Shown in pieces: positions 1-64,000 of a stretch of DNA of 64,000 nt. The notes under the pieces are model-generated. The model worked only from the letters and a program-made list of their open reading frames with translations. It did not search any database and had not been told where the DNA came from. How positions within the stretch are numbered: the stretch's first letter is position 1; the number at the start of each line of letters is the position of its first letter. A program made the position numbers and the translations under genes. The stretch lies in NCBI GenBank assembly GCA_027459725.1, contig DAIDHK010000001.1, positions 195,411-259,410 of the forward strand, in the 5' to 3' direction. Origin of the DNA: Candidatus Levyibacteriota bacterium. GTDB taxonomy: Bacteria > Patescibacteriota > Microgenomatia > Levybacterales > UBA12049.

Positions 1-16
1 GCTTAGAGTAAGGCAT
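1..16 (-). CDS. 5' end of a minus-strand gene running off the window (first 5 codons MPYSK); by synteny likely ribosomal protein S8
   Basis: ATG at 16..14 preceded by strong SD AAGGAGGT (plus 21..28, 4-nt spacer); position immediately downstream of S14 in the spc operon order. Confidence 0.3.
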
Positions 17-97
17 GTAAACCTCCTTACGATGTGCATGGGAGGCGTTTTTGATTCTAATTAAAAAATCAGCAATATGATAATTCATAACTTTATT

Positions 98-283
98 TTA
101 CCAGGTAGCCTTAACCACTCCTGGCAATTCTCCTTTCGATGCACGCTCACGAAAACATAAGCGGCATAAACCAAACCGTCTAATATAACCTCTTGAACGG
201 CCACAAATCCCACAAATATTTACATATCTTGTAGGATATTTTAACTTTCTGTCATAACGAACAACGTCCGATGTTTTTGCCAT
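98..283 (-). CDS. rpsZ: 30S ribosomal protein S14 type Z (zinc-binding, 61 aa)
   Basis: 61-aa product with [10 protein letters not shown]...CRLCFRE Cys4 motif typical of S14 type Z; follows L5 as in the spc operon. Confidence 0.9.
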
Positions 284-360
284 AATTTTATTATATTAAT
301 TTATCCAGCTTCGGAATTATAACAAATCTGACTCAATTATCCAAACCAATCTCTTTAATA

Positions 361-906
361 TCACTTGTCTTTCGTAAACGGTATACCCAAAGCTTCCATT
401 AGAGCGAATCCTTTTTCGTCAGTTCCAGCATTAGTAACCACAACAACTTCCAAACCTTGAATTCTGTCAACAGTTGATAAATCGATTTCAGGAAAAACCG
501 AATATTCCGGGAAACCTAAAGCATAGTTACCATGACCATCAAAACTGGTTCTACTGACTCCGCGAAAATCTTTAATACGTGGCAAGACAATAGTAATAAT
601 CTTTTCTAAAAATTCGTACATTCTTTTGCCATGCATAGTCACAACTACACCGATTGCGTCTCCTTCGCGCAATTTAAAGGTAGCAATTGATTTTTTAGAT
701 CTTACAACCTTGGGCTTTTGACCAGTAATCTGAGTCATTATTTCTACTGCTTTGGTCATATGCTTTTTATCCAAAACAGCATCTTTTACACCCATATTCA
801 CCACGATCTTCTTCATAATGGGAGTAGCCATGACATTTTTAATACCCAACTTTTGTTGTAGTTCTTTAGCAATTTTTTCTTTATATCTTTTTTCTAATGT
901 ATCCAT
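361..906 (-). CDS. rplE: 50S ribosomal protein L5
   Basis: 181 aa; conserved L5 sequence (KNVMATPIMKKIVVNMGV...); operon position between L24 and S14. Confidence 0.95.
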   Translation of the reverse strand: MDTLEKRYKEKIAKELQQKLGIKNVMATPIMKKIVVNMGVKDAVLDKKHMTKAVEIMTQITGQKPKVVRSKKSIATFKLREGDAIGVVVTMHGKRMYEFLEKIITIVLPRIKDFRGVSRTSFDGHGNYALGFPEYSVFPEIDLSTVDRIQGLEVVVVTNAGTDEKGFALMEALGIPFTKDK

Positions 907-930
907 ATATTTAACTTTTGTTTAGAATAT

Positions 931-1236
931 TTATATCGCCTCCCCGCATTTCTTACATATTCTTTCTTTAGCATCTTTGTTGATAGAAAAACCTACACGA
1001 GTCGGCTTCTTGCATTTTGGACAAATCAATTGTACGTTCGCCAAGGGTAAAGGTTTAGTAATAGAGATAATCTCTGATCTCTGTCCTTGAGCACGAGCTT
1101 TGACATGACGCTTAAATTGATTGATACCTTCTACCAAAACTTTATTCTCTTTAGCAAAAACACGCTCAACCTTGCCGGTCTTGCCCACATCTTTTCCTCT
1201 TATAATTTTTACTTCATCATTTTTCCTTAATTTCAT
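931..1236 (-). CDS. rplX: 50S ribosomal protein L24 with C-terminal Cys4 zinc-ribbon tail
   Basis: KOW-type N-terminus (KLRKNDEVKIIRGKDVGKTGKV); C-terminal CPKC...CKKC motif; position after L14. Confidence 0.9.
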   Translation of the reverse strand: MKLRKNDEVKIIRGKDVGKTGKVERVFAKENKVLVEGINQFKRHVKARAQGQRSEIISITKPLPLANVQLICPKCKKPTRVGFSINKDAKERICKKCGEAI

Positions 1237-1285
1237 AAACTTTTAACCCTTTCACAGAACTAACCTACTTGTTTTAAGCCCATCA

Positions 1286-1660
1286 TCATACGACTTCCGG
1301 TGCCATACTTGCAATCTTGGTAAAACCCACATCACGTACTTCTCTGGCAATGGGCCCAAAAATACGCGTACCGCGTGGATTTTTGTCATTTGGATTGTCA
1401 ATCAAGACAGCTGCATTATCAGAAAAACGAACATACGAACCATCCGGACGGCGATATTCTTTCCTAGTACGCACAACAACTGCCTTTACTAATTCTCCAT
1501 CAGCTACTGCACCGTGTGGGGTAGCTAATTTTACTACACAATTAACAATATCACCAATTGTTCCGCTCTTTCGATTAGAACCACCGAAAATATGTACTAC
1601 CTGCAGAATTCTGGCACCTGAATTATCTGCTGATGTTAACATTGATCTAAGCTGAATCAT
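1286..1660 (-). CDS. rplN: 50S ribosomal protein L14
   Basis: [17 protein letters not shown]... classic L14 N-terminus, 124 aa. Confidence 0.95.
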
Positions 1661-1661
1661 A

Positions 1662-1913
1662 TTATTTCTTTTCCTCCTTGTTTCCTGTTATTGTTTGCAA
1701 AACAAAATGCTTACCTTTAGAAATTGGTTTGGTTTCAACAATGACTACAATGTCTCCATTTTTTACTGTTTTACCGGCTGTATCAGCCTTAAAACGACTC
1801 GTTTGTTTTAACAATTTTTTATATAAAGGATGAGGAACACGACGTGTTACCTCTACCACAATTGTATTTTGCATTGCAGTTGATACAACTGCCCCTGTAA
1901 TTGTCTTAGCCAT
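1662..1913 (-). CDS. rpsQ: 30S ribosomal protein S17
   Basis: 83 aa, S17-like OB-fold sequence; operon position L29-S17-L14. Confidence 0.9.
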
Positions 1914-2112
1914 TTGTTTGCTCCTTTCTTGCCAGATGAGTCAAAAGATATGATATCTCTTTTCTCTTCCAGAATTCCAGCCGGGTATTTTTATTCTTAC
2001 CCAAAGCTTTATCCATTTGAATATCAAACAGACTTTTTCTTGCCTCTTTAAGCATTTGTCTAAGTTCTGTTGTTGATTTGTTAATTAGATCTTTTTTATC
2101 TCTCAATTTCAT
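1906..2112 (-). CDS. rpmC: 50S ribosomal protein L29
   Basis: 68-aa helical protein between L16 and S17, overlaps S17 start by 8 nt. Confidence 0.85.
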   Translation of the reverse strand: MKLRDKKDLINKSTTELRQMLKEARKSLFDIQMDKALGKNKNTRLEFWKRKEISYLLTHLARKEQTNG

Positions 2113-2116
2113 ATTT

Positions 2117-2527
2117 CTATTCCTCTTTAGTAATAAATCTAGTTTTAACGGGCAATTTATGAGCGGCTAACCTCAAAGCCTCCGAGGCTACTTCCGCACT
2201 GACTCCAGCCATCTCAAATAAAATTCTACCAGGCTTTACAGGTGCTACATATTCATGGACATCACCTTTCCCACTCCCCATACGTACCTCTGGTGGTTTT
2301 TTGGTAATTGGCTTATCTGGAAAAATTCTGATCCAGACACGACCACCACGGGCCGTGAAATGAGTAATAGCACGACGTGCAGCCTCAATTTGACGGCTAC
2401 TTATCCAACCCATATCCAACGCAGTGAGCCCATATTCCCCATAGGTAAGAGAGGTACCATTGTAAGCATCCCCCTTCATCATTCCACGCATCTGTTTACG
2501 ATATTTAACTCTTCTTGGTGCCAACAT
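2117..2527 (-). CDS. rplP: 50S ribosomal protein L16
   Basis: [15 protein letters not shown]... canonical L16 N-terminus. Confidence 0.95.
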
Positions 2528-3177
2528 TATTTAATTCCTCCTTCAGTTTTATGAATCCAGACCTTTACACCAATATAACCCTTAGTAGTCAACGCTGGTA
2601 CTGACGCATATTCGATATCCTCACGAATCGTAGATAGCGGTACTGTACCTACCTGAATCTTCTCTGTACGATGAATTTCAGCTCCTGCAATACGTCCGGA
2701 AAGCACTATACGTACCCCTTTAGCGCCACTACTCATCACACGATCAGAAATCTGTACCAATACACGCTTATAAGGCAAGCGGCGGACTAACATATCAGCA
2801 ATATTTTTGGCGACTAAATAGGCATCTAAATTAGGTTCTTTGACTGGTTCAACGCGCAATTCTAGCTTAGGAGCCTGTTTACCATGTTGTTTTTTCAAAA
2901 ATGAGTTCAAGGTCCTCTTTAATTCTTCAATTCCTGATCCTGAACGGCCGATAACCATACCTGGCTTTGCCACAGAAAGAATAATCTGTAAACTATTAAT
3001 AGAGCGCTCTATTTCCACGGAAGAAATTCCGGATTTTTCCAGTTTCTTAAACAAGATATTACGCAAGTGATAATCTTCCAGCACCACATCTTTGTACTTT
3101 TTATCATCAAACCAGCGACTCTTCCAGGTGTCAGTTACTTGTAATCTTAATAATGTTGGATTAATTTTTTGACCCAT
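2527..3177 (-). CDS. rpsC: 30S ribosomal protein S3
   Basis: MGQKINP...; KH domain motifs; 216 aa. Confidence 0.95.
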
Positions 3178-3180
3178 ATT

Positions 3181-3522
3181 TTATTTACTTTCTAAGACAA
3201 CTGTTATATTACTGCTTCTCTTTTTGTAAGGATGAATTCTTCCCCTAGTAGAAGCATGATAACGCTTCAGAGCCTGACCTTCGTTTACAATAATTTCCGC
3301 AATACGCAATTGATCTCTCTGTAATTTAGCATTATTGACCGCATTAGCTACAGCACTTTGCATCACCTCTACTAATATGTTAGCTGCTCTTTTGCGCAAC
3401 AAAGGAAGCTGACCTAAAGCCTGTTCTAAAGGCAAATTTCGCACAGCATCAGCAACCAGGCGAACCTTTCTTGGACTGACTTTAACTTGTTTAGCTGTTG
3501 CATGTACTTTCATATTATTCAT
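3181..3522 (-). CDS. rplV: 50S ribosomal protein L22
   Basis: 113 aa, L22-like; operon position S19-L22-S3. Confidence 0.9.
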   Translation of the reverse strand: MNNMKVHATAKQVKVSPRKVRLVADAVRNLPLEQALGQLPLLRKRAANILVEVMQSAVANAVNNAKLQRDQLRIAEIIVNEGQALKRYHASTRGRIHPYKKRSSNITVVLESK

Positions 3523-3806
3523 TATGTTTTACTAATTTCGCGCGCTACTACTCTCCCATGACTTCTAAAAGTACGAGTAGCGGCAAATTCACCAAGTCTT
3601 CGTCCTACCATACTTTCTGAGATCAGTACGTTTACAAAAATTCTGCCATTATGTACTGCAATTGTATGACCGACAAATTCCGGTGGGATTTGACAGGCTC
3701 TGAACCATGTCTTGATAGGACCATGATCACCGGTCTGCTTTTGCTTTTGCACCTTTTTCATTAATCTTTCGTCAATATACGGACCTTTTTTACTACTTCT
3801 TGCCAT
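3522..3806 (-). CDS. rpsS: 30S ribosomal protein S19
   Basis: [12 protein letters not shown]...; 94 aa, canonical S19. Confidence 0.95.
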
Positions 3807-3889
3807 AAAAAATCCAAAAGTTAAAATTCAAAATAATATTCAAGACCAAAGATTTATTAATTCTGTTCTTTGAATTTAGAATTCTGATT

Positions 3890-4651
3890 TTACTTGTGTG
3901 ATCCTCCTTTTCTTCTTTGAACAATATACTTATCAGAATACTTATTTGGTCGTCGTCGCTTTCCCACTGCTGAATTACCAGCATAATTCTTGGGTGAGGA
4001 CATACCAATACCCGAACGTCCTTCTCCTCCTCCATGAGGATGAGAACGAGGATTCATAGCTACACCTCGTACGTTAGGACGAATACCCCGATGTCTCGAA
4101 CGTCCCGCTTTGCCTAAAACCTCATTTTTCCAGTTAACTTTACCTACTTGACCTATTGTAGCGTAGCCACTAGCATCAACTTTGCGAATTTCAGTCGAAG
4201 GCATTCTTAAAAAAACTAACCCTCCTTCACTGGCATTTACTATTACGCTTGTTCCTGCACCGCGGGCAATTTGTCCTCCTTTACCAGGAGTCAATTCTAC
4301 ATTATGTACAACTGTACCAACTGGAATCTTGACCAGGGGCAAGGCATTCCCGGGCTTAATATCCGCACTAGGAGAAGCTACAATACTATCTCCTATCTTT
4401 AGCCCTTCAGGAGCCAAAATATATCGCTTTTCCCCATCACTATAATGGATTAAAGCAATATCACATGTCCTGTTTGGATCATATTCAATAGTGACAACCT
4501 TACCATCTACATCAACTTTATTGCGCTTAAAATCGATAACGCGATAAAAACGCTTATGCTCCCCACCCTGATGCCTTACAGTTACCTGCCCAGCCAAGTT
4601 GCGACCTGAATGCTTTTTGCGAATATGTTTTAGTTTTTTCATATAATTCAT
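3890..4651 (-). CDS. rplB: 50S ribosomal protein L2
   Basis: 253 aa; conserved L2 C-terminal Gly/His-rich motifs ([15 protein letters not shown]). Confidence 0.95.
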
Positions 4652-4695
4652 TCATAGACTATGAGGCTAATTGTAGCATACAATAGCCGCAAAGT

Positions 4696-4986
4696 CTAAG
4701 CACCTAATTCAAATAAACTGATTTTTTGTCCTGACTTAAGTTCAACCAAGGCTTTTTTAAAAATTGAAGCAGAAACTTTTTGACGATTACGACCAATCCG
4801 TTTACGTTTACCTTTAACCACCGTGGTCATGACACTCACAACATTTACAGAAAAGCTACTTTCAACCGCCTTTTTGATATCTTTTTTACCAGCACTTTGA
4901 GCTACAATAAACGAATATTTTCCTTTTTCAGCCTCGGCCATAGATTTTTCTGTAATTAATGGTTTATATATAGCTTTCATAATCAT
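4696..4986 (-). CDS. rplW: 50S ribosomal protein L23
   Basis: 96 aa; overlaps L4 stop (ATGA); L23-like sequence. Confidence 0.9.
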   Translation of the reverse strand: MIMKAIYKPLITEKSMAEAEKGKYSFIVAQSAGKKDIKKAVESSFSVNVVSVMTTVVKGKRKRIGRNRQKVSASIFKKALVELKSGQKISLFELGA

Positions 4987-5720
4987 TTCCCCAACCTTTT
5001 TTGCAAACTCTCAACTGCTTCTTGAGCAAATAAAATTTGTCGAGCCGTTAAAACATCATAGGCATTCAATCTGGCTGCCGAAGTCAGGGTAACCCCCTCC
5101 AGATTTCTGGCCGCACGTACTATATTTCCAGTACCATCATTAATAACAACCAGCAACTTGTCATTACTCTTATTTCTAAGCTTTAAGTTACTTAATGCAG
5201 CTGCCATAGCTTTAGTTTTGGCTTCCATCGTGGCCAAACCAGATACTACTTTGATCTCCTGACCTTTCAATTTTGCTGATAAAACACTAGTCAAGGCTTT
5301 TTGACGCATCTTTTGTGGCATTGTCATACTAAAGTCAACTGGTCTTGGACCATGAGAAACTCCTCCATAATGAACAAATAAAGGAGCTTTTAAGGAACCA
5401 TGACGAGCGCGCCCTGTCCCTTTTTGGCGATAGATTTTGCGGGTAGAAGCGGAAACTTCTCCTCGTGTTTTGGTAGACCTTGTACCTTGACGCTGATTAG
5501 CCAAATACACACGCACTGCTTGCGCAATTATAGCTTTATTAGCAGCCACACCGAAAACATGCTTAGCAAGCTCCAACTGACCAGTTACTTTACCATTAAC
5601 ATCAAATACATCGACAGTCAAATCTGACTCTTTTTTCACAGTTTTAGAAGCAACAGTCTTTTTAACGACTGCACTGGTAGTAGTGACTTTTTTTGCTGTC
5701 TTTTTTACTGCTTCTGCCAT
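4983..5720 (-). CDS. rplD: 50S ribosomal protein L4 with Lys-rich N-terminal extension
   Basis: 245 aa; L4 core (TRGEVSASTRKIYRQKGTGRARHGS) preceded by about 40 aa K/T/V-rich extension. Confidence 0.9.
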   Translation of the reverse strand: MAEAVKKTAKKVTTTSAVVKKTVASKTVKKESDLTVDVFDVNGKVTGQLELAKHVFGVAANKAIIAQAVRVYLANQRQGTRSTKTRGEVSASTRKIYRQKGTGRARHGSLKAPLFVHYGGVSHGPRPVDFSMTMPQKMRQKALTSVLSAKLKGQEIKVVSGLATMEAKTKAMAAALSNLKLRNKSNDKLLVVINDGTGNIVRAARNLEGVTLTSAARLNAYDVLTARQILFAQEAVESLQKRLGK

Positions 5721-5721
5721 A

Positions 5722-6534
5722 TTATTTAGCTTCCTCCATGGACTTTTCTACTTTTACTTCTGAAGTTGGTGCTGCAGATTCAAATTTGGTTTCTTCAACT
5801 TGATTAGTCACTTCAGCTTTAGGCGCTTGGGTATTGGCAGGTTCTTCACTAACCGGCATACCGTCCATATTTTCCATGCGCAACATTGGGCTGAACTTTT
5901 TATCAGCCATTTTACCTGTCTTCTTAATAACCACGAATGAATTCAGATGTCCTGGGACTAAACCGGCTAAATATACTTTGTTTCCAATAATATCAGCTAC
6001 AAATAAGTTTTGTACTGTAACAGTATCTGAACCCATACGCCCAGCCATTCTTTTGCCTTTATACACCCGTCCAGGAGTAGTAGTTTGCCCCAAAGAACCA
6101 GGAGCACGTTCACGGTCAGACTGACCATGAGTTCTGGGACCACCACGAAAATTGTGTCTTTTTACTACCCCCGCCCAGCCTTTACCTTTGGAAGTACCTG
6201 TAGCATTAACGATGTCACCAGGTTGTAAAACATCGGTCAAACTGATTACCGCACCTACTTCCGGCATAACTTCATTGACATCAAAAAACCGCACCTCTTT
6301 AATGACTTTTGGTGCGGCAGTTAGATTGGCTTTCTTAGCGGTTCCGAGTTGACTGCGAGTAGGATTCTTATGAACACCCGCGCCAATTTGTACGGCATTA
6401 TAGCCTTCTTTAGCCATACTTTTGCTAGCCAAAACTTTATTTGGATTAACACAAACTACCGTGACTGGAATTCTAGTCCCGTTTGTTAAAAATCTTTGTG
6501 TTTGTTCTGATTTTTGACCAATTATTGTCTGCAT
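5722..6534 (-). CDS. rplC: 50S ribosomal protein L3 with about 60-aa acidic C-terminal extension
   Basis: 270 aa; L3 core motifs (FRGGPRTHGQSDRERAPGSLG); C-terminal tail rich in E/K/P/A/T not present in typical 210-aa L3. Confidence 0.9.
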   Translation of the reverse strand: MQTIIGQKSEQTQRFLTNGTRIPVTVVCVNPNKVLASKSMAKEGYNAVQIGAGVHKNPTRSQLGTAKKANLTAAPKVIKEVRFFDVNEVMPEVGAVISLTDVLQPGDIVNATGTSKGKGWAGVVKRHNFRGGPRTHGQSDRERAPGSLGQTTTPGRVYKGKRMAGRMGSDTVTVQNLFVADIIGNKVYLAGLVPGHLNSFVVIKKTGKMADKKFSPMLRMENMDGMPVSEEPANTQAPKAEVTNQVEETKFESAAPTSEVKVEKSMEEAK

Positions 6535-6693
6535 ATGTACCCCTTGTGCTAATAATTTTTATCATTTTCAAAAAAAAGACAGCCTCTCGACTATCTGTTG
6601 TTGACGATAGAACCTGAACAAGTATTATACAGTTAGGATTATACTATATATCATTGTTTGGCATCAATATCTATCAAATATAATCTTTTAAGA

Positions 6694-7002
6694 TTACATT
6701 TTAATCTCAACATCAACTCCAGCCGGTAATTCCAAATGAGTAAGACTATCAATAGTTTTGTCAGTAGGAGAAATAATATCAACTAATCTCTTATGCACAC
6801 AGATCTGAAAATGATCTCGGTGATTCTTTTCAACGAAAGGAGCTTTATTGATAGCATAGACGCTGCGCTGAGTGGGAAGTGGAACTGGACCCACAATCTT
6901 GGCACCGGTTCTAATAGCCGTATCTAATATTTGCTGACAACACGCATCAATTACACGTGAGTCATAGCTTTTCAAACGAACACGAATTCTTCCTTTTGGC
7001 AT
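6694..7002 (-). CDS. rpsJ: 30S ribosomal protein S10
   Basis: 102 aa; canonical S10 (IRVRLKSYD...); SD GAAGGAGAA 8 nt upstream. Confidence 0.95.
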   Translation of the reverse strand: MPKGRIRVRLKSYDSRVIDACCQQILDTAIRTGAKIVGPVPLPTQRSVYAINKAPFVEKNHRDHFQICVHKRLVDIISPTDKTIDSLTHLELPAGVDVEIKM

Positions 7003-7048
7003 AGCTTTATTCTCCTTCTTTCAAAGTTCTTACTTAAAGGTAAAAGTA

Positions 7049-7077
7049 ATTATACAATACTGCGCTCAAATTGTCCA
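7049..7077 (-). promoter_or_regulatory. Candidate sigma70-type promoter of the S10 operon (TGGACA-17-tgTATAAT)
   Basis: On minus strand -35 TGGACA (plus 7072..7077), 17-nt spacer, extended -10 TG-TATAAT (plus 7049..7056), about 45 nt upstream of rpsJ ATG. Confidence 0.4.
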
Positions 7078-7141
7078 TAATTAGGAACGCTTAAAAATAA
7101 AAGGTAATACACTGAGCTAAATTTAAAATAAATATGCTAAT

Positions 7142-8092
7142 ATGTTAGCTATGCAGGAGAAAGTTTTTACACCTCTAAAATCCGGTTTCCTGGACGTGAG
7201 TGATGGGTACAAGATTAGATACGCTCAATTTGGCAACCCCCAAGGTAAACCTATTCTTTTTCTTCATGGAGGCCCGGGAGGAGGAGGTTATGAAAGTGAG
7301 ATTTACAATTTGAATTTTTTTGACCTCTCTCAATGGAACATTATAACTTTTGATCAACGAGGAGCAGGTCAAAGTACTCCCTTTGCCAGTGTAGAGAATA
7401 ATACAACTCAAAAAATAATTGAAGATATTGATAAACTCTTAAAATTATTTTCTATTGACAGAATTTTTCTCTATGGTGGTTCCTGGGGGTCAGCGCTTTC
7501 TCTATTTTATGCTATACAAAATCCTCAAAGAATCACCGGCATACTTGTTCGGGGAATTTATTTGGGTTCGAGCAGTGATAATTATCATCTGATCAATGGG
7601 CCTATCAAATACAATTTTCCTGAAAACTGGGAACGTTTTATGAATCTTGTACCTGCAAATCAACAACAAGACGCTCTCTCTTATTATTTAGATAAGATAT
7701 TACATGGAACTGAAAATGAAAAAGATAAATATGCTTATGATTTTGATCTTTATGAATCTGCCTTTTTAACTATGAATCCTACACCAGGAAAGATTGAGAA
7801 AGACATGTCCAATGGAGCGTATCGATCTTTTGCTCCTATTGAGGCAACGTATATGCTCAATTTATGCTTTATGCCTGATAATTATATTTTGAATAATGCC
7901 CATAAACTTTCCAATATCCCAGTAACTATTATTCATGGCCGATATGATTTTATTTGTCCTCCCGCTAACGCATGGAATTTACATAAGACAATACAGAATT
8001 CTAAACTCAAATTTGTTTATGGGGCTCATAGTGCCAGAGAGGATGATATGCAAAAATTAATCACGGATGAATTGTCAATAATGGTAAAATAA
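7142..8092 (+). CDS. pip: Proline iminopeptidase (prolyl aminopeptidase, alpha/beta hydrolase S33 family)
   Basis: 316 aa; LHGGPGGGG oxyanion region and GGSWGS nucleophile motif characteristic of prolyl aminopeptidases. Confidence 0.8.
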   Translation: MLAMQEKVFTPLKSGFLDVSDGYKIRYAQFGNPQGKPILFLHGGPGGGGYESEIYNLNFFDLSQWNIITFDQRGAGQSTPFASVENNTTQKIIEDIDKLLKLFSIDRIFLYGGSWGSALSLFYAIQNPQRITGILVRGIYLGSSSDNYHLINGPIKYNFPENWERFMNLVPANQQQDALSYYLDKILHGTENEKDKYAYDFDLYESAFLTMNPTPGKIEKDMSNGAYRSFAPIEATYMLNLCFMPDNYILNNAHKLSNIPVTIIHGRYDFICPPANAWNLHKTIQNSKLKFVYGAHSAREDDMQKLITDELSIMVK

Positions 8093-8167
8093 CTGCACGA
8101 AAAGATCTTTAATAAATCCCCTAATGGATTATATTTACCCTCGATTAGTGTTAAAATTCCCAACAAT

Positions 8168-8520
8168 ATGAATAAAGAGAGTCCAGCTTATCAGAACTCA
8201 CATCTTGAACAAATCAGAAGACAATTCATGGATACCAACGAACATCGGGACATTTCAATTTAAACAAGACTAATGGATTCAGAAGAATTAACAAAAGCAT
8301 ATGTAATTTTCCCCCACCTGAGCAATCTGCCTGATGGTGCCTTTATTGTAGATAAAGACTCAGGTAAGGGGACCATTGCAGAGCACACTGCTCGATATTT
8401 CCGCAATGCAAGAGTAATTGCCATGGATATCTCTCTGCTGCTATACCGAAGGTAAAAGATTACGAAACATTCTTACAGAAATGAAAAGATAATGCTAAAA
8501 ATTTATAGCTGGAAAAAGTA
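8168..8520 (+). pseudogene. Decayed class I SAM-dependent methyltransferase remnant (several stop-interrupted fragments)
   Basis: Fragments in one reading direction broken by stops; fragment 8273..8455 carries degenerate motif I/II (VDKDSGKG ... ARVIAMDIS) resembling the second remnant at 16320..16660. Confidence 0.3.
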
Positions 8521-8610
8521 ACCGCAGCCTCATCCTAACCTCTAATAAGGCTTAAACAAAATTTGTTTTTAAACTCCAAGTGAAACATATTTATTTAATC
8601 CCAAATAAAA

Positions 8611-11343
8611 ATGTATATTTTCTTTTATCTCTTATTGACAAGACAGATCTTACTTAGTCATTATAATGATATGAACGAACAGAAGCATGAAAAAGTAAAG
8701 GCAATTTTACCATCCGTTGATTATAATTATTTTATTACTCCAAAACAACTGAAAGTTTTTCTTTTTATATTATTCGCTTTACTCACTCCTTGTATAATTT
8801 TCATGAGTAGTATTTTTGTGTTAACTTATATTCATAGGAATGACTCTATTAATCAGACACTTATCAACCCTGGTATTTTGCCCGATAATCCCCTTTATCC
8901 GGTAAAAATATTTATTGAAGACAATTTTGTCCGCCTATTACCGAAAAATTCAGATAAGCTAAACTTCAATATGCATCTATCCAACGAGCGTCTGGCAGAA
9001 GTTCATAGTTTGCTTATACAGGCAGAAAGTTCCGGTGTTACCTTTAATAACAAACTAAGCTATGTACCTAAGGCATATGCCCAAACCGGGTCTTCAACCA
9101 TGTCAAACAACCAATCAACTGGCCAGTTGCAACAAAAAGCTGATGAGTATTTAACTTTTACTCAACTGCAGCAATATTCTATTCAGAACAATCTCCTGCT
9201 AGCTCGAAAAAACAAGGATTTGACTATTACCTACTGTTTAGAAGATAAACTATCACAAATAAACACAGTTTATTCTAATCTTCAAGCTACTGTAACAAAT
9301 CTTGCGAATGCTAACACTACAAATAATATTAACCTCATAAATCATGATTATATTTTGCTGAATATTAATTTAGATAGTGCTAAAAGAATTGCCCAGATGG
9401 CTGACCAATGTATCGGAAACTATACTGATAATTCACTTGACATAAATAACTCACCCCAAGGCTCTGCTTCAGCGTATCAAAAGATACCTCTGACTCTTAA
9501 TAACTCTGCTAATTCATCTAATTCCACTGCAATTTATACATTTCCTAATCTAACCTACTCACTTTCCATCTCAAAAAACCTTGTTGTTAATATCCCCACT
9601 GCGCTTTCCGACTATTCGCTACTGCAGCAAGAGGCTCAAAGTGAAATAAACAGAATCAACGATACACAATTACTAGCAAGCAATATAACTATGGCCAACA
9701 CTCAACAAAAACTACTTTCAGATGATGTAACAGGAGAAATTTCGAGTATATTCAATGACAAGTCTCCTGTACCACAAGAGGCTTTGGATATTCTGCAACC
9801 TATAGAAGCGAGCATGCTGATTTCTCACGACACCTCTACCCAAGGCATTAATAAACTAGCTCAATATAGCATTCCTATCGCCAGTACTTTCACTGTCAAC
9901 GATATTCATAACCTGTCTAATATTGTACATAACACTCTGTTAGTTCCACAAACGAGCCAAACGGTTCAACAGACCGAAGACTTGATGCAGTTGTATATGA
10001 AAGATGTAACAAACGATACCGCTTTGATTGGAAATCTACCCAATTCAAATAATATAAATAAAACACTAAAAAAACAATTTTTATCGTCCCTGATACTCGT
10101 ACCTGACCAGTTAAAAATTAATGAAACATCTACTCCTGCTATCGCGGCGGTTATCAGTAATATTCTTCCTTTGAATGCTTCATCCTTACAAAACGTTGTC
10201 ACGAGCATAACCGGCTTATCGGTACCAGAAGCAGTAAACTTTTATATTTCTCAAATGAATATAGATAAAAATACCATTAATCAATTTATCGCAGAAAAAC
10301 AATCCTCAGTATATATTATTCCTATTATTTTAAGCTTTAACCAAACAGCAGATGATACTCGAAATATTCTTAAATCAACTAAGACATCTATACCTAACAA
10401 TCAAGGCTATTTAACAAATACAGCTTTGCTAACTTCATCGGTCAATCAAGCTTCTGCAACCGTACAATCTCCCTACTATATAGGCAATTCTACTACTAAC
10501 AACCCTACAACTGGCTCTAACTCAAATACATCCTCTGAATCTTCACCTGCAAATAACAATACAAATAATAACAGCATCAACTCATCAAATAATCAAACGC
10601 TAACCCCTATACCAACAATTATATTAACACAACCCGGTTCAACCTCTACAACTCCTATAACAAACCCTATGCCCACTCCCACACTTATTCCTATTCCTAC
10701 TCAAGCAGCTACAATTCAAATCATTCAGTCTGACAACCCATCAATAGTAAATTATATGCCCTCAACAGCTGACTGTAGTAATAGCAACCCTAATGGTATA
10801 TGTAATAATGGACAAACTTGTCAAAACCTAGGCACGTCGTTTGCTTGTGCATATGCTACATGTACAAATGGCACTTCCTGTCACAATCCTAATAGACATG
10901 GCGCCTATGACTGTGGGGCACAATGTAGTGCAAACGGATCCGAATGTTGTCTCATTCCAAAACAAACTCCCACATCTTCTGCTGCTAATGGACAAGTCTG
11001 TGCTCAGTCATATGGAGGTAACTGTTACAGCTGGGCGACAAATGCCTGCCCATCCGGACATCAAGCAGCTAATCCATCTGATCCTTACGTTGATTGCCGC
11101 ACTGAGAAAAACGCTCCTCACCCCGATTACTGTTGCATTACTACTTCTCAACCGGCATCCAGCGTACAGTCAAACTCTCAATCCAATCAATCATATAACT
11201 CTAATACACAAAACAATGGCAGCATTAATACTAATACTGCTAACAATAACAGCTATAATACCAGTAGTACTAATGCCACAACTTACAATTCAAATAATAA
11301 TAACTCAAGCAATGGATTGAATATAACAGCCAATGGAAATTAA
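8611..11343 (+). CDS. Large (910 aa) membrane-anchored/secreted surface protein; N/S/T/Q-rich with Cys-rich C-terminal module and N-terminal GILPDNPLY (DUF5667-like) motif
   Basis: N-terminal TM/signal anchor, GILPDNPLYPVK motif shared with ORF 61466..62032, long low-complexity Asn/Ser/Thr tracts, about 30 Cys clustered in residues 720-830. Confidence 0.6.
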   Translation: MYIFFYLLLTRQILLSHYNDMNEQKHEKVKAILPSVDYNYFITPKQLKVFLFILFALLTPCIIFMSSIFVLTYIHRNDSINQTLINPGILPDNPLYPVKIFIEDNFVRLLPKNSDKLNFNMHLSNERLAEVHSLLIQAESSGVTFNNKLSYVPKAYAQTGSSTMSNNQSTGQLQQKADEYLTFTQLQQYSIQNNLLLARKNKDLTITYCLEDKLSQINTVYSNLQATVTNLANANTTNNINLINHDYILLNINLDSAKRIAQMADQCIGNYTDNSLDINNSPQGSASAYQKIPLTLNNSANSSNSTAIYTFPNLTYSLSISKNLVVNIPTALSDYSLLQQEAQSEINRINDTQLLASNITMANTQQKLLSDDVTGEISSIFNDKSPVPQEALDILQPIEASMLISHDTSTQGINKLAQYSIPIASTFTVNDIHNLSNIVHNTLLVPQTSQTVQQTEDLMQLYMKDVTNDTALIGNLPNSNNINKTLKKQFLSSLILVPDQLKINETSTPAIAAVISNILPLNASSLQNVVTSITGLSVPEAVNFYISQMNIDKNTINQFIAEKQSSVYIIPIILSFNQTADDTRNILKSTKTSIPNNQGYLTNTALLTSSVNQASATVQSPYYIGNSTTNNPTTGSNSNTSSESSPANNNTNNNSINSSNNQTLTPIPTIILTQPGSTSTTPITNPMPTPTLIPIPTQAATIQIIQSDNPSIVNYMPSTADCSNSNPNGICNNGQTCQNLGTSFACAYATCTNGTSCHNPNRHGAYDCGAQCSANGSECCLIPKQTPTSSAANGQVCAQSYGGNCYSWATNACPSGHQAANPSDPYVDCRTEKNAPHPDYCCITTSQPASSVQSNSQSNQSYNSNTQNNGSINTNTANNNSYNTSSTNATTYNSNNNNSSNGLNITANGN

Positions 11344-11384
11344 GAGAGTGTTATCATGTTTTAAGTAGAATGATATAACTTTAT

Positions 11385-11798
11385 ATGCATATTCCATTAT
11401 TTAGCACCATAACTTTAATAGCAGAAATTATTATTTCTTGTATTGTCTTTTATACTTTTTATCGAAGTTATATGCACAATAAATTCCCTACCCCTCTTGT
11501 TGCTTTCGCACTTCTATATGAAATAACTTTTAATATAAGCTACATGGCTACAAGAGTATCAGCTAATACTGAAAAAATTGAAATTCCCTGGCATATTGTT
11601 CTAGCAGCGTCCCATGGCATTTTGTCTTTAATAATGTTTATTTCGTTAATAATTTTTATGCTTTTAGCCTGGAAAAATTACAGGAAAGGGATAAACTATT
11701 TTAAGCAGCATAAATATATAACTATTATCTTTCTAATTTTTTGGTCAATATCAATCATATCAGGTATCTTATTATACTTCGTGGAATACTTCACATAA
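11385..11798 (+). CDS. Hypothetical small integral membrane protein (4 predicted TM helices)
   Basis: 137-aa highly hydrophobic ORF directly downstream of the large surface protein. Confidence 0.45.
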   Translation: MHIPLFSTITLIAEIIISCIVFYTFYRSYMHNKFPTPLVAFALLYEITFNISYMATRVSANTEKIEIPWHIVLAASHGILSLIMFISLIIFMLLAWKNYRKGINYFKQHKYITIIFLIFWSISIISGILLYFVEYFT

Positions 11799-12039
11799 TA
11801 TACCAGGTTAAGCAGCCATCGTTCAATTATAAGCATTTTGCTACAATCATTGCCATGTCAAATGTACTACACTCTTTATCTGATTTTGTGAGAATATTAC
11901 CCCCGTGTCTATTTTTGAATTGCTAGGGAATCAGATTCCATCACAAAAAAGAATTGTCAATAATGACATAGCTATTTGCTATAATAACTTTTCTTAGAGA
12001 CCACTGGATATTCTGGTTGCACGAAATGACGTATTAGTA

Positions 12040-12489
12040 GTGAGCCCGGGCACTATTATTGGCAAGGAATTGGCGAGATTATTTCATTTCGCTGCTCTAT
12101 TAAAGGTGTCTGGTGTGGGTTCAGCAGATACCAGAAGTGATTGGTATAAACTATTTACTACACAAAACGCTCAACTTCTGAGGACACATAAAACTCTACA
12201 GGGTTTTCAAAATTTCGAATCTTACAGAGAATCCCTTTTAAAATTTATCAATCAAGCATATAGAAGAAATAATGAAGAATTGATTAGCTCTGTAATTAAT
12301 CTTCATCGGAGCATTAAGTTCGGATTACAAATCACTTCAGATGAAGTTCTGAGTGAACTAATTAAACTAATGCCAGGGATAATCGGCAATAAAAACAAAA
12401 TATTACCCATACTGGGACCTCTTCTGGTTGCACCCTATACACCTGATTTAACCCATACTTGGACCGGTGATCATGGACACAGACCCTAA
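12040..12489 (+). CDS. Hypothetical protein
   Basis: 149-aa ORF with no recognisable motifs; convergent with tuf, shares bidirectional terminator. Confidence 0.35.
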   Translation: MSPGTIIGKELARLFHFAALLKVSGVGSADTRSDWYKLFTTQNAQLLRTHKTLQGFQNFESYRESLLKFINQAYRRNNEELISSVINLHRSIKFGLQITSDEVLSELIKLMPGIIGNKNKILPILGPLLVAPYTPDLTHTWTGDHGHRP

Positions 12490-12526
12490 AAGTTAATAAA
12501 AAATACTTCTAAAAGTTAAGTTATCC

Positions 12527-12552
12527 ACAAAAAATCCCGCTCGTAGCGGGAT
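12527..12552 (-). terminator. Rho-independent terminator downstream of tuf (bidirectional hairpin)
   Basis: Minus-strand ATCCCGCT-ACG-AGCGGGAT hairpin followed by TTTTTTT; lies between convergent ORF 12040..12489 and tuf. Confidence 0.55.
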
Positions 12553-12577
12553 ATCTTGTTTGTACATGAATCTAATG

Positions 12578-13759
12578 TTATTTAATAATTTTAGAAATTA
12601 CTCCTGCGCCAACAGTGTGGCCGCCTTCACGAATAGCAAATCTCATTCCTTCTTCCAAAGCAACAGGAACAATCAACTGGACAGTCATCTTCGCATTATC
12701 ACCAGGCATAACCATTTCCACACCTTGTGGCAAAGTTGCCGTACCAGTCACATCAGTAGTTCTAATATAGAACTGTGGTCTATAACCCGTAAAGAAAGGT
12801 GTATGACGTCCACCTTCTTCTTTGGTTAAAATATAAACTTCAGCCTCAAAATCAGTATGAGGTGTAATACTCCCAGGTTTAGCAACTACTTGTCCTCTCT
12901 CTACATCAGACTTTTCAATACCACGTAGAAGCAAACCAACATTGTCACCAGCTTGACCTTCATCAAGTTGTTTTCTAAACATTTCTACTCCAGTTACTAC
13001 CGTACTCTTAGTATCTCGAATTCCGACTATCTCAACTGTATCATTAACTTTAACTATTCCTCTTTCAATTCTTCCAGTTACAACTGTACCGCGTCCCTTA
13101 ATAGAGAAAACATCTTCCACCGGCATCAAGAAAGGTTTATCTAATGCCCGTACCGGAGTAGGAATATATGAATCAACTGCATCCAACAATTCCTGTATCT
13201 TTGCCTCATAAACTGGATCTCCTTCCAAAGCTTTCAAGGAAGAACCTCGAATAATCGGCACTGTATCACCTGGATAATGATATTTAGTCAACAATTCACG
13301 TACTTCCATCTCAACCAAATCAAGCAGTTCTTCATCCTGAACCATATCACATTTATTGAGGTAAACAACAATAGCAGGAACTCCTACTTGATAAGCTAAT
13401 AAAATATGCTCACGTGTTTGTGGCATTGGGCCATCAGGAGCAGATACAACTAATATAGCACCATCCATCTGAGCAGCGCCTGTAATCATATTCTTGATGT
13501 AATCAGCATGACCTGGAGCATCAATATGTGCATAGTGTCTCTTTTCAGTTTCGTATTCAATGTGAGCGATGTTAATCGTGACGCCACGAGCTTTCTCTTC
13601 AGGAGCATTATCAATATCTTCATATTTTTTGGCTTGTGCCATACCCTTCTTGGCTAAATAAGTAGCAATAGCTGCAGTGGTGGTGGTTTTACCATGATCG
13701 ACATGACCGATGGTTCCAATATTCACATGTGGTTTTGAACGAGTATATTTGTCTGCCAT
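12578..13759 (-). CDS. tuf: Elongation factor Tu
   Basis: 393 aa; [10 protein letters not shown]-loop, DCPGHADY, NKCD motifs. Confidence 0.97.
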
Positions 13760-13864
13760 ATGTTTGTAAAGTAATTATACTAAATATTCCTGAGTAATTC
13801 AATAGTTATTTTTAAATTAAATTAGCCAAAAATAAAACTCACTTTTTTAATGAGTCTGAAAAAT

Positions 13865-13893
13865 ATTCTACGATAATTTCTTATCTTCGTCAA
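13865..13893 (-). promoter_or_regulatory. Candidate promoter for tuf (TTGACG-17-TAGAAT)
   Basis: On minus strand -35 TTGACG (plus 13888..13893), 17-nt spacer, -10 TAGAAT (plus 13865..13870); followed by a weak AT-rich hairpin 13825..13855 before the tuf ATG. Confidence 0.4.
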
Positions 13894-13912
13894 GAGGTAA
13901 ATATTTTGTATT

Positions 13913-14134
13913 TTAACTTACTATATATATAAAAAGTAAATAAACAAAGGTCAGAACAAACACGGCACTGATAAATATATAGTTTAACTTTAGTAATTTT
14001 TCTAATCTCCAATGTAGAGGAATTCCGATCTGTTGTTTTGCCTTCAAAGCTTCTTGAAAATATAAACGGTTGTATATATATAAGATTAAATTTAAAATTA
14101 AGCAAATAAAAGCTACTACATACCTATAATCCAT
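13913..14134 (-). CDS. Hypothetical small membrane protein (2 TM)
   Basis: 73-aa hydrophobic ORF; overlaps upstream gene by 11 nt; alternative overlapping frame 13890..14105 less protein-like. Confidence 0.3.
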   Translation of the reverse strand: MDYRYVVAFICLILNLILYIYNRLYFQEALKAKQQIGIPLHWRLEKLLKLNYIFISAVFVLTFVYLLFIYIVS

Positions 14135-14915
14135 ACTTAATGACCGGATAGTTTAAAATATTATTTCTTGACGTTATCTCCTCAAAAGGATTAAGTTTTC
14201 TCTTGGGATTTTTTTGCTTAAACCAAATGACTTTGGCAGGAATGTTAGAGATAGCTCTACTTTGTAACACTCTTTGCTGTTTTACCTGAATCGGTAACAA
14301 TAAACCGCATAGCTGACGACTTAATAGATGAAAGTTTTTAATAGATTGTAAAATAAAAGCATCTCTATGAGTAGGCCGATCAAATGTGACAATTATATCT
14401 CCTATGTTTAAATATTTATATAACCAACCACTGGTTGCAGTATCTATCTCTGTACATCTCACCTGTTCTAAGAGTACATTATTTAGAAAATAGGAAGCTA
14501 AGGGTGTATAACAGATCTCCAATAGTCTTCTTGATGTTAGTATATAAACAGTAAAATACCATTCTGTTAAACTCTTGATAAGAAGTGAAGCAGAAAGAGT
14601 TAATAACGATAGAACTAGTACTAGCGAAGTTAAGATTCCAACAGAAAATTGCACTGATATATAATCCAGCGCTATAAAGCTCAGAATTAAACCTAATATT
14701 ATAGATAGCACTACCGGAAGAAGTACGAACCAATGCTTACGCTGTAAAAACAGTATCTTCTCTTCCTCTAAAGCCAATGAGTTGCTCCAAATTTTTTCCT
14801 GGTCATAAGTATTTGTTGTATTTGTAGGATACATAGTCTGAATAGAACATAGTAAAAATGCAACGACTATACAGAGTAAGTACATCACAAAAAATATATA
14901 AATGAATGTTAACAA
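14124..14915 (-). CDS. Membrane protein with bacterial PH-like (bPH_2/YdbS-YdbT type) domain
   Basis: N-terminal TM, paired central TM helices, then YILTSRRLLEI...GDIIVTF segment resembling the bPH_2 T-x-R-R core. Confidence 0.45.
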   Translation of the reverse strand: MLTFIYIFFVMYLLCIVVAFLLCSIQTMYPTNTTNTYDQEKIWSNSLALEEEKILFLQRKHWFVLLPVVLSIILGLILSFIALDYISVQFSVGILTSLVLVLSLLTLSASLLIKSLTEWYFTVYILTSRRLLEICYTPLASYFLNNVLLEQVRCTEIDTATSGWLYKYLNIGDIIVTFDRPTHRDAFILQSIKNFHLLSRQLCGLLLPIQVKQQRVLQSRAISNIPAKVIWFKQKNPKRKLNPFEEITSRNNILNYPVIKYGL

Positions 14916-14936
14916 AATAAGAATTGTGTAATAGGT

Positions 14937-16022
14937 CTAAAAATAAGAATATGCCCAATAGCCAAAATTAGTAATTCCTTTCTTATGTAAATATGCCATC
15001 TTCGCCTCAGATGACACAAGGTCTTCAAACCATATTATATGGCTTTGACCATTATCCGTATAATGAATGACCGTTTCTTGAGAGTTCCTATCTCTAGATA
15101 TAGTACAATTTAATTTATAGCAATGATTTAAGAATTGTTGTTGAATTTGTAGATCACTTAAAGCTGTACCACTTCCAATAGTCTGTTCTTTAGAGTCTAC
15201 TGTCCAATCATAGCCAAACATTCCAAACACCACCACAAGCTTATCCGCCTGCACAACAATCTCATAATCACTGATCATTTTTGACAAATTATAATCACTG
15301 TTATCGTTACTTACTGATTGAAGTGGAAAGTTGGGTCCTGGTTGACCACTTGCTTTATGCAAATCGTAAGCCATAATATAAACTTTATCAACATCCTTGT
15401 TAAGATAAGTTAAATCAAATGGCCTAGGCCGGTAAAATAGATCTCCATACATTGTAGTATCAAAGCTTAAATTATTTTGTTTTGTCTGTTGATGAAACTT
15501 GTCGTAAAACTTATCAATCTGATCCACAATTGAGCTAAAAGGTAATGATTGCAGTTCCATATCAATGACAACTCCATCAAATCCATTGTTTTTGGCGATG
15601 TTTATTGTCTGATTAATAATCTCTTGCTGTATTTGTATATTAGATAAAATTTTACTGTTATCACTGTTATCAAGCATACGTAGGGTCAGTAGCTTTTTCT
15701 GGTTAGCTCCAACTAATCCATTAAAAACTTTAATGTCTTTATATCCATCTTCAGTGGTTTCAATACCAGAAGAATTGGCAGCAATACCGAAATAAACAAC
15801 CTCGGAATACTTTGCATCAATTTTAGGAGAAGAGCCGGAAATACTCCAGTAAGGAACGAAAATTGTATATTGATTCGTCCTTGCCATCTTTACTGTTGGA
15901 GTAGGACTATCTGCAATCTCTTTAAACACTGGCATAGGAACCGGCGTACTCAATATGTGCCATGCAATCAAAGCCGCAATGAATATAAAAACCCAAAGGA
16001 TAGCAAAGTGCTTCATGTTCAC
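14937..16022 (-). CDS. Secreted glycoside hydrolase family 18-like protein (chitinase/peptidoglycan hydrolase-like)
   Basis: Signal anchor; FDGVVIDMELQ resembles the GH18 DGxDxDWE catalytic strand (with E retained); downstream IMAYD matches the GH18 MxYD motif. Confidence 0.5.
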   Translation of the reverse strand: MNMKHFAILWVFIFIAALIAWHILSTPVPMPVFKEIADSPTPTVKMARTNQYTIFVPYWSISGSSPKIDAKYSEVVYFGIAANSSGIETTEDGYKDIKVFNGLVGANQKKLLTLRMLDNSDNSKILSNIQIQQEIINQTINIAKNNGFDGVVIDMELQSLPFSSIVDQIDKFYDKFHQQTKQNNLSFDTTMYGDLFYRPRPFDLTYLNKDVDKVYIMAYDLHKASGQPGPNFPLQSVSNDNSDYNLSKMISDYEIVVQADKLVVVFGMFGYDWTVDSKEQTIGSGTALSDLQIQQQFLNHCYKLNCTISRDRNSQETVIHYTDNGQSHIIWFEDLVSSEAKMAYLHKKGITNFGYWAYSYF

Positions 16023-16319
16023 ATTATAACAGGGGTATTAAAAGGTAATTAAATCTACTATGCTAAAATTATCTGGTGTTTCTCTTTATTAGTTTAATCT
16101 ATTTCATCGACTAAGATGTTGAATCCAGCATTAATTACCAATCGTCTATTTTCTATATTATTGTAATGACTCTAAAACATCTCTATACCATTAAGGTTAT
16201 CTTCTGTTCCCTACCAATTATAACTACCCTATGTTATTAATAAATAACCATGAATATCTAAAAACGAATTAAATTTTTTTAATAGTTCCTGATGCTCTTT
16301 TCTCAGCGAATGAAAAATT

Positions 16320-16660
16320 GGATAAAAAGATACTACAGAATTTACTTTTCATTCTTCCTTCTTAAAATATGTCATGTCCTGAACCTTGTACTCGGCTGAG
16401 GGAATATACTTCGTGACTAATGCAATCATTCTTTCCGAAATATCAATACCGATAACCCTATGTCCTCTATCTACAAAATATTTATCTATGGTAATTCCAG
16501 CCCCGCAACCAACATCTAAGACTGTAGAGTGTGCCTATAATTTTTTATTTATCTGATCTAAATAAAAAATATTTGAGAACATATTTTTGTTAGCATTATA
16601 TTCTTCAGCAATTTTGTTATACCCTTCTTTTATGAAATCATTTAGCATAGCAAACTTTAT
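16320..16660 (-). pseudogene. Disrupted class I SAM-dependent methyltransferase (in-frame stop before motif I)
   Basis: Minus-strand translation gives ...FYLDQINKKL-stop-AHSTVLDVGCGAGITIDKYF...RVIGIDISERM; intact motif I (LDVGCGAG) and motif II, but reading frame interrupted by TAG and no usable start. Confidence 0.45.
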
Positions 16661-16664
16661 CTGA

Positions 16665-17195
16665 CTAGAGTGGAGAAGCCTTAAATTTTAATAGATAACC
16701 TAAGAACGATATTATCAAATGTAATGAAAAATAAATTGTAAGTATTGTAAAGTATAAATACCATGATAAAATTACGACTGGTAGTGTAAAAATAATCCCC
16801 CCTAAGATGTAATCTATTTGATCAAAGATAAACCAGCTTTGTCCTGAATTAATATTAATTTGTCGTTTAAAGAAACTTTTAACGCTATCTCCTGTCAAAG
16901 CACCCAATCCCATCAGCCCACCACACCATAGCTGATTTAAATCATGCCCATCGCTTATCTTAAATTTAAAAATCACAATTTCAAACCAAGCAATTAATAT
17001 TCCCATCACCACACCACTAAGTAAGCCTCTCCAAGTTTTATGGTCTCCTAAAATCCTTTTACCTCTAAACTTTGCATATCCATCCAAAGGATAGTTATAC
17101 CTATTAATAATAGGTATTTTATTGACTAAAACCGGAGCCATATTCGCAAAACCTGCCGGCAGAAAAAATAAAAATGCAAAAATAACATCATTCAT
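16665..17195 (-). CDS. CarS-like integral membrane protein (CDP-archaeol synthase / DUF46 family homolog)
   Basis: 176 aa, about 5 TM; LPAGFANMAPVL...PLDGYAKFRGKRILGDHKTWRG and GDSVKSFFKR...FDQIDY motifs match the conserved cores of archaeal CDP-archaeol synthase as I recall them. Confidence 0.55.
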   Translation of the reverse strand: MNDVIFAFLFFLPAGFANMAPVLVNKIPIINRYNYPLDGYAKFRGKRILGDHKTWRGLLSGVVMGILIAWFEIVIFKFKISDGHDLNQLWCGGLMGLGALTGDSVKSFFKRQININSGQSWFIFDQIDYILGGIIFTLPVVILSWYLYFTILTIYFSLHLIISFLGYLLKFKASPL

Positions 17196-17217
17196 AAGAT
17201 TTTGTAAGTTTAAATAG

Positions 17218-18174
17218 CTAAACTACGAACGATTTATAGTTTTGTTCTATCTGTTCATCAAAATTGCGCAAAAAAGTGATTTGTTTAGGCAAGACGGAAA
17301 CTTCAATTCCTTCCTGCCTCACAACCGGATCTCCATCGATTTGCACATAAGGCTCACCCTGGATTAGTAAGTGGGAGGCTTTAAAATGAACTTTTCCCAA
17401 CTCAGAATAAAAAGGATGCTTGAAACCCCTCAACCGTAAATTTTGCACATAAGCATACTTTGTAGAAAATAAAGTACAATCCAATAATCCATCATTCAAT
17501 CTCGCCCTAGGTGAAACTAAAAAATTTTGTCCCACTACTGGTGAATTGGCGACTACCAGAGAACCGGCTGTGGCCTTTAATGTCACTTTTTTATCGATTG
17601 TAAAAGTAATCTCACTCTCCGGATGACTGAAGAAACTCCTAATACCAGAAATTATATATGATTTTAAACCTATGTAATGATAGTTAACTCTATTAAACAC
17701 TATACGTGCATCAAAACCAGCACTAATGTTAAAAACTCCAATTGGTATTTCAGGAATGTTACTTTGCATAATATCTATGGTTATGGAATTCGGTTGAGTT
17801 TGTAATACCGCCATCGCTTTCTCCAGAGTCTCTACTCCCAGGCAGAAAGATAAAGCATTGCCCGTACCCATAGGTATGATTGTTAAAGTAGGTTTTCTCT
17901 TAACCTGCACCACAGCCTGACAAACTTTATTAATGGTGCCATCCCCTCCTGCAATGGCAAGTATATCAGGCTTCTCTTTTTCAATAAAAGATTGTAGATT
18001 TGCTATCTTAGTAACAAGATAAGGGTGTTCGGGCAATTGAGGAAACTTCTCTCTTCCTTTCAGCCATATTTCAGTCGATCTACCATCACTTGATTTGGGA
18101 TTAAGTAAATAAACAATCTTTTTCATATAGGTCATCTTGCTAATCAAAGAATGAAAGCATCTTCTTACGAACAC
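17218..18174 (-). CDS. Lipid kinase, diacylglycerol kinase catalytic-domain family (YegS/BmrU-like)
   Basis: AIAGGDGT motif and overall DAGK_cat architecture; true start may be the internal Met (MKKIVYLLNP) about 48 nt downstream of annotated start. Confidence 0.7.
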   Translation of the reverse strand: MFVRRCFHSLISKMTYMKKIVYLLNPKSSDGRSTEIWLKGREKFPQLPEHPYLVTKIANLQSFIEKEKPDILAIAGGDGTINKVCQAVVQVKRKPTLTIIPMGTGNALSFCLGVETLEKAMAVLQTQPNSITIDIMQSNIPEIPIGVFNISAGFDARIVFNRVNYHYIGLKSYIISGIRSFFSHPESEITFTIDKKVTLKATAGSLVVANSPVVGQNFLVSPRARLNDGLLDCTLFSTKYAYVQNLRLRGFKHPFYSELGKVHFKASHLLIQGEPYVQIDGDPVVRQEGIEVSVLPKQITFLRNFDEQIEQNYKSFVV

Positions 18175-18181
18175 ATCTCGC

Positions 18182-18832
18182 TCAGGAAGACATTATTCTT
18201 TTTATTTTGTTCCATTTAGGACATAAATAAGAAAACCAGGGAGCTGCAACTTCATTTCTTGTGCCTTTCTCTAACAGACTTACTAAATTCTTTCTTGACG
18301 GTATCTGGGTAAGCAAGTTGTAGGTTTTACCGATACCCAATTTACAATGAGCATCGCTATTAGCTGCTGGAGTTAACTTATATGTGGAGATAAAAACCTG
18401 GGCTAGTTTACGAGTTTGTGGCTGCATACTACGACCATTGAATACCTCTATTATATCGACAAACTTAATTATATTACATAAACTTTGTTCACTTATTCCT
18501 TTTCTTAAAATCTCAAATGGGTGGGGGATACAAACTAAACCATTTTGCTTACTAATCTGTTTTACTGTTTCTAAGGAAGATAAGCCCGATTCAATTTTGC
18601 TATTTAAAAATAATCCGATTATTTCTCCTTCTGTGGTATTAATTTCTTCACCTACAATAATTCGCTCACCTAACTTTCTTTGTAACTTCTCAGCAAAGTC
18701 AATTCTATTGTGATCTGTAACGGCAATTACATCTAATGTTTTGGATAAAAGCAAACTTTTATAATCATTCTCGCTTAAACCACCATCTGGTGATAGAATA
18801 GAGTGTGTGTGAAGATCGATTTTAATATTCAT
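18182..18832 (-). CDS. PHP-domain metal-dependent phosphoesterase
   Basis: N-terminal IDLHTHSILSPDG and downstream VIAVTDHN His motifs typical of PHP family. Confidence 0.7.
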   Translation of the reverse strand: MNIKIDLHTHSILSPDGGLSENDYKSLLLSKTLDVIAVTDHNRIDFAEKLQRKLGERIIVGEEINTTEGEIIGLFLNSKIESGLSSLETVKQISKQNGLVCIPHPFEILRKGISEQSLCNIIKFVDIIEVFNGRSMQPQTRKLAQVFISTYKLTPAANSDAHCKLGIGKTYNLLTQIPSRKNLVSLLEKGTRNEVAAPWFSYLCPKWNKIKRIMSS

Positions 18833-18839
18833 ATTAATT

Positions 18840-19430
18840 ATGTTATCAACATTTAAACCTTACATTGACAAAACAACACAAAAACTAGTTTCCCCTCTGG
18901 CCAACGTTTCTCCAAACCTATTAACTATTATTGGTATTGTACCATCAATACTCTTTTTTATTTTAATTTTAAATCATTTGTATGTCTGGGCATTAGTTAT
19001 TTTTTTAGGTAATGCTTTTGATACCCTGGATGGTGCGGTTGCTAAAAGATTTAATAAAAAAACTCCTTTTGGGGGATTTTTAGATTCAACATTTGACCGT
19101 ATCGCTGATTTTTTTATTATAATGAGTTTTGCTTTTGCGAATATAGTAAGGTGGCAAATCTGTGTTTTATTATTAGCTATTTCTTATCTGGTGAGTTATT
19201 CCAGATCTAGAGCTGAGTTAGCAAGTAGCACTAGACAAATATTTGCGGTAGGGTTGATTGAAAGAACTGAAAGGTTAACTGTTATCTTCTTATCTTTTTT
19301 TGGTTACTTTTTATTACCTAATTTTACTTTCGGTAACTTAAATCTACTGGAAATAGTATTTATCGTTCTAATTCTCTTATCAATTGTCACTTTTTTACAA
19401 CGCGTTGCCGCTGCCTATAAACGCCTTTGA
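18840..19430 (+). CDS. CDP-alcohol phosphatidyltransferase family protein (phospholipid head-group transferase)
   Basis: Signature D-G-x2-A-R-x8-G-x3-D-x3-D present (DTLDGAVAKRFNKKTPFGGFLDSTFDRIAD); multi-TM. Confidence 0.75.
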   Translation: MLSTFKPYIDKTTQKLVSPLANVSPNLLTIIGIVPSILFFILILNHLYVWALVIFLGNAFDTLDGAVAKRFNKKTPFGGFLDSTFDRIADFFIIMSFAFANIVRWQICVLLLAISYLVSYSRSRAELASSTRQIFAVGLIERTERLTVIFLSFFGYFLLPNFTFGNLNLLEIVFIVLILLSIVTFLQRVAAAYKRL

Positions 19431-19519
19431 TACTAAAATTAGCTCTAATCGAATTTCTTTAAACCGTTTATAGATAGAAAGCTGAAATATTGATGAGAGG
19501 TCTGTTTAAAATATGAATT

Positions 19520-21640
19520 TTATTCAACTCTTCCGGTGAAGGTGGATTTGGCCAGCATAGCTGACACAATATTTTGAGGAACTACATCATAATGACTTGG
19601 TTCCATGTAGTAACTTGCCCGACCTTGCGACATACTGCGTAACTGAGTGGCATAACCTGAGAGTTCGGCTAAAGGAACCAGAGCGTTAACTATAGTTGCA
19701 CGATTTTTTTCTTCTGTACCCATGATTTGAGCACGTTTAGCAGATAAATCACCAATAATATCTCCCATAAATTCAGATGGGGTAGTAACTTCCACCTTCA
19801 TAATAGGTTCAAGTAACTGCATACTAGCTCTTTTAGAGGCTGATTGCAGAGCCATAGAGGCAGCAATCTTAAAGGCCATTTCGGAAGAGTCGACATCATG
19901 GAAAGATCCATCATAACATGTTACTTTCACGTCAACCACGGGAAAACCTAACAGCATACCGTTTTCCAATGTTTCCTTTGAACCTTTTTCAACAGCTGTC
20001 ACAAATTCAGCCGGTATAGCTCCTCCCTTAATTGCATCTACAAACTCATTGCCCTCACCACGAGGCTTTGGTTCAACACGCAAAAAGCAATGTCCATATT
20101 GACCACGACCACCCGACTGACGAATATACTTACCTTCTCCTTCAGCCATTTGACTTACTGTCTCTTTGTATGCAACTTGAGGAGCACCTACGTTGGCCAA
20201 TACATTAAACTCCCGCTTCATACGATCAACCATAATTTCCAATTGTAACTCACCAATACCAGAGATGATGGTCTGGCCTGTCTCATGATTAGTCTTTACC
20301 GTAAAAGTTGGATCCTCTTCCATTAAGCGCTTTAGTGCATAACCCAATTTTTCTTGATCTGATTTTGTTTTTGGTTCGATTGCTAAAGAAATCACAGGTT
20401 CAGGGAAAGAAATTTTCTCCAATACAATTGGTTTAGCTTCATCACACAACGTATCACCGGTGGTAGTTTCTTTCAAACCAACAATAGCCACAATTTCACC
20501 CGCATAGGCTTCTTTAATTTCTTCTCTTTGATTGGCATGCATTAACAATAAACGTCCTACACGCTCTCTTTTGTCCTTTACACTATTATAAATATAAGTC
20601 CCAGCTTCAATCTTGCCGGAATATACACGATAATAAGTCAGCTTACCTACATGCGGATCATTTTGAATTTTGAAAGCAAGACCAGCTAATGATTCTTCTG
20701 GCACCAATTTTCTTGTTTCTTCTGAACCTGTTTTAGGATTATGGCCAACCACGTGATCTAAATCTTTTGGTGAAGGTAAGTAATCTATAACTGCATCCAA
20801 AAGTGGCTGTACTCCTTTGTTACGCAAACTGGTTCCCGCATAAATTGGTACTAATTTATAAGCGATTACTGCGGCACGTAAAGCATTTTTTAATTCTTCT
20901 AAACTTGGTTCTTCACCACCCAAATATTTCTCTAATAATGCATCATCTGTTTCACAAATTTTCTCAATTAATTTAGCTCTATGTTCTTCGACTTGAGCTT
21001 TCATTTCTTCAGGAATATTATCTGATTCATCATATTTTGCTCCTAGTTCATCCGACCCCCAAATCAAAACTTTGCGTGTTAGTAAATCCACGTTGCCTTT
21101 ATAAGAAGACTCTGCTCCAATTGGCAAGACCATTATCGCAGGGTTTGCACCTAAACGATTTTCAATGCTTTGCACTGTGGCAAGAAAATCAGCACCTAAT
21201 TTATCCATTTTGTTAACGAAACAAATACGCGGCACACGATATTTATCTGCCTGACGCCATACAGTCTCAGACTGTGATTGAACACCTTCTTCGGCATCCA
21301 GAACCGTAATACCCCCATCAAGTACGCGCAAAGAACGTTCTACCTCAGCAGTAAAGTCAACGTGACCTGGAGTATCAATGATATTAATACGATTACCTTT
21401 CCAAAAGGTAGTAGTAGCTGCAGAAACGATAGTAATACCTCTTTCTCTTTCTTGTTCCATCCAGTCCATCTGAGTATTACCTTCGTCAATGTCACCAATT
21501 TTATAAGTACGTCCGGTATAAAATAAAATGCGTTCGGTAGTAGTGGTTTTACCTGCATCAATGTGAGCAATGATGCCTATATTGCGGATTTTATCTAAAG
21601 GATAAATACGTGATTTGTCATCTGTCATAAAAAACGCCAA
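19520..21640 (-). CDS. fusA: Elongation factor G
   Basis: 706 aa; AHIDAGKTT P-loop, DTPGHVDF, NKMD motifs; full five-domain length. Confidence 0.97.
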   Translation of the reverse strand: MAFFMTDDKSRIYPLDKIRNIGIIAHIDAGKTTTTERILFYTGRTYKIGDIDEGNTQMDWMEQERERGITIVSAATTTFWKGNRINIIDTPGHVDFTAEVERSLRVLDGGITVLDAEEGVQSQSETVWRQADKYRVPRICFVNKMDKLGADFLATVQSIENRLGANPAIMVLPIGAESSYKGNVDLLTRKVLIWGSDELGAKYDESDNIPEEMKAQVEEHRAKLIEKICETDDALLEKYLGGEEPSLEELKNALRAAVIAYKLVPIYAGTSLRNKGVQPLLDAVIDYLPSPKDLDHVVGHNPKTGSEETRKLVPEESLAGLAFKIQNDPHVGKLTYYRVYSGKIEAGTYIYNSVKDKRERVGRLLLMHANQREEIKEAYAGEIVAIVGLKETTTGDTLCDEAKPIVLEKISFPEPVISLAIEPKTKSDQEKLGYALKRLMEEDPTFTVKTNHETGQTIISGIGELQLEIMVDRMKREFNVLANVGAPQVAYKETVSQMAEGEGKYIRQSGGRGQYGHCFLRVEPKPRGEGNEFVDAIKGGAIPAEFVTAVEKGSKETLENGMLLGFPVVDVKVTCYDGSFHDVDSSEMAFKIAASMALQSASKRASMQLLEPIMKVEVTTPSEFMGDIIGDLSAKRAQIMGTEEKNRATIVNALVPLAELSGYATQLRSMSQGRASYYMEPSHYDVVPQNIVSAMLAKSTFTGRVE

Positions 21641-21750
21641 AAGTTAGGCTCTTTACTATTCCTTCCTTTTGACATAAATAGTATATCATATTTTCAATAG
21701 CTATGCCACCAAGTAAACTACAATTTAAAGACTTATAAGTGCTTTGAGCT

Positions 21751-21779
21751 TTGACAAACTCACCTAAACTTTCTAGACT
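21751..21779 (+). promoter_or_regulatory. Candidate promoter (TTGACA-17-TAGACT) for the 21794 gene cluster
   Basis: -35 TTGACA 21751..21756, 17-nt spacer, -10 TAGACT 21774..21779, 15 nt before ATG. Confidence 0.35.
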
Positions 21780-21793
21780 AAATTAGGACCTGT

Positions 21794-22315
21794 ATGAGTT
21801 CAATCAATTTCTTTCAAGAGCAACAAAATAATATTATTGATCGTCTGGTGCAATGGACACTAACGTATGGACGTATGGTTATCATGGTGACATATTCTGT
21901 AGCCTTAGTTGCATTTCTTTATCGATTTACTGTCGATTACAGACTTACTAACTTACATGATCAGATTAAAAATGATCAAATAATAGTCAATGCAATGTCC
22001 GATTCAGAATCGTTATTCCGTAATTTACAAGCCCGACTTCAGCTGATAGGACAAATAAATAGCACTTCCGCTATCACTGTTAACCGGTTAAAAGATCTAA
22101 TTGAAATTTCACAAGGTAATATTACATTTACTGATGTTTCTATATCAGATAAATCTGAGTTAGCAGTTATTTCTACGAATTCAATTGAACAGCTTAATTC
22201 ATTTGTAACAAATATTAAACAACTTAAATATGTAACAGATATTAATATTGAGAATATTCAAAACAAGATTTCGACTGGACAGGTCAATGCCGTTTTAAAT
22301 ATAACAACCAATTAA
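21794..22315 (+). CDS. Hypothetical bitopic membrane protein (PilN-like topology)
   Basis: Short cytoplasmic N-terminus, single TM near residues 25-45, then periplasmic coiled-coil-like region; identity uncertain. Confidence 0.35.
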   Translation: MSSINFFQEQQNNIIDRLVQWTLTYGRMVIMVTYSVALVAFLYRFTVDYRLTNLHDQIKNDQIIVNAMSDSESLFRNLQARLQLIGQINSTSAITVNRLKDLIEISQGNITFTDVSISDKSELAVISTNSIEQLNSFVTNIKQLKYVTDINIENIQNKISTGQVNAVLNITTN

Positions 22316-22335
22316 ATAAAAACTCGTAAATCAAT

Positions 22336-23004
22336 ATGCCAGACACAAAACCTACAAATCCAGAACAAGTTAAACTCAAGACACAACACGAAAAAAACCT
22401 GGAATCTATTCATAGGCGAAGGTATTTATCTACTATTCATATTTTGCCTGATTTACGTAATAAGAAGAATCAGGATTATTTAGAAACATTTTTGACTTTA
22501 ACTGCCTTAATTTTAGCCGCAATTTTTGCCATCTACCCTACCTTATCAACTATTGTAGATTTACAAAAACAACTTAGCGATGCGGAACAAATATTCCAGC
22601 AGCTCCAGACAAAAAAAGACGCCCTGCATTCACTGCAAACTCAATATACCAACTTACTGACTCAGCCTGTATTTAATGAAATATTTTATGCAATTCCTAA
22701 ATCACCACAACTTGAGAATCTAGCTGCTGATATACAGTCAATCGGTAAAGAGAATCATCTGGTACAAAAATCTATTTCTATCTCACCAGTTAAAGATGCT
22801 ACGAACTCTAATTTACCAGCTAATGTATCAACCTTTTCTGTTGCTGTATCTTTTGAAGGAAGATACCAGGACATGCAAAGTTTCCTTAATCAGGTAGTTG
22901 ATATTCAAAGAATAGTGACAATTAAGTCTGTGGAGATCACCAAAAATCCTGCTGATAATGCATTAGCTTTAACTGTATTATTATATGGATACTCAGTAAA
23001 TTAA
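22336..23004 (+). CDS. Hypothetical bitopic membrane protein with coiled coil (PilO-like topology)
   Basis: TM near residues 50-70 followed by heptad-rich segment (LQKQLSDAEQIFQQLQTKKDALHSLQ). Confidence 0.35.
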   Translation: MPDTKPTNPEQVKLKTQHEKNLESIHRRRYLSTIHILPDLRNKKNQDYLETFLTLTALILAAIFAIYPTLSTIVDLQKQLSDAEQIFQQLQTKKDALHSLQTQYTNLLTQPVFNEIFYAIPKSPQLENLAADIQSIGKENHLVQKSISISPVKDATNSNLPANVSTFSVAVSFEGRYQDMQSFLNQVVDIQRIVTIKSVEITKNPADNALALTVLLYGYSVN

Positions 23005-23010
23005 ACTATT

Positions 23011-23394
23011 ATGAAAATACAAAAGAATATAATATTCTTGCTCTATTCAACCCTTTTTTTTGTAATCATTTGGATTATTTCCAGTATTTACCATATTTTT
23101 TCTACTTCAACTATAAGCCCTGACCTTCAGCTAATTGTTCAACCTATCCCAGACTCGTTCAGTCAATCGGTAATACACCTGGTACAGGAGAAAAAACAGG
23201 TTACTCCAATATATTCAATTGCAAATACAATAGCATCTACCTCAGCTAATTTATCACCTGTACTTCCTATACCTCCTACTTCATCAACCCTCTTAAATGA
23301 TCTGAATACTGTAGAGAAGAATGCGACAGCTTCATCCAATCAAACTCCTAATTCTGCACCAATTGTTATAACGCCATCAGGTCCATTACCATGA
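23011..23394 (+). CDS. Hypothetical small membrane-anchored protein
   Basis: 127 aa; N-terminal TM then Pro/Ser-rich tail; overlaps next gene by 4 nt. Confidence 0.35.
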   Translation: MKIQKNIIFLLYSTLFFVIIWIISSIYHIFSTSTISPDLQLIVQPIPDSFSQSVIHLVQEKKQVTPIYSIANTIASTSANLSPVLPIPPTSSTLLNDLNTVEKNATASSNQTPNSAPIVITPSGPLP

Positions 23395-24842
23395 AAAAAT
23401 CGTTTTTAGATAAACAGATACCTGGATTATTTCTAGTTCTTATATTAATTTTTGGTTTCTTTACCGTATCTTTTGTTACTCAAAATAAAGTAAATCCTTT
23501 CAGTCATGCTTCGGGTAGCGGACAGCCTGAAAACATACGCATAACCAACTTAAGCGCTACCAGTTTTACCATAAGTTACACAACTACCCAAGCTACGAGC
23601 GGAACTATTTCTTATCAACAAGCAGGGCAGACCAGCAGCGTAGAGTTTGATGATAGAGATGTCAACAATGCATCAAATAATTATAAATTACACTATTTCA
23701 CTCTAAAAAATCTACAACCAGATACAAATTATTTTTTTAGCATCTTATCTGCAGGCAATACATACGATAATAACGGGCATCCCTACTCGATAAAGACTCT
23801 TTCTCCTCCAACCAGTAAGCTTTCTCCTCAAAATATACAAGGAAAGGTTATAATTCCCGCCTCTATAGACCAGGAAGCTATAGTTTATGCTACTGCTTCT
23901 GGAGCACAGGATTTATCGTCTTTGGTATCAAATAATGGAAACTATAGCTTGAATTGTTCAAACTTTATTAGCTCTAATAATAATAAACTCACTTTATCCC
24001 AGACCAAAGTCTACCTGCTTGTCCAGGCGGATGGTCAACAGACAACCCTTACACTCCCCAATGGACTGGCACAAACTGTCCCATCAATAGTAATTGGCAA
24101 CAATTATGATTTTTCTTCCATGCCAAACCCAACGTCGACTAACATTGCATCATCTTCTGGTCTACCAACTGCTACTTTTACAAAAACCATACAGAAGAAT
24201 GTGAGTATAACCAGTCCTGCACAAGGACAAGCTTTTGCCGACCAGCAACCAACTTTTGCGGGAACAGCTGCTCCTAATACACTGGTGACAATAACTATTC
24301 ACTCTTTCAATGCCATAACCACCACAGTAAATTCAGATAAGTATGGTAATTGGCAATATATCCCCTCGGCAAATTTGAGTCCAGGTCAACATACTATTAC
24401 AATCACTGCAGTAGATAATTTAGGTTTTTCTCATACTGTTACATCTACTTTTTATGTCTATGCTTCCGGAGGTCAATTTTTGGTACCTTCTGTTGAGATA
24501 TCTCCAACTCTTACCCCAACTTCACCTCCTACTGATACTCCAACTGTTTCACCAACTTTAGCTGTAACAGTGACACCTAATCCATCTCCTGCCACGATAA
24601 CACCTACTGCAGTTATCACACCTACTGCCACTATTACTCCTAGTGCCACACCAACTCTAACTCCAACAGCAACTACTGCACCGACAACTGTTATTGCTCA
24701 GACAAATACCACTATCACCCCGCGCCTTACCGGAACACCGGTTACAGGAAGCGATTCGGTACTTACTAGTATGATAATTGCATTAATTCCTGTTATACTT
24801 GGCGGGCTGCTCATTTACCTATCAAAAGGTGTTATCAGATAA
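23391..24842 (+). CDS. Cell-surface protein with fibronectin type III-like and bacterial Ig-like domains, Thr/Pro-rich stalk and C-terminal TM anchor
   Basis: Signal anchor; FN3/PAP-N-like segment (IRITNLSATSFTISYTT...LQPDTNYFFSI); Ig-like segment; TP-repeat linker (about 24480..24720); C-terminal hydrophobic helix. Confidence 0.55.
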   Translation: MKKSFLDKQIPGLFLVLILIFGFFTVSFVTQNKVNPFSHASGSGQPENIRITNLSATSFTISYTTTQATSGTISYQQAGQTSSVEFDDRDVNNASNNYKLHYFTLKNLQPDTNYFFSILSAGNTYDNNGHPYSIKTLSPPTSKLSPQNIQGKVIIPASIDQEAIVYATASGAQDLSSLVSNNGNYSLNCSNFISSNNNKLTLSQTKVYLLVQADGQQTTLTLPNGLAQTVPSIVIGNNYDFSSMPNPTSTNIASSSGLPTATFTKTIQKNVSITSPAQGQAFADQQPTFAGTAAPNTLVTITIHSFNAITTTVNSDKYGNWQYIPSANLSPGQHTITITAVDNLGFSHTVTSTFYVYASGGQFLVPSVEISPTLTPTSPPTDTPTVSPTLAVTVTPNPSPATITPTAVITPTATITPSATPTLTPTATTAPTTVIAQTNTTITPRLTGTPVTGSDSVLTSMIIALIPVILGGLLIYLSKGVIR

Positions 24843-24851
24843 TATCCAAAC

Positions 24852-26141
24852 TTGATTATGAAAATTGCTATTATCGGTGCCGGCTTTACCGGCTTGACTG
24901 CTGCTTATCGTTTGGCTCAGGAAGGAAATGATATAACTATATTCGAAAAAGACCAGAAACCTGGCGGATTAGCACTTGGTTATAAAGAAAAAGGTTGGGA
25001 ATGGAGTCTGGAGTATTTCTATCATCACTGGTTTACAAATGATGATTCAGTACTTGGCTTAGCCAAAGAATTAAAATATCCTGTATTAACGAAAAGACCA
25101 AAAACTTCTTCTTTAATTGATAATCGTATATATCAGCTTGATTCACCGTCAACACTTCTTTCATTTTCTAAACTTTCACTACTCGAAAGAATTCAAATGG
25201 GTTTAGTATTGGCTTTTTTACGTTATAATCCTTTTTGGAATTTATTTGAGAATATCACTGCTGCTTCTTTCTTAAATAAAACAATCGGAAGAAAAGCTTA
25301 CCTTATTCTCTGGCAACCATTACTAGTTAGTAAATTTGGAGAGTATGCAGACAAAATTGCTCTGACATGGTTTTGGTCCCGTATAAAAAAACGTACTACT
25401 TACTTAGCCTATCCTCAAGGAGGATTTTTGCATTTTGCCCAACACCTTGCAGATGCGGTTTTGAATAAAGGAGGGAAAATATATTTTCAGGCAGAACTCA
25501 ACCAGGTCAAAAGCGATGGCGTTCCATCCATATCCTATACTATTAATAATCAATCAAAAATAGAAAATTTTGACAAAGTTATAATAACGTTGCCTTCATT
25601 TGCTTTTATCAAGATTGCCCCCCAATTACCCGAAAACTACAAAAAATCACTAACTAACTTAAAAGGCATTGGAGCCGTTGTTTTAGTATTACGCTTTAAG
25701 AAAAAGTTTTTTGCAGATGATACATACTGGTTAAACATTTGTGATACTCAAGCACCAGTACTTGCTGTGGTAGAACATACCAATTTTATAGATAAGAAAC
25801 ATTACAATAACGAACATCTAGTATATTTAGGTAATTACTTGCCTAATAATCACAGGTTTTTCACCATGAGTGAAAAACAAATCATGTCTGAATTTGATAA
25901 CTTTTTAACAAAAATAAATCCTGATTATAAAAAAGATCTAATTGCAATCAGAAAATTCTCTACGCCTTTTGCCCAGCCAATCTTCTTTAAAAACTACGGG
26001 AAGATGATACCTACTTTCACTACACCTTTACAAAATATATATCTGGCTAATATGCAACAAGTTTATCCCTGGGACAGAGGGACAAACTATGCAGTTGAAC
26101 TAGGAGAAAAAATAGCGAGACTTGTTACTGACTCTCATTAG
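24852..26141 (+). CDS. FAD/NAD(P)-binding oxidoreductase (amine oxidase / protoporphyrinogen oxidase-like fold)
   Basis: N-terminal Rossmann dinucleotide motif IAIIGAGFTGLTAAYRLAQEG...EKDQKPGGLA. Confidence 0.6.
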   Translation: MIMKIAIIGAGFTGLTAAYRLAQEGNDITIFEKDQKPGGLALGYKEKGWEWSLEYFYHHWFTNDDSVLGLAKELKYPVLTKRPKTSSLIDNRIYQLDSPSTLLSFSKLSLLERIQMGLVLAFLRYNPFWNLFENITAASFLNKTIGRKAYLILWQPLLVSKFGEYADKIALTWFWSRIKKRTTYLAYPQGGFLHFAQHLADAVLNKGGKIYFQAELNQVKSDGVPSISYTINNQSKIENFDKVIITLPSFAFIKIAPQLPENYKKSLTNLKGIGAVVLVLRFKKKFFADDTYWLNICDTQAPVLAVVEHTNFIDKKHYNNEHLVYLGNYLPNNHRFFTMSEKQIMSEFDNFLTKINPDYKKDLIAIRKFSTPFAQPIFFKNYGKMIPTFTTPLQNIYLANMQQVYPWDRGTNYAVELGEKIARLVTDSH

Positions 26142-26176
26142 CCTTACATTTAAATATTTTTAAGTACAAATCAACC

Positions 26177-27919
26177 ATGCATAAACTGTTCGTTAAAAAT
26201 TACCAATTTTTTATAATTACAGTTCTATTAGTAATTGGTTTTATCTTAAGATTTTATAATCTTAATTGGGGAGCTCCTTTTTATTTTCATCCTGATGAAA
26301 GAAACATTGCATCATCTATTTCAGAACTGAATTTCCCAAATCAAATGAACCCTCATTTTTTTGCTTACGGTTCCTTACCTATCTATTTAGTATATTTTAT
26401 CGGACTGCTAATGAATCTTTTTATTAACTGTCATATATCCACTTTTAATTGTACCCAGATTAATTTTACTCAAGCAATTTTATTGCTGAGAACTATCGCA
26501 GCGGTCAGCAGTTTATTATTAATTCCTTTATCTTTTTACATTGGCAATTATCTTAAAAACAGGCCCGTTGGGTATATGGCGGCATTCTTAACAACTTTTA
26601 GTGTGGGATTAATACAGTTCGCCCATTTCGGCACTTATGAAATGTGGCTAACAATCTTTTCTACCTTAATGTTTGGTACTTGTCTTTGGTACTACAAAAC
26701 TAATAAGCTCCTACCCTTTATTTTAATGGCTCTAACAACAAGTATACTTTGTGCAAGTAAGGTTACATCTTTTGTATTACTACCCATTCCACTTCTGCTT
26801 ATTATCAAACTATCAATTGAAGAGTTTAAAATTTATAAGTTTATAAGACATAAAGTCTTTCATTCTTTTTTTGTTCTCCTAAAGTTGATACTTTTTTTAT
26901 TCATTGTTGCGGATATTTATATTCTGACTAATCCATATACATTTCTTGATAAACCCTCCTTTTTAAATAGTATGCATTATGAATCTGGAGTAGCTCTGGG
27001 TACCGAACCAGTCTTTTATACAGGAGAATTTTATAATACTACTCCTGTTATCTTTCAGTTTATTCACGTATTTCCTTTTCTACTAAATCCTTTAATAACG
27101 GTAATTTTCCTTTTTTCCTTCATTTATATTTGTTATCTGATAGTTAATCCTTATCTAAGTCATATATCTCTTTTAAATTTAAATTCTAAACCATTTAGAA
27201 ATAGAAGATCTCAATTCAATTATTTTTTAGTTATCATTTTTTTTCTGCTAATATTTCTGTCTCAAGCCTTCTTCTTTGTTAAATGGACTAGATATATGGT
27301 TCCAACATTGCCTTTTATATATCTGATTGTTTCAATATTCCTATTTGACTTTTATACATATGCTCAAAAAAAATGGTCTAATATACGGATAACTACAGTC
27401 TATGTGGGAGTTTTGGCGTGCACTGTTATTTTCGCTTTAAGTTATATAATCAGTGTATATGTAGAACCTGATACCCGTCTGCAGGCTTTACAAGCAGCAA
27501 AAGAAATTTTACCTTCAGACACCAATATCCTAAGTGAGGTGTACGATTTAGGTATAATTCCTTTTAATAATTATTATACTAATATCAAATTATATAATTT
27601 TTATGATTTAGATAATCCTTCTTCTCAAACTAATTCAACAACTTTAAAAAATGCTTTACAGGCAGCTCAAGCAATAATTTTGCCTAGTCAACGAATTATG
27701 AAAGTAAGAATAGATAATCCACAAAAATTTCCTAAAGGACACAATTTATATTCCAGATTGTTTTCTGGACAGCTAGGATTTAAACTTATTTATGAGACTC
27801 CTTGTGATATATTTTGTAAGATTACGTATTTGGGTAGTCCTGTTTTCTCCTATGAAGAAACAGCTAGTGTATTTGATCGTCCAACCGTATTTATTTTTAA
27901 GAAAATTAAACAAAAATGA
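26177..27919 (+). CDS. Polytopic GT-C-fold membrane glycosyltransferase-like protein (HPDER-motif paralog A)
   Basis: About 12 TM helices; periplasmic loop-1 motif FHPDER; soluble C-terminal domain ending DRPTVFIFKK; paralogous to 27916..29724. Confidence 0.5.
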   Translation: MHKLFVKNYQFFIITVLLVIGFILRFYNLNWGAPFYFHPDERNIASSISELNFPNQMNPHFFAYGSLPIYLVYFIGLLMNLFINCHISTFNCTQINFTQAILLLRTIAAVSSLLLIPLSFYIGNYLKNRPVGYMAAFLTTFSVGLIQFAHFGTYEMWLTIFSTLMFGTCLWYYKTNKLLPFILMALTTSILCASKVTSFVLLPIPLLLIIKLSIEEFKIYKFIRHKVFHSFFVLLKLILFLFIVADIYILTNPYTFLDKPSFLNSMHYESGVALGTEPVFYTGEFYNTTPVIFQFIHVFPFLLNPLITVIFLFSFIYICYLIVNPYLSHISLLNLNSKPFRNRRSQFNYFLVIIFFLLIFLSQAFFFVKWTRYMVPTLPFIYLIVSIFLFDFYTYAQKKWSNIRITTVYVGVLACTVIFALSYIISVYVEPDTRLQALQAAKEILPSDTNILSEVYDLGIIPFNNYYTNIKLYNFYDLDNPSSQTNSTTLKNALQAAQAIILPSQRIMKVRIDNPQKFPKGHNLYSRLFSGQLGFKLIYETPCDIFCKITYLGSPVFSYEETASVFDRPTVFIFKKIKQK

Positions 27920-29724
27920 AATATAAAATATTGCTTTTCCTGATTGTAATACTCGCAGCCGTATTTCGTTTTCATGGTTTAAATTGGGATCAGGGAGAAC
28001 ATCTGCATCCAGACGAAAGAGCAATCGTAATGTATACATTACAGCTCCAATTCCCCAGTAGTATAAGTCAATTTTTTTCTATCCAAAGCCCTTGGAATCC
28101 TCACTTTTTTGCTTATGGTTCACTCCCGTTATATTTGCTTAAACTTACAAGTATGCTGTTTACAAATCTGGCTCCCTATTTAACTACCTATGATGGGATC
28201 AACCTTTTAGGAAGAGCAATCTCTGCAACTTTTGATCTTATTACCATCATCTTTATATACCTTTTAGGGAAGACCTTAAAAGGTTATAAAGAGGGTCTAA
28301 TGGCCGCATTCTTTTATTCAATAAGCGTTTTCCCTATTCAGACTTCTCATTTTTATGCAGTTGATACTCTGCTTACTTGCTTTATTACAATTACTATATA
28401 TCTTTTAATTAAATTCTATGCAAATCCAAGTTTACTTAAAGCAATACTCATAGGAACCAGTATAGCTTTTGCGATGGCAACTAAAATCAGCGCGACAGTT
28501 ATAGGCGTGTCGGTAATAATTACATTATTGGCAGATTTCTTTCTATTAATTGCAAATCATCCTTTTCATCCTAAAAAATGGTTATATCATCTTCCGAATT
28601 TTATCTTTAATTTATGTAAATATAGTTTGAGTATAGTTATTACTTTACTCGTTGTTTACTTCATATTAGAACCTTATGCTTTTATAGATTTTAATGATTT
28701 TATTAACCAGACCTTACAACAGGATGCCATGACAACTAATGCCTTCACTTTTCCTTATACTCTACAATATGTGGGAATACCACCATATTTCTATGAAATA
28801 AAAAATATTTTTTTGTGGGGACTTGGTCCTCTTCTTGCAATTTTGGCTTTTACAGGAACTCTATATGTAACTTATATCTCTTTACTAAAAATTGTTTTCC
28901 AATCTGAGAAACCATACAAATATAATTTGAGCTCAAATGAGAGAGTGTTATGGGCTAATGAACTTATAATATTAATCTTCTTCTGGGTATATTTTTTTAT
29001 TGTTGGTAAATTTGCCATTGGGTTTATGCGCTATATGCTCCCGCTCTATCCTCTACTTTGTCTCTTCGCCGCAATATTCTTGCAACATCTTATAGATATT
29101 TTAAAATATAAATATGTAAAGAAAATACATAAATCTATTTTTCTTACAGTACAGATTATTATTTTTATTTTGTTTTTGGTCTGGCCAATAAGTTTTATAC
29201 AAATCTATTCTCAACCAAATACCAGAGTACAGGCAACTGAATATATTAATCAGAATATTCCAGTGGGGACTGGAATTGCAGTAGAGCATTGGGATGACGA
29301 ATTACCTCTAGGAACTGCCTCTAATTATCAGATGCAAACCCTACCTCTTTATGATCCGGATACTCAGCAGAAATGGATAAGTATCATTAACCAGCTGCAA
29401 CAAGTACAATATCTCGTCATCGCTTCCAACCGTCTATATATCCCAATACAAAATTTAGGCAGCTGTAAGAAATATCCTTTTCCACACTGCTACCCAGTTG
29501 CGAGTATATATTATAAAAATTTGTTCGCAGGTAAACCTCTTCTCCAAAACACACCTTATGCGAATACTCCTGGCGCAAGAAATTTAGTTTTTAAAGAAAT
29601 TAAACAATTTTTGGTTACTCCTCAGATTCCTATATTAAATATCCCCATCAATGACCAATCAGCCGATGAGTCATTCACCGTTTATGATCACCCCAAAGTT
29701 ATGATATTTAAAAAAGTTTCATGA
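27916..29724 (+). CDS. Polytopic GT-C-fold membrane glycosyltransferase-like protein (HPDER-motif paralog B)
   Basis: Same architecture as upstream gene: LHPDERAIVMY motif after TM1, multi-TM core, C-terminal DHPKVMIFKK. Confidence 0.5.
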   Translation: MKYKILLFLIVILAAVFRFHGLNWDQGEHLHPDERAIVMYTLQLQFPSSISQFFSIQSPWNPHFFAYGSLPLYLLKLTSMLFTNLAPYLTTYDGINLLGRAISATFDLITIIFIYLLGKTLKGYKEGLMAAFFYSISVFPIQTSHFYAVDTLLTCFITITIYLLIKFYANPSLLKAILIGTSIAFAMATKISATVIGVSVIITLLADFFLLIANHPFHPKKWLYHLPNFIFNLCKYSLSIVITLLVVYFILEPYAFIDFNDFINQTLQQDAMTTNAFTFPYTLQYVGIPPYFYEIKNIFLWGLGPLLAILAFTGTLYVTYISLLKIVFQSEKPYKYNLSSNERVLWANELIILIFFWVYFFIVGKFAIGFMRYMLPLYPLLCLFAAIFLQHLIDILKYKYVKKIHKSIFLTVQIIIFILFLVWPISFIQIYSQPNTRVQATEYINQNIPVGTGIAVEHWDDELPLGTASNYQMQTLPLYDPDTQQKWISIINQLQQVQYLVIASNRLYIPIQNLGSCKKYPFPHCYPVASIYYKNLFAGKPLLQNTPYANTPGARNLVFKEIKQFLVTPQIPILNIPINDQSADESFTVYDHPKVMIFKKVS

Positions 29725-31238
29725 CAATATTTTTTAATAAATACATTATACTACTCTCAATTATTTTATTAGGAGCATTTTTGCGTCTGTATAATTTATC
29801 TAACGATCCAGCTGGATTTTTTTGTGACGAGGCTTCAATTGGCTATAATGCATATAGCATATTAACAACTGGTAAAGATGAATATGGTGTTTCTTATCCT
29901 GTTTTCTTTCAATCATTCGGGGACTATCGACCCCCTTTAGCGATCTATTCAACAATTCCTTTCATTATCTTATTTGGATTAAATGAATTTAGCACTAGAT
30001 TACCATCAGTAGCTTATGGACTAATAACAATCGTTGTTATGTATTTCCTTGGAAAAGAAATTAGCTATAACAAAGGTAATTCTTTTGGATTACTTGTTGC
30101 TTTTATAACTGCAACAATGCCTTGGCTTATTCACTATAACAGAACTGGCTTCGAATTTACCATCTATGTAGCTTTCTTTACGATAACAGAGCTTTTATTA
30201 TTAAAATCAGTATCTAGTAAAACATATATTGTACCTGCTTTTACGATTGCGGCTTTAACTCTTTATACATATCAACCAGCCAGACTATTAGTACCATTAT
30301 TGCTAACTGGATTCATTCTTATCCATAAAAAATTATTTTTGTTCCACAAAAAAAACACAAGCGCAGGCTTATTAACTTTCTTTATTTTAAGTCTGCCGCT
30401 TGTATTTAGCTTCTTTAATGGTCAAGGTTTTGCCCGTTTTAACATGGTCTCTGTATTTTCAGCGAATTTAACATTTGAGAAAACCATTCTGCTTATTATT
30501 CAAAATTATTTTATACAACTTTCTCCTTCCTATTTTATTTCAGGCGAGCCCACTTTTATAACACGTCACTTTGTTGGAGGATTAACTCCACTGCTTATTT
30601 CAACTCTTCCGTTTGCACTTATCGGAATCATCCATACATTTGTTAAACTTAAAGATAATAAAAATTCACAATTGCTCATGTTTTTACTTCTTATTTATCC
30701 AATAGCAGGCGCAGTTACTGCTAACGCTCCATTTACAAGTCGTTCTGTTATCGGAGCTCCCTTATTTGCAATTTTTATTAGTATAGGTATCATACAGACT
30801 ATATTACACACAAAAGGGTTTATTCAAAGTTACTTTTTTACTTCTGCAATCATTGTTGTTATTCTGTTAAACTTGATATTTTTTATAAAATTTTATATTT
30901 ATCAGTATCCTTTATATTCTGCGGATTTCTGGGGTTGGCAATATGGTGCCAAAGATATAGTTACTTATTTTTCTCAACACGAGAAACACTATGATCAACT
31001 TGTCATGGCTCCCGAGTTTAATGCTCCAGAAATTTTCTTCAAGTTTTATGCACCTAATGACTGTCAAAAATGCATGATCGGCACTCCTGACACCTTATAT
31101 AATGCAAAACTGAAACAAATCTTTGCAGTGACCCCTTCTTATTTACTTTCTCATCCTCAATATCATTTCAGAACTTTGAAAAATGTTATTTATCCAAACA
31201 AAACTATTGCTTTTGAAATAGGTAAAATTGTACAATAG
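29721..31238 (+). CDS. GT39/GT83-like (PMT_2/ArnT-type) membrane glycosyltransferase
   Basis: FFCDEASIGYNAYS loop-1 DE motif typical of PMT/ArnT-family GT-C enzymes; multi-TM. Confidence 0.5.
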   Translation: MTIFFNKYIILLSIILLGAFLRLYNLSNDPAGFFCDEASIGYNAYSILTTGKDEYGVSYPVFFQSFGDYRPPLAIYSTIPFIILFGLNEFSTRLPSVAYGLITIVVMYFLGKEISYNKGNSFGLLVAFITATMPWLIHYNRTGFEFTIYVAFFTITELLLLKSVSSKTYIVPAFTIAALTLYTYQPARLLVPLLLTGFILIHKKLFLFHKKNTSAGLLTFFILSLPLVFSFFNGQGFARFNMVSVFSANLTFEKTILLIIQNYFIQLSPSYFISGEPTFITRHFVGGLTPLLISTLPFALIGIIHTFVKLKDNKNSQLLMFLLLIYPIAGAVTANAPFTSRSVIGAPLFAIFISIGIIQTILHTKGFIQSYFFTSAIIVVILLNLIFFIKFYIYQYPLYSADFWGWQYGAKDIVTYFSQHEKHYDQLVMAPEFNAPEIFFKFYAPNDCQKCMIGTPDTLYNAKLKQIFAVTPSYLLSHPQYHFRTLKNVIYPNKTIAFEIGKIVQ

Positions 31239-31298
31239 AACCAGTTAATCAATAGAAAATATCTATCTGCCCAATATATCTTCTGTGTAATTATTAAC

Positions 31299-32351
31299 TT
31301 GAAATCATCTATGAGAAAAACAAAAGTATTCATCACTGGAGGCACAGGTTTTTTAGGAGTACATCTTGCTAGAAGATTTTTAAAAGCCAGATGGGAAGTT
31401 ACTTTATACGATATTGCAGATTTAGATGCTCAGGATCTGATTGGAAAAGTAAAATTTATAAAAGGAGATGTAACTAATAAGACTACGCTTTTAAAAGCCA
31501 TGAGAGATCACGATTATGTCGTGCACACTGCTGCTGCACTACCTATCCAAGTTGAAAAAGATATAATTTTTCATATTAATATCGATGGTACTGAAAATAC
31601 GCTTTCATCAGCTTTAAAAAATAAAATTAAAAGATTAGTCTTTATCTCCTCTACCTCAGTTTATGGTGTACCAAAATACTTACCAGAAACAGAAAACAGC
31701 CCACTAGATCCAATTGGCTGGTATGGTATTTCTAAAATTGAAGGTGAAAGATTGTGTAAAGAATATATGCAAAAAGGTCTACAAGTTAATATAATACGTC
31801 CCAAAACTTTCCTGGGTATTGAAAGATTAGGTGTTTTTTCCTTATGGTTTGAAGCAATTTATAACAGTCGTCGTTTATATATTTTAGGTAAGGGAAATAA
31901 TAAATATCAATTACTGGCAGTTACAGATGTAGTTGAAGCAATTTATAAAGCTCTCATCAGCAAGGCTCATAATGAAATTTTCAACGTGGGAGCAAAACAA
32001 TATGGTACCTGGAAAAGTGATTTGGGATATGTGATAAAACAAAGCAAATCGCATGCTAAAATTACGGGACTTCCAGTACTAACATCTCAGTTTATACTAA
32101 GCATTTTAGAAGGACTAAATCTGTCTCCAATAGCTGCATGGCATTATAAAACTATGCCGGTAAATTCTTATGTGTCTATATCCAAAGCGGAAAAACTACT
32201 TAATTGGCATCCTAAAAAGTCAAATAAAGAACTCTTTTTAGAAAGCTATAACTGGTACAAAAACCATAGAGACGAAATTATTAACAAAAAAGGTAATACT
32301 CATAGAGTTAACTGGAACTTCAAAATACTGGATATAGTCTCAAAATTATAA
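31299..32351 (+). CDS. NAD-dependent nucleotide-sugar epimerase/dehydratase (SDR family)
   Basis: VFITGGTGFLGVHLARRF Rossmann motif; YGISK catalytic YxxxK. Confidence 0.8.
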   Translation: MKSSMRKTKVFITGGTGFLGVHLARRFLKARWEVTLYDIADLDAQDLIGKVKFIKGDVTNKTTLLKAMRDHDYVVHTAAALPIQVEKDIIFHINIDGTENTLSSALKNKIKRLVFISSTSVYGVPKYLPETENSPLDPIGWYGISKIEGERLCKEYMQKGLQVNIIRPKTFLGIERLGVFSLWFEAIYNSRRLYILGKGNNKYQLLAVTDVVEAIYKALISKAHNEIFNVGAKQYGTWKSDLGYVIKQSKSHAKITGLPVLTSQFILSILEGLNLSPIAAWHYKTMPVNSYVSISKAEKLLNWHPKKSNKELFLESYNWYKNHRDEIINKKGNTHRVNWNFKILDIVSKL

Positions 32352-32458
32352 GTTTGAAAGGAGTTAAAGCTAACTATTTTAACCCCTTTATCAACAAGTG
32401 TGCTGCCTTCTATCGCTTGTCTGAATCATATAGAATACTTTATACTTAATATTAAATT

Positions 32459-32998
32459 ATGAATTTAGGTTTTGATCTAGACAAAGTGTTCGTTGACTAC
32501 CCGCCGCTGATTCCAGATAGTGTACTGAATCATCTCTACAAGAAAAAAGCCAATGGTGCTTTAATCTATAGAATTCCTTCTCACCCAGAACAGATTTTAC
32601 GCAGTCTGATTCATCTTCCAGTCCTCAGACCTAAAATTAAGAAAAATATCGAATTTTTAGAATCAATCTCAAAAAAAGAACATAAGCTTTATCTAATTTC
32701 AAGTAGATTCAGATTCTTAGAGAAGACAACTAATAAGCTAACAAAAAAGCATGGTTTTGATAGGATATTTGACGAAATGTATTTTAATTATTCTAATAAA
32801 CAGCCACACTTATTTAAGGATGAAATTTTAAAAAAGCTAAAGATAGATCGATATGTAGATGATGATTTCCATTTGTTAAAATATGTCGCGAAGACAAATA
32901 AACATACTCAGTTCTATTGGTTAAATCCTCAGAGAAAAACACATATGCTAACCAGAAATATTACTGCCATATCCAATTTAGCAGAAATGCTTAAATAA
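32459..32998 (+). CDS. Hypothetical protein, possibly HAD-like phosphatase
   Basis: N-terminal FDLDKVFVD resembles HAD motif I (DxDxV); otherwise unassigned. Confidence 0.3.
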   Translation: MNLGFDLDKVFVDYPPLIPDSVLNHLYKKKANGALIYRIPSHPEQILRSLIHLPVLRPKIKKNIEFLESISKKEHKLYLISSRFRFLEKTTNKLTKKHGFDRIFDEMYFNYSNKQPHLFKDEILKKLKIDRYVDDDFHLLKYVAKTNKHTQFYWLNPQRKTHMLTRNITAISNLAEMLK

Positions 32999-33006
32999 CA
33001 TAAAAT

Positions 33007-35331
33007 ATGCCATTTTCAGATTTTGTTAACTTATTATTGTGGTGGTTTATTATCTTTGTAATTGGGATCACCTTTCTGCCGATAGCACAAAAGATTTTCA
33101 GGGATTTTTTTGACAAAGGCTATATCTTTAGTAAAATTCTCGGGTTTGCTATCTTAAGTTATATAATCTTTGTGTCAGGAATCATTCATTTACTGCCCTT
33201 TTCAGGTATTAATAGTTGGTTTATATTAATTCTGATCTTTATTTTTTTACGAGTTAGCTGGAAAAGGAAAGAGGGTAAATTAATCATACATAAAAACCTT
33301 CTTCTGCTTAATAACGGACGTTGGAAAAGTGCATTCTTTGAAGAAATAATTTTTTTTATTTCCCTTTATAGCTGGTCATATATAAGAGGCACTAATCCTG
33401 ATATCCACGGTCTGGAAAAATTTATGGACTTTGGATTTGTGAATTCTATCTTAAGATCGACCTATTTTCCTCCCAGAGATATTTGGTTTACTCCTTTACC
33501 CATAAATTATTACTACTTCGGTCATCTGGTAACTGCAGTATTAACTAAGTTGACATCTATCCCTTCAAATATAACATTTAACCTGATGATCGCTACTCTT
33601 TTTGCTATAAGTTTCAGTGCAGCTTTTTCAATTGGCGGAAATTTAATTTATCTTAATCGAAAACAAGTATTTACTAAATTGATCATAGTGGGAGGGTTAT
33701 TAAGTGCATTTCTAGTAACTTTAGGTGGTAATTTACACATAATATACGCTTTTTTCAGCCCATATCCCAATGACAGTCCAGTACCTCCATGGCAGTTAAC
33801 TTTTCAACCTTTTCTTTTCCCCAATAACTATTGGTATCCTAATGCCACTCGTTTTATTTATCATACTATACATGAGTTCCCTATATATTCATGGGTAGTA
33901 TCGGATCTACATGGTCATGTTTTAGATATCCCATTCGCCCTAACTACTATAGCTGTTCTACTGAGCTTTTTCTACAGACAAGAAACATCCAAACATCTAA
34001 CAAAAGGTTCTAACATCTCATTTGTAAGTAAAATATCAGACTTCATTACTAAAAACTTTACAAATACTTTCTTAAACTTATCGGATCTTTTTCTTATAGG
34101 ATTTCTATTAGCAGTAATGTATATGACTAATGCGTGGGACGGTGGTATTTATTTATTATTAACGGCACTGGTTTTTTTCTTTCTGCAATTAAGACAAGCA
34201 TCTACTATAAAAAAATGGGGAGACAGAATATGGAGTATGCAAGATGTAATTTATCCCTTAATTGCCATTGGAATCTTATTTTTTATCTTTGCCTTACCAT
34301 TCTCTATATTTTTCGACCCTTCTCAACTTGTACATGGTATCGGTATCATGTGTGCTCCTAACTTTTTAACTAAGATAGGGCATATAGGTCCATTTTTATT
34401 TGAACCAAATCATTGCCAACGATCCCCCTGGTGGCAGCTGCTTATCTTATATGGTTTTTTTGTTTTCTTTGTTATCTCATTTTTATTTATGTTATTGAAT
34501 AAGAGATTTCAACGCCAGGATGTAAATGAACCATATCTGCAAAATGCATTCTCCTATAAGCCAAACTCGATGACAGATATATTTATCCTCTGTCTGATTA
34601 TTCTCTCTCTATTCCTTATTGCCGTACCAGAATTCGCGTATGTCAAAGACATTTATCCTACTTATTATCGAGCCAATACCATGTTTAAATTAGTATTTCA
34701 GGCATTTATTATGCTTTCTTTATCAAGTGGATATATTTTATACCGTTTTTCTCAATGGTTTCGGTATGTCATCAAAAAACGTTTACTTAAATTAAGTTTG
34801 ATTTTGACTATTTGGTTTTCCAGCGCACTCTTTCTTGTAGGACTCGTTGCTCTTTATCCATATCTGGCAATAAACTCATATTATAATAATTTACAAACCT
34901 ATCATGGTTTAGATGGGACCACCTATCTAAAAACCCTATATCCTACCGACTATGTTGCCATACAATGGATAAATAAGAATATAAAAGGACAACCGGTAAT
35001 TTTGGAGGCGCAGGGAGACTCGTATACTGACTATGCCCGGGTATCTTCAAATACCGGACTTCCAACGGTTCTAGGCTGGACCGTACATGAATGGCTCTGG
35101 CGTGGTAGTTACAGTATTCCTGCACCAAGAATTACTGATGTACAAACTATGTATGAATCAACTGATTTAAATCAAGTAAAACAACTACTAGAAAAATATC
35201 ATGTTGAATATGTATTCGTAGGAGATCTGGAAAGACAGAAATATCCGACTATGACAGAAAGTATATTCAAACAATTAGGGAAAATTGTCTTTAAAGATGG
35301 GAATACAAGAATCTACAAATTAGACCTTTAA
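33007..35331 (+). CDS. Large polytopic membrane protein with YYY motif (DUF2298 / Chlor_Arch_YYY-like), probable glycosylation-related
   Basis: 774 aa, more than 12 TM; conserved LPINYYYFGH segment as in the Chloroflexi/Archaea YYY-domain family as I recall it; sits at the end of the GT-C gene island. Confidence 0.45.
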   Translation: MPFSDFVNLLLWWFIIFVIGITFLPIAQKIFRDFFDKGYIFSKILGFAILSYIIFVSGIIHLLPFSGINSWFILILIFIFLRVSWKRKEGKLIIHKNLLLLNNGRWKSAFFEEIIFFISLYSWSYIRGTNPDIHGLEKFMDFGFVNSILRSTYFPPRDIWFTPLPINYYYFGHLVTAVLTKLTSIPSNITFNLMIATLFAISFSAAFSIGGNLIYLNRKQVFTKLIIVGGLLSAFLVTLGGNLHIIYAFFSPYPNDSPVPPWQLTFQPFLFPNNYWYPNATRFIYHTIHEFPIYSWVVSDLHGHVLDIPFALTTIAVLLSFFYRQETSKHLTKGSNISFVSKISDFITKNFTNTFLNLSDLFLIGFLLAVMYMTNAWDGGIYLLLTALVFFFLQLRQASTIKKWGDRIWSMQDVIYPLIAIGILFFIFALPFSIFFDPSQLVHGIGIMCAPNFLTKIGHIGPFLFEPNHCQRSPWWQLLILYGFFVFFVISFLFMLLNKRFQRQDVNEPYLQNAFSYKPNSMTDIFILCLIILSLFLIAVPEFAYVKDIYPTYYRANTMFKLVFQAFIMLSLSSGYILYRFSQWFRYVIKKRLLKLSLILTIWFSSALFLVGLVALYPYLAINSYYNNLQTYHGLDGTTYLKTLYPTDYVAIQWINKNIKGQPVILEAQGDSYTDYARVSSNTGLPTVLGWTVHEWLWRGSYSIPAPRITDVQTMYESTDLNQVKQLLEKYHVEYVFVGDLERQKYPTMTESIFKQLGKIVFKDGNTRIYKLDL

Positions 35332-35373
35332 GACCTAAACATATACAAGAATATTAGATTATATATTCCTATT

Positions 35374-36534
35374 TTACATTGAAATGGTAGGAGTTAACTT
35401 CTTCTTAACTTCAGTTGTAGGATTGGGAGTAGGGGTGGGACAGCCAATATTCTGAACCTTACAAGCGACAAATTCATGTATTTGAGTGTAATTACCATAA
35501 CCTGCCCTGGGTTCAAGGACATATGCACCACCAAAATCATTAGGATTTCCTTGTACCAATAGATTACCCTGATCTGTAGGATCATCTGAATAATCAATAA
35601 CATAGCTGTGGATTTTAGCCGATTTCAGCTGTTGAGCAAGTTTAATAAAATCAGGAATTTCACTGGTACTAATATCGGTGTCAATGCTTTCTTTTACGAT
35701 ATTAAATAAAGCAATCATCTTATCGGGATTTAGAAGAGTTCCTGTAGAAAGTAACTTTGTTCTAATAGCTTCAATAATCTCTTGCTGCCTCGCTGATCTC
35801 GCAAAATCAGTTCCTTCAACCCCCATAGCATGTCTGGAACGTGCAAATTCTAATGCCAGTTGGCCATCCATATGGACCAAACCAGCCGGTACATGCAAAT
35901 GCATGTACCTACACGGAAATGCCTGTGGATCAGTAGCACTACCGGTAGCCTCCTGGGCAGTTAGATCAATGATTTCCTGTGGAGTATGGCCACATGTAGC
36001 ATCAGTCATGGAATCAATAGGATATGCATAGTCATCAAGAGTCCGGGCAACGTGTACATCAACTCCACCAATTTCGTTAACTGCTTTCACGAAACCATTA
36101 AAATCAATACGTAAAGCATAATCAATTGGTTGTCCTATAACTTTACTTACGATATCTTTCGCTGCAGCTAAACCTGATCCTACCTGATTCTGTTCAGCTA
36201 AAGCATAGGTAGCATTAATCTTCTGATTAATTGCCGGGTTCCATAAATCTCTTGGCACAGATACTAAATCAATTGTATTATGATTTACATCTACGCTGGC
36301 AAATTGAATCGTATCAGTTAATAATGGTCCATCATGATTGCCACCTCCGATACCTAAAAGTAAGAAAGTTATCCGATGATCTGGAGTAGTTTTTTGTATA
36401 TGAATTCCCGGTTTACTATACTGCACAAAGAAAGGTAAAAGATAGCCAACTATCAAAGCAATAACAGCAAAAAAAGCTACTACGATAATTAACCCCATGA
36501 ATTTGGCAAAACTATTTCTACGACGGCGATGCAT
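35374..36534 (-). CDS. LytR-CpsA-Psr (LCP) family cell-wall polymer phosphotransferase
   Basis: N-terminal TM then LLLGIGGG...LTDTIQFASVD...VSVPRDLW core LCP motifs. Confidence 0.75.
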   Translation of the reverse strand: MHRRRRNSFAKFMGLIIVVAFFAVIALIVGYLLPFFVQYSKPGIHIQKTTPDHRITFLLLGIGGGNHDGPLLTDTIQFASVDVNHNTIDLVSVPRDLWNPAINQKINATYALAEQNQVGSGLAAAKDIVSKVIGQPIDYALRIDFNGFVKAVNEIGGVDVHVARTLDDYAYPIDSMTDATCGHTPQEIIDLTAQEATGSATDPQAFPCRYMHLHVPAGLVHMDGQLALEFARSRHAMGVEGTDFARSARQQEIIEAIRTKLLSTGTLLNPDKMIALFNIVKESIDTDISTSEIPDFIKLAQQLKSAKIHSYVIDYSDDPTDQGNLLVQGNPNDFGGAYVLEPRAGYGNYTQIHEFVACKVQNIGCPTPTPNPTTEVKKKLTPTISM

Positions 36535-36589
36535 ATTAGATTAATAAGTATTTAGTATAAAGGATTGACTAAGAATAAACAAACAACTT

Positions 36590-37279
36590 TTAAGAGTTTT
36601 TAACTATTTCGTAGAAACTGTCAGCCTTCAAACTTGCACCTCCTACTAGCACTCCACTGATATAGATTTGGCTAGTAAAGACCTTTACATTCTCGCCCTT
36701 GACACTTCCTCCATATAATACGGGCACATCTCCTACAATATTTTTTAACTGTTTTCCAAAATCATCGGCATGCTCAGGTGTATCTGGAATTCCTGACCCT
36801 ATAGCTTGTAATGGTTCATAGGCAATAATTATTTGTCCCGGACTAAAAATATTTTTGATATTTTCTCTTTGACTATCAATTTCTTCAAGTTTAGAGATAC
36901 ATAATATAGGAGTTAGATTATGCTTCCTTGCATGAATCAATTTGGATCCAATTGATTCTTCCGACTCACCCATCGCTCGTCGTTCAGAATGACCAATTAT
37001 TACATAATCTACTATGTCTTTCAACATTTCTCCCGTTTCTTCGCCTGTATGTGCTCCCTGAGGAAAACGAGAAATATTTTGCGCACCCAAACTTATCATT
37101 AAATCATTCTGTTCAATTAATGCTCTTACTTGTATGAGTGAAGTAAAAGGGGGACAGACTATAATTTTTTTTAACTCATCATTTTTAATTTGTAAACTTA
37201 AGAATTTAAACTGCTCTGTCCAGTCTTTAACGACAACATTATTTGCTTTCCAATTCGCAACAATAAAAATCTGTTTCAT
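36590..37279 (-). CDS. tpiA: Triosephosphate isomerase
   Basis: ANWKAN, IIGHSERR, GGASLK catalytic motifs. Confidence 0.9.
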   Translation of the reverse strand: MKQIFIVANWKANNVVVKDWTEQFKFLSLQIKNDELKKIIVCPPFTSLIQVRALIEQNDLMISLGAQNISRFPQGAHTGEETGEMLKDIVDYVIIGHSERRAMGESEESIGSKLIHARKHNLTPILCISKLEEIDSQRENIKNIFSPGQIIIAYEPLQAIGSGIPDTPEHADDFGKQLKNIVGDVPVLYGGSVKGENVKVFTSQIYISGVLVGGASLKADSFYEIVKNS

Positions 37280-37355
37280 TGTGATAGAATACTATAGATA
37301 ATCCAACTAACTGCTCAAGCCTCGAATAGTTGTCGAATTATCAATATTATAGCGT

Positions 37356-39296
37356 ATGTCAAATACTCTGCTCAAGGAGCTAAATCCAGCACAACAGAAA
37401 GCTGTATTACAAACCGAAGGTCCGATGATAATTCTTGCCGGTGCAGGGTCAGGTAAAACCCGAGTTCTAACATACAAGGTAATGTACTTAATTATGGAGA
37501 AGCAGACCCCTCCTGAAAATATATTAATGATTACTTTTACTAACAAAGCAGCAAAAGAAATGAAGGAAAGAATCATTAAGTATTTTAAGCAAAACAATGA
37601 TCTGAAGAATACTCGTCAAATTCCTTTTGTCTCTACTTTCCATTCATTTTGTGCCAGACTATTAAGGATTGAAGGTAAATTTATCGGCTTATCCAACAAC
37701 TACGTGATCTATGATGACCAAGATCGATTAGAAGCAGTCAAAGAAGTAATGCACCGGCTTGATATTTCCCAAAAAGATTTTAAACCTAACTCTGTATTAT
37801 GGACAATATCTCAAGCTAAAAATGAATTACTAGGCCCTGAGGACTATGCTAATTTTGCCCGGGGAATTTTTCAAAACAAAGTAGCTCAGATCTATCCCCT
37901 ATACCAGCAAATCCTTAAAGAAGCTGATGCAGTTGACTTTGATGATTTGATTTTTAAAACTGTTGATCTATTTAAATCAAATCCTTCATTATTGGATAAA
38001 TATCAAAACAAATTCACATACATTCTTGTTGATGAATACCAAGATACTAATCGTGCGCAATATGTTTTGACCAAACTTTTGTCGGAAAAATGGAAAAACA
38101 TTTGTGTGGTAGGGGATTTCTCACAAAGTATTTACTCCTGGAGAGGTGCTGACTATCGTAATTTAATGCGTTTTCAGTCCGACTATCCCCACGCTCGAAC
38201 TTTCTCCTTAGATCAAAACTATCGCTCGACTCAAAAAATACTGGATGCTGCCTCTACTGTTATTAGCCACAATAAATCACATCCTGTTCTCAAGTTATGG
38301 ACAGAAAACCCGAAGGGTGAAGAAATTATCATTTATGAAGCTTCCAATGAACAGGACGAGGCAGATTTTATTGTTCAAACGATTAAGGATATCGGTGAGA
38401 AAGACTTACATTCAATTGCAGTTTTATATCGTACCAATGCCCAGTCTCGGGTTATTGAAGAAGCTTTTTTGCACTATGCTATTCCTTATTTATTGATAGG
38501 AGGAATAAGATTTTATGAACGTAAAGAGATTAAAGACGTTATCTCATACTTACGCTATCTGATAAATCCCAACGATTTAGTAGCCTTTAAAAGAATTGAA
38601 AAAATTGGCAAAACAAGATTAAAAAAACTTTTAGAGTTCCAAAAACAACTTCTAGAGAAACCTGTCTTTAATGATCAGACAACTTCGGTTAGTTTTGAAG
38701 AATCAACTGCGTGGTTGGAAGAAGATCAATCTTCAGAAAATAAGACATCCGAGGATAAACTCACGACGATTGATTTACTCGATGCTACCTTACGCACTAC
38801 TGAATATCTTAATTTATATGATAAAAATGTAGAAGAAGATGCGATGCGTTTTGAGAATGTTAAAGAACTTAGATCAGTAGCAATAAACTTTCCTAATATT
38901 ACTGAATTTTTAGAAAATGTGGCTCTAGTGGAGCAAGAATACTCTAGTGAACCACAAAAGAATGACAAAAAAAATGCCATAACTTTGATGACCTTACATG
39001 CAGCTAAGGGGCTGGAATTTGAGAATGTCTTTATGATTGGGATGGAAGAGGGAATCTTCCCTCATAGCCGTAGTCTTATGGATAGGGATGAACTGGAAGA
39101 GGAAAGACGCTTGGCTTATGTAGGAATTACCAGAGCAAAAAAAAGACTTTTTTTAACTTATGCACGCAGACGTATGTTTTTTGGTCAACGCTCTAACAAT
39201 ACCGTTTCACGCTTCATTTTAGAACTGCCAGAGCATGTCCTCACAGAAGAATTTAGCCGACTAAGAAAGAAAGATGAACTTCCTGATTACTTATAG
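37356..39296 (+). CDS. UvrD/PcrA/Rep-family ATP-dependent DNA helicase
   Basis: LNPAQQKAV...AGAGSGKTRVL Walker A, DEYQDTN helicase motif II, full superfamily-1 length (646 aa). Confidence 0.9.
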   Translation: MSNTLLKELNPAQQKAVLQTEGPMIILAGAGSGKTRVLTYKVMYLIMEKQTPPENILMITFTNKAAKEMKERIIKYFKQNNDLKNTRQIPFVSTFHSFCARLLRIEGKFIGLSNNYVIYDDQDRLEAVKEVMHRLDISQKDFKPNSVLWTISQAKNELLGPEDYANFARGIFQNKVAQIYPLYQQILKEADAVDFDDLIFKTVDLFKSNPSLLDKYQNKFTYILVDEYQDTNRAQYVLTKLLSEKWKNICVVGDFSQSIYSWRGADYRNLMRFQSDYPHARTFSLDQNYRSTQKILDAASTVISHNKSHPVLKLWTENPKGEEIIIYEASNEQDEADFIVQTIKDIGEKDLHSIAVLYRTNAQSRVIEEAFLHYAIPYLLIGGIRFYERKEIKDVISYLRYLINPNDLVAFKRIEKIGKTRLKKLLEFQKQLLEKPVFNDQTTSVSFEESTAWLEEDQSSENKTSEDKLTTIDLLDATLRTTEYLNLYDKNVEEDAMRFENVKELRSVAINFPNITEFLENVALVEQEYSSEPQKNDKKNAITLMTLHAAKGLEFENVFMIGMEEGIFPHSRSLMDRDELEEERRLAYVGITRAKKRLFLTYARRRMFFGQRSNNTVSRFILELPEHVLTEEFSRLRKKDELPDYL

Positions 39297-39347
39297 TTAC
39301 TATTATAAGTTCTTCGTTCAATAAGCACTCCCTGCTATAATACTTCT

Positions 39348-40382
39348 ATGACCACCAGAGATATCAGGCCGGAAGATAGAAGTCTATATAACTCAGTAGT
39401 CTCCCATCCTCTGCAGTCATATGAATGGGGAGAATTCAGAGAACAACAAGGAATAAAAGTTATTCGAAAAGGATTATTTGATAAAGATAAGTTAGTTTCT
39501 GCATTTCAATTAACCATACATAAAATTCCACATTCCATTTTTACTATTGGTTATCTGCCAAAGGGCACTTTACCAAATACAGAACTATTGGAACAATTAA
39601 AAAAGATTGGTCAAGAAAATAACTGTATTTATATTCAACTCGAACCTAATATCCACAAATCTGATAATTTTGACTTAAAAATCAAAAATTTAAAAAAATC
39701 ATTTCATCCTCTATTTACGAAATATTCTTTTATATTGGATTTAACCAAGTCAGAAGAAGAATTACTGAAAAACATGCACCATAAAACCAGATATAACATC
39801 CGAGTTGCCCAGAAACATGAAGTGATGATAGTCGAGGACAATTCAGATGAAGCATTCGAGACTTACTGGAAGATCATGGAAGAAACCACGTCCAGACAAA
39901 AGTTCTATGCTCACACAAAATCTTATCATAAAAAACAGTGGGAGATTTTTGCAAAAAAGAAAAAATTTGATCCAAATGAACTGCAATATCATCTAATGCT
40001 TGCTAACTATAACCCACCCTCTACCAATCAAATTGTAACTCTAGCAGCATGGGTGCTTTTTACTTTCCACGATACTCTTTACTACCCATATGGTTCTTCC
40101 AGTAGTGAGAATCGGGAGACTATGGCAAGTAATCTAATGATGTGGGAAGCCATAAGGTTTGGCAAAAAATTGGGTCTAAAGTATTTTGATATGTGGGGCT
40201 CACTGGGACCAAAACCCGATATCAAAGATCCATGGTTTGGATTCCATCGTTTCAAACAAGGTTATAATCCACTACTAACAGAGTTTATGGGAAGCTATGA
40301 TTTAGTCATTAATCAGTTGCTATATCAGGTTTTGAAAGTCGTTGATAAATTAAGATGGATTTACCTGCGAATGAAAAAATAA
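39348..40382 (+). CDS. FemAB-family peptidoglycan interpeptide-bridge aminoacyltransferase
   Basis: HKTRYNIRVAQKH motif and paired GNAT-like halves typical of FemX/FemAB. Confidence 0.7.
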   Translation: MTTRDIRPEDRSLYNSVVSHPLQSYEWGEFREQQGIKVIRKGLFDKDKLVSAFQLTIHKIPHSIFTIGYLPKGTLPNTELLEQLKKIGQENNCIYIQLEPNIHKSDNFDLKIKNLKKSFHPLFTKYSFILDLTKSEEELLKNMHHKTRYNIRVAQKHEVMIVEDNSDEAFETYWKIMEETTSRQKFYAHTKSYHKKQWEIFAKKKKFDPNELQYHLMLANYNPPSTNQIVTLAAWVLFTFHDTLYYPYGSSSSENRETMASNLMMWEAIRFGKKLGLKYFDMWGSLGPKPDIKDPWFGFHRFKQGYNPLLTEFMGSYDLVINQLLYQVLKVVDKLRWIYLRMKK

Positions 40383-40384
40383 TA

Positions 40385-40948
40385 TTATTTTATTCTGCTT
40401 CTACTTCTGGCTTTTTTGGGAATTTCGTAAACATAAATAAGCCTCTCTTTATCTTCAGTGATTAAATTTAAATAAGGGATTTTATAACGATAACAGATTA
40501 CACGTGTACCCGGTTTAAGTTCTGATAAAACTTTTCGTTTTAATCTCTGTATAGCTTTAGGGACAAGATAAATAAATACCACGCTGGCTTCATCAATACT
40601 TACCTTAAACATATCTTTACGTAAAATGGTTATCTTATCTTTAAAACCGGCAAAACTAACTGCTCTCTTGGCATACCACACTCTCCATGGATCTATTTCA
40701 ATCCCCACACCTTTACTTCCATACTCTCTGGCGGCGGTGATCAAAGCAGTACCTTCGCCACAGCCTAAATCATAAATAATATCACTCTTTCTTACTTTAG
40801 CCATCTTGCACATAATCAAAGCAGATTTTTTATCTGTACTCCACCAGGGAGCCCACGGACTATCCGGGGGCCAAAACCAGGAAAGAAGATAAAGAAGAAA
40901 AATAATGACAATAAGGAGGAACAGTTGTGTAAACAAGAACGAAAACAT
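40385..40948 (-). CDS. Class I SAM-dependent methyltransferase with N-terminal TM helix
   Basis: DLGCGEGTALITAARE...GIEIDPWRV motifs I-II. Confidence 0.75.
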   Translation of the reverse strand: MFSFLFTQLFLLIVIIFLLYLLSWFWPPDSPWAPWWSTDKKSALIMCKMAKVRKSDIIYDLGCGEGTALITAAREYGSKGVGIEIDPWRVWYAKRAVSFAGFKDKITILRKDMFKVSIDEASVVFIYLVPKAIQRLKRKVLSELKPGTRVICYRYKIPYLNLITEDKERLIYVYEIPKKARSRSRIK

Positions 40949-40957
40949 GTAATTATC

Positions 40958-41503
40958 CTAGCGTGAAACAAGAATTTTAGCAAGCCTTTCCTGCTCTTTA
41001 GTTGTAAGAAACGGCATAATAGCATTAAATAATTCATGGGTAACAAATGCGTTACGAAACCTTCCTTCCTTCTTATATCTAATTCCTCTCCTTTGAGCTT
41101 CATTTGACGCCATATCTACCTGTAAAAGTAGCATAAATGTTTCCACACCAGAAATAAATAACCTCGTTTTCTCTATCTCTGAAATACGTGTCGCATTAAT
41201 TTGTAGATCTTGGATTGCCGCTCCCGCAACACGATCCATCTGATCAAATGACTTATTTCTTTTCATAGCATAAATGAAAGAGGCAAATGCCAGATCTGAA
41301 GTATCTCGTAAATTAGGGGTATATCTGGTTAAGGAAGCTCTAGAAAAAGGATACACAACCAGATGATGTGCCTTGATATAAACGGCTCTAGCCACCTCGT
41401 CCATTTGGGAAATTGTTCTATTCTGTTCTGGCTGTAAATGACCGATCCTCCAAGTACTGGAATCCATCCTGTTAGGATCTATATAACTCTGTCTATCTAC
41501 CAT
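40958..41503 (-). CDS. Hypothetical protein
   Basis: 181-aa ORF, no recognisable motif, co-directional and tightly spaced between the methyltransferase and RNase H genes. Confidence 0.4.
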   Translation of the reverse strand: MVDRQSYIDPNRMDSSTWRIGHLQPEQNRTISQMDEVARAVYIKAHHLVVYPFSRASLTRYTPNLRDTSDLAFASFIYAMKRNKSFDQMDRVAGAAIQDLQINATRISEIEKTRLFISGVETFMLLLQVDMASNEAQRRGIRYKKEGRFRNAFVTHELFNAIMPFLTTKEQERLAKILVSR

Positions 41504-41545
41504 AAATCATATTTTAACACAGTTTTTAACATTACACTATGGGTC

Positions 41546-42151
41546 TTATGTTGAATTATATGAGGCTAAATCATTGGCTAGCTTATCCACTCTTTCATTA
41601 TTAACATCTCCACTGTGACCCATAACTTTCCTGTAGTTAACTTTTAATTGATTCCTGGAGATTATATCTGCAATATCTTTAAAAATATCCTGATTGACTT
41701 TCACTTTGGAAAAATGTTTGCTGACACCAAAAATAGAGATTTGACTATCTGTATAGATGTCTATATTTTTATATCTTTTCTGTGCTGCCCACTGCAAAGC
41801 ATATAAAATAGCATATGCTTCTGCCCGATTGTTAGTTTGTTTTCCATTTACTAAACCTGCTTTTTCATAATCTCCAGCAACAAAAGCCCAGGCTGCTTTA
41901 GCTTGCGGACTTCCATTATTAGTACACGCACCATCAGTCCAAATCTTTACATCAGGAGGGGAGAGAGAAGGTTTTTCTTTAGTAGAGAACAAATCATGAT
42001 TAACTACTTTAAACTTATCCTCATGATAAATCCGGTGACAATTGGGACAAAATAAATAAGCTCTATAATAATATGGTTTAACTAAATTTAAAGATTTATT
42101 TTTAGTTTCTTTGATAATTAATTCATGACCACAAGATCGACACGTCTTCAT
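41546..42151 (-). CDS. rnhA: Ribonuclease HI with N-terminal Cys4 zinc-ribbon extension
   Basis: C-terminal RNase H fold (TDGACTNNG...EAYAILYAL...YTDSQ...HSGDVNNERVDKLA); N-terminal CRSCGH...CPNCH. Confidence 0.8.
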   Translation of the reverse strand: MKTCRSCGHELIIKETKNKSLNLVKPYYYRAYLFCPNCHRIYHEDKFKVVNHDLFSTKEKPSLSPPDVKIWTDGACTNNGSPQAKAAWAFVAGDYEKAGLVNGKQTNNRAEAYAILYALQWAAQKRYKNIDIYTDSQISIFGVSKHFSKVKVNQDIFKDIADIISRNQLKVNYRKVMGHSGDVNNERVDKLANDLASYNST

Positions 42152-42202
42152 AAAGCATACTCCATATTCTAACAGAAAATATTCTAGTACTACTTGACTA
42201 AA

Positions 42203-44353
42203 TCAGACCACTATTCTACCGTCTTCCACTTTAGGTTTAATCGTATCACCTGGTTTAATATTACCATCCAATATCTTCTCTGCAATTTTATCTACCAGCT
42301 TTTCTTCGATAATTCTTCGCAGTGGTCGAGCACCAAAGACAGGATCATAACCATTTTCAGCTAACCAGATTGCTACATCATCATTATATTGCATATCTAT
42401 ATTATTTTCGTTCATTCTAATTTTTACCTCTTTTAATTGCTGTTCAGCAATTTTGACTATATCCTTAGCTGACAATGAATTATAAATCACCACACTATCC
42501 AATCGATTCAAAAATTCCGGACGAAAACTTTGTTTCAAAACCGTCCACACTCTCTCTTGCAAATTCTCTTTTGTCTTTTCATTCTTGGCTTCAGCAATAA
42601 TATCACTAGCAATATTGCTAGTCATAACGATAATAGTATTTCTAAAATCGACAGTTATTCCTTTGCCATCAGTAAGACGTCCTTCGTCAAAGAGTTGCAA
42701 AAATATATTAAAAACTTCTGTATGAGCTTTTTCTACTTCGTCAAAGAGAATGACAGAATAAGGTTTACGTCTAACTGCTTCTGTCAACTGTCCACCTTCA
42801 TCATACCCCACATAACCAGGTGGAGCACCGATCAGGCGAGCAACCGAATGTGGCTGAGAATATTCACTCATATCAATACGTATCAGGGCATGTTCATCAC
42901 TAAATAACAATCTGGCGATTGCTTTGGCTGTTTCGGTTTTACCAACGCCGGTGGGACCAAGAAAGAGGAAAGTACCGATTGGTTTATTTTTCTCTCCCAA
43001 ACCAGAACGGTTTCTCTTAATAGCCCTGCTGACAACTTCCACCGCTTTATCCTGTCCGATAATTTGTTCTTTCAACTCTTTATCTAATGAAGCAATTCTT
43101 TCTGCTTCAGAAGCCAGCATCCTTTGAGCGGGAATACCTGTCCAACGGGCTACAACTCTGGCAATATCATCTTCATCAACTTCTACACGTAAAACTCTAT
43201 CTTCAAATGAAATTTTCTCCCATTGATCCATCTTGTTCTGCAATTTTTTTTCCAAATCGGGAAGTTTACCATATTTTATTTCGGCTGCTTTTTGTAAATT
43301 GACATCTTTTTCAGCTTGTTCTAAATCAATTCGCAAAGCATCACCCTGTGCTCTGATCTCCTGTATCTGCTGAATTAAATCTTTCTGTTCACTCCAGTGT
43401 TTTTCTATACTGGATGCTTTTTCTTTTAACTTTTTCAACTCAGCTTCCTGTTGAATCTTACGAGCTTTTGATAATTCACTTTTTTCTTTATTCAGAGCTG
43501 CTAATTCAATCTCAATCTGGGTAATATTACGTCTCAAACTATCCAGTTCTGCCGGCATACTCTCGGTCTCGATCTTAATAGCCGCCGCTGCTTCATCAAT
43601 TAAATCAATTGCTTTATCGGGTAAAAAACGATGTGGGATGTATTGCACCGAAAGCTTGGCAGCAGCGATAATTGCATTATCAGTTATGCGAATCCCATGA
43701 TGCAATTCATATTTTTCTTTAATTCCGCGCAAAATGGAAATAGTATCAGCAATCGAAGGCTCATCAACAGTAACAGGTTGAAAACGGCGGGCAAGAGCGG
43801 GATCTTTTTCAATATACTTACGATATTCACCAGCAGTCGTAGCTCCAATCATTTTCATTGTTCCACGGGCTAGAGAGGGTTTTAGAATATTCGCCGCATC
43901 AGATGATCCTTCTGCTGCCCCTCCGCCCACCAAAGTATGCATCTCATCGATGAATATAATATATTTTCCATTTGATTCTTCTACACCTTTAATTACACCT
44001 TTAAGACGCTCTTCAAACTCTCCACGAAACTTTGCTCCAGCCAATAGTAACGAAAAGTCCAATACTAACAATTCTTTATCTTTCAATGTAGTTGGTACCG
44101 TTCCATCAGCAATCCTCTGTGCCAATCCTTCTACAATCGCGGTTTTCCCCACACCTGGATCACCAATCAAAAGCGGATTATTTTTTGTACGACGGGAGAG
44201 TATTTCCATTACACGTCTAACCTCAACTTCGCGACCAATAACAGGATCAATTTTATTTTGCTTTGCTGATGCTGTGAGATTAATAGTGAACTTTTTTAAT
44301 GCTTCCTGAGGGGAAACTGGTTTAAGGAAATCCGGTACTTGATTACTATCCAT
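42203..44353 (-). CDS. clpB: ATP-dependent chaperone ClpB, short form lacking the N-terminal domain
   Basis: Two AAA+ modules (GDPGVGKTA and GPTGVGKTE Walker A), long coiled-coil M-domain between them; ORF-track TTG start at 44389 lies in the putative promoter, so the ATG at 44353 (MDSNQVPDF...) is more plausible; protein begins about 20 aa before NBD1. Confidence 0.9.
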
Positions 44354-44369
44354 ATTCCCTATTATGCCA

Positions 44370-44396
44370 TTAGCAGTTCGGTGTGTCAAGTGCTAT
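44370..44396 (-). promoter_or_regulatory. CIRCE-like inverted repeat (candidate HrcA operator) overlapping a putative clpB promoter
   Basis: Minus strand ATAGCACTT-N9-AACTGCTAA versus CIRCE consensus TTAGCACTC-N9-GAGTGCTAA (14/18); embedded TTGACA (plus 44384..44389) -17- CATAAT (plus 44361..44366) just upstream of the ATG at 44353. Confidence 0.35.
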
Positions 44397-44418
44397 TTTT
44401 AAAAATTTACCACAAATA

Positions 44419-44457
44419 AGGAGAGAAGCTGCCCCGCCTTCTCTCCTCCTTTTATTA
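44419..44457. terminator. GC-rich hairpin with T-tract (terminator-like) upstream of the clpB promoter region
   Basis: AGGAGAGAAG-ctgccccgc-CTTCTCTCCT perfect 10-bp stem followed by CCTTTTATT on the plus strand; also U-rich downstream on the minus strand; no plus-strand gene ends here. Confidence 0.4.
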
Positions 44458-44788
44458 CTAGCCAATTCATCACCCGCTATTGTACCGGTGCTGAAAATAC
44501 TGTGATAAAAGCACTCAAGACTTTATATATTTGTCTATCTATCCATTCTACAAACTGATTCATAACAAATAAATTTTATTTATACTCTATATATTCTAAA
44601 TAAACCTGCCTGATTTATTTATTAATACCGGACTTGCATTAACCAGACGTTCATTTCCTTCGTTCTGGAATGCAGATGTCTCAGTAATATAATAAACACA
44701 TTTTTTGTTTATATTAATTTATTATAGAAACATAATATACCCTTAATATGATAAAAAAACTAAATTTCTGTAAGGAAGATGCAAGAAA

Positions 44789-44947
44789 CTACGAGAAATA
44801 TATCATCTTACCCCAACCTAAAATAGAAAAAGAAGTAGAGTAGTTTAAATGAGCCAGTCCATAAATCATCAAAAAAGCAATTACTATTATTAAAATTATT
44901 AAACCAATTAATACAGCACTATTTGAATTTTTATCTACAAGATTCAT
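44789..44947 (-). CDS. Possible small membrane peptide (52 aa)
   Basis: ATG...TAG ORF with one hydrophobic helix (VLIGLIILIIVIAFLMIYGLA) in the 680-bp AT-rich spacer; below the ORF-track size cutoff. Confidence 0.2.
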   Translation of the reverse strand: MNLVDKNSNSAVLIGLIILIIVIAFLMIYGLAHLNYSTSFSILGWGKMIYFS

Positions 44948-45072
44948 AGACTATATTGTTTCCAAAACAATTTCAGTAAAGGGAAAAGATGATCTTATTG
45001 AAAACCAATATAAATAATGTTGGAAAAGTGTAAGAATTAAATAATAAACAGCTGATGTGAAAAGTTAAGTTA

Positions 45073-45696
45073 TTAAAAACCTAATTCTTCCTTCACAAGG
45101 ATTAAATTTATTCGTGATGGATTTACTTCTCTATTATATATGACCAATTTACTAACGAAACTCTCCCAGTCTGCCGGAAGTCCATAAGCTTTTCTAGCTC
45201 TAACAGTCTCTAAAGGTAGCGTATATTCACTAATACGCTGCTCCCCTTCGGTAATATCTTTTACTACTTTCTGCGCACCGACTATCCATACCACGTGAGA
45301 AGAACCATATAGATATCCAGGCAACTGACTTCCCGAATTAGAGGCGATTAAAACCTTCCCATCCTGAGTGACAGCATGTACACTACCAATTGAGTATTCT
45401 GGAGCAGCACCTAATTTCTGCATTTCCAGACTCTGGGTATCACGATCCATTTTATTTAACTTTACTTTGATAGAATTATATTTACCCGACTCATCGAAAA
45501 TCGAGGGTAGACCCAAAGTTGCAAGAGTAACAGAGGTCATAGTCATTACTTCCGAACCTTGTGGAATTAACTCCAATGCTTTCTTTTTTGCTTCTTCCCC
45601 ACTCTCCACTATAGTGGTATTAAATCCATTAACATTAAGGTTTTCTGCTGTAGATTTTAATATACGATCAGAGGGAATCTGTTTCCAGTCTTTCAT
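45073..45696 (-). CDS. LUD-domain (LutC/YkgG-like, DUF162) protein
   Basis: 207 aa; overall pattern (VHAVTQDGKVLIASNSGS...VVWIVGAQKV) resembles the LutC family; assignment from memory of the family. Confidence 0.35.
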   Translation of the reverse strand: MKDWKQIPSDRILKSTAENLNVNGFNTTIVESGEEAKKKALELIPQGSEVMTMTSVTLATLGLPSIFDESGKYNSIKVKLNKMDRDTQSLEMQKLGAAPEYSIGSVHAVTQDGKVLIASNSGSQLPGYLYGSSHVVWIVGAQKVVKDITEGEQRISEYTLPLETVRARKAYGLPADWESFVSKLVIYNREVNPSRINLILVKEELGF

Positions 45697-45832
45697 ATTA
45701 GTTTTAATAATATCACTAATACTTTACTATGTAAAGTAGTTACATTTTGGATAGTATATGCTATAATTTGTTAATATTTTTATCAGTTTAGTCTTCTCTA
45801 TAAAGACTCTCTGAGGGGGGTATATAAACTAT

Positions 45833-46132
45833 ATGGAAAAACACTGTGGAGTAAGTAACACATTAAAGATTATCGGTAGTAAGTGGACTATACTTATACT
45901 CCATCAACTGTGCTCAGGTACTAAACGTTTCGGTGAACTACAACGTGAATTAAATGGAATAAGCCCAAAGACACTTTCCTTAAGATTAATACAACTAGAA
46001 AAACACGGTATCGTTAATAAAAAAGTCTTTGCAGAAATTCCCCTACATGTAGAGTATTCTTTAACCGGGAAAGGGTCATCTTTGAAAACAGTCATTGATG
46101 GAATGGAAAACTGGGGGAAGAAGGATAAATAA
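45833..46132 (+). CDS. HxlR-family winged-helix transcriptional regulator
   Basis: CGVSNTLKIIGSKWTILIL...RFGELQREL...ISPKTLSLRLIQLEKHGIV...EYSLT signature. Confidence 0.8.
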   Translation: MEKHCGVSNTLKIIGSKWTILILHQLCSGTKRFGELQRELNGISPKTLSLRLIQLEKHGIVNKKVFAEIPLHVEYSLTGKGSSLKTVIDGMENWGKKDK

Positions 46133-46414
46133 TCAGCAATTACCGATTCCGTTATTACTTCCAAGCAGATGAGCTCTCACCACTACTGTATCATAGCTTG
46201 TATGATCAAATGGTCTTACGTATTTAGGTCTGTCAAAGACTACTTTTTTATTGACAGCTGGTCTAACGTCCGAACGCTTCACTCCTGTTTCAGATCTTGC
46301 CCTACTAAGCTGATTTACATGTGCAGCAATAGCAATATCTCTTTGAGCTAAACTAAAATCTTTTCTGCGTCCTTCAGACCAAAATCGTATTTCATGTTCA
46401 ATTGGAAATTTCAT
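46133..46414 (-). CDS. Hypothetical protein (93 aa), locally GC-richer
   Basis: ORF between HxlR and lexA; no motif recognised. Confidence 0.3.
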   Translation of the reverse strand: MKFPIEHEIRFWSEGRRKDFSLAQRDIAIAAHVNQLSRARSETGVKRSDVRPAVNKKVVFDRPKYVRPFDHTSYDTVVVRAHLLGSNNGIGNC

Positions 46415-46501
46415 AGAGAGGGTATTCTAACATTTACATCTCTCTATTGCAAATATTCTATTTGTTCCATTTAAAAGAAGGGATTTTTGTCTCTTGACAG
46501 T

Positions 46502-46516
46502 GAACGTTTGTTTACT
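46502..46516 (+). promoter_or_regulatory. LexA-box-like operator (tGAACgtttGTTtac) inside the lexA promoter
   Basis: Matches Gram-positive Cheo box GAAC-N4-GTTC at 7/8 core positions; located between -35 TTGACA (46495..46500) and extended -10 TG-TATATT (46517..46524). Confidence 0.4.
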
Positions 46517-46521
46517 GTATA

Positions 46522-47100
46522 TTGTTGTTGATGACTATTGAAAATGCTAGCAGTAAACTGAAAAAATTCTTTATACAGCAAAGAAGATTACCTTCATATG
46601 CGGAAATGTGTGTTCTCTTTGGCTTTGCCTCTAAAAAGGCAGTATTTGATCTGGTTAATAAACTAATTGATGCTGGTCTGCTGGAGAAAGACAGCAAGGG
46701 TAAACTTTCTCCCAAGCGCTTATTCTCAATTCCACAATTGGGAATTATCAAGGCAGGATATCCCACACCCGGGGAAGCGCTTGCAGATGACAGCGTTGAT
46801 TTATATGAGTATCTGCTCAATCTACCGGGGGCAATTTTCTCTCTGATCGTCAAAGGAGATTCCATGATAGAAGAAGGCATACATGAAGGAGATGTGGTCA
46901 TTGTTGATAAATACCGTACCCCTCAAAATGGTGACGTAGTAGCAGCTTGCATCGACAATGAATGGACAATTAAGTATTATCGTAAAAATAATGCTGGCGT
47001 ACACTTAGCTCCAGCAAACTCTAACTATCCTATCATTTTCCCTAAAGGTGATTTATTAATCGGTGGTGTAGTAATCAGCGTGATCCGTAAATATCATTAA
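46522..47100 (+). CDS. lexA: LexA repressor (S24 peptidase)
   Basis: N-terminal winged helix; C-terminal KGDSM (Ser nucleophile) and VVAACIDNEWTIKY (Lys dyad) motifs; true start may be ATG 46531 since 46522 overlaps the -10 element. Confidence 0.85.
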   Translation: MLLMTIENASSKLKKFFIQQRRLPSYAEMCVLFGFASKKAVFDLVNKLIDAGLLEKDSKGKLSPKRLFSIPQLGIIKAGYPTPGEALADDSVDLYEYLLNLPGAIFSLIVKGDSMIEEGIHEGDVVIVDKYRTPQNGDVVAACIDNEWTIKYYRKNNAGVHLAPANSNYPIIFPKGDLLIGGVVISVIRKYH

Positions 47101-47101
47101 T

Positions 47102-47413
47102 ATGAAAATCACACTTGCCAAGATTTCTGATGAAATCGAATCTATCTCACAGATTTATACTCAAAAATTTTCCATCAAACGGGATGAGGATTGGTATATT
47201 TTGAAACTTCATGAAGAAGTAGGCGAACTGACTAAAGCATATTTATCTCTGAAAGGTCAAACTCGTATTAAGGATAAATCTCCATTAGAATTACGTCATG
47301 ATCTAACTGATGAAATTGCCGATGTTTTTTCCCAAATATTACTTATTGCCAAATATTACAATATTGATATTGAAAAGGCTGTAGCAACTAAATGGATGAT
47401 ATATAAAACTTAA
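47102..47413 (+). CDS. MazG-like nucleotide pyrophosphohydrolase (all-alpha NTP-PPase)
   Basis: 103 aa; LHEEVGELTKA ... DEIADVFSQIL EExxE/D motifs of MazG/HisE superfamily; start 2 nt after lexA stop. Confidence 0.55.
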   Translation: MKITLAKISDEIESISQIYTQKFSIKRDEDWYILKLHEEVGELTKAYLSLKGQTRIKDKSPLELRHDLTDEIADVFSQILLIAKYYNIDIEKAVATKWMIYKT

Positions 47414-47552
47414 ATAAATTCCAGTAATACTCGATTCATCATTTTTGTTTGACTAAATCCTCTCCGTTTTAATTTTAATTGTATAGAAATATTTATGATT
47501 CCTAAAATTTAAAATCCTCGTAAACCTTTTGAGTACTTTTTCATTAATAAAC

Positions 47553-47944
47553 TCACATCGTATCTAGTAACAATCGAAAACTCAAATTCTCAGCTTCTTC
47601 TAGATTAAGCCAACCGATTGCGATGCATTTATCAGGCTCATTGATTACAGGTATACCAAGTATAATTTTACTAATATAAGTAGGATAAACCCAATGCTGC
47701 TTTTCTTCAGGAATGATATGATCACATTTTCCCAGCAGTTCCAAGATTTCAATCTCTAATCCTAATTCTTCTCTAATCTCTCTTTTAATTGCCTGCTCAA
47801 AAGTTTCTCCAAACTCTACACTTCTTCCGGTTATTTCCCATTTACCTCTTTCAATTTTAGCTTTTTCTCCTCTCTGGGTATCCTTTCGGAGTTAATAATA
47901 GCCGCACCAACGCCCCCCCCGATATAATCAATTCCCCGTTGCAT
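47553..47944 (-). pseudogene. NUDIX hydrolase with an apparent frameshift
   Basis: N-terminus MQRGIDYIGGGVGAAIINSE in one frame (ATG at 47944), Nudix box (RGKWEITGRSVEFGETFEQAIKREIREELGLEI) in another frame with no in-frame ATG; shift near 47880..47890; an 8-C homopolymer lies at 47913..47920. Confidence 0.5.
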
Positions 47945-47978
47945 AATTTATTTAAAATATATAGAGTATATCAATTAA

Positions 47979-48605
47979 TTGCACATGGTAAACAAAACTC
48001 AATTAACAGATCGTGATAAAAAATTAAAAGATATTTTAAATAGGATTTGGCAACTTAAGGAATCCCCTTTATATAAATATAGAACCGAAAACCATTACTA
48101 TCCCGTAATTGGTGAAGGATCACATGAAGCTAGAATTATGTTTATTGGAGAAGCGCCCGGAGAGAACGAAGCAAGAACAGGTCGCCCGTTTTGCGGTGCC
48201 GCAGGTAGATTATTGGACCAGTTATTGGAATCTATAAATTTACAAAGGGCAGATGTATATATTTCCAATATAGTAAAAGATCGTCCACCTAATAATAGAG
48301 ATCCTTCACCCGAAGAAATAGAATTATATTCACCCTTTTTGGATGAACAAATAAATATAATTCAGCCGAAAATCATTGCTACTTTGGGTAGATTTTCTAT
48401 GCAATATGTTCTAGAAAAATTTAATTTACCTGAATCAGGACAAACTATTAGTAAACTCCATGGTAGAGTACTTAAAACGAAAACTGTTTATGGCAAAATA
48501 ATGGTTTTCCCACTCTATCATCCTGCTGCTGCATTGTATACTGGTTCCTTAAAAGAAACTTTAATGAAGGATATGCAAAAATTAACTAATGTTCTATCAG
48601 AGTAA
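47979..48605 (+). CDS. Uracil-DNA glycosylase superfamily protein, family 4-like
   Basis: GEAPGENEARTGRPFCGAAGRLL active-site motif and C-terminal HPAA-type motif (LYHPAAALY). Confidence 0.7.
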   Translation: MHMVNKTQLTDRDKKLKDILNRIWQLKESPLYKYRTENHYYPVIGEGSHEARIMFIGEAPGENEARTGRPFCGAAGRLLDQLLESINLQRADVYISNIVKDRPPNNRDPSPEEIELYSPFLDEQINIIQPKIIATLGRFSMQYVLEKFNLPESGQTISKLHGRVLKTKTVYGKIMVFPLYHPAAALYTGSLKETLMKDMQKLTNVLSE

Positions 48606-48613
48606 GTTGGTAT

Positions 48614-48934
48614 TTAGAGAAATGCTCCGCCCAACGCATAAAAGATTAAACCTACAACTACTGCCAAAACCAACAAACTTGATAACCCTGCAAAGACCAA
48701 TATTCCCAGTATAGACAAAATCCAAAAAATGAGAATAACTCCAGCAATTTGTCTAAAAGGAGATGGTAATACGCCTACAATTGTAGCCAGAACCAACAAT
48801 ATTAATAAATCCCATAATGTAATAACTTGATTATTAATGGTAAAAATTGGAATATTGGGGATCACTAATCCGCTAACATGAATATAGCCCAAAAACCAAA
48901 GGACAGCCAGAATAATAATTAATGCCCCAATCAT
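48614..48934 (-). CDS. Hypothetical small membrane protein (3 TM)
   Basis: 106-aa hydrophobic ORF. Confidence 0.4.
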   Translation of the reverse strand: MIGALIIILAVLWFLGYIHVSGLVIPNIPIFTINNQVITLWDLLILLVLATIVGVLPSPFRQIAGVILIFWILSILGILVFAGLSSLLVLAVVVGLIFYALGGAFL

Positions 48935-49054
48935 AAGATGATTATAAATTACTACCGTTTAAAAGGAATCAAAATTAGGTAAGTAACTAGTAAGAAAGGC
49001 TGAGGCAAATAAAAGAGGAATGATAACACATTCCTCTTTTATTAAAAATATATA

Positions 49055-49297
49055 TTAGTGGTAAATTACTCTACCTATCCATATGAGCACCACAGCTCCT
49101 ACTAAGGCAACAATTACACTATATAAATTGAAACCATTCACTCCCGGCTGACCCAGCAGGTTCATTAGAAACCCCCCTACCAATCCACCTATTATTCCTA
49201 AGATAATGTCTGCTAAAATACCATGACTTGATTTCATGATAATTGAAGCTAAATATCCAGCAACTGCACCTAATATTATCCAAGCAATTAAACCCAT
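49055..49297 (-). CDS. GlsB/YeaQ/YmgE-family stress-response membrane protein (transglycosylase-associated)
   Basis: 80 aa, MGLIAWIILGAVAGYLAS...GIIGGLVGGFL glycine-zipper TM pattern typical of the family. Confidence 0.7.
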   Translation of the reverse strand: MGLIAWIILGAVAGYLASIIMKSSHGILADIILGIIGGLVGGFLMNLLGQPGVNGFNLYSVIVALVGAVVLIWIGRVIYH

Positions 49298-49383
49298 ATT
49301 CCACCTCCTTTCGTTGGTATTAATGTTAAATAAGATGTTCTAAAAGCGGGTATAAGAAAGGTAAGGATAAAGTAAGACCTGAT

Positions 49384-51621
49384 TTACTGTTTTCTAGCTA
49401 TAGCCCTTTGATATGGTAATATTAAAGAGAATGTTGACCCTTTTCCCTTTTTACTCTGTATTCTGATCTCTCCGTCATGACGCTGGGCTATTTCATGTGA
49501 TAAATACAACCCTATACCCAACCCGGGAATTCCTCTAGCCTCTTTGTCTCTGATTTGATAAAAACGGTTAAATATCTTTGAGATGTGTTTTTTATCAATT
49601 CCTATTCCGAAATCCTCCACTGAGACGATGCATTTGTTCGATTCTAATATAGCTACAGTAACATTCACTCTATCTGAATCGGGAGAATATTTAATCGCAT
49701 TAGTAATCAGATTGATTATTATTTGTCCAACTCTATCTCTGTCACCATTAACAATGGCATCTCCAAATATTTTAAATGATAGTTTATGTTTATCCAGCGT
49801 AGGTTGAATCATCTCTACGATTTCTCTTGTAAGATCACCTATTGAAAAATTCTTATAATCAAATAACATTTTCCCAACTCTAATTCGTGAAATATTAAGT
49901 AAATCTTCTATTAATTTACTTAACTTATCTATCTGGGAGTCCATGCGTTGTAAATAAGTATTTTCAGTTAACAGTCTTTTTTTCTGTAATTGTTTATTAA
50001 TTACTTGAATATAGACTTTCAAACTAGTCAAAGGTGTTTTTAGTTCATGAGAAGCTATACTGATAAACTCATCCCGAAGTTTAGTAGCCATCTGTGCCTG
50101 ACGATATAATCGTGCATTTTCTATAGCTAATGATGCTCTTGCAGATAATTCTTCAGCAATGACTAAGTCCATATCTGTGTAATGGATGTTAGGATTAGTA
50201 CTCAAGAAAGTCATTGTTCCTAAAGTTTTATGACGAGAGAACAGAGGAACTATAATTACAGATTGTAGATTAAGTCCATTGACAATTTTCTTTGTTTTTT
50301 TATCTTTTATACCTTCAGCAAGCATTTCTGGAGTAATAAGAGGATATAATTCAGACTTACCTGTATTAAGAACCCTTCTTATAATTTCTTCGTTCTTTAA
50401 AATAGAAGGAAATAACTCTCGCATTTTCTCAGCCCATATAACTTTCTTAACGTCCGCATTGGTTATAGCTACTGTTTCAATTTCCTTATTGGAATTTACA
50501 ATATCAATTACGCACCAGTCTGCCATATGTCCGATAGCTAATTGAGCAACATTCTTCAGAGTGGTACGGTAATTAAGCGAGGCCGAAAGCACTTGACTTA
50601 CTCCTGCTAAAAAGATCATATGTTTTACTGATCGACGTCTCTCCAGATCTATTCTGTCTAAATCAGTAGCATTTCTCCAAATCAAAATTGTATAAACAAT
50701 AATAGTAGTAACTATCAGCAATAAATATCGATAATTAGTATCATATAAACCCACCCTATAACCAGCTAAAATAATGGCACCCAGTAATAGAGGAGTTAAC
50801 GTTGTCATGAATAAGAGTTTTCTTGCCATCAGACCTCCGGCACTTTCACTAACAACAATCCTCATGACTCCTCTTTCTGGTAAAACAAAAAAAAGTCCTG
50901 CAATTAATAAAGAAAATGCCACTGCATTTAATAACAAAGGTTCCATAAATGTTTTATAAACAAATTGCATATTATAAACATATCCAATAATAGTGGGACT
51001 TAAAATTATCCCTGCCATTAATATAAAAAACTGGCTTACTCGATGATTTAAGATTTTTATATTTAAGGTGAGTAAGGAAATACTAAGTAAAATAAAAAGG
51101 ACTCCAGAAACTGAAGAAGTATTATATATAGAAATTATTCCTGAATATTTCAGAAATGGGGAAATTGGTAATAATGTCCAATTAATATGTACTAATCTTT
51201 CTACTAACGAAAAACTACCGATAAGAAAAACAGTTAAGGCTGAGAAATCACGAATAAATCTAATGAGGAATCTTATATATATATTTCTACTTGATGTTTG
51301 TACAGTTATTAGAGCCATACTGGAAAAGACAAATGCGATCGAGCTTCGGGGATCAATACTTAGAACTCCATTATCAATCAAAAGCGACCATTTATATCTC
51401 CAGCCAATAAAAGATAATATTCCAATAGAAAAAGTCAAAAAACCGCAAAATTTAGAGAATGTCCTTAAGCTTTTAATAAAATTTTCCGGTGAAAATGTAT
51501 AAATAGACTGAAATTTGTTAAAATAATTAGTTATAAATCTTTGATTCTCAGCAGTTCTCGCTCTTGTAAATAGTCTGTTCATTGTGGCCACTATTGTACG
51601 AGTTATGTAAGTAAATAACAA
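49384..51621 (-). CDS. Sensor histidine kinase: about 8-10 TM sensor, GAF domain, HisKA and HATPase_c
   Basis: H-box FISIASHELKTPL; N, G1 (DFGIGI) and G2 (GLGIGL) boxes; long polytopic N-terminus; no response regulator adjacent. Confidence 0.8.
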   Translation of the reverse strand: MLFTYITRTIVATMNRLFTRARTAENQRFITNYFNKFQSIYTFSPENFIKSLRTFSKFCGFLTFSIGILSFIGWRYKWSLLIDNGVLSIDPRSSIAFVFSSMALITVQTSSRNIYIRFLIRFIRDFSALTVFLIGSFSLVERLVHINWTLLPISPFLKYSGIISIYNTSSVSGVLFILLSISLLTLNIKILNHRVSQFFILMAGIILSPTIIGYVYNMQFVYKTFMEPLLLNAVAFSLLIAGLFFVLPERGVMRIVVSESAGGLMARKLLFMTTLTPLLLGAIILAGYRVGLYDTNYRYLLLIVTTIIVYTILIWRNATDLDRIDLERRRSVKHMIFLAGVSQVLSASLNYRTTLKNVAQLAIGHMADWCVIDIVNSNKEIETVAITNADVKKVIWAEKMRELFPSILKNEEIIRRVLNTGKSELYPLITPEMLAEGIKDKKTKKIVNGLNLQSVIIVPLFSRHKTLGTMTFLSTNPNIHYTDMDLVIAEELSARASLAIENARLYRQAQMATKLRDEFISIASHELKTPLTSLKVYIQVINKQLQKKRLLTENTYLQRMDSQIDKLSKLIEDLLNISRIRVGKMLFDYKNFSIGDLTREIVEMIQPTLDKHKLSFKIFGDAIVNGDRDRVGQIIINLITNAIKYSPDSDRVNVTVAILESNKCIVSVEDFGIGIDKKHISKIFNRFYQIRDKEARGIPGLGIGLYLSHEIAQRHDGEIRIQSKKGKGSTFSLILPYQRAIARKQ

Positions 51622-51697
51622 TACTTACCAATATCACTTGCAAGAAAAAAAACTCTGTATATAATTGAAACTGTTCACAGAAAGGGGGTGAAATTTT

Positions 51698-52303
51698 ATG
51701 TTTAAACTTCCTGACCTTCCATATAGTTATGATGCTTTAGCACCATATATTAGTGCCGACATTCAGCATCTTCATCATTCAGCACATCATGCAACCTATG
51801 TAAAGAATCTTAATACTGCATTAGAAAAACATCCTGAATGGCAAAATAAGACTATAGAAGAAATTATTACTTCATTAGATAACCTACCGGAGGATATTAA
51901 GACTACTGTTAGAAATAATGGAGGAGGTCATTATAACCATTCAATGTTTTGGAAAATGATGACGCCAAAAGCACAAGGTAAACCACAGGGGGCAACTTTG
52001 GATAAAATACAACATTTCTTTGGAGAATTCGAAACTTTCAAAGATCAGTTCTCTCAAGGTGCAACAAAAATTTTTGGCAGTGGGTGGCAGTGGTTAATAA
52101 TTGAAAACGGAGAGCTCAAATTAATGAGTACTCCCAATCAGGACTCACCTTTGTCACAAGGTAAAAAACCGCTTTTGGGATTAGACGTTTGGGAGCATGC
52201 CTACTATCTGCAATATTACAATAAAAGAGCTGATTATATTTCAGCTTGGTGGAATATTGTAAACTGGGAGTATGTTTCTCAGCTTTTAGATGAAGCAAAG
52301 TAA
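51698..52303 (+). CDS. sodA: Fe/Mn superoxide dismutase
   Basis: LPDLPYSYDALAPYIS...HHSAHHATYV...DVWEHAYY metal-ligand motifs. Confidence 0.95.
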   Translation: MFKLPDLPYSYDALAPYISADIQHLHHSAHHATYVKNLNTALEKHPEWQNKTIEEIITSLDNLPEDIKTTVRNNGGGHYNHSMFWKMMTPKAQGKPQGATLDKIQHFFGEFETFKDQFSQGATKIFGSGWQWLIIENGELKLMSTPNQDSPLSQGKKPLLGLDVWEHAYYLQYYNKRADYISAWWNIVNWEYVSQLLDEAK

Positions 52304-52306
52304 AAA

Positions 52307-52354
52307 TTACCTCTCTTTACATACAACTAGTACTTTCATGTAACAGAGAGGTAA
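52307..52354. terminator. Bidirectional hairpin terminator between convergent sodA and the KGG-protein gene
   Basis: Perfect 10-bp inverted repeat TTACCTCTCT (52307..52316) / AGAGAGGTAA (52345..52354); T-run flanks on the minus strand. Confidence 0.55.
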
Positions 52355-52371
52355 TCTATTTGAAAAGTCTT

Positions 52372-52536
52372 TCACTTTTTTCTGTGGGAATTTTTACCAC
52401 CTTTCCTACCTATCTCAGACATATGCTGTCTATTTCGGCTTACGGCCAGACCTCCTTTACTGCCGATCATTGAACGCTGATCAGAAGTTAGATTATCCTG
52501 ATGACGTCTGTCGGTATGATTAGTCATTCTTGTCAT
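52372..52536 (-). CDS. Small KGG-repeat general stress protein (54 aa)
   Basis: Strong SD AGGAGGTG 5 nt upstream; product MTRMTNHTDRRHQDNLTSDQRSMIGSKGGLAVSRNRQHMSEIGRKGGKNSHRKK with SKGG/RKGG repeats like YciG/KGG family; below ORF-track cutoff. Confidence 0.5.
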   Translation of the reverse strand: MTRMTNHTDRRHQDNLTSDQRSMIGSKGGLAVSRNRQHMSEIGRKGGKNSHRKK

Positions 52537-52680
52537 TTACTTCACCTCCTTTCTTAAAAGTACACAGTCTGTGTTACAAAGCAATAATATGTAGTTATCC
52601 TGAGAAACAAACCAAAATCTTGTAGCAAAAATGTAAGAAGCGGGTGTTATTCTGAAAATTAAATAGTTTAGGAGAATTTG

Positions 52681-52753
52681 TGCGTCTGGGAGGACTCGGA
52701 CCTCCGACGTGATGTGTATAAGACATCTGTTCTAGCCGCTGAACTACAGACGC
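52681..52753 (-). tRNA. tRNA-Ile with anticodon UAU (reads AUA)
   Basis: Clean cloverleaf on minus strand: 7-bp acceptor stem (GCGUCUG/CAGACGC), 4-bp D stem, 5-bp anticodon stem with loop CUUAUAC (U33, anticodon UAU, A37), 5-nt variable loop, 5-bp T stem, discriminator A73, no encoded CCA; T-loop UCCGAGU has C at position 55. Confidence 0.7.
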
Positions 52754-52797
52754 AAGCGCAGTAAGTATACCACACGCATGATATGAAAAGAAAAGTT

Positions 52798-55182
52798 TTA
52801 CAACTTAGCTCTTTGTGAAATCTCTGACTCTACAATTTTTACATCTCTACCAAATTTCAAACGGGACAATTCTTTTACTAATTCTGCAACTCTAGCATTT
52901 TTCATTTTGTCCTCTTGAGAAGTATCTTTGGTTAAATCTAAAGAAAAAGGCGGAACCGGTTCTCCATCAACACCTGTTCTTATATAGGCATTAAAGCGAT
53001 CAATATTAATTAAGTCAGCTTCTGTAAATGTCGGAGTAAATTCGTGTTGTAGATAGTTAGCATCAGTTACTCCAACACGAAAAGAAACAATCGTTCCCAC
53101 ATTTCCAAAAATAGCATTTTTAATTTCTTCATCCATCTGTCCAATAAACTGATTGGCAACAATCAAATTAAGTTTATATTTTCTCGCTTCTGATAAAATT
53201 TGCGCAAAATCAGGTGTGGCAAAGTTTTGAAACTCATCAACGTATAAATAAAAATCTTTACGCTGCTCTTTGGGTATATCCTGACGACTCATGGCGGCAA
53301 CTAGAATTTTAGGTACAATAATTAAGCCTAAAAAACTAGAATTTTCTTCACCGATCCTACCTTTTGAAAGATTAATTAATAAGATCTTTCTGTTATCCAT
53401 AACGTCTCTAAACTGAAATGCGCTATATGATTGACCAATAATGTTACGGATCATTTTGTTAGTAACAAAACGTCCGAATTTGGAAGTAATATAATCCAAT
53501 ACTTCAGACTTATGAAAGTCACTTGTCTGGGCAATCTGATCTGTCCAATAACGTCTAACAATTGGATCATCCACTTTAGGTAACAATTCCTGTACAAAAG
53601 CTGGATCTGTTAACACACGCATAACTTCAATAAACGTATTCCCAGGCTCAGACATAACCGTTAACATAGCATTACGTACGGCATGCTCAAAACGCGGGCC
53701 AATAATACCTGTTTTGTTAGGATCAAAAAGCTTATACATTAAACCGATAATCGACGTTACTACCATATGCTTCTGGTCCTCAGATTGTGCTTCCAGCATG
53801 TTCATTCCCATTGGCCTCTCAATATCTGAAGGATCAAATAAAATCACATCTTCTGCCCGCTGCGGTGGAATAAGCTGTAAAATATCCTCTACTAAATCTC
53901 CATGAGGATCTACCACCGCCAACCCTTCTCCTGCTCGAATATCCTGCATAATCATCTCTTTCAAAAATTCAGATTTTCCTGTACCTGTCTTACCTATAAT
54001 ATACATATGTCGCTGGCGGTCAAATTTACTCATATATACTGGTCTGCTAATACCCCTAAAGATGCTCTTACCGATGAATAAACCATTTGATGGCAAGTTA
54101 GACGGGGCTGGTGCTCTTTTTGAGTTAACCCAATGTATACCAGGTGTTGCAACCCCTTTATTGGGGAAATGAAAAATTGTTGCAAGCTCTTCGCTAGTTA
54201 AAACAGATGTATGATCCCATAGTGGCCAATAACGATAGACGAAATCCGTAATAAAAGCACCCTTCATACGAATTTTAAGTTTTTTAAACTCATTCGATCC
54301 GCCATACTGACTAAAACCATTAATTATATTAGAGAGATGCATATTTGCAGCCTCAGTAGAACTTGAAGAAACAACAACCCTAATAGTAGTATCAAAACCT
54401 GGTTTGGATATCTTATTTTCAATACCCTCCAGCTCCTTACTGTCGACTGAATATTTCGCAGTTTCCGGATTTGACTCACTTTTTTTGGTTTTAGCAATAT
54501 ACGCTTTGCCTTGCGACTTCCAATGTTTATCGGCAGGACTTATCAGAATTTGAACAGCTATACCTTCCCCTTCTCCCATCTTGGCTAGTGTGGATGTAAT
54601 AGAGGCCATGGGATCAACAGGAAAATCTTTAAATACTTTAATTGGATAATAAGAAGCAGATTTTAATTTTAAGGAAGCGTATGCAACTTTTCCTGTTTCC
54701 GAAAAAATATTATATTCCCCACCCAGAATAGAATCGGTTCTCTGATGTGCAGCCGAGTCTCCAACCTCGACAATCAGAGCATCCGGATAAGAACCATTAA
54801 TTTGCTTCTCTACGAAGTCACGAATTTTATTTGGAACATGAATATAATAGCGAATATCTCCGGGCATACCGACTATTTCAAACGAGAGATGTGGTTGGGG
54901 ATGCAAAAAATGGAATCTTCCACCCTTTTTTATAGCAGCCAAGCTGGAAAACAACTGTTCGGCAGCATCAATTTTGATCTCATTATCACGTGGTACAGCT
55001 ACCTGAAGTAAAGTTGAATTCAGAGCATCCTCTTCACGATGTCTATACTTATACCACAAAAAAAATATATACCCCACGAGAGCCAATAAAGCAAAAAAAA
55101 TTAAGAAACCTGCAGCAAATAACACCAGACCTATTAATAGTCCTGTCGGATCTCCAGCCAAAAATGAACTTACCACATCCAT
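52798..55182 (-). CDS. Membrane-anchored VirD4/TraG/TraD-like coupling-protein-family ATPase with a long N-terminal extra domain
   Basis: N-terminal TM; Walker A IIGKTGTGKSEF followed by VVDPHGDL (T4CP DPKGE-like); Walker B YLYVDEFQNF and C-terminal ...KLNLIVANQFIGQM...GNVGTIVSFRV resembling the TraG-D_C region. Confidence 0.5.
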   Translation of the reverse strand: MDVVSSFLAGDPTGLLIGLVLFAAGFLIFFALLALVGYIFFLWYKYRHREEDALNSTLLQVAVPRDNEIKIDAAEQLFSSLAAIKKGGRFHFLHPQPHLSFEIVGMPGDIRYYIHVPNKIRDFVEKQINGSYPDALIVEVGDSAAHQRTDSILGGEYNIFSETGKVAYASLKLKSASYYPIKVFKDFPVDPMASITSTLAKMGEGEGIAVQILISPADKHWKSQGKAYIAKTKKSESNPETAKYSVDSKELEGIENKISKPGFDTTIRVVVSSSSTEAANMHLSNIINGFSQYGGSNEFKKLKIRMKGAFITDFVYRYWPLWDHTSVLTSEELATIFHFPNKGVATPGIHWVNSKRAPAPSNLPSNGLFIGKSIFRGISRPVYMSKFDRQRHMYIIGKTGTGKSEFLKEMIMQDIRAGEGLAVVDPHGDLVEDILQLIPPQRAEDVILFDPSDIERPMGMNMLEAQSEDQKHMVVTSIIGLMYKLFDPNKTGIIGPRFEHAVRNAMLTVMSEPGNTFIEVMRVLTDPAFVQELLPKVDDPIVRRYWTDQIAQTSDFHKSEVLDYITSKFGRFVTNKMIRNIIGQSYSAFQFRDVMDNRKILLINLSKGRIGEENSSFLGLIIVPKILVAAMSRQDIPKEQRKDFYLYVDEFQNFATPDFAQILSEARKYKLNLIVANQFIGQMDEEIKNAIFGNVGTIVSFRVGVTDANYLQHEFTPTFTEADLINIDRFNAYIRTGVDGEPVPPFSLDLTKDTSQEDKMKNARVAELVKELSRLKFGRDVKIVESEISQRAKL

Positions 55183-55189
55183 AATTAAG

Positions 55190-55816
55190 TTATGCCGCTT
55201 TTTCTACTAACGCTAACTTCGACTCCTCCTTTTTACGTAGTTCCTTTATATGAAGTTTATGCAAGATAGATAAAACAAGTACAGCAAGCCAATGCTTAGA
55301 TTCATCCGGAGAAGTAGTTTTTATTATATCAGCAGCCTCATTGCCTGTAAATGGTTGTTGAGGAAACTTCATGCTTGCTGCAATATGAGAATTCATAGGT
55401 ACAGATTCTTTAGCAGGTTCCAATCCGGCTAATTCTTGAGAAGCAGACAATTTTAACTGTTCGTCATCTTTGGATTCTTCAACTCCAATCTCCTTTAATT
55501 CTGCACTTATTTCAGGCTGACTTTCGCTAGCTTCTGAAACATGCATAGCTTCATTAGACCGTATGGGCGTTTGTTCTTTGTGAAGCGAACTAACGGGATG
55601 ATAGGATTGAGAAGATTTAGTTTGAACTTCGCTATTATTCAACTGTTGAATGCGATCGTCCTGACTAATAGTTGCCATAGTTGGTGATGAGCTGGAATGG
55701 TCTTGCATTACATTCACCTGTGTACCAACGGTACCAGGCTGCACTGTTGATTGATCATCAGCTGTTAACTGCGCTAAGGGTTGAGAATTTGAATTCTGTT
55801 GTATACTATCATCCAT
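55190..55816 (-). CDS. Acidic, Ser/Gln/Glu-rich low-complexity protein with C-terminal amphipathic/hydrophobic helix
   Basis: 208 aa; predicted disordered; C-terminal HWLAVLVLSILHKLHI; 8 nt upstream of the ATPase gene. Confidence 0.5.
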   Translation of the reverse strand: MDDSIQQNSNSQPLAQLTADDQSTVQPGTVGTQVNVMQDHSSSSPTMATISQDDRIQQLNNSEVQTKSSQSYHPVSSLHKEQTPIRSNEAMHVSEASESQPEISAELKEIGVEESKDDEQLKLSASQELAGLEPAKESVPMNSHIAASMKFPQQPFTGNEAADIIKTTSPDESKHWLAVLVLSILHKLHIKELRKKEESKLALVEKAA

Positions 55817-55867
55817 ATATTTATCTTAACATGTATGTAAGTATACAACAAACAATACTTAAATTTA

Positions 55868-57052
55868 TTAACATGCGTATTCTGTAGAACCTTTACAGGA
55901 AGGACAATGTATTTTCCCACCCTTTATAATTGCATCTACGTCTTTTGCCTTACAAAGAGGACATTCATTACATTTTAATGTTCTTTCACCACTTAAGGAG
56001 GATGCCATTCCGCCTGGAACATAACCAAAAGCCATTTTTGCCTGCTCATCGCCAAAACCAACTCCTGCGCCACAACTTCCTCCAGCCGATGCCACATTAG
56101 TTAAAAAACCTGAGCCAATTTTATTTTTAGACAATGTTTTGCTTAATGACTGTTGGATATTTTGGGCATATTGCTTAAAGTAATTAGTAATAAATGCTTG
56201 AGACATTTGAGGATCGTTTAATAACAACATCTGAAAAATTCGTTCCAACATCCACTCATTATCTTGCAAAATCTTCTCGAATTCTTTAACTTTTGTCTCA
56301 TCCCCCATGTCGGCACCTGATTTGTTCTCCAATTGTTTTATTTTTGCTTCAATATCACGAGGAGATAAACCATAATTAACTTTTATTAGCGTAGATAAAA
56401 GTTCTAACGAAGAAGGAGTGTCTGTAAATATTTTCTTACCTACTAAATCTTCCAGTAATTCTTTTTGCACGTTATTCTCTAAATTATTTTTAACATCCCT
56501 ACCTTTTAAAACTTTAACGACTTTTGATTTACCACCCTCATTCAAAACTAATTCATCCACCTCATAAACATGCGTCATCGTATAGCCCCCATATATTTCT
56601 CCATTTAATCCTTCATTTTCCGGAGGAGGACTTGTCCAAATAAAAACATCCCCTTTGCGGGATTGGGATAAAGGTTCAGAGAATTTTTTAGTCACTTCAT
56701 GTTCCACAAGCCTTCTTTTTTTTTCATATTCTGGCACATCTTGTTCTAATGCTTTTTGAGATGCGTCATCAGCATAGCCAAATGACGGATGATATAAACG
56801 CGTATTTCCATTATCATTTACAATATGCCATAGATAATGAGTTGTCTGTATGCCGCCTATATATTCTTTCGCCCAATATTGTGCGTTTTGCATGAATCCA
56901 TCTCTGGCTAACTTTATTTGTCTTTCATCTTTGGAACCCATCGCTTCTAACGCGCGATCTCTTTCATGTGATAAGTTAAAAGACAAATGATTAGTGCTTT
57001 TAATTTCAGAGGTAGATGGTAGGGGTCGTTTTGCTTCAATTGTTTGTAGCAT
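55868..57052 (-). CDS. Hypothetical protein with C-terminal double CxxC zinc ribbon
   Basis: 394 aa; C-terminus CNECPLCKAKDVDAIIKGGKIHCPSCKGSTEYAC and Gly-rich GGSCGAGVGFGDE segment; start 4 nt after pduO stop. Confidence 0.5.
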   Translation of the reverse strand: MLQTIEAKRPLPSTSEIKSTNHLSFNLSHERDRALEAMGSKDERQIKLARDGFMQNAQYWAKEYIGGIQTTHYLWHIVNDNGNTRLYHPSFGYADDASQKALEQDVPEYEKKRRLVEHEVTKKFSEPLSQSRKGDVFIWTSPPPENEGLNGEIYGGYTMTHVYEVDELVLNEGGKSKVVKVLKGRDVKNNLENNVQKELLEDLVGKKIFTDTPSSLELLSTLIKVNYGLSPRDIEAKIKQLENKSGADMGDETKVKEFEKILQDNEWMLERIFQMLLLNDPQMSQAFITNYFKQYAQNIQQSLSKTLSKNKIGSGFLTNVASAGGSCGAGVGFGDEQAKMAFGYVPGGMASSLSGERTLKCNECPLCKAKDVDAIIKGGKIHCPSCKGSTEYAC

Positions 57053-57055
57053 ATA

Positions 57056-57613
57056 TTATAATCTCCAAATCTTTTCTCTTTGTTTTTCAATATGATTTAC
57101 AAATCTTGCAGCAGTAAATAAAAAATCTGATAGGCGATTGAAATAACTGATAATTAAATCCTCTATCTCCTCAGTCTGTTTAAGTTCTACAATTCTTCTT
57201 TCTGCTCTACGGCAGATTGTGCGAGCTAAGTGTAGTTGTGCACCTGCTAAACCACCTCCTGGTAAAATAAAATTTTTTAATTCAGGTAATTGCTCTGTTA
57301 TATCATCAATTACTTTTTCAAATTGTTTAATTCGCTTTTCTAACTGTGGTAAGGAAGGATTCTGCGGATTAGCCAAGGTCGACCCAATGGTAAATAAATC
57401 ATTTTGCACTTGCTCCAACTTACCAATTATTTCCATCATATTGTTATTGGATTTGGTTTTACTACCCACACTAATTGCTATACCTATTACAGAATTTAAC
57501 TCGTCTACTGTGCCATATGTCTCAACTCGTAAATCAAACTTATTTACTCTCTTGCCTCCAAACAATGATGTTTTGCCTTTATCACCAGTCTTAGTATAAA
57601 TTTTATTTTTCAT
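57056..57613 (-). CDS. pduO: ATP:cob(I)alamin adenosyltransferase, PduO type
   Basis: IYTKTGDKGKTSLFGGKRV...RVETYGTVDELNSVIG N-terminal signature of PduO/MMAB family; 185 aa. Confidence 0.85.
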   Translation of the reverse strand: MKNKIYTKTGDKGKTSLFGGKRVNKFDLRVETYGTVDELNSVIGIAISVGSKTKSNNNMMEIIGKLEQVQNDLFTIGSTLANPQNPSLPQLEKRIKQFEKVIDDITEQLPELKNFILPGGGLAGAQLHLARTICRRAERRIVELKQTEEIEDLIISYFNRLSDFLFTAARFVNHIEKQREKIWRL

Positions 57614-58178
57614 GACTATTTTCCTCTGGGTTAATACTTAGATATATGCGTTGTTTAAACCAGGGTTTAATTACTAATTCATAACTGCTAAAAAATAATC
57701 CTATGTATAGTAGATATCCCATAATTGTATTGCGGAAAAAAGGTAAGGCTAAAATATAACAATTAAATAGCCCACTTAGTGTATGCGGATAAAAACTGGT
57801 GGTTAACCAGACACCAAAATTAGTAATAATGAAAAATTGTAAAGACGATAATAAAGTTATACCGACAATATTAGCCTTTGTTTTATATCTTCTAATCCAT
57901 AGCCCTAATAAACCCGTAATCAAAAAACTCCCATAAACAAATGGCATTTGCCAATAAAAACCCAAAAAAATATCAGAAATAAATAAACCAATTAATGGAA
58001 GTGATAATGCATACTTTTTATTTAGATAGACTCCTGAGAACAACATTATTGCGGTAAGAGGAGACATGTTTGGAGGATGCGGTAGAAGCCTGGCTATTAC
58101 TACTAATATAATTAGTATAAATGAATTAACTATTTTATTTTTATCTATTAATTTCTTTGCTCGAAGTAATTTCTCCAT
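57603..58178 (-). CDS. Small polytopic membrane protein, candidate cobalamin ECF-type S component / B12 uptake protein
   Basis: About 190 aa with about 6 TM when started at internal ATG 58178 (MEKLLRAKK..., SD GGAGG 7 nt upstream); sandwiched between B12-dependent nrdJ and pduO and preceded by a cobalamin-riboswitch-like leader. Confidence 0.4.
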   Translation of the reverse strand: MEKLLRAKKLIDKNKIVNSFILIILVVIARLLPHPPNMSPLTAIMLFSGVYLNKKYALSLPLIGLFISDIFLGFYWQMPFVYGSFLITGLLGLWIRRYKTKANIVGITLLSSLQFFIITNFGVWLTTSFYPHTLSGLFNCYILALPFFRNTIMGYLLYIGLFFSSYELVIKPWFKQRIYLSINPEENSHEK

Positions 58179-58179
58179 A

Positions 58180-58320
58180 AAAAACCCTCCTAAGCGAGGG
58201 TTTTTGTCGATGCATAAACAAATTCCTGCTCGGGATAATATAAAACTATCTAGTTTTCTGTCTGTAACAGTAGCGGCACTGATGAGGATTTTCACCTCTA
58301 TTACCTAGATGTTTTTTAAT
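58180..58320 (-). promoter_or_regulatory. Candidate cobalamin riboswitch with SD-sequestering terminator hairpin
   Basis: Minus-strand leader contains GGTGAAAATCC (exact match to the most conserved cobalamin-riboswitch segment) followed by GCCGCTACTGTTA (B12-box GCCGCCACTGTAA-like) and ends in CCCTC-gcttag-GAGGG-TTTTTT, which pairs the SD and precedes a U-tract. Confidence 0.4.
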
Positions 58321-58327
58321 TTTAATG

Positions 58328-60778
58328 CTAACACTCACTATAGCCACAGCTATAGCATTTTTTGCAACCTTCTTCGTAAGCAAAACTGTATGTTTGGCAT
58401 TCCGGACACATATCAAACAAATTAGTCGTACTATGTTCCATTTTTACTGGTGTATCCGAAGTTAAACTAAGTTGCTGCGCAGAAGCTGCAACCGGCATAT
58501 CCACAGGCTGAGTAACTGAAGAACTAGCATGTCCATTAGTCAGACCGGTCGCTGCCAAGATTGGCTCAGCTTTCACAGCAGCAATCACTTCTTTATCTTC
58601 TACTTTACCATTAACTCTAAATTCAAAATGTCGAGCCAGAATTTTTGCCACTGCATCCGGCAACGAACGTACACGATTAGGACCAAAACCTACGGTACGC
58701 GCCCCTCCAATGCCAGTTAATTCAGATACTATCTCACGCACACGTTCACGCTGGGGAACTGGACTATGAATACGCAAGTTAAAAGAAATCATACGACCTA
58801 ATGCATCAGCCATGGCTGACACATCTGATCCAGATTTACCGTTGCTTATAAATACCTCAAATGGCTCATTCTTTTCATCGTGATTAATCGTTATATATGT
58901 ATTACCAACAGGACTCTGCGTTTTGTATGTCGTACCCATCAGCATCATAGGACGAGGAACTCTTGGTGTAGCAGGAATAGCTGGTTTAACTTCTTCTTTC
59001 TTCTCTTCTTTTTTATCTTCAATCCTCTCCAACACTCCCTGTCTGGATCCATCACGCATATAAGTAATACCTTTTAAACCCATATCATACGCCAGCATAT
59101 AAAGCGTTTTAACATCGTCTACGGTATGTGTCTTAGGAGCATTAACAGTCTTAGATATACTCGAATCAATATACTCCTGAGCTACTGCCTGTACTTTAGC
59201 ATGTTCTAATGGAGTCAAATCATTGGCACTGCAGAAATAATCAGGTTTGGCAGCAACGGGGTGATTTTTAATCCAGGCATCATAAAGAGGATGATACATA
59301 ACTTCCTCTCCACCTCTCCATTTGCGTAAAAAGGAAAATTCATAGACGGGCTCAATACCGGAGGACACACCTGCCACTAAACTGGTAGTACCAGTGGGAG
59401 CCACTGTTAATAAAACACCATTACGAATTCCTTGCTCACGAATCTTATCACGTAACTTCTTGGGTAAAGCCTTAATAAAATAACCCTGCAAATATTTCTC
59501 TTTATCAAATTTAGGGAAACTCCCCTTCTCAGCTGCAATATCACTTGATGCCTCATATGCACTATCTCGCAACGTCTGGAATATTTTCTCAACTACTGAA
59601 ATTGATTCTTCTGAGCCATAACGGACATGCATTTTAATTAATGCATCTCCCAAACCCATGATCCCCAACCCAGTTCTGCGTATATCCTTAGCTACTTTTT
59701 CATTCTCTGAGAAAAAATAATGAGTCTGCTCAATTACGTTATCCATAAAACGCATTGCTACCTTAACATCCTGGGCAAACTCTTTATAGTCAAACCAGCC
59801 AGCTTTTTCATTGGCTAAATCTGCATCTTTAACATAAGCTGATAAATTCATGGCTCCTAAATTACACACCGCCCAACCACTCAATGGCTGTTCTCCACAT
59901 GGATTAGTAGCTACTAATCTTTCAAAATACCAGGTATTCGAACGTTTATTTGATCTCTCTAAAAAATGCAAACCTGGCTCGGCAGATCTCCAAGCTGCTG
60001 TACAAATCAAATCCCATAAGTCACGCGCCTTGACTGTCTTATAAACTTTTAATTCTTTCCCTAAGGACTTCCACTGATCTAATTCTCCATTCCATTTGTC
60101 ATCGTAATCTGAATCGCTAGTATCAGGATAAACCAAATTCCAGTCTCTATCAGCTTTAACCGCTTCCATAAAAGCATCAGATACACAAACGGAAAGGTTA
60201 GCACCACTAATTTTGGTTAGATCTTCTTTAACTGTAATGAATTCCTCAATGTCCGGATGCCAGTCATTCAACATTAACATTGTTGCACCTCTTCGTGACC
60301 CTCCTTGTTGTACAATATCATGAGTAGCAACTGAGAATAGAGTAGCCCAATTGACTGGACCGGAAGAAGTACCATTTACCTTCTTAACCCTGGCACCCTT
60401 GGGACGAAGGGAAGAAAGATTAAGTCCCACCCCTCCTGAGCGAGCTTGAATTTCAACCAATTGCCCCAGAGATTCTAAAATCCCATGACGGGAATCTTTC
60501 GGAGAGGGAATAACAAAACAATTGAAGTAAGTAACTTGGAAACCAGTACCTGCACCTGATAAAATACGCCCACCGGGAACGAACTTGAAGTCTGACATAA
60601 CATTATAAAATTCTTCTTCCCAGTGCTCACGATCTTTAGCCTTTTCACTTTGGGAAATTCCTCTAGCCACTCTCCTCCATGTTTCTTCTGGGGTATGTTC
60701 TATTAAATTACCCTCCTTATCCTTCAGAGCGTAACGGTCTAAAAATACTTTTCCTCTAATTCCATCAAGTTTCACCAT
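58328..60778 (-). CDS. nrdJ: Adenosylcobalamin-dependent (class II) ribonucleotide reductase with C-terminal zinc-ribbon tail
   Basis: 816 aa; RNR ten-stranded barrel motifs (NPCGEQPL active-site Cys loop), no class I radical-subunit partner nearby; C-terminal CPECQ...CKKCYSCGYSEC. Confidence 0.9.
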   Translation of the reverse strand: MVKLDGIRGKVFLDRYALKDKEGNLIEHTPEETWRRVARGISQSEKAKDREHWEEEFYNVMSDFKFVPGGRILSGAGTGFQVTYFNCFVIPSPKDSRHGILESLGQLVEIQARSGGVGLNLSSLRPKGARVKKVNGTSSGPVNWATLFSVATHDIVQQGGSRRGATMLMLNDWHPDIEEFITVKEDLTKISGANLSVCVSDAFMEAVKADRDWNLVYPDTSDSDYDDKWNGELDQWKSLGKELKVYKTVKARDLWDLICTAAWRSAEPGLHFLERSNKRSNTWYFERLVATNPCGEQPLSGWAVCNLGAMNLSAYVKDADLANEKAGWFDYKEFAQDVKVAMRFMDNVIEQTHYFFSENEKVAKDIRRTGLGIMGLGDALIKMHVRYGSEESISVVEKIFQTLRDSAYEASSDIAAEKGSFPKFDKEKYLQGYFIKALPKKLRDKIREQGIRNGVLLTVAPTGTTSLVAGVSSGIEPVYEFSFLRKWRGGEEVMYHPLYDAWIKNHPVAAKPDYFCSANDLTPLEHAKVQAVAQEYIDSSISKTVNAPKTHTVDDVKTLYMLAYDMGLKGITYMRDGSRQGVLERIEDKKEEKKEEVKPAIPATPRVPRPMMLMGTTYKTQSPVGNTYITINHDEKNEPFEVFISNGKSGSDVSAMADALGRMISFNLRIHSPVPQRERVREIVSELTGIGGARTVGFGPNRVRSLPDAVAKILARHFEFRVNGKVEDKEVIAAVKAEPILAATGLTNGHASSSVTQPVDMPVAASAQQLSLTSDTPVKMEHSTTNLFDMCPECQTYSFAYEEGCKKCYSCGYSEC

Positions 60779-60779
60779 A

Positions 60780-61274
60780 TTATTTATCTTTTTTATTTAA
60801 TCTGTTTCTTTTATTAAATACTTGTAGTTCTTTTTCAAAATCTTCCGCATCTACAAAACGTTTAAATACACTAGCAAATCGAATATAAGCCACCTTATCC
60901 AGCGCTTTAAGACGTTTCGCAACTAATTTGCCAATCAATCTGCTATCTATCTCAACAGTGTCTCCATTCCTTAATTCTCTTGTTACCTCTGCTACTAATT
61001 TATTTATCTCTTCAACACCAATTGTCGTTTTTCCACAAGCCTTAATGATTCCTGAGCGTAGTTTTTCAATATTATATGGCTCTTTCTTCCCATCTCTCTT
61101 GATTACAGTTAAATGAACATTCTCAACTCTTTCGTAACTGGTATATCTTTTTTCACATTGTAGACAAAGTCTTCTGCGTCTAATAGTATCGTTGTCTTCA
61201 TTATCCCTGGTTTCAATCACCTCAGATTTAGTATGTCCGCAATATGGGCAATGCATAAAGAATTTAGAACTCAA
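60780..61274 (-). CDS. nrdR: Transcriptional repressor NrdR (zinc ribbon + ATP-cone)
   Basis: MHCPYCGH...RRRRLCLQCEKRYTSYERVE N-terminal signature; 164 aa; 1 nt upstream of nrdJ. Confidence 0.9.
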   Translation of the reverse strand: MSSKFFMHCPYCGHTKSEVIETRDNEDNDTIRRRRLCLQCEKRYTSYERVENVHLTVIKRDGKKEPYNIEKLRSGIIKACGKTTIGVEEINKLVAEVTRELRNGDTVEIDSRLIGKLVAKRLKALDKVAYIRFASVFKRFVDAEDFEKELQVFNKRNRLNKKDK

Positions 61275-61465
61275 AATTGCCTACCTTTATTCTGAACTCT
61301 GAATGCTAGTTTTCCGAATTCATCTATTTAGTGTACACAAATAGGATATTGCACTACGGGTAAACAGTCAATATATCATAATATATCGTTTTTCAGCTTA
61401 GCTTCAACTTCTTATTTAAAATATATGTAAGAAAATTATTATGGGTAGTAAATCTTAGCTAAAAA

Positions 61466-62032
61466 CTATTTAGTTAATGAACTAGCCTGTCGAATAAGTT
61501 GCACAACATTCTGTTCTAGAATTTTCAATTCCTGTTGCTGTGAAGATGGAACTAAATTATCTAAGCTATGCAGGACTTCTTCGTGTTTTCTAGTTGCCAA
61601 GTTAAGATTCCTTATTACCTCGCTAGTATCCTCATGCTGAGACCTAGCGACTTGGACTTTTGACAATGCATCGCTCATATAATTCTCCCCTTTAGAAATT
61701 GTTGACAGTGCAAGTACCGCATTGTTTTTGTTTTCCTGTAATAAAAACACACCCATCTGCAATCTTTTATTGGCCATTAAGAGATCAAATTGAGTTTTTT
61801 TTAAAGGATCAGAGATCATCCAACTGTAAATATTGTCGCGTAGAGTTTTTAAAAAATATAATGGATTGTCAGGTAGAATACCCGGGTATGGCAAAGTATA
61901 ATTAACAGGAGTTGGAGATGGAGTCATAACAGCTGGAAGAGATACAACCACTGAGGGAGTTTGTGCAAAAACATTTTGATTCGAAACAAAAACTAATACA
62001 AACAAGGAGATAACTAAGCCAAGATATTTCAT
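61466..62032 (-). CDS. Secreted DUF5667-like protein
   Basis: Signal peptide; PYPGILPDNPLYFLK motif shared with the 910-aa surface protein; helical C-terminus. Confidence 0.5.
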   Translation of the reverse strand: MKYLGLVISLFVLVFVSNQNVFAQTPSVVVSLPAVMTPSPTPVNYTLPYPGILPDNPLYFLKTLRDNIYSWMISDPLKKTQFDLLMANKRLQMGVFLLQENKNNAVLALSTISKGENYMSDALSKVQVARSQHEDTSEVIRNLNLATRKHEEVLHSLDNLVPSSQQQELKILEQNVVQLIRQASSLTK

Positions 62033-62106
62033 ATATTATGAGCAAAGTATACTCTACGCGAGATGATATTTCAATGATAATTAATCTATGAGAATGATAT
62101 AAGACT

Positions 62107-62688
62107 CTAAGAGTGAAATCCGATATGCTGAAGAACGTATTCCAGACTATCCTGTTTATTAAGAAAATATGTATTTACTATCAAATCATAGTATTTTTTA
62201 TCCCAATAAACCCAATCAGGATCATGAGGTACGTACATTCTGCGCCATTTTTCTAAATTACCTGCTTCCCGTTCTTTAATCTCCCTTTTTGCATCATGTA
62301 CCGATATTCCCTTGCGGTTTACTAACCTATCAACTCTAATTTCTGTTTGGTCTTTACCTTCCTTATCATTACAAAGAGTCAATATTTTATAAACATTCTC
62401 TATGCCCTGAGCTTTAAATCCTGCTAGATGTGATTGTACAACATAGTGCTGATCATATCTCAAAATATGTTGCATATGTTCGTCAAACTCCCTATCTAAT
62501 TCGTCAGGACGCAGGTTAACATTTACTTCATTTTTGCCTATCTGTTTAAAAAAATCGTCATTGTATTGACTGCCATCCAAAAATTTCCATTGTAAAACTT
62601 CTGCTAATTGTTTGGCCAACGTAGTTGCCCCGGTAGCAATTCGGCCTGTTACTGTAATATTACGAATATCGGGAAATTCAATCGGCAT
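62107..62688 (-). CDS. P-loop kinase-fold protein with degenerate Walker A (Lys replaced)
   Basis: N-terminal ITVTGRIATGATTLAKQLAE resembles nucleotide/nucleoside-monophosphate kinase P-loop but reads G-x4-G-A-T-T. Confidence 0.35.
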   Translation of the reverse strand: MPIEFPDIRNITVTGRIATGATTLAKQLAEVLQWKFLDGSQYNDDFFKQIGKNEVNVNLRPDELDREFDEHMQHILRYDQHYVVQSHLAGFKAQGIENVYKILTLCNDKEGKDQTEIRVDRLVNRKGISVHDAKREIKEREAGNLEKWRRMYVPHDPDWVYWDKKYYDLIVNTYFLNKQDSLEYVLQHIGFHS

Positions 62689-62753
62689 ATTTATGATTTA
62701 AACAAAAAAAAAGAATAAACAAATAAAATATTTAACTTATATATCTTGTTTGT

Positions 62754-63806
62754 TTATTCACTAGGTTTTAGTTGACTACCCACTAGCAAGCATAATTCAA
62801 CTAAGCGGTTGGCATACCCATACTCATTATCATACCAGGCTATTACCTTAAGCATATTGCCACCGACAACCTGCGTCAAGGATAAATCCGCAATTGAAGA
62901 ATGCGAGTTTCCAATGATGTCTGAAGAGACTACCGGATCATGAGTAGTCATCAAAACACCTTGATAATTCGGCTGTGCAGCTGCTTGTTCTAAAGTATTA
63001 TTAACCTCCTCAACTGTAACCTCTCTATTAAGTAAAAATGTAAAATCAGATAAAGATCCTACAGGTACTGGAACTCTGATTGATAAACCTGCAAACTTAT
63101 TCTGTAAGGCTGGTAAAGCTTTCCCTGCAGCAATAGTAGCACCTGTACTTGTAGGAATAATATTCTCCGTTGCGGCTCTAGCTCTGCGATAATCTTTATG
63201 TCCACCATCCTGTAAGCGCTGATCTGAGGTATAACCGTGAATTGTTGTCATCATGGCTTTTTGAATACCAAATGCTTCCTCAATTATTCTCGCCACAGGT
63301 GTAATACAATTAGTTGTACAAGAAGCATTGTTTACTAACTTCTCACCATGATATTTATCATCATTTACGGAAATAACGTAAGTAGGAGTATCATCCTTAG
63401 CAGGAGCAGAAAGAACTACCGACTTAGCTCCTGCAGTAATATGTGCTTGCATTTTTTCACTAGTTGTAAAATGCCCTGTCGATTCTATGACTAAATCAAC
63501 ATTTAAGTCCTTCCAGGGAAGAAGAGTTGGATCTTTTTGAGAATAAACTGCTATCGGTTTATTATTGATGATTAATTGTCCTAGAAAATCTTTTTTATTT
63601 TCGTCAGTATTAGGAGTTATACTCATCTCTGCTTCAAGAGGACCATAAACAGTGTCATACTTAAGTAGATACATCCAACCCTTCAAATCTGTTGAAGAAC
63701 CGGCATTGATAGCCACTACTTCAATTTCTTCATTATGCCACTGTAGAATGATGCGATGTGCCATTCTACCAATTCGTCCATAACCATTTATTGCAACTTG
63801 CAACAT
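62754..63806 (-). CDS. gap: Glyceraldehyde-3-phosphate dehydrogenase, type I
   Basis: INGYGRIGR NAD-binding N-terminus and ASCTTNC catalytic-Cys motif. Confidence 0.95.
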   Translation of the reverse strand: MLQVAINGYGRIGRMAHRIILQWHNEEIEVVAINAGSSTDLKGWMYLLKYDTVYGPLEAEMSITPNTDENKKDFLGQLIINNKPIAVYSQKDPTLLPWKDLNVDLVIESTGHFTTSEKMQAHITAGAKSVVLSAPAKDDTPTYVISVNDDKYHGEKLVNNASCTTNCITPVARIIEEAFGIQKAMMTTIHGYTSDQRLQDGGHKDYRRARAATENIIPTSTGATIAAGKALPALQNKFAGLSIRVPVPVGSLSDFTFLLNREVTVEEVNNTLEQAAAQPNYQGVLMTTHDPVVSSDIIGNSHSSIADLSLTQVVGGNMLKVIAWYDNEYGYANRLVELCLLVGSQLKPSE

Positions 63807-63886
63807 ATATTATATTCAGTATATACATCATTTACCAATTAGACAAGAGGAAAAATATTTCTCACTCTAAGTAGGTACAAGATCTA

Positions 63887-64000
63887 CTATCCATATAACT
63901 GGAGAGAACTCAACATGTGTTGGAAAATATATATTGTTTCTGAAGAATTAGCGGTAGCACCGATACCAAAGTAGTAATTGCCATATCTTATAATGGCTGC
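63887..64000 (-). CDS. 3' end of an unidentified minus-strand gene entering from beyond the window
   Basis: Open frame ...AAIIRYGNYYFGIGATANSSETIYIFQHMLSSLQLYG-stop ending at 63887; too short to assign. Confidence 0.2.
   Translation of the reverse strand, partial: AAIIRYGNYYFGIGATANSSETIYIFQHMLSSLQLYG

What the first reader, a model, noticed from the sequence alone, without database searches (positions are those of the whole stretch)
16665..19430. Lipid module pairing an archaeal-type CarS-like (DUF46) protein with bacterial CDP-alcohol phosphatidyltransferase, DAG-kinase-like and PHP genes
ORF 16665..17195 carries the FRGKRILGDHKTWRG and GDSVKSFFKR...FDQIDY cores that I recognise from archaeal CDP-archaeol synthase (CarS/DUF46), the CTP-transferase that makes CDP-archaeol. 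It is in an operon with a DAGK_cat lipid kinase (GGDGT) and a PHP phosphoesterase. It is divergent, only 7 bp apart, from a CDP-alcohol phosphatidyltransferase. Together these could make and use a CDP-activated lipid (CarS-like then CDP-alcohol transferase) with kinase/phosphatase remodelling. That would be notable for a bacterium, and more so in an insertion within the fusA-tuf region.
Basis: partly seen in the sequence, partly recalled or inferred. Interest (0 to 1): 0.7.

Follow-up and report, generated by a model that had tools for sequence, protein, structure and literature searches.

The report
CPR bacterial CarS-type inositol-lipid salvage operon
A tiny-genome (CPR/Patescibacteria) bacterium that cannot make lipids carries a four-gene cluster, widespread in its relatives, that probably re-heads scavenged lipids into an inositol phospholipid using an archaeal-family activating enzyme and a previously unassigned phosphatase.

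Summary
16665-17195(-) is a true CarS/DUF46-family protein by Pfam and fold; the CdsA model scores below its cut-off. It follows a YegS-type lipid kinase and a PHP phosphoesterase. The divergent gene starts 7 bp away and is an inositol-phosphate-type CDP-alcohol phosphatidyltransferase.

The setting is ordinary for this lineage. The genome is Levyibacteriota-like, and at least 566 species-level genomes, mostly CPR bacteria, encode this CarS-like protein. In 54 of 80 loci examined it sits with the transferase and the PHP gene. Two diverged transferase-CarS fusion proteins exist. The fusA...tuf placement is conserved in related genomes, so it is not a recent insertion.

Most likely function: salvage of scavenged lipid.
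- Diacylglycerol to phosphatidic acid (kinase).
- Phosphatidic acid to the CDP-lipid (CarS-like).
- CDP-lipid to phosphatidylinositol phosphate (transferase; both Ins-1-P-binding arginines are kept).
- Phosphatidylinositol phosphate to phosphatidylinositol (PHP, a non-homologous candidate for this phosphatase step).

Enzyme identities and the CarS-transferase coupling are shown. The lipid type, the acceptor and the PHP role are inferred. This is a new variant of a known pathway, of moderate interest.

The parts
16665..17195 (-). CarS-like (DUF46) membrane CTP:lipid-phosphate cytidylyltransferase, 176 aa
   Evidence: PF01864 at E 2.4e-25 and 90 bits; PF01148 CdsA is below its cut-off. NCBIfam CarS equivalog NF003114 gives 128 bits against a cut-off of 148. 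PDB 5GUF (A. pernix CarS) matches at E 2e-12 alone and at 2e-23 with the family profile; no CdsA hit. The AF2 model has pLDDT 92.9. Its only significant PDB fold match is 5GUF, with TM 0.74/0.82 and rmsd 1.8 A.
17218..18174 (-). YegS/BmrU/DgkB-type soluble lipid (diacylglycerol) kinase; likely true start at 18126 (302 aa)
   Evidence: DAGK_cat plus YegS_C. TIGR00147 gives 88 bits against a cut-off of 118.65. PDB relatives are YegS 2JGR/2BON and putative DAG kinases 4WRR/3S40, all near E 1e-10. It sits between the PHP and CarS-like genes only in Levyibacteriota-type loci, 4 of 80.
18182..18832 (-). PHP-family metal-dependent phosphoesterase, 216 aa; candidate phosphatase for the transferase product
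   Evidence: PHP and PHP_C matches. The AF2 model has pLDDT 95.9. The best PDB folds are mostly uncharacterised PHP proteins (3E38 BVU_3505, TM0559 2ANU), then RNase AM. Putative metal ligands H8, H10, H41, E63, H104, D160 and H162 are invariant in 34 homologues. The gene lies immediately upstream of CarS-like in 59 of 80 loci. The C-terminal helix 199-215 is basic and amphipathic.
18840..19430 (+). CDP-alcohol phosphatidyltransferase of the archaetidylinositol-/phosphatidylinositol-phosphate synthase type, 196 aa
   Evidence: PF01066. NF040950 AIPS gives 155 bits (cut-off 180); NF045883 PIPS gives 100 bits (cut-off 170); pgsA gives 37 bits. PDB PIPS entries 5D92 and 6H53 match near E 1e-13. 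R145 and R188 align with MtPIPS R155 and R195, the residues that bind the phosphate of inositol-1-phosphate.
14937..16022 (-). GH18 family protein; conserved downstream neighbour in Levyibacteriota-type loci, with no assigned role in the pathway
   Evidence: PF00704 at E 3e-19. It is present next to the module in L006, L020, L069 and L080.

Best explanation
This is a conserved CPR (Patescibacteria) operon that rebuilds the head group of scavenged membrane lipid.

Proposed steps:
1. The YegS-type kinase phosphorylates diacylglycerol to phosphatidic acid.
2. The CarS-like membrane enzyme uses CTP to convert phosphatidic acid into the CDP-activated lipid, taking the place of CdsA.
3. The divergently transcribed AIPS/PIPS-like transferase moves the phosphatidyl group onto L-myo-inositol-1-phosphate, giving phosphatidylinositol phosphate.
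4. The PHP phosphoesterase removes the terminal phosphate to yield phosphatidylinositol.

Shown here: the enzyme family identities, and the functional coupling of CarS-like to the transferase.

Inferred: that the lipid is a diacyl lipid rather than archaeol, that the acceptor is inositol phosphate, and that PHP is the head-group phosphatase.
For: - Family identities are established.
- Among 80 species-representative loci, the transferase lies within 3.5 kb of CarS-like in 68. PHP lies directly upstream in 59. All three occur together in 54. In about 53 of the PHP-bearing loci the CarS reading frame overlaps or abuts the PHP stop.
- Two transferase-CarS fusion proteins, P0303 (Nomurabacteria CP060223.1) and P0388, are only 34% identical to each other. 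P0303 lies on independently assembled contigs (NCBI and Logan).
- The operonic transferases keep the two arginines that bind the phosphate of inositol-1-phosphate in MtPIPS: 51/52 and 52/52 copies. The convergent PgsA/ClsA-like paralogue keeps them in 0/8 copies. The product should therefore carry a phosphate that needs a phosphatase.
- The PHP protein has an intact metal site.
- Where present, the lipid kinase sits between the PHP and CarS-like genes.
- CPR cells contain acylglycerol lipids and lack lipid synthesis (PMC7242380).
- A PA -> CDP-DAG -> PI salvage route was already proposed for Saccharibacteria from annotation (PMC6031116).
- The other 43 ORFs of this window scanned against Pfam include no lipid-synthesis gene.
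Against: - No enzyme here has been assayed.
- Characterised archaeal CarS and bacterial CdsA discriminate between their substrates, and A. fulgidus CarS does not complement an E. coli cdsA mutant (PMC9385802). Use of phosphatidic acid is therefore an assumption.
- CarS-like, transferase and kinase all score below the NCBIfam equivalog or subfamily cut-offs.
- No inositol-1-phosphate synthase was seen in the window. The rest of the genome could not be scanned.
- The nearest PHP relatives with known function act on nucleotides or RNA, not lipids.
- PHP is missing next to CarS in about a quarter of CPR loci, and in both Nanoarchaeota contigs examined, which carry the same CarS-like protein.
- The one experimentally identified bacterial PIP phosphatase is a PgpA-family protein (PMC9246714).
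Confidence: 0.5

Rival explanations
1. The module makes genuinely archaeal-type lipid. CarS-like converts archaetidic acid (made or scavenged) to CDP-archaeol, and the AIPS-like enzyme makes archaetidylinositol phosphate. The bacterium would then carry isoprenoid ether phospholipids.
For: - The best HMMs are the archaeal CarS and AIPS models.
- The fold matches A. pernix CarS.
- Nanoarchaeia/Nanoarchaeota (DPANN archaea) proteins P0366 and P0384 lie among the CPR sequences at 37-42% identity. Nanoarchaeota have the same transferase-CarS pair.
- The nearest named relative of the transferase outside the Patescibacteria is from Thermococci.
Against: - No GGGPS, DGGGPS, G1P dehydrogenase or isoprenoid-pathway gene is in the window.
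- Lipids of a CPR-dominated small-cell fraction were all acylglycerols (PMC7242380).
- A DAG-kinase-type enzyme is built into the operon.
- Scores are below the equivalog cut-offs.
Confidence: 0.1
2. The chemistry is the same, but the acceptor is another phosphorylated alcohol such as glycerol-3-phosphate. The module would then make phosphatidylglycerol, or another anionic lipid or glycolipid anchor, with PHP acting as the PGP-type phosphatase.
For: - The transferase is below the AIPS and PIPS equivalog cut-offs.
- The signature 'AR' is 'AK' in the window protein.
- No inositol-phosphate synthase was seen nearby.
- JGI names several close homologues 'phosphatidylglycerophosphate synthase'.
Against: - The pgsA model scores only 37 bits against 155 for AIPS.
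- Both inositol-phosphate-binding arginines, plus the S132 and K135 equivalents, are kept.
- A separate PgsA/ClsA-like paralogue that lacks these arginines is present in several of the related loci (8 copies convergent with CarS).
Confidence: 0.2
3. The PHP protein is not a lipid head-group phosphatase. It may hydrolyse a by-product, such as the pyrophosphate released by CarS, or a nucleotide. Alternatively it is linked for unrelated reasons, and the dephosphorylation is done by another enzyme.
For: - The closest characterised PHP relatives are RNase AM and a 3',5'-bisphosphonucleotide phosphatase.
- PHP is absent from the Nanoarchaeota pairs and from about 25% of CPR loci.
Against: - The order transferase-PHP-CarS is kept, mostly with overlapping or abutting reading frames, across distant CPR groups.
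- The transferase product is predicted to need exactly one phosphatase step.
- The conserved basic amphipathic C-terminal helix suits a membrane-surface enzyme.
Confidence: 0.15
4. The cluster is a recently acquired island inserted between fusA and tuf.
For: The position between two translation-factor genes is unusual compared with the classical str operon.
Against: - The same gene order occurs in other Levyibacteriota-like genomes whose module proteins are 64-82% identical.
- G+C content is 0.32-0.35, like the flanks.
- No mobile-element genes adjoin it.
Confidence: 0.03

Closest known systems
Archaeal CDP-archaeol synthase CarS (A. fulgidus / A. pernix; PDB 5GUF)
   Same: Same Pfam family and the same five-helix membrane fold (TM 0.74-0.82). 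The polar motifs GDxKT, GALxGD..SFxKR and DQxD are conserved.
   Different: Only 27% identity to ApCarS. The score is below the NCBIfam equivalog cut-off. The host is a bacterium with no ether-lipid genes in view, and the operon includes a DAG-type kinase, so the lipid substrate is probably diacyl.
Two-step prokaryotic phosphatidylinositol synthesis (Mycobacterium PgsA1/PIPS; archaeal AIPS)
   Same: A CDP-alcohol phosphatidyltransferase with the family signature and both arginines that recognise inositol-1-phosphate. The predicted product is phosphorylated and must be dephosphorylated.
   Different: The CDP-lipid comes from a CarS-family enzyme, not CdsA. The actinobacterial locus (HIT-PIPS-acyltransferase-GT) has no PHP gene. 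The signature has AK instead of AR in this protein.
Bacteroides inositol-lipid cluster (MIPS BT_1526, PIPS BT_1523, PIP phosphatase BT_1525)
   Same: The PIP synthase is clustered with its dedicated phosphatase (PMC9246714).
   Different: The Bacteroides phosphatase is a PgpA-family protein, whereas here the candidate is a PHP-fold enzyme, which is non-homologous. No MIPS gene lies in the CPR cluster.
Bacterial CdsA (phosphatidate cytidylyltransferase, PF01148)
   Same: The same reaction type and a distantly related CTP-transferase core, seen as weak overlapping hits to residues 52-115.
   Different: The score is below the Pfam cut-off (20.5 against 24). The family profile finds 5GUF but no CdsA structure. 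The protein is about 100 residues shorter.
Nanoarchaeota (DPANN archaea) transferase-CarS gene pair
   Same: An overlapping CDP-OH_P_transf -> CarS-like pair in another lipid-scavenging, ultra-small lineage. Its CarS is 42% identical to the window protein.
   Different: There is no PHP gene and no lipid kinase; an NTP-transferase gene follows instead.

Membership tests
CarS / DUF46 (PF01864) | Scores above the Pfam gathering threshold over the full length | tested here: met
   90 bits against a cut-off of 22; residues 3-173 match profile positions 3-172 of 175.
CarS / DUF46 (PF01864) | Five-transmembrane-helix fold of A. pernix CarS | tested here: met
   AF2 model with pLDDT 92.9. Foldseek against 5GUF gives TM 0.74/0.82 and rmsd 1.8 A over 156 columns, and it is the only significant PDB hit.
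CarS / DUF46 (PF01864) | Conserved polar residues of the CTP/metal cavity (GDxKT, GD..SFxKR, DQxD) | tested here: met
   D38, K53, D103, K110, R111, D125 and D128 are invariant in 28 CPR homologues and identical in the 5GUF alignment. Assigning these residues to the catalytic cavity rests on the published structure description, not on a test made here.
CDP-archaeol synthase as an orthologous function (NCBIfam NF003114 equivalog) | Score at or above the curated equivalog cut-off | tested here: not met
   128.4 bits against a cut-off of 148.
CDP-archaeol synthase as an orthologous function (NCBIfam NF003114 equivalog) | Uses 2,3-di-O-geranylgeranylglyceryl phosphate; the genome makes archaeol precursors | not testable with these tools
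   No GGGPS or DGGGPS in the 64-kb window. The whole genome is not available. No enzyme assay.
Bacterial CdsA (PF01148) | Scores above the Pfam gathering threshold | tested here: not met
   20.5 bits against a cut-off of 24, covering only residues 52-115. NF008635 gives 19 bits against 385.
Inositol-phosphate-using CDP-alcohol phosphatidyltransferases (PIPS/AIPS) | CDP-AP signature D(x)2DG(x)2AR(x)8G(x)3D(x)3D | tested here: met
   D61, D64, G65, A68, G78, D82 and D86 are present. The signature R is K69 in this protein, and R in 51 of 52 operonic homologues.
Inositol-phosphate-using CDP-alcohol phosphatidyltransferases (PIPS/AIPS) | Two arginines that bind the phosphate of inositol-1-phosphate (MtPIPS R155, R195) | tested here: met
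   They align to R145 and R188. S132 aligns to S119, and K135 to R122.
Inositol-phosphate-using CDP-alcohol phosphatidyltransferases (PIPS/AIPS) | Score at or above the NCBIfam equivalog cut-offs | tested here: not met
   AIPS 154.9 bits against 180; PIPS 100.2 bits against 170.
YegS/BmrU/DgkB soluble lipid kinases | DAGK_cat plus YegS_C domains with the GGDGT motif | tested here: met
   63.7 and 42.1 bits, both above their cut-offs. The motif is in the translation. PDB YegS and DAG-kinase relatives match near E 1e-10.
YegS/BmrU/DgkB soluble lipid kinases | TIGR00147 subfamily cut-off | tested here: not met
   88.2 bits against 118.65.
PHP-superfamily phosphoesterases | PHP TIM-barrel-like fold with His/Asp/Glu metal ligands | tested here: met
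   Model with pLDDT 95.9. 28 PDB PHP matches at E<=1e-3, the best being 3E38, RNase AM 7UG9 and TM0559 2ANU (TM up to 0.71). H8, H10, H41, E63, H104, D160 and H162 are invariant. The Pfam PHP score is marginally under its cut-off (25.2 against 26.4); PHP_C is over it.
Known PIP/PGP phosphatases (PgpA-type BT_1525) | Homology to a phosphatase family with shown activity on PIP or PGP | tested here: not met
   None of the module's four proteins, nor the other 43 window ORFs scanned against Pfam, matched PgpA. The PHP protein matches only PHP-type models.

The most novel reading that the evidence does not exclude
CPR bacteria and DPANN archaea share a laterally exchanged CarS-plus-AIPS/PIPS module that does not care which side of the 'lipid divide' its substrate comes from. 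It would activate whatever phosphatidic or archaetidic acid the host supplies. In CPR bacteria the module has recruited a PHP-fold enzyme that is a non-homologous phosphatidylinositol-phosphate phosphatase, a step with no assigned enzyme in Actinobacteria and Archaea according to the reviews read here.
Probability: 0.25. Interest if true: 0.8.

Novelty: new variant of a known kind. Interest (0 to 1): 0.55.

Why it matters
CPR bacteria lack lipid synthesis, and how they build and tailor their membranes is an open question. This operon gives a concrete, testable route. Four small genes could be expressed in E. coli to ask three things:
- Can a CarS-family enzyme work on bacterial phosphatidic acid? 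That bears on how strict the archaeal/bacterial lipid divide is at this step.
- Do these cells make inositol lipids?
- Is a PHP enzyme the phosphatidylinositol-phosphate phosphatase?

Two papers read here (2015 and 2022) call that phosphatase unidentified, and in Bacteroides it is a different protein family.

The interest is limited because the genes are common in CPR genomes, are already labelled 'CDP-archaeol synthase' in public records, and a similar salvage scheme has been sketched from annotation.

Tried and rejected
- An exact look-up of the window's CarS-like protein found no contig on record. Context came from relatives instead.
- The promoter and terminator scan of 15900-19700 gave no more sites than shuffled sequence. 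Operon structure therefore rests on spacing and conserved order only.
- A neighbour-joining tree of 156 CarS-like sequences was star-like, with A. pernix CarS on a long branch. It does not settle the direction of any transfer between CPR and DPANN, and I do not rely on it.
- Only a handful of cluster representatives carry organism names.
- Fold search against afdb50 was unavailable.
- Literature searches found no paper linking CarS-like, PIPS and PHP in Patescibacteria, apart from the annotation-level scheme of Starr et al. 2018.
- Coleman et al. 2019 does not contain the term 'CDP-archaeol', so it appears not to treat CarS.
- The gene tables held for the cultivated Saccharibacterium Southlakia epibionticum list one CDP-alcohol transferase but no PF01864 or PF01148 entry. 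The module is probably not universal, although the stored files may be truncated.
- Archaeal (Thermococci, Bathyarchaeia) and actinobacterial relatives of the transferase have no PHP neighbour. I therefore dropped the idea that PHP is the general PIP/AIP phosphatase of all prokaryotes.
- A reading of the 16023-16664 gap as a recoded gene was rejected, because TAG and TGA each end 9 of 48 genes here.
Full report
**1. What is there**

The region holds three co-directional genes on the minus strand and one divergent gene on the plus strand.

- PHP phosphoesterase, 18832->18182.
- DAGK_cat/YegS_C lipid kinase, 18174 (more likely 18126) ->17218.
- CarS-like protein, 17195->16665.
- CDP-alcohol phosphatidyltransferase, 18840->19430. 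Its start codon lies 7 bp from that of the PHP gene.

Pfam places the 176-aa protein in PF01864 (CarS-like) at E 2.4e-25. The bacterial CdsA model stays below its cut-off. NCBIfam agrees on the family, but the score (128 bits) is under the 148-bit cut-off of the CDP-archaeol synthase equivalog. The only solved relative is A. pernix CarS (5GUF), at E 2e-12 alone and 2e-23 with a profile of 28 homologues; no CdsA structure is hit. An AlphaFold model (pLDDT 92.9) superposes on 5GUF with TM 0.74/0.82 and rmsd 1.8 A, and on nothing else in the PDB. The polar motifs shared with ApCarS (PxD, GDxKT, GALxGD..SFxKR, DQxD, LH) are invariant in the bacterial homologues.

**2. The partner enzymes**

*Transferase.* It is not a generic bacterial PgsA. 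Its best models are archaetidylinositol-phosphate synthase (155 bits) and phosphatidylinositol-phosphate synthase (100 bits), with pgsA at 37 bits. All are below equivalog cut-offs. Solved relatives are the Renibacterium and Mycobacterium PIP synthases. In those enzymes two arginines (MtPIPS R155 and R195) bind the phosphate of L-myo-inositol-1-phosphate and are described as conserved in all PIP synthases (PMC4634129). They align with R145 and R188 here, and S132/K135 align with S119/R122.

*Kinase.* It resembles YegS, BmrU and soluble diacylglycerol kinases.

*PHP protein.* Its model is confident (pLDDT 95.9). The nearest solved structures are mostly uncharacterised PHP phosphoesterases (BVU_3505, TM0559), then RNase AM and a bisphosphonucleotide phosphatase. 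The expected metal ligands are invariant in 34 homologues. A conserved basic amphipathic helix ends the protein.

**3. Organism and genomic setting**

The closest species-level genome is a Candidatus Levyibacteriota MAG. Identities to it are EF-Tu 98%, EF-G 88%, kinase and transferase 82%, CarS-like 69% and PHP 64%. The window otherwise looks like a CPR genome. It has ribosomal and translation genes, type IV pilus parts, glycosyltransferases and a class II ribonucleotide reductase. The ORFs scanned contain no fatty-acid, phospholipid, isoprenoid-ether or inositol-phosphate synthase gene.

The order fusA-[transferase<->PHP-kinase-CarS]-GH18-tuf recurs in other Levyibacteriota-like genomes: L006 and L069 with the kinase, L020 without it, and L080 in part. 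Base composition is uniform. It is an old arrangement of this lineage, not a recent insertion.

**4. How general is the module**

Of these, 566 encode a relative of the CarS-like protein. The best 80 are almost all Saccharibacteria, Levyibacteriota and other CPR groups.

In those 80 loci:
- a CDP-alcohol transferase lies within 3.5 kb in 68;
- the PHP gene lies directly upstream of CarS-like in 59;
- all three occur together in 54;
- the kinase is present only in four Levyibacteriota-type loci.

The usual order is transferase-PHP-CarS, mostly with overlapping or abutting reading frames. The operonic transferases are all of the AIPS/PIPS type. They keep the two arginines in 51/52 and 52/52 copies. 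A second, convergent PgsA/ClsA-like paralogue keeps them in 0/8.

Two proteins, P0303 (from the complete Nomurabacteria genome CP060223.1 and from independent assemblies) and P0388, fuse a shortened transferase domain to a CarS-like domain. They are only 34% identical to each other. This is strong evidence that the transferase consumes the CarS-like product.

**5. Relation to archaea**

The whole family comprises about 1,640 clusters at 50% identity. Among the 150 nearest, two carry Nanoarchaeia/Nanoarchaeota (DPANN) names (P0366 and P0384, 37-42% identity). P0366 sits on a contig with a diphthamide-synthesis gene, which fits an archaeal origin. Two Nanoarchaeota contigs carrying the same CarS-like protein have an overlapping transferase-CarS pair followed by an NTP-transferase gene, and no PHP. 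A. pernix CarS is only 27% identical.

The nearest named relative of the window's transferase outside the Patescibacteria is from a Thermococci archaeon (40%). Next come actinobacterial PIP synthases (33-35%), one of them in a classical PI/PIM locus. A neighbour-joining tree was unresolved. Exchange between CPR and DPANN is plausible but not shown.

**6. Most likely mechanism**

CPR cells lack lipid synthesis and, in a CPR-dominated size fraction, contained only acylglycerol lipids (PMC7242380). The simplest reading is a salvage line:

1. Diacylglycerol -> phosphatidic acid (kinase; inferred).
2. Phosphatidic acid -> CDP-diacylglycerol (CarS-like; the reaction type is well supported, the lipid identity is inferred).
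3. CDP-diacylglycerol -> phosphatidylinositol phosphate (transferase; the acceptor is inferred from the two arginines).
4. Phosphatidylinositol phosphate -> phosphatidylinositol (PHP; inferred from conserved gene order and from the need for exactly one phosphatase).

Two papers read here (2015 and 2022) state that the prokaryotic PIP phosphatase is unidentified. In Bacteroides it is a PgpA-family protein. A PHP enzyme would be a non-homologous solution. Starr et al. 2018 already proposed PA -> CDP-DAG -> PI for a soil Saccharibacterium from annotation, so the outline is not new. The CarS-family identity of the activating enzyme, the PHP link, the fusions and the breadth across CPR are what this analysis adds.

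**7. Caveats**

- Characterised CarS and CdsA discriminate between archaeal and bacterial substrates, so use of phosphatidic acid needs a test.
- The source of inositol-1-phosphate is unknown.
- PHP is missing from about a quarter of the loci.
- A cultivated Saccharibacterium appears to lack the module.
- None of the proteins reaches an equivalog cut-off.

**8. Verdict**

The feature is a widespread, uncharacterised CPR variant of the two-step inositol-phospholipid pathway. It is built on a CarS-family enzyme and has a PHP phosphatase candidate. Interest is moderate (0.55). The decisive experiments are simple heterologous expression and enzyme assays.

Noticed in passing
window 16090-16650 (-), in the 642-bp gap between the CarS-like and GH18 genes: Remnant of a class I SAM-dependent methyltransferase (motif VLDVGCGAG). 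One frame holds five in-frame stops (four TAG, one TGA) and no frameshift. The genome uses TAG and TGA as ordinary stops, so this is a pseudogene. It is absent from the closest relative, where GH18 follows CarS-like directly.
   Followed up: partly
L086:6001-6993 (Nomurabacteria CP060223.1) and protein P0388: Natural fusion proteins with a shortened CDP-alcohol phosphatidyltransferase domain (about 150 aa, complete catalytic signature) joined to a CarS-like domain. The transferase part lacks the last helices, which form the acceptor pocket in solved PIP synthases.
   Followed up: partly
L004:11040-11771, L002:10509-11246 and 22 of the related Saccharibacteria loci: A PIG-L / LmbE-family deacetylase gene lies just downstream of CarS-like on the opposite strand, often with a phosphoglucose isomerase-like gene. 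From general knowledge, the PIG-L family includes GlcNAc-phosphatidylinositol de-N-acetylases, so a glycosylated inositol lipid is conceivable.
   Followed up: no
L090:4562-7336 and L091:182-2131 (Nanoarchaeota contigs): An overlapping CDP-alcohol transferase -> CarS-like pair followed by an NTP-transferase gene, in a DPANN archaeon. The CarS-like protein is 42% identical to the window's bacterial protein.
   Followed up: partly
Saccharibacteria loci, about 1.9 kb upstream of CarS-like (e.g. L004:7996-8676): A DUF1361 membrane protein gene is divergent from the transferase-PHP-CarS operon in 41 of 81 loci, next to arginyl-tRNA synthetase. It may be simple synteny or another membrane-lipid partner.
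   Followed up: no
window 26177-35331 (+): A run of large membrane proteins: a 580-aa protein with no Pfam match, two PMT_2-type glycosyltransferases, an NAD-dependent sugar epimerase, a 179-aa protein with no Pfam match, and a DUF2298 protein. This suggests a cell-surface glycosylation locus.
   Followed up: no
window 52798-55182 (-): A 794-aa protein with weak matches to type IV secretion coupling protein (TrwB/TraG/VirD4-like) domains, followed by two genes with no Pfam match.
   Followed up: no
window 8611-11343 (+): A 910-aa protein whose only Pfam match is a short DUF5667 segment (residues 88-138). It is otherwise unassigned.
   Followed up: no

Follow-up and report, generated by a model that had tools for sequence, protein, structure and literature searches.

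A chromosomal VirD4-family coupling protein homologue with a predicted VirB4-like N-terminal domain lies beside a cobalamin module in Levybacteria

Results

Genes and features at the locus

The window (the whole 64,000-nucleotide stretch of a Candidatus Levyibacteriota contig that was analysed) carries all the features described here on its minus strand. Three predicted genes, p394 (55868..57052), p208 (55190..55816) and a gene for a 794-aa ATPase (52798..55182), lie where they were first described, and homologue searches assigned each of them to a conserved family, excluding chance ORFs and confirming that the genes are real. They are preceded by genes for a PduO-type ATP:cob(I)alamin adenosyltransferase (57056..57613; Pfam Cob_adeno_trans, E 2.3e-60) and a DUF6580 membrane protein resembling an ECF S-component (57603..58295; Pfam DUF6580, E 4.6e-49, with a weak ECF-ribofla_trS match). 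The window's one AdoCbl-II (cobalamin) riboswitch (58243..58322; Rfam RF01689) scored 53.4 bits against a gathering threshold of 36.5, and 93 bits with model R1, built in this analysis. The listed start of the DUF6580 ORF overlaps this riboswitch; translation probably begins near 58178. Spacers measure 3 nt from the pduO stop to the p394 ATG, 51 nt from p394 to p208, 7 nt from p208 to the ATPase gene, and 44 nt from the ATPase stop to a tRNA-Ile(UAU) gene (52680..52753; anticodon TAT in the DNA; ARAGORN and Rfam), which is found less than 400 nt downstream of the ATPase in 43 of 76 related loci. Since the riboswitch heads a string of five co-directional, closely packed genes, the suggested co-transcription of the ATPase with the B12 module is plausible.

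The ATPase is a predicted type IV coupling protein

The ATPase begins with a strong N-terminal transmembrane helix (residues ~12-46; 55045..55149), detected as helix 12-46 of the structural model and by a Kyte-Doolittle peak of 2.93 at residue 15, and the basic KYRHRE behind the helix would fit a cytoplasmic C-terminal part. Its motor domain, of the type IV coupling protein (T4CP) branch of the FtsK/HerA superfamily (residues ~380-750; 52933..54045), was recognised from profile matches and invariant motifs. Walker A is GKTGTGKS (residues 397-404; 53971-53994), Walker B is LYVDE (residues 646-650; 53233-53247), and GKTGTGKS, LYVDEFQNF and ANQ are invariant across the homologues. The protein scored above the Pfam gathering thresholds of PF10412, PF02534, PF12696 and PF01935 (TrwB_AAD_bind, T4SS-DNA_transf and TraG-D_C among them), and among NCBIfam models reached 50 bits with SXT_TraD and 50 bits with the VirD4-like CD1115 (residues 386-704). 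VirB4 models gave weak NCBIfam scores (TIGR00929, 16.7 bits; CD1110, 11.5 bits), and a profile search with AAA_10 and CagE_TrbE_VirB found no match on the ATPase. The original prediction of a VirD4/TraG/TraD-like protein was thus upheld against other AAA families, with T4CP models scoring far above VirB4, FtsK and HerA models. Counting against a T4CP identity, all NCBIfam T4CP equivalog cut-offs were far out of reach. In profile comparisons the nearest solved relatives were DotL (2e-5) and TrwB (8e-5), and the alignments matched up both Walker B and the Q motif. Judged by its sequence, the ATPase is a VirD4-family T4CP.

Between anchor and motor lies a domain of about 300 aa (residues ~55-345; 54148..55020) that had been called novel and unassigned, but that precomputed annotation identifies as Pfam DUF8128 (PF26449). 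AlphaFold, run on residues 1-382, modelled two alpha/beta modules here with moderate confidence (pLDDT 64, pTM 0.66), and the best 14 Foldseek matches to this model in the PDB were all TrwK/VirB4 of R388, the top one (E 4.8e-8, probability 1.0, TMq 0.42) being reported without the part of VirB4 that aligned. Comparison with one Bacillus VirB4 sequence gave no similarity (hhalign probability 0.06). The modelled fold of DUF8128 is VirB4-like.

This domain is common to plasmid and archaeal T4CPs. Matches to the ATPase occur on 348 plasmids. One of them, NZ_CP032854 of B. subtilis MH-1, encodes a homologue (WP_121549396) that aligns with residues 75-750 of the ATPase at 24% identity (E 3e-47) and is immediately followed by genes for a Replic_Relax relaxase, TcpE and an AAA_10 VirB4. 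On Haloterrigena pHTS138 (WP_204749458 and WP_204749459), the N-terminal domain is an ORF of its own (E 1e-17) directly before the T4CP, with a pilin gene adjoining. In the conjugation clusters of Bacillus and haloarchaea, full-length homologues are the second ATPase and occupy the position of the T4CP.

The ATPase is vertically inherited and constantly paired with p208

The comparison covered 80 related loci, all from Microgenomatia. In 70 of these the gene immediately before the ATPase matched the p208 family profile, a small low-complexity ORF occupied the same position in 8 more, and the other 2 ended at a contig edge, so that a small gene precedes the ATPase in 78/78 assessable loci, usually by a few nt (median 3 nt). 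No p208 homologue was detectable outside the ATPase neighbourhood. As predicted, p208 is acidic, disordered and low in complexity, with a C-terminal amphipathic helix, which is basic; no transmembrane segment was found in it. The family, defined by its HMM, shows conserved motifs, with a median charge of -9 for the body and +4 for the last 30 aa. Among the three genes, p208 and the ATPase alone form the constant pair; this part of the proposed trio stood, while the membership of p394 did not.

More than 6000 ATPase homologues were found, the best 120 of them being 71-82% identical, and 590 GTDB species genomes gave matches. Across the related loci, median identity to the window protein was 70.8% for the ATPase and 79.9% for its motor half, compared with 66.7% for ribonucleotide reductase (RNR), 62.8% for NrdR and 55.8% for PduO. 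The ATPase is thus conserved at a housekeeping level, more than the adjacent RNR. It is single-copy with stable synteny in the 80 sampled loci, and GC content at the locus is unremarkable; we conclude that it is chromosomal and vertically inherited in Levybacteria/Microgenomatia. As originally noted, the window has no relaxase, VirB4 or pilin gene beside it, and neither have the 80 related loci; the search for VirB-like genes in the 64-kb window and the 16-kb related loci likewise found none. The locus is not a conjugative element, in agreement with the earlier view that it was no standard conjugation locus.

Such conservation would also suit a stand-alone FtsK-like DNA translocase, acting in segregation, dimer resolution or division with a neighbouring Xer-type recombinase, a reading that we consider unlikely. 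T4CPs are related to FtsK and the ATPase is membrane-anchored; in addition, 47 of the 80 loci encode a 286-aa tyrosine recombinase immediately downstream, on the strand opposite to the ATPase, and 43 have a DivIC-like gene; in locus L001 the two are annotated as Phage_integrase and DivIC. The divergent loci L072-L075 (65% identity) share this adjacency. However, this adjacency may be inherited synteny of related genomes, and in the window neither Xer nor DivIC adjoins the ATPase. Pfam FtsK_SpoIIIE matched below threshold (18.8 against 24 bits) and over the P-loop only, the ATPase showed neither an FtsK gamma nor a winged-helix domain, Saccharibacteria TM7x has an annotated ftsK gene, and the occurrence of full-length homologues in conjugation modules also counts against an FtsK-like role.

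The neighbourhood raises another possibility, in which the pair would act as a motor that imports host DNA or RNA, feeding nucleotide salvage and co-expressed with RNR. An NrdR-RNR operon lies upstream of the pair in most loci, and a class III RNR makes no exception (NrdR-NrdD-NrdG-small ORF-ATPase in L077); T4CPs do translocate nucleic acids. We nevertheless regard this reading, whose support is all contextual, as improbable, as a search around the pair revealed no NrdR boxes, the nrd synteny among Microgenomatia may be historical, and import by a VirD4-type T4CP has, to our knowledge, no precedent. A 2026 preprint describes a Patescibacterium that feeds on host RNA through T4SS-like tubes and leaves the uptake mechanism unresolved, which would suit an import motor, but it implicates no T4CP.

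p394 belongs to the adjacent B12 module

As originally described, p394 has no recognisable domain (no Pfam or NCBIfam match) except a C-terminal double CxxC ribbon, whose cysteines (C364, C367, C383 and C386) are invariant in 40 diverse homologues. This zinc ribbon is similar to that of eL43, the protein also carries an invariant SCGxGxGF cysteine, and its fold found no match in PDB or BFVD. The family, delimited by an HMM, is small (93 clusters among 1.84 billion representatives).

We think it very improbable that p394, p208 and the ATPase are the three components of a single lineage-specific system for translocation or uptake. The genes point the same way, separated by 51 and 7 nt, and 52 of the 80 loci have p394, at full-length HMM coverage, upstream of the pair, but in every one of these it follows pduO, 28 loci keep the pair and lack p394, and L085-L088 have p394 behind PduO with neither p208 nor the ATPase within 6 kb. 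An AdoCbl riboswitch lies directly upstream of p394 in 34 of the 52 loci, and in several loci other genes intervene between p394 and p208. These neighbourhood data contradict the three-component reading: p394 belongs to the adjacent B12 module, and the locus consists of two adjoining modules rather than a single three-gene system.

It is hardly credible that the locus is what remains of a conjugative or mobilisable element once integrated here, or that the ATPase is a defence-island protein like mad8 of the HerA/MADS type. In favour are homologues encoded by plasmids and by Bacillus phage G, a match to PHROG 5156, the PADLOC mad8 match (E 2.4e-17), the weak HerA and DndH matches and the adjoining tRNA gene. 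Against this, the mad8 match is restricted to the P-loop core, IMG/VR yielded no relatives of the ATPase, and the window contains neither an integrase nor a relaxase, nor any further gene of mad, dnd or other defence systems. The ATPase is also single-copy and of stable context in the 80 loci sampled from 590 species with matches, better conserved than RNR and of normal GC content.

Discussion

We favor, as fairly probable, a two-module reading in which an orphan T4CP and p208 serve a distal relaxase-less T4SS, beside a B12 module that includes p394. The first module, p208 and the ATPase, would be a chromosomal orphan T4CP of Levybacteria/Microgenomatia. The ATPase may form a membrane-anchored hexameric motor, whose VirB4-like N-terminal domain would dock on VirB3/VirB8-type membrane parts of a relaxase-less T4SS encoded elsewhere on the chromosome, near dnaA according to the literature, and feed it a non-conjugative substrate, such as protein or possibly nucleic acid. 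Because no T4SS component was found within the 64-kb window or the 16-kb loci, this distal link is drawn solely from homology and the literature. p208 could be an adaptor or a cargo of the ATPase; the charge and disorder of its body and the positive charge of its C-terminus are similar to signals for T4SS recruitment, and these parts may also replace the acidic C-terminal tail present in cis on plasmid homologues. The second module, comprising NrdR, class II RNR, the AdoCbl riboswitch, DUF6580, PduO and p394, would provide B12 uptake and adenosylation for the B12-dependent RNR. As its last, riboswitch-controlled gene, p394 probably encodes a cobalamin-handling or redox accessory protein, and not a T4CP partner.

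A recent survey of Patescibacteria counted 5,713 VirD4-type T4CP homologues in 2,918 genomes, of which only 148 homologues lie close to virB4; it placed Microgenomatia virB4 near dnaA, and exaptation was 'not ruled out' (Quinonero-Coronel et al. 2025, PMC12102498). The window ATPase, likewise VirD4-type, chromosomal and far from virB4, almost certainly belongs to this gene set, and the idea of a lineage-specific kind of system has to be given up. The same paper reports the S. epibionticum T4CP homologue as non-essential and the T4SS as essential, which argues against an obligatory T4CP-T4SS partnership; the essential T4SS cluster of this species has no recognisable coupling protein or relaxase (PMC10633639). 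Orphan T4CP homologues in Patescibacteria are thus already published, whereas the VirB4-like N-terminal domain, the obligate disordered partner, the housekeeping-level conservation, and the RNR/B12 neighbourhood with its B12-regulated p394 family are not described in the available part of PMC12102498 and appear to be new.

Comparison with known systems

The DUF8128/'DUF87'-type plasmid T4CPs of monoderms and archaea are homologous to the window ATPase from end to end, N-terminal domain included, at 24-31% identity, but have relaxase, TcpE and VirB4 genes beside them, which the window ATPase does not, and no p208-like partner. The Bacillus copy further differs in carrying a ~170-aa acidic C-terminal tail and no transmembrane helix, and the haloarchaeal system in having as a separate protein the N-terminal domain that is fused in the window ATPase.

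In the Legionella DotL-DotM-DotN-IcmSW complex, a T4CP works with small cytoplasmic adaptors, one of them Zn-binding, and acidic or disordered substrate signals are recognised. It offers an analogy for p208 and the ATPase, p208 and p394 being without detectable homology to its proteins.

VirB4/TrwK of R388 shares with the window ATPase the order of an N-terminal domain followed by a RecA-like motor, and the predicted DUF8128 fold matched VirB4 chains only in the PDB; the window motor, however, scores with VirD4 models, and related plasmids encode a separate, bona fide VirB4. With VirD4, TrwB, TraD and DotL, the window ATPase has in common an N-terminal membrane anchor, an FtsK/HerA-superfamily P-loop motor and T4CP Pfam domains. 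It differs from these VirD4-family T4CPs in its single transmembrane helix, in place of the usual two, and in the added ~300-aa DUF8128 domain between anchor and motor; in contrast to mobile-element T4CPs, it has no adjoining relaxase or mating-pair genes, is chromosomal and vertically inherited, and is far more conserved.

Organization of the locus and predicted transcription

Three co-directional ORFs lie on the minus strand and are followed by a tRNA gene, as originally described. They encode p394, a 394-aa Zn-ribbon protein (57052..55868), p208, a 208-aa acidic disordered protein (55816..55190), and a 794-aa membrane-anchored ATPase resembling type IV coupling proteins (T4CPs; VirD4 family) (55182..52798), and the tRNA is a tRNA-Ile(TAT), with anticodon UAU (52680-52753, minus strand). 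This anticodon is an uncommon bacterial way to read AUA, and of 76 related loci 43 have tRNA-Ile(UAU) shortly after the ATPase gene, 33 of them in the same orientation as that gene and 10 in the reverse orientation. In the sequence, p394 starts 3 nt after the stop of pduO, the ATP:cob(I)alamin adenosyltransferase gene, and the next spacers measure 51 nt (p394 to p208) and 7 nt (p208 to the ATPase gene). A further 44 nt separate the ATPase stop from the tRNA. The pduO gene overlaps by 11 nt the DUF6580 membrane-protein gene upstream. The one riboswitch in the window, an AdoCbl-II element (Rfam RF01689, 53 bits) at 58243-58322 on the minus strand, follows the class II RNR stop and precedes the DUF6580 gene, the first in a row of five co-directional genes that it heads (with pduO, p394, p208 and the ATPase gene). 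The start listed for the DUF6580 ORF, a GTG at 58295, falls within the riboswitch, so the true start is probably a downstream Met near 58178.

Since there is a single riboswitch, the co-directional junctions are tight, and no terminator-like site was predicted in the spacers among the five genes, it is plausible, judging from the sequence, that p208 and the ATPase are co-transcribed with the B12 module, as was first proposed. Promoter and terminator scans of the region (consensus promoter scan) gave results at chance level; the best sigma-70-like match (55323-55351, minus strand; TTTACA, 17 nt, TG-TATAAT; 11 of 12 positions) falls inside p208, in its 3' part, with the ATPase start ∼140 nt further on. 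The window is AT-rich (∼35% GC), with no break in composition at the locus, and contains housekeeping genes for EF-G, EF-Tu, ClpB, UvrD, SOD, UDG and a histidine kinase. Also present on the plus strand are a 580-aa ORF (26177-27919) with no Pfam match, adjoining two PMT_2 glycosyltransferases and DUF2298, and a 910-aa ORF (8611-11343) whose sole annotation is an N-terminal DUF5667 domain.

p394 travels with the B12 module

The original prediction treated p394, p208 and the ATPase as one three-gene system, possibly for lineage-specific translocation or uptake. A scan of GTDB species genomes returned 590 confirmed ATPase matches, and the closest 80 loci, all from Microgenomatia, were fetched. 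Gene neighbourhoods in these and further homologous loci contradict a single three-gene system, which was rejected: p394 occurs without the pair, the pair occurs without p394, and in many loci p394 has a riboswitch of its own. What stands is the constant pairing of p208 with the ATPase; p394 is not part of it and travels with pduO. A full-length p394 profile (326 positions) matched in 52 loci, always downstream of pduO, and p394 is missing from 28 loci that keep the p208-ATPase pair. Three divergent p394 homologues (P0130, P0134 and P0135) lie in the order NrdR, RNR, (DUF4430, DUF6580), PduO, p394 and a ComFC-like gene, with no p208 or ATPase within 6 kb, and a fourth divergent contig, which ends ∼0.6 kb after p394, contains no p208 or ATPase match.

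The Rfam AdoCbl-II riboswitch (RF01689) was also detected in 4 of 9 related loci scanned, and our own covariance model, made from five riboswitch copies, gave 82 matches in 82 sources. The riboswitch is directly upstream of p394 in 34 of the 52 loci, and likewise in three further homologous loci (L085, L086 and L088); it directly precedes pduO in 20 cases and a DUF4430-like gene in 11. As a member of a cobalamin regulon would be, p394 is thus found directly downstream of the riboswitch and in synteny with B12 genes, and this arrangement persists where the ATPase is absent. The upstream riboswitch and the constant pduO neighbour therefore argue for assigning p394 to the B12/RNR module, as a predicted cobalamin-riboswitch-controlled gene.

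We rejected p394 as a relaxase or other known fold, with no family found in Pfam, NCBIfam, PHROG or PADLOC. No fold match was obtained in PDB or BFVD, and a PDB profile search found only a generic Zn ribbon. The family comprises only 93 clusters among 1.84 billion representatives, with one architecture throughout, and across 40 diverse members E63, C327 (in the SCGxGxGF motif) and the four cysteines of the ribbon never vary. In 12 closer homologues a Cys at the C-terminus is almost always conserved, and the 40-member consensus also ends in Cys. p394 would be a new B12-riboswitch-controlled family of unknown fold, found in organisms whose sole ribonucleotide reductase depends on cobalamin that they have to scavenge, and our guess is that it is a cobalamin-handling or redox accessory protein, a candidate cobalamin- or RNR-accessory factor.

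Several other features of the B12/RNR region were observed. The terminal Cys of p394 is reminiscent of the neighbouring class II RNR, whose Cys-rich Zn tail has the ending ...CGYSEC. In three divergent loci (L069-L071; e.g., L070 4340-6471) the place of p394 ahead of the small partner gene is taken by an unrelated protein of 632-695 aa, with a weak riboswitch match before it in L070 and L071. The class II RNR of L086 (1509-5075; 1188 aa) contains an intein carrying a LAGLIDADG domain, and another related locus (L020 15069-15269) contains a group I intron (RF00028).

p208 is the constant partner of the ATPase

Members of the p208 family were collected by iterated HMM searches on the fetched loci, giving a 130-position profile. 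In 70 of 80 loci a family member directly precedes the ATPase; of the ten loci lacking a match, two are cut by contig ends and eight have an ORF of 61-180 aa at that site (seven of them 112-180 aa), most with a low-complexity N-terminal part and a basic C-terminus. A median of 3 nt separates p208 from the ATPase start, and the two genes often overlap. Family members begin with MDD, have a disordered N-terminal part rich in Q, P and S, and contain no TM segment. Short conserved motifs (KE..P; PEV.E.GVE; G-I/L-.-H-AKE..P; PM-T..EA) are present, and the C-terminus forms an amphipathic helix (DS..WLA...). The median charge is -9 in the body and +4 in the last 30 residues, which are positive in 59 of 67 members. 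p208 evolves fast, at ∼35% identity where the ATPase is ∼71% identical, and searches of the Pfam, NCBIfam, PHROG and PADLOC libraries assigned it to no family.

The ATPase motor is a remote VirD4-family member

Four Pfam models match the ATPase above gathering threshold, DUF87 and three T4CP-type models: TrwB_AAD_bind (residues 385-456; PF10412, 36.9 bits vs. a cut-off of 20.5), T4SS-DNA_transf (residues 555-686; PF02534, 28.3 vs. 20.1) and TraG-D_C (residues 645-709; PF12696, 26.2 vs. 22). T4CP models also lead the NCBIfam ranking, with SXT_TraD at 50 bits and the VirD4-like CD1115 model at 50 bits over residues 386-704, and the ATPase falls outside the named T4CP equivalogs (TraD, SXT_TraD and CD1115), for which the best score is ∼50 bits vs. 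cut-offs of 250-650. The solved proteins nearest to a 22-sequence ATPase profile are DotL (E 2e-5) and TrwB (E 8e-5), with the Walker B and following Q motif aligned. Both Walker motifs, A (GKTGTGKS, residues 397-404) and B (LYVDE, residues 646-650), are invariant across the 22 homologues. VirD4-family T4CPs also have an all-alpha insertion in their nucleotide-binding domain; in the ATPase, Walker A and Walker B are ∼245 residues apart. The N-terminal anchor is one long hydrophobic helix (residues 12-46); classical T4CPs usually have two TM helices.

Other motor families fit less well. VirB4 models reach 12-17 bits (TIGR00929, 16.7 bits vs. a cut-off of 643), and AAA_10 gave no match. The FtsK/SpoIIIE model PF01580 stays under its cut-off (18.8 vs. 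24 bits) and covers the P-loop only, with no match to the gamma (winged-helix) domain. The mad8 model matches the ATPase core only (E 2.4e-17), HerA models are weak, and neither NurA nor mad1-7 partner genes occur in the window or among the families common to the 80 loci. The alternative of another AAA family, FtsK or HerA, is supported by the profile matches in neither case, and the VirD4/TraG-like assignment was right at the family level, albeit for a remote member. We consider it very likely that the ATPase is a remote VirD4-family T4CP.

The N-terminal domain resembles that of VirB4 in a structural model

The N-terminal domain was thought to be unassigned, but precomputed annotation places PF26449 (DUF8128) in all ATPase homologues. 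Residues 1-382 were modelled from a 16-sequence alignment (pLDDT 64, pTM 0.66), giving the long TM helix of residues 12-46 and then two alpha/beta modules. When the model (pLDDT 64) was compared with PDB by Foldseek, the best 14 matches were all TrwK/VirB4 of plasmid R388. The top match, for which the aligned VirB4 range was not reported, has E 4.8e-8, probability 1.0 and TMq 0.42 over ∼380 columns, and the first non-TrwK match is five orders of magnitude weaker. At the sequence level, comparison of DUF8128 with Bacillus VirB4 was negative (hhalign probability 0.06). We read DUF8128 as having a VirB4-N-terminal-domain-like fold, as suggested by a model of moderate confidence.

Conservation in Patescibacteria and alternative readings

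A protein search found more than 6,000 ATPase relatives, of which the best 120 are 71-82% identical, and the homologues are annotated as Levybacteria/Levyibacteriota and "Patescibacteria group", which assigns the window to a Microgenomatia (CPR) chromosome. Median identities to the window proteins, in 45 loci with all the genes compared, are 70.8% for the full-length ATPase (79.9% for the motor half and 60.8% for the N-terminal half), 66.7% for class II RNR, 62.8% for NrdR and 55.8% for PduO. These ATPase identities reflect housekeeping-level purifying selection and vertical inheritance, not the behaviour of a mobile element. No relaxase, VirB4 or pilin gene is present in the 64-kb window or among the gene families common to the 80 loci, in line with the original prediction.

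Orphan T4CPs are known from Patescibacteria. Quinonero-Coronel et al. (2025; PMC12102498) count 5,713 VirD4-type T4CP homologues in 2,918 Patescibacteria genomes, only 148 of them near virB4, and report that virB4 of Microgenomatia lies near dnaA, and that t4cp of S. epibionticum is non-essential and exaptation "cannot be ruled out". An essential T4SS cluster without a recognisable coupling protein or relaxase was described by Wang et al. (2023; PMC10633639). The absence of T4SS genes near the ATPase, together with its conservation, fits this work (PMC12102498; PMC10633639). The ATPase is not a new kind of protein, such orphans having been published already; what looks new is its exceptional conservation and RNR/B12 neighbourhood, together with an N-domain resembling that of VirB4 and a disordered partner that is obligatory.

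The NrdR-RNR operon is kept upstream even in divergent loci, and in a Shapirobacteria locus (L077 3207-9256) with a class III RNR the order is NrdR, NrdD, NrdG, a small ORF and the ATPase. The RNR linkage thus survives a change of RNR class, because the pair here follows NrdR-NrdD-NrdG and not a class II module. This linkage would suit a minority reading of the pair as a nucleic-acid import motor tied to nucleotide salvage, which also fits a 2026 preprint on host-RNA feeding; adjacency to RNR may, however, equally reflect inherited synteny within one class, and a search for NrdR boxes found none near the pair. A second minority reading, that the ATPase is an FtsK-like segregation motor, draws on the genes downstream of it in related loci, an oppositely oriented gene for a 286-aa Xer-like tyrosine recombinase in 47 loci (e.g., L001 12863-14136) and a DivIC-like gene in 43, but here too inherited synteny within one class could equally account for the adjacency. 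These neighbours extend to four divergent loci, and the window has neither. Readings of the locus as an integrated element or as a defence ATPase were rejected on conservation and context, the mad8 match being confined to the core and its partners absent.

A possible role in feeding a distal T4SS

The preferred reading, a T4CP that serves a T4SS encoded elsewhere, would work as follows. The ATPase would form a hexameric membrane motor, and DUF8128, by mimicking the VirB4 N-domain, would dock it on the inner-membrane platform of a distal T4SS; in the R388 structure, the VirB4 N-domain reportedly contacts VirB3 and the VirB8 tails. The motor would then hand the T4SS a non-conjugative substrate, with p208 acting as adaptor or cargo via its disordered acidic body and positively charged C-terminal helix. 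Taken by itself this feeding mechanism is tentative, somewhat short of an even chance, whereas family identity and T4SS feeding taken together are, on balance, the probable best explanation. A far more speculative proposal, and one we think unlikely to hold, is that the p208-T4CP pair supplies the cytoplasmic motor missing from the essential T4SS of Patescibacteria, which has no relaxase, and that, running in reverse or in a non-conjugative mode, it carries nucleic acid from the host (or p208 itself, as a disordered effector) through the membrane of the epibiont. Co-expression with the RNR/B12 operon would link uptake to dNTP supply, and the VirB4-like N-domain would enable the motor to occupy a VirB4 position in the inner-membrane complex, as a VirB4/VirD4 evolutionary intermediate.

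Patescibacteria depend on an essential T4SS, and the p208-ATPase pair would be a concrete candidate for how it is fed. The published orphan T4CP homologues were, in the available text of that study, counted rather than analysed, and here is a Microgenomatia orphan T4CP under housekeeping-level selection.

Relatives on plasmids and phages

By tblastn, full-length ATPase relatives (24-31% identity over residues ∼57-790) were found on 348 plasmids of Bacillus, Streptomyces, Staphylococcus, Clostridium, haloarchaea and Sulfolobus. Relatives also occur in Bacillus phage G and SPO1-like phages, with a match to PHROG 5156; none were found in the viral contigs of IMG/VR. A relaxase or mating-pair-formation context is present for the distant plasmid homologues. 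On the B. subtilis plasmid NZ_CP032854, the homologue (aligned residues 75-750, E 3e-47) directly precedes a Replic_Relax relaxase, a TcpE protein, an AAA_10 VirB4 and "conjugal transfer" proteins, and so sits where a Gram-positive conjugation module has its T4CP. Haloterrigena pHTS138 encodes the DUF8128 part separately, as a 399-aa ORF (E 1e-17 vs. residues 58-357) immediately upstream of a TraM-recognition T4CP, in a cluster that also has a pilin gene and a large conjugal-transfer protein. Because its homologues occupy Bacillus-plasmid and haloarchaeal conjugation clusters, DUF8128 is an old accessory domain of one T4CP subfamily in monoderm and archaeal conjugation systems. If the modelled fold is correct, a VirB4-like docking domain would be common to T4CPs of monoderm and archaeal plasmids, and the ATPase architecture bears on how VirD4 arose from VirB4.

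The B. subtilis plasmid homologue carries in cis an acidic C-terminal tail of ∼170 aa, rich in S, E and D, which the CPR ATPase lacks. In composition this tail resembles p208, which is a separate protein. The plasmid homologue (L083 8905-11565) also differs in having no TM helix, whereas the CPR ATPase is anchored in the membrane and paired with p208, which may be the equivalent in trans of the acidic tail.

What the first reader, a model, noticed from the sequence alone, without database searches (positions are those of the whole stretch)
57056..61274. Coenzyme-B12 module: nrdR - class II nrdJ - candidate cobalamin riboswitch - ECF-S-like membrane protein - pduO
The only RNR in the window is the adenosylcobalamin-dependent class II enzyme, with NrdR upstream. 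Directly after its stop, the 150-nt spacer (minus strand) contains GGTGAAAATCC and GCCGCTACTGTTA, matching the conserved core and B12-box of cobalamin riboswitches. It ends in a hairpin that pairs the SD (CCCTC/GAGGG) followed by U6, a plausible ligand-controlled expression platform. The regulated gene encodes an approximately 190-aa 6-TM protein of the size and topology of ECF S components (CbrT/BtuM-like). A PduO-type adenosyltransferase that makes AdoCbl follows. Together this would be a self-contained B12 salvage-for-DNA-synthesis unit. Neither the riboswitch nor the transporter would be found by protein-based annotation.
Basis: partly seen in the sequence, partly recalled or inferred. Interest (0 to 1): 0.6.

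Follow-up and report, generated by a model that had tools for sequence, protein, structure and literature searches.

The report
B12 riboswitch-controlled cobalamin salvage operon
A vitamin-B12-sensing RNA switch sits directly behind a B12-dependent DNA-precursor enzyme gene and controls a likely B12 uptake protein, the enzyme that activates B12, and one more protein of unknown function; this is a small-genome bacterium's version of a gene cluster already known from lactobacilli.

Summary

- **Riboswitch.** Window 58243-58322 (minus strand) is a class-II cobalamin riboswitch. It matches Rfam RF01689 at 53.4 bits against a gathering score of 36.5, and covariation in 22 relatives supports the fold.
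- **Expression platform.** The aptamer starts 5 nt after the nrdJ stop. A conserved P13/L13 hairpin follows, then a hairpin that buries the Shine-Dalgarno sequence, then U6 abutting the ATG.
- **Membrane protein.** The regulated 191-aa protein belongs to DUF6580 (PF20221). It has the ECF S-component fold and is a remote homologue of CbrT, the proven B12 S-component (hhalign 96.9%, E 2e-10).
- **Family-wide link to B12.** Of 80 DUF6580 loci from many phyla, 61 carry a cobalamin riboswitch on the same strand.
- **Known counterpart.** Lactobacilli have nrdJ-cbrS(DUF4430)-cbrT-pduO. Patescibacterial relatives have nrdR-nrdJ-riboswitch-DUF4430-DUF6580-pduO. The window lacks DUF4430.

- It is not BtuM.
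- DUF6580 lacks the helix-1 AxxxA motif used for ECF docking (0 of 38), and no ABC ATPase lies nearby. Dependence on an ECF module is therefore open.
- The operon extends to a 394-aa protein from a fast-evolving family with no annotation. In relatives that gene has its own B12 riboswitch.

Overall this is a new variant of a known kind, of moderate interest.

The parts
60780..61274 (-). nrdR (ATP-cone plus zinc-ribbon repressor of RNR genes); first gene of the cluster
   Evidence: TIGR00244 173 bits against cutoff 125; PF22811 and PF03477. The Pfam match starts at residue 7, so the start could be the TTG at 61274 or the ATG at 61256.
58328..60778 (-). nrdJ, class II (adenosylcobalamin-dependent) ribonucleotide reductase with a C-terminal TSCPD domain
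   Evidence: TIGR02504 NrdJ_Z 590 bits against 400; PF02867, PF00317, PF12637. It overlaps the nrdR stop by 0-1 nt. No nrdB-sized partner gene in the window.
58243..58322 (-). Class-II cobalamin riboswitch aptamer (helices P3-P6 plus outer helix); begins 5 nt after the nrdJ stop codon
   Evidence: RF01689 53.4 bits against gathering score 36.5, E 3.3e-10. My own model R1 gives 79.7 bits. On 22 homologous switches 93.8% of cells pair against 32-47% in slid controls, and 11 of 16 pairs show compensatory changes.
58224..58235 (-). P13/L13 regulatory hairpin (UCC-CGAGCA-GGA), the expected kissing-loop partner of L5 (GUGCCGC, 58279-58273); preceded by the 7-nt linker J1/13 (58236-58242)
   Evidence: Present in nearly all 19 class-II switches of relatives. 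The loop CGAGCA is conserved while the stem covaries (UCC/GGA, UUC/GAA, ACC/GGU, CCUU/AAGG). The layout matches the env8 class-II switch, including two unpaired purines in L13 (PMC5028336). The kissing interaction itself is inferred.
58179..58205 (-). Terminator-like, SD-sequestering hairpin AAAAACCCUC-GCUUAG-GAGGGUUUUU with U6 running into the start codon; SD GGAGG at 58186-58190
   Evidence: Predicted in both the MFE and the centroid structure. The closest relative L086 has GUUCUC-GCUUAG-GAGAAC, so the stem is compensated and the loop conserved. The same hairpin-U6-8-AUG layout occurs in at least 11 relatives.
57603..58178 (-). DUF6580 membrane protein, 191 aa; CbrT-like S-component fold; proposed cobalamin uptake protein
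   Evidence: PF20221 E 2.7e-49. AF2 pLDDT 91.4. Foldseek top hits are all ECF S-components. The only PDB sequence hit is CbrT 6FNP_A. hhalign against the CbrT family gives 96.85%, E 2e-10, 175 columns. 61 of 80 family loci carry a cobalamin riboswitch on the same strand.
57056..57613 (-). pduO-type ATP:cob(I)alamin adenosyltransferase; overlaps the DUF6580 gene end by 11 nt
   Evidence: TIGR00636 194 bits against 108; PF01923 E 2.3e-60. It follows DUF6580 in about 24 related loci.
55868..57052 (-). X394: unannotated 394-aa protein with a C-terminal CxxC...CPxC metal-binding ribbon; its ATG lies 3 nt after the pduO stop, so it is in the same riboswitch-controlled operon
   Evidence: Sequence. 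No Pfam, PDB or Foldseek match. Homologues always follow pduO. In 13 relatives the homologous gene starts within about 260 nt of its own class-II cobalamin riboswitch.

Best explanation
This is a cobalamin salvage operon nested behind the genes for the only RNR seen in the window.

nrdR and nrdJ appear to be transcribed first. The class-II cobalamin riboswitch begins 5 nt after the nrdJ stop and decides whether transcription and translation continue into three genes: DUF6580 (a CbrT-related S-component-fold membrane protein that takes up cobalamin), pduO (which makes adenosylcobalamin, the NrdJ cofactor) and X394 (unknown, probably B12-related).

Proposed switch. With enough cobalamin, the ligand locks the L5-L13 kissing loop and so holds the P13 hairpin. 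The downstream hairpin can then form; it buries the SD and, with its U-tract, terminates transcription, so uptake and activation genes are off while nrdJ mRNA is still made. With little cobalamin, the 5' half of P13 pairs with the apex of that hairpin instead, and the three genes are expressed.

Shown: the riboswitch identity and its covariation; the fold of DUF6580 and its homology to CbrT; the family-wide riboswitch association; the operon layout.

Inferred: ligand binding; the direction and mechanism of switching; co-transcription with nrdJ; transport itself and how it is energised.
For: Riboswitch:
- RF01689 above gathering threshold.
- Covariation on 22 homologous switches: 93.8% paired against 32-47% slid, 11 of 16 pairs compensatory.
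- P13/L13 hairpin conserved with stem covariation, matching the published class-II design (PMC5028336).
- In L010, L013 and L068 the 3' strand of P13 is itself the SD, as in env8.

Platform:
- Hairpin plus U6-8 plus AUG recurs in relatives.
- The P13 5' strand is complementary to the hairpin apex: UCCCGAG:CUCGGGA, changing to UUCCGAG:CUCGGAA in L003 and GUCCCGAG:CUCGGGAC in L011.
- Duplex energies are reached by at most 10 of 300 shuffles in 8 of 11 platforms with that hairpin layout (L011 by eye).
- The window hairpin is compensated in L086.

DUF6580:
- PF20221 and S-component fold.
- CbrT is the only PDB sequence hit.
- hhalign 96.85%, E 2e-10. Some CbrT homologues also carry PF20221.
- 61 of 80 loci have a same-strand cobalamin riboswitch.
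- Neighbours are DUF4430 in 32 loci, pduO in about 24, TonB-dependent receptors in 33, and BtuF-like or DUF71 proteins in some.

Known precedent: nrdJ-DUF4430-CbrT-PduO in L. helveticus, with CbrT transport shown experimentally (PMC5997447).
Against: - In the window itself the anti-terminator pairing is weak and interrupted (CGAG:CUCG plus UCC:GGA, -5.5 kcal/mol, matched by 105 of 300 shuffles). The hairpin is stable on its own (-14.2 kcal/mol), so switching here could be leaky or work differently.
- The kissing-loop pairs between L5 and L13 number only about 3 and show no covariation in my set.
- No promoter could be assigned, so co-transcription with nrdJ rests on the 5-nt gap alone.
- The Foldseek E-values for the fold are weak (about 0.4) despite probabilities of 0.96-0.99.
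- No direct evidence that DUF6580 binds or moves B12.
- The window lacks the DUF4430 partner found in most relatives.
- The ligand form cannot be read from the sequence (PMC6158498).
Confidence: 0.75

Rival explanations
1. DUF6580 is an ordinary group-II ECF S-component, exactly like CbrT. It docks onto a shared EcfAA'T module encoded elsewhere in the genome, and transport is ATP-driven.
For: It is homologous to CbrT over its full length. In lactobacilli CbrT is also encoded away from its ECF module, in the same nrdJ/pduO context (PMC5997447). Absence of an adjacent module is therefore expected for group II.
Against: The helix-1 AxxxA motif needed for EcfT docking (PMC11109136) is absent in 0 of 38 DUF6580 sequences, whereas CbrT homologues keep [AG]xxxA in 15 of 16. 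No ABC ATPase lies in the 64-kb window, and 78 of 80 family loci have none within 6 kb. In diderm phyla the gene sits with BtuB and BtuF-like genes rather than ECF genes.
Confidence: 0.35
2. DUF6580 is a solitary S-component that takes up B12 without an ECF module, as proposed for BtuM. It would be helped by a surface binder (DUF4430) in monoderm-like cells, or by BtuB and BtuF in diderms.
For: No AxxxA motif. No neighbouring ABC ATPase. It co-occurs with BtuB, DUF71 and BtuF-like genes but not BtuCD in Ignavibacteria, Bacteroidota and others. There is precedent in BtuM and solitary BioY (PMC6072759, PMC11109136).
Against: Whole genomes could not be examined. There is no sequence relation to BtuM and no conserved cysteine ligand. 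Its nearest characterised relative, CbrT, needs the ECF module.
Confidence: 0.4
3. The hairpin before the ATG acts only on translation (SD occlusion), or is simply the constitutive terminator of nrdR-nrdJ. In that case the riboswitch contributes little in this particular locus.
For: The hairpin is the MFE structure regardless of the aptamer. The window's alternative pairing is no better than shuffles. Class-II switches are classically translational (PMC5028336).
Against: The complete aptamer and P13/L13 are retained with a high score. The hairpin loop GCUUAG and the flanking CUCG are conserved in L086 while the stem changes. Relatives show strong, covarying alternative pairing. A purely constitutive terminator would silence three conserved genes.
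Confidence: 0.2
4. DUF6580 is not a transporter. It could be a membrane-bound cobalamin-processing or sensing protein with an S-component-like fold.
For: The S-component fold also occurs in sensor kinases and MreD (PMC11109136). BtuM has chemistry (decyanation) besides binding (PMC6072759). An invariant His34 in the PHPPN loop could ligate cobalt.
Against: It has full-length homology to a proven transporter. It occupies the CbrT slot next to DUF4430 and pduO in bacteria and archaea. It has no fused signalling or catalytic domain.
Confidence: 0.07

Closest known systems
nrdJ-cbrS-cbrT-pduO cluster of Lactobacillus delbrueckii / L. helveticus (ECF-CbrT vitamin B12 transporter; Rodionov 2009 prediction; Santos et al. 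2018, PMC5997447, PDB 6FNP)
   Same: The gene logic and order are the same: class II RNR, then a B12 S-component-fold membrane protein, then a PduO adenosyltransferase. Relatives of the window also have the DUF4430 (cbrS) gene in the same slot. DUF6580 and CbrT are homologous (hhalign 96.85%, E 2e-10). They share the R..P.PNV.P and S[DN]..LGF motifs.
   Different: - The window protein falls in PF20221, not PF12822.
- It lacks the AxxxA docking motif.
- The window has no DUF4430 gene.
- A class-II riboswitch is inserted between nrdJ and the salvage genes, whereas no Rfam hit occurs in the Lactobacillus locus L081.
- nrdR precedes nrdJ.
- NrdJ here is the NrdJ_Z/TSCPD type rather than the RNR_Alpha/RNR-II_ins_dom type.
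- An extra X394 gene follows pduO.
Class-II cobalamin riboswitches (Rfam RF01689, AdoCbl-variant/AdoCbl-II; env8HyCbl structure, Johnson 2012; Polaski 2016, PMC5028336)
   Same: The aptamer core scores well above threshold. J1/13 is 7 nt, as in env8. There is a P13 hairpin whose loop carries two purines flanked by bases complementary to L5.
   Different: In env8 the ribosome-binding site lies in L13 and control is translational. Here P13 is followed by a separate SD-containing hairpin with a U-tract abutting the ATG, apparently coupled through alternative pairing of the P13 5' strand. The switch also lies inside an operon, 5 nt after a stop codon, rather than in a 5' leader.
BtuM (Thiobacillus denitrificans; solitary S-component-like B12 binder and decyanase, PMC6072759)
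   Same: A small membrane protein of about 20 kDa with the S-component fold. It is genomically linked to B12 uptake genes such as btuB and possibly acts without an ECF module.
   Different: There is no detectable sequence similarity (PDB profile search to E 10 returns only CbrT). No conserved cysteine equivalent to Cys80 exists. The phyletic range differs: Patescibacteria, Bacteroidota, Ignavibacteriota, Omnitrophota and DPANN-like archaea, against mostly proteobacteria.
BtuB-BtuF-BtuCD riboswitch-controlled B12 uptake operons of diderm bacteria
   Same: In Ignavibacteria, Bacteroidota and other loci, DUF6580 sits behind an RF00174 riboswitch together with a TonB-dependent receptor, DUF71 and a BtuF-like binding protein.
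   Different: DUF6580 occupies the place where BtuC/BtuD would be expected. No ABC ATPase is adjacent.

Membership tests
Class-II cobalamin riboswitch (Rfam RF01689 AdoCbl-II) | Covariance-model score at or above the curated gathering score over the full model | tested here: met
   53.4 bits against 36.5, model positions 1-81 of 81, E 3.3e-10.
Class-II cobalamin riboswitch (Rfam RF01689 AdoCbl-II) | Core helices maintained by compensatory changes in homologues | tested here: met
   22 sequences: 93.8% paired against 32-47% when slid; 11 of 16 pairs changed on both sides; no shuffle of 500 reached the score.
Class-II cobalamin riboswitch (Rfam RF01689 AdoCbl-II) | Regulatory hairpin P13 whose loop L13 kisses L5, with two unpaired purines in L13 (PMC5028336) | tested here: inconclusive
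   The hairpin is present and its stem covaries. L13 CGAGCA contains AG flanked by G and CA, which can pair with L5 UGCC. The loop-loop pairs are few and show no covariation.
Class-II cobalamin riboswitch (Rfam RF01689 AdoCbl-II) | Binds a cobalamin and changes expression | not testable with these tools
   Needs in-line probing, ITC and transcription or reporter assays. Class-II members differ in AdoCbl against MeCbl preference (PMC6158498).
ECF transporter S-component, CbrT (B12) family | Six-helix S-component fold | tested here: met
   AF2 pLDDT 91.4. The Foldseek PDB top hits are RibU, FolT, PanT, 4huq_S and ThiT, with probabilities 0.84-0.99 and TM 0.52-0.73. E-values are weak (0.36-1.2).
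ECF transporter S-component, CbrT (B12) family | Sequence homology to CbrT | tested here: met
   CbrT (6FNP_A) is the only PDB hit (E 0.029 single sequence, 0.015 profile). Profile-profile comparison gives 96.85%, E 2e-10 over 175 columns.
ECF transporter S-component, CbrT (B12) family | Match to the Pfam S-component models (PF12822 / PF07155) above cutoff | tested here: not met
   The window protein hits PF20221 (167.9 bits). PF07155 reaches only 17.9 bits against 26.7, and PF12822 is not reported. NCBIfam returns nothing.
ECF transporter S-component, CbrT (B12) family | AxxxA motif in helix 1 for docking onto EcfT (PMC11109136) | tested here: not met
   0 of 38 DUF6580 sequences have AxxxA in the 25 residues before the conserved Arg. 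15 of 16 CbrT homologues have [AGS]xxx[AGS], mostly [AG]LLTA.
ECF transporter S-component, CbrT (B12) family | An EcfA/A'/T module in the same genome | not testable with these tools
   Only 64 kb is available. No Walker-A plus ABC-signature protein occurs in it, and none appears among the annotated large ORFs.
ECF transporter S-component, CbrT (B12) family | Genomic association with nrdJ, cbrS (DUF4430) and pduO | tested here: met
   nrdJ and pduO flank it in the window. DUF4430 is absent from the window but present in 32 related loci and next to CbrT in L. helveticus.
BtuM | Sequence similarity to BtuM and a conserved cysteine (Cys80, loop 3) ligating cobalt (PMC6072759) | tested here: not met
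   No BtuM chain is among the PDB hits up to E 10. The invariant columns of 38 sequences include no Cys; an invariant His34 is present instead.
PduO-type ATP:cob(I)alamin adenosyltransferase | Equivalog-level model match | tested here: met
   TIGR00636 194.1 bits against 108.45; PF01923 E 2.3e-60.
Class II (AdoCbl-dependent) ribonucleotide reductase NrdJ | Equivalog-level model match; no R2 subunit gene | tested here: met
   TIGR02504 590.4 bits against 399.95. The class I model TIGR02506 also passes narrowly (355.9 against 341.05) but scores far lower. No R2-like ORF was found in the window. Linkage to pduO is conserved.

The most novel reading that the evidence does not exclude
Two linked possibilities remain open.

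First, the fast-evolving X394 superfamily may be a so-far unknown cobalamin-handling protein, for example a reductase, decyanase or chaperone that feeds PduO. The family has no Pfam, PDB or fold match, always follows pduO, and has its own class-II riboswitch in 13 relatives.

Second, DUF6580, which lacks the EcfT-docking motif, may work as an ECF-independent B12 importer.

Together they would form a minimal, previously undescribed uptake-to-coenzyme pathway on which DNA synthesis in many Patescibacteria depends.
Probability: 0.3. Interest if true: 0.7.

Novelty: new variant of a known kind. Interest (0 to 1): 0.45.

Why it matters
- It gives a function to a Pfam domain of unknown function. DUF6580 had about 3,000 hits in one search, and no paper in the held library mentions it. 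The link to the proven B12 transporter CbrT rests on three independent lines: profile homology, fold, and riboswitch association in 61 of 80 loci across many phyla.
- It suggests that small-genome Patescibacteria make DNA precursors with a B12-dependent enzyme and depend on scavenged B12. That is a concrete, testable metabolic dependency on neighbouring organisms.
- It shows a class-II riboswitch used inside an operon, so that one transcript yields the B12-using enzyme always and the B12-acquiring genes only when needed.
- It flags one unannotated protein superfamily under B12 riboswitch control as a candidate for missing steps of cobalamin processing.

Tried and rejected
- **Sources not held.** P0001's own contig could not be fetched. 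Rodionov 2009 is not held, so the cbrS = DUF4430 equation rests plus the gene order quoted in PMC5997447.
- **BtuM membership.** Rejected: no sequence hit and no conserved Cys.
- **DUF4430 in the window.** tblastn with five queries found nothing.
- **NrdR boxes.** A search with ACACWATATATWGTGT at up to 3 mismatches gave 3 matches against 1.95 expected, none near nrdR.
- **Promoter scan.** Not above shuffles and no convincing site between nrdJ and the riboswitch. The terminator scan missed the SD hairpin, probably because the A/U extension of the stem consumes the T-run.
- **X394.** Pfam gave only a sub-threshold TCTP hit. PDB sequence and profile searches gave only designed helical proteins and zinc-ribbon ribosomal proteins. 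Foldseek PDB gave TM about 0.1. Ten diverse homologues had no Pfam hit at E 0.1.
- **Anti-terminator in the window.** The P13 5' strand against the hairpin is not better than shuffles (105 of 300). P4 strands as alternative partners were considered and dropped, because P4 is a local hairpin that should form first.

Full report
**1. What is in the sequence**

All genes of the finding lie on the minus strand and are packed tightly.
- nrdR: 60780-61274.
- nrdJ: 58328-60778.
- A 149-nt spacer.
- A membrane-protein gene: 57603-58178.
- pduO: 57056-57613, overlapping the previous gene by 11 nt.
- A 394-aa ORF: 55868-57052, whose ATG lies 3 nt after the pduO stop.

The three annotated enzymes or regulators pass curated equivalog models. 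NrdR scores 173 bits on TIGR00244 against a cutoff of 125. NrdJ scores 590 bits on TIGR02504 against 400 and has a C-terminal TSCPD domain. PduO scores 194 bits on TIGR00636 against 108.

The rest of the window looks like a Patescibacteria-type genome: EF-Tu, EF-G, ClpB, UvrD, GAPDH, PMT_2 glycosyltransferases, DUF2298 and FemAB. It shows no second RNR subunit, no ABC ATPase and no other B12 enzyme among the ORFs examined.

**2. The riboswitch is real**

Rfam cmscan of the whole window at gathering thresholds gives two hits. One is a tRNA. The other is RF01689 (AdoCbl-II, the class-II cobalamin riboswitch) at 58243-58322 on the minus strand, with 53.4 bits against 36.5 and E 3.3e-10 over the full model.

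The same family is found at the same position, directly after nrdJ, in many related loci. I aligned 22 such switches and counted pairs for four core helices.
- 93.8% of cells pair, against 32-47% when partners are slid.
- 11 of 16 pairs carry changes on both sides.
- No shuffle of 500 reaches the covariation score.

A model built from this alignment scores the window element at 79.7 bits. It also finds further copies that Rfam missed at threshold, including in the closest relative L086.

**3. The expression platform**

Downstream of the aptamer, nearly all these switches have a short hairpin with a conserved loop. In the window it is UCC-CGAGCA-GGA at 58224-58235, after a 7-nt linker. Its stem covaries: UCC/GGA, UUC/GAA, ACC/GGU and CCUU/AAGG.

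This is the position and shape of P13/L13 in the class-II env8 switch. There, cobalamin stabilises a kissing loop between L5 and L13 that has two unpaired purines (PMC5028336). L13 here has AG flanked by bases that can pair with L5 UGCC. In three relatives (L010, L013, L068) the 3' strand of P13 is the SD of the next gene, which is the classical translational design.

In the window and at least 11 relatives, a second and stronger hairpin follows. It holds the SD in its 3' strand and runs into U6-8 and then directly into the start codon (58179-58205).
- In the closest relative the stem is compensated (CCCUC/GAGGG becomes GUUCUC/GAGAAC).
- The loop GCUUAG is kept.

In relatives, the 5' strand of P13 plus the start of L13 is complementary to the apex of this hairpin, and the pairing covaries.
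- The common form is UCCCGAG:CUCGGGA.
- It becomes UUCCGAG:CUCGGAA in L003, CUUCCGA:UCGGAAG in L020 and GUCCCGAG:CUCGGGAC in L011.
- Duplex energies are reached by at most 10 of 300 shuffles in 8 of 11 platforms with that hairpin layout (L011 by eye).

I read this as the switch. Ligand-locked P13 leaves the hairpin free to form, giving termination and SD occlusion. Without ligand, the P13 5' strand invades it.

In the window itself this pairing is interrupted and no better than chance (-5.5 kcal/mol; 105 of 300 shuffles), so the mechanism is inferred from relatives.

Because the aptamer begins 5 nt after the nrdJ stop and no promoter stands out, the switch most likely acts on read-through from nrdR-nrdJ.

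**4. The membrane protein**

From the ATG at 58178 the protein is 191 aa. The public record (P0001, 230 aa) starts at a GTG inside the riboswitch.

Evidence on what it is:
- It matches PF20221 (DUF6580) at E 2.7e-49 and nothing in NCBIfam.
- No paper in the held library mentions DUF6580.
- An AlphaFold model from 38 homologues is confident (pLDDT 91.4).
- The best Foldseek matches in the PDB are all ECF S-components: RibU, FolT, PanT, 4huq_S and ThiT. Probabilities reach 0.99 and TM 0.73, although E-values are weak.
- By sequence, the only PDB hit is 6FNP chain A. That chain is CbrT of the L. delbrueckii ECF-CbrT vitamin B12 transporter (PMC5997447).
- A profile-profile comparison of 38 DUF6580 sequences with 27 CbrT homologues gives 96.85% probability and E 2e-10 over 175 columns.
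- Several CbrT homologues themselves carry PF20221 hits.
- Shared motifs are R..P.PNV.P (loop 1) and S[DN]..LGF.

**5. Comparative genomics**

A scan of species-representative genomes returned 80 DUF6580 loci. They come from Patescibacteria, Ignavibacteriota, Bacteroidota, Omnitrophota, Elusimicrobia, proteobacteria and a nanoarchaeon.

Rfam at gathering thresholds finds at least one cobalamin riboswitch in 61 of the 80, always on the strand of the DUF6580 gene. My own model adds a few more.

- **Patescibacteria.** The usual order is nrdR-nrdJ-riboswitch-DUF4430-DUF6580-pduO. DUF4430 is the domain at the C-terminus of transcobalamins (PMC4350170).
- **L. helveticus.** The CbrT gene lies in nrdJ-DUF4430-CbrT-PduO. 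This matches the nrdJ-cbrS-cbrT-pduO cluster described for L. delbrueckii.
- **Other lineages.** The DUF4430 plus CbrT/DUF6580 pair also occurs in a Bacillales genome and in an archaeon.
- **Diderm phyla.** DUF6580 follows an RF00174 riboswitch together with TonB-dependent receptors (33 loci), DUF71 (linked to B12 salvage, PMC3541065), BtuF-like proteins and BtuR.

The window is thus a reduced version of the Patescibacteria order. It has no DUF4430 gene anywhere in its 64 kb.

**6. How is transport energised?**

This could not be settled.
- No ABC ATPase is in the window. Only two, which look unrelated, occur near any of the 80 loci. Group-II S-components normally use a module encoded elsewhere, so this alone decides nothing.
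- The helix-1 AxxxA motif that docks S-components onto EcfT (PMC11109136) is absent from all 38 DUF6580 sequences. CbrT homologues keep [AG]LLTA.
- BtuM, the known solitary B12 S-component, is not related by sequence. Its cysteine ligand has no counterpart here; an invariant His34 is present instead.

I rate solitary and ECF-dependent action as about equally likely.

**7. The extra gene, X394**

X394 has no Pfam, PDB or fold match. Its model is moderate (pLDDT 73). The family is rare, with 93 clusters at E 1e-3 among 1.84 billion representatives.

Its close homologues always follow pduO in nrdR-nrdJ clusters. The proteins at that position in 13 related loci join X394 in one network of transitive phmmer hits. 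Each of those 13 starts within about 260 nt of its own class-II riboswitch.

Conserved features include W.SPPPE, YGGYTM.H.YE, GGSCG.G.GF and a C-terminal CxxC...CPxC ribbon. Its function is unknown. B12 control in every lineage makes a role in cobalamin handling the best guess.

**8. Verdict**

The system is a riboswitch-controlled variant of the known nrdJ-cbrS-cbrT-pduO salvage cluster.

Three things are new:
- the assignment of DUF6580 to the CbrT lineage;
- the intra-operon class-II switch with a coupled terminator;
- the B12-regulated X394 superfamily.

Interest is moderate.

Noticed in passing
window 55868-57052 (-): X394 is a 394-aa protein with no Pfam, PDB or fold match, translationally adjacent to pduO. 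Homologues always follow pduO. In 13 relatives the gene at this position has its own class-II cobalamin riboswitch. The superfamily evolves fast and is linked only by transitive hits.
   Followed up: partly
window 58179-58295 (-); protein P0001: The public 230-aa annotation of the DUF6580 gene starts at a GTG (58295) inside the riboswitch aptamer. Homologue alignment and the SD point to the ATG at 58178 (191 aa). Several relatives have spurious ORFs or N-termini reading '...CAATV...' through the GCCGCTACTGT motif (for example P0244 and ORFs in L001, L013, L045).
   Followed up: yes
L003, L005, L006, L008, L020, L022, L032, L048, L075, L083, L084 (about 7000-7240 in most): Most Patescibacteria relatives carry two class-II riboswitches per cluster, one after nrdJ and one after pduO. 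L007 has two in tandem (4185-4263 and 4327-4420). The window has only the first.
   Followed up: partly
L046 3601-5962; L075 3999-5982: Behind the riboswitch, these loci encode a DUF4430 protein plus a large protein with prenyltransferase/squalene-cyclase-like alpha-alpha toroid repeats; in L046 that large protein also carries a DUF4430 domain. This combination recalls the two-domain build of transcobalamin (my recollection; not tested).
   Followed up: no
L030, L036, L044, L053, L054, L058, L060, L061, L065, L080 (about 5300-6800): In Bacteroidota/Chitinophagaceae loci, the single DUF6580 gene is bracketed by two RF00174 riboswitches. One lies directly upstream. The other lies directly downstream and leads into a TonB-dependent receptor (with DUF5074) operon.
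   Followed up: partly
L018 1580-6537; L070 4926-7493; L074 1385-5155: These are riboswitch-controlled operons with a BtuF-like binding protein, DUF71 and DUF6580 (plus a TonB-dependent receptor in L018 only), but no BtuC/BtuD. A periplasmic binding protein next to an S-component-fold protein is unusual, because ECF systems do not use binding proteins.
   Followed up: no
L013, L022, L073 (nrdJ split by about 1 kb); L084 2509-6075: nrdJ is interrupted by an insertion in several relatives. In L084 the 1188-aa product carries Intein_splicing and LAGLIDADG domains. The window's nrdJ has no intein.
   Followed up: no
window 52798-55816 (-): A low-complexity 208-aa protein and a 794-aa TraG/VirD4/DUF87-like ATPase follow X394. 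They are conserved in this order (68-75% identity for the ATPase) in at least 16 related loci, usually ending at a tRNA gene.
   Followed up: partly
window 52680-52753 (-): A tRNA-Ile gene with anticodon TAT (UAU), an uncommon way for bacteria to read AUA.
   Followed up: partly
window 61466-62032 (-): A DUF5667 protein lies directly upstream of nrdR. The same neighbour is kept in L083-L086. A 910-aa protein at 8611-11343 also carries DUF5667.
   Followed up: no
L003-L006, L010, L020, L032, L040, L046, L048, L073, L075: These records are titled 'uncultured Gammaproteobacteria', yet they carry the Patescibacteria-type cluster at 60-75% protein identity to the window. The taxonomic labels look wrong.
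   Followed up: no
L084 6314-9046 (+) and 11072-13870 (-): One contig holds two copies of riboswitch-pduO-X-phosphoribosyltransferase in opposite orientation.
   Followed up: no
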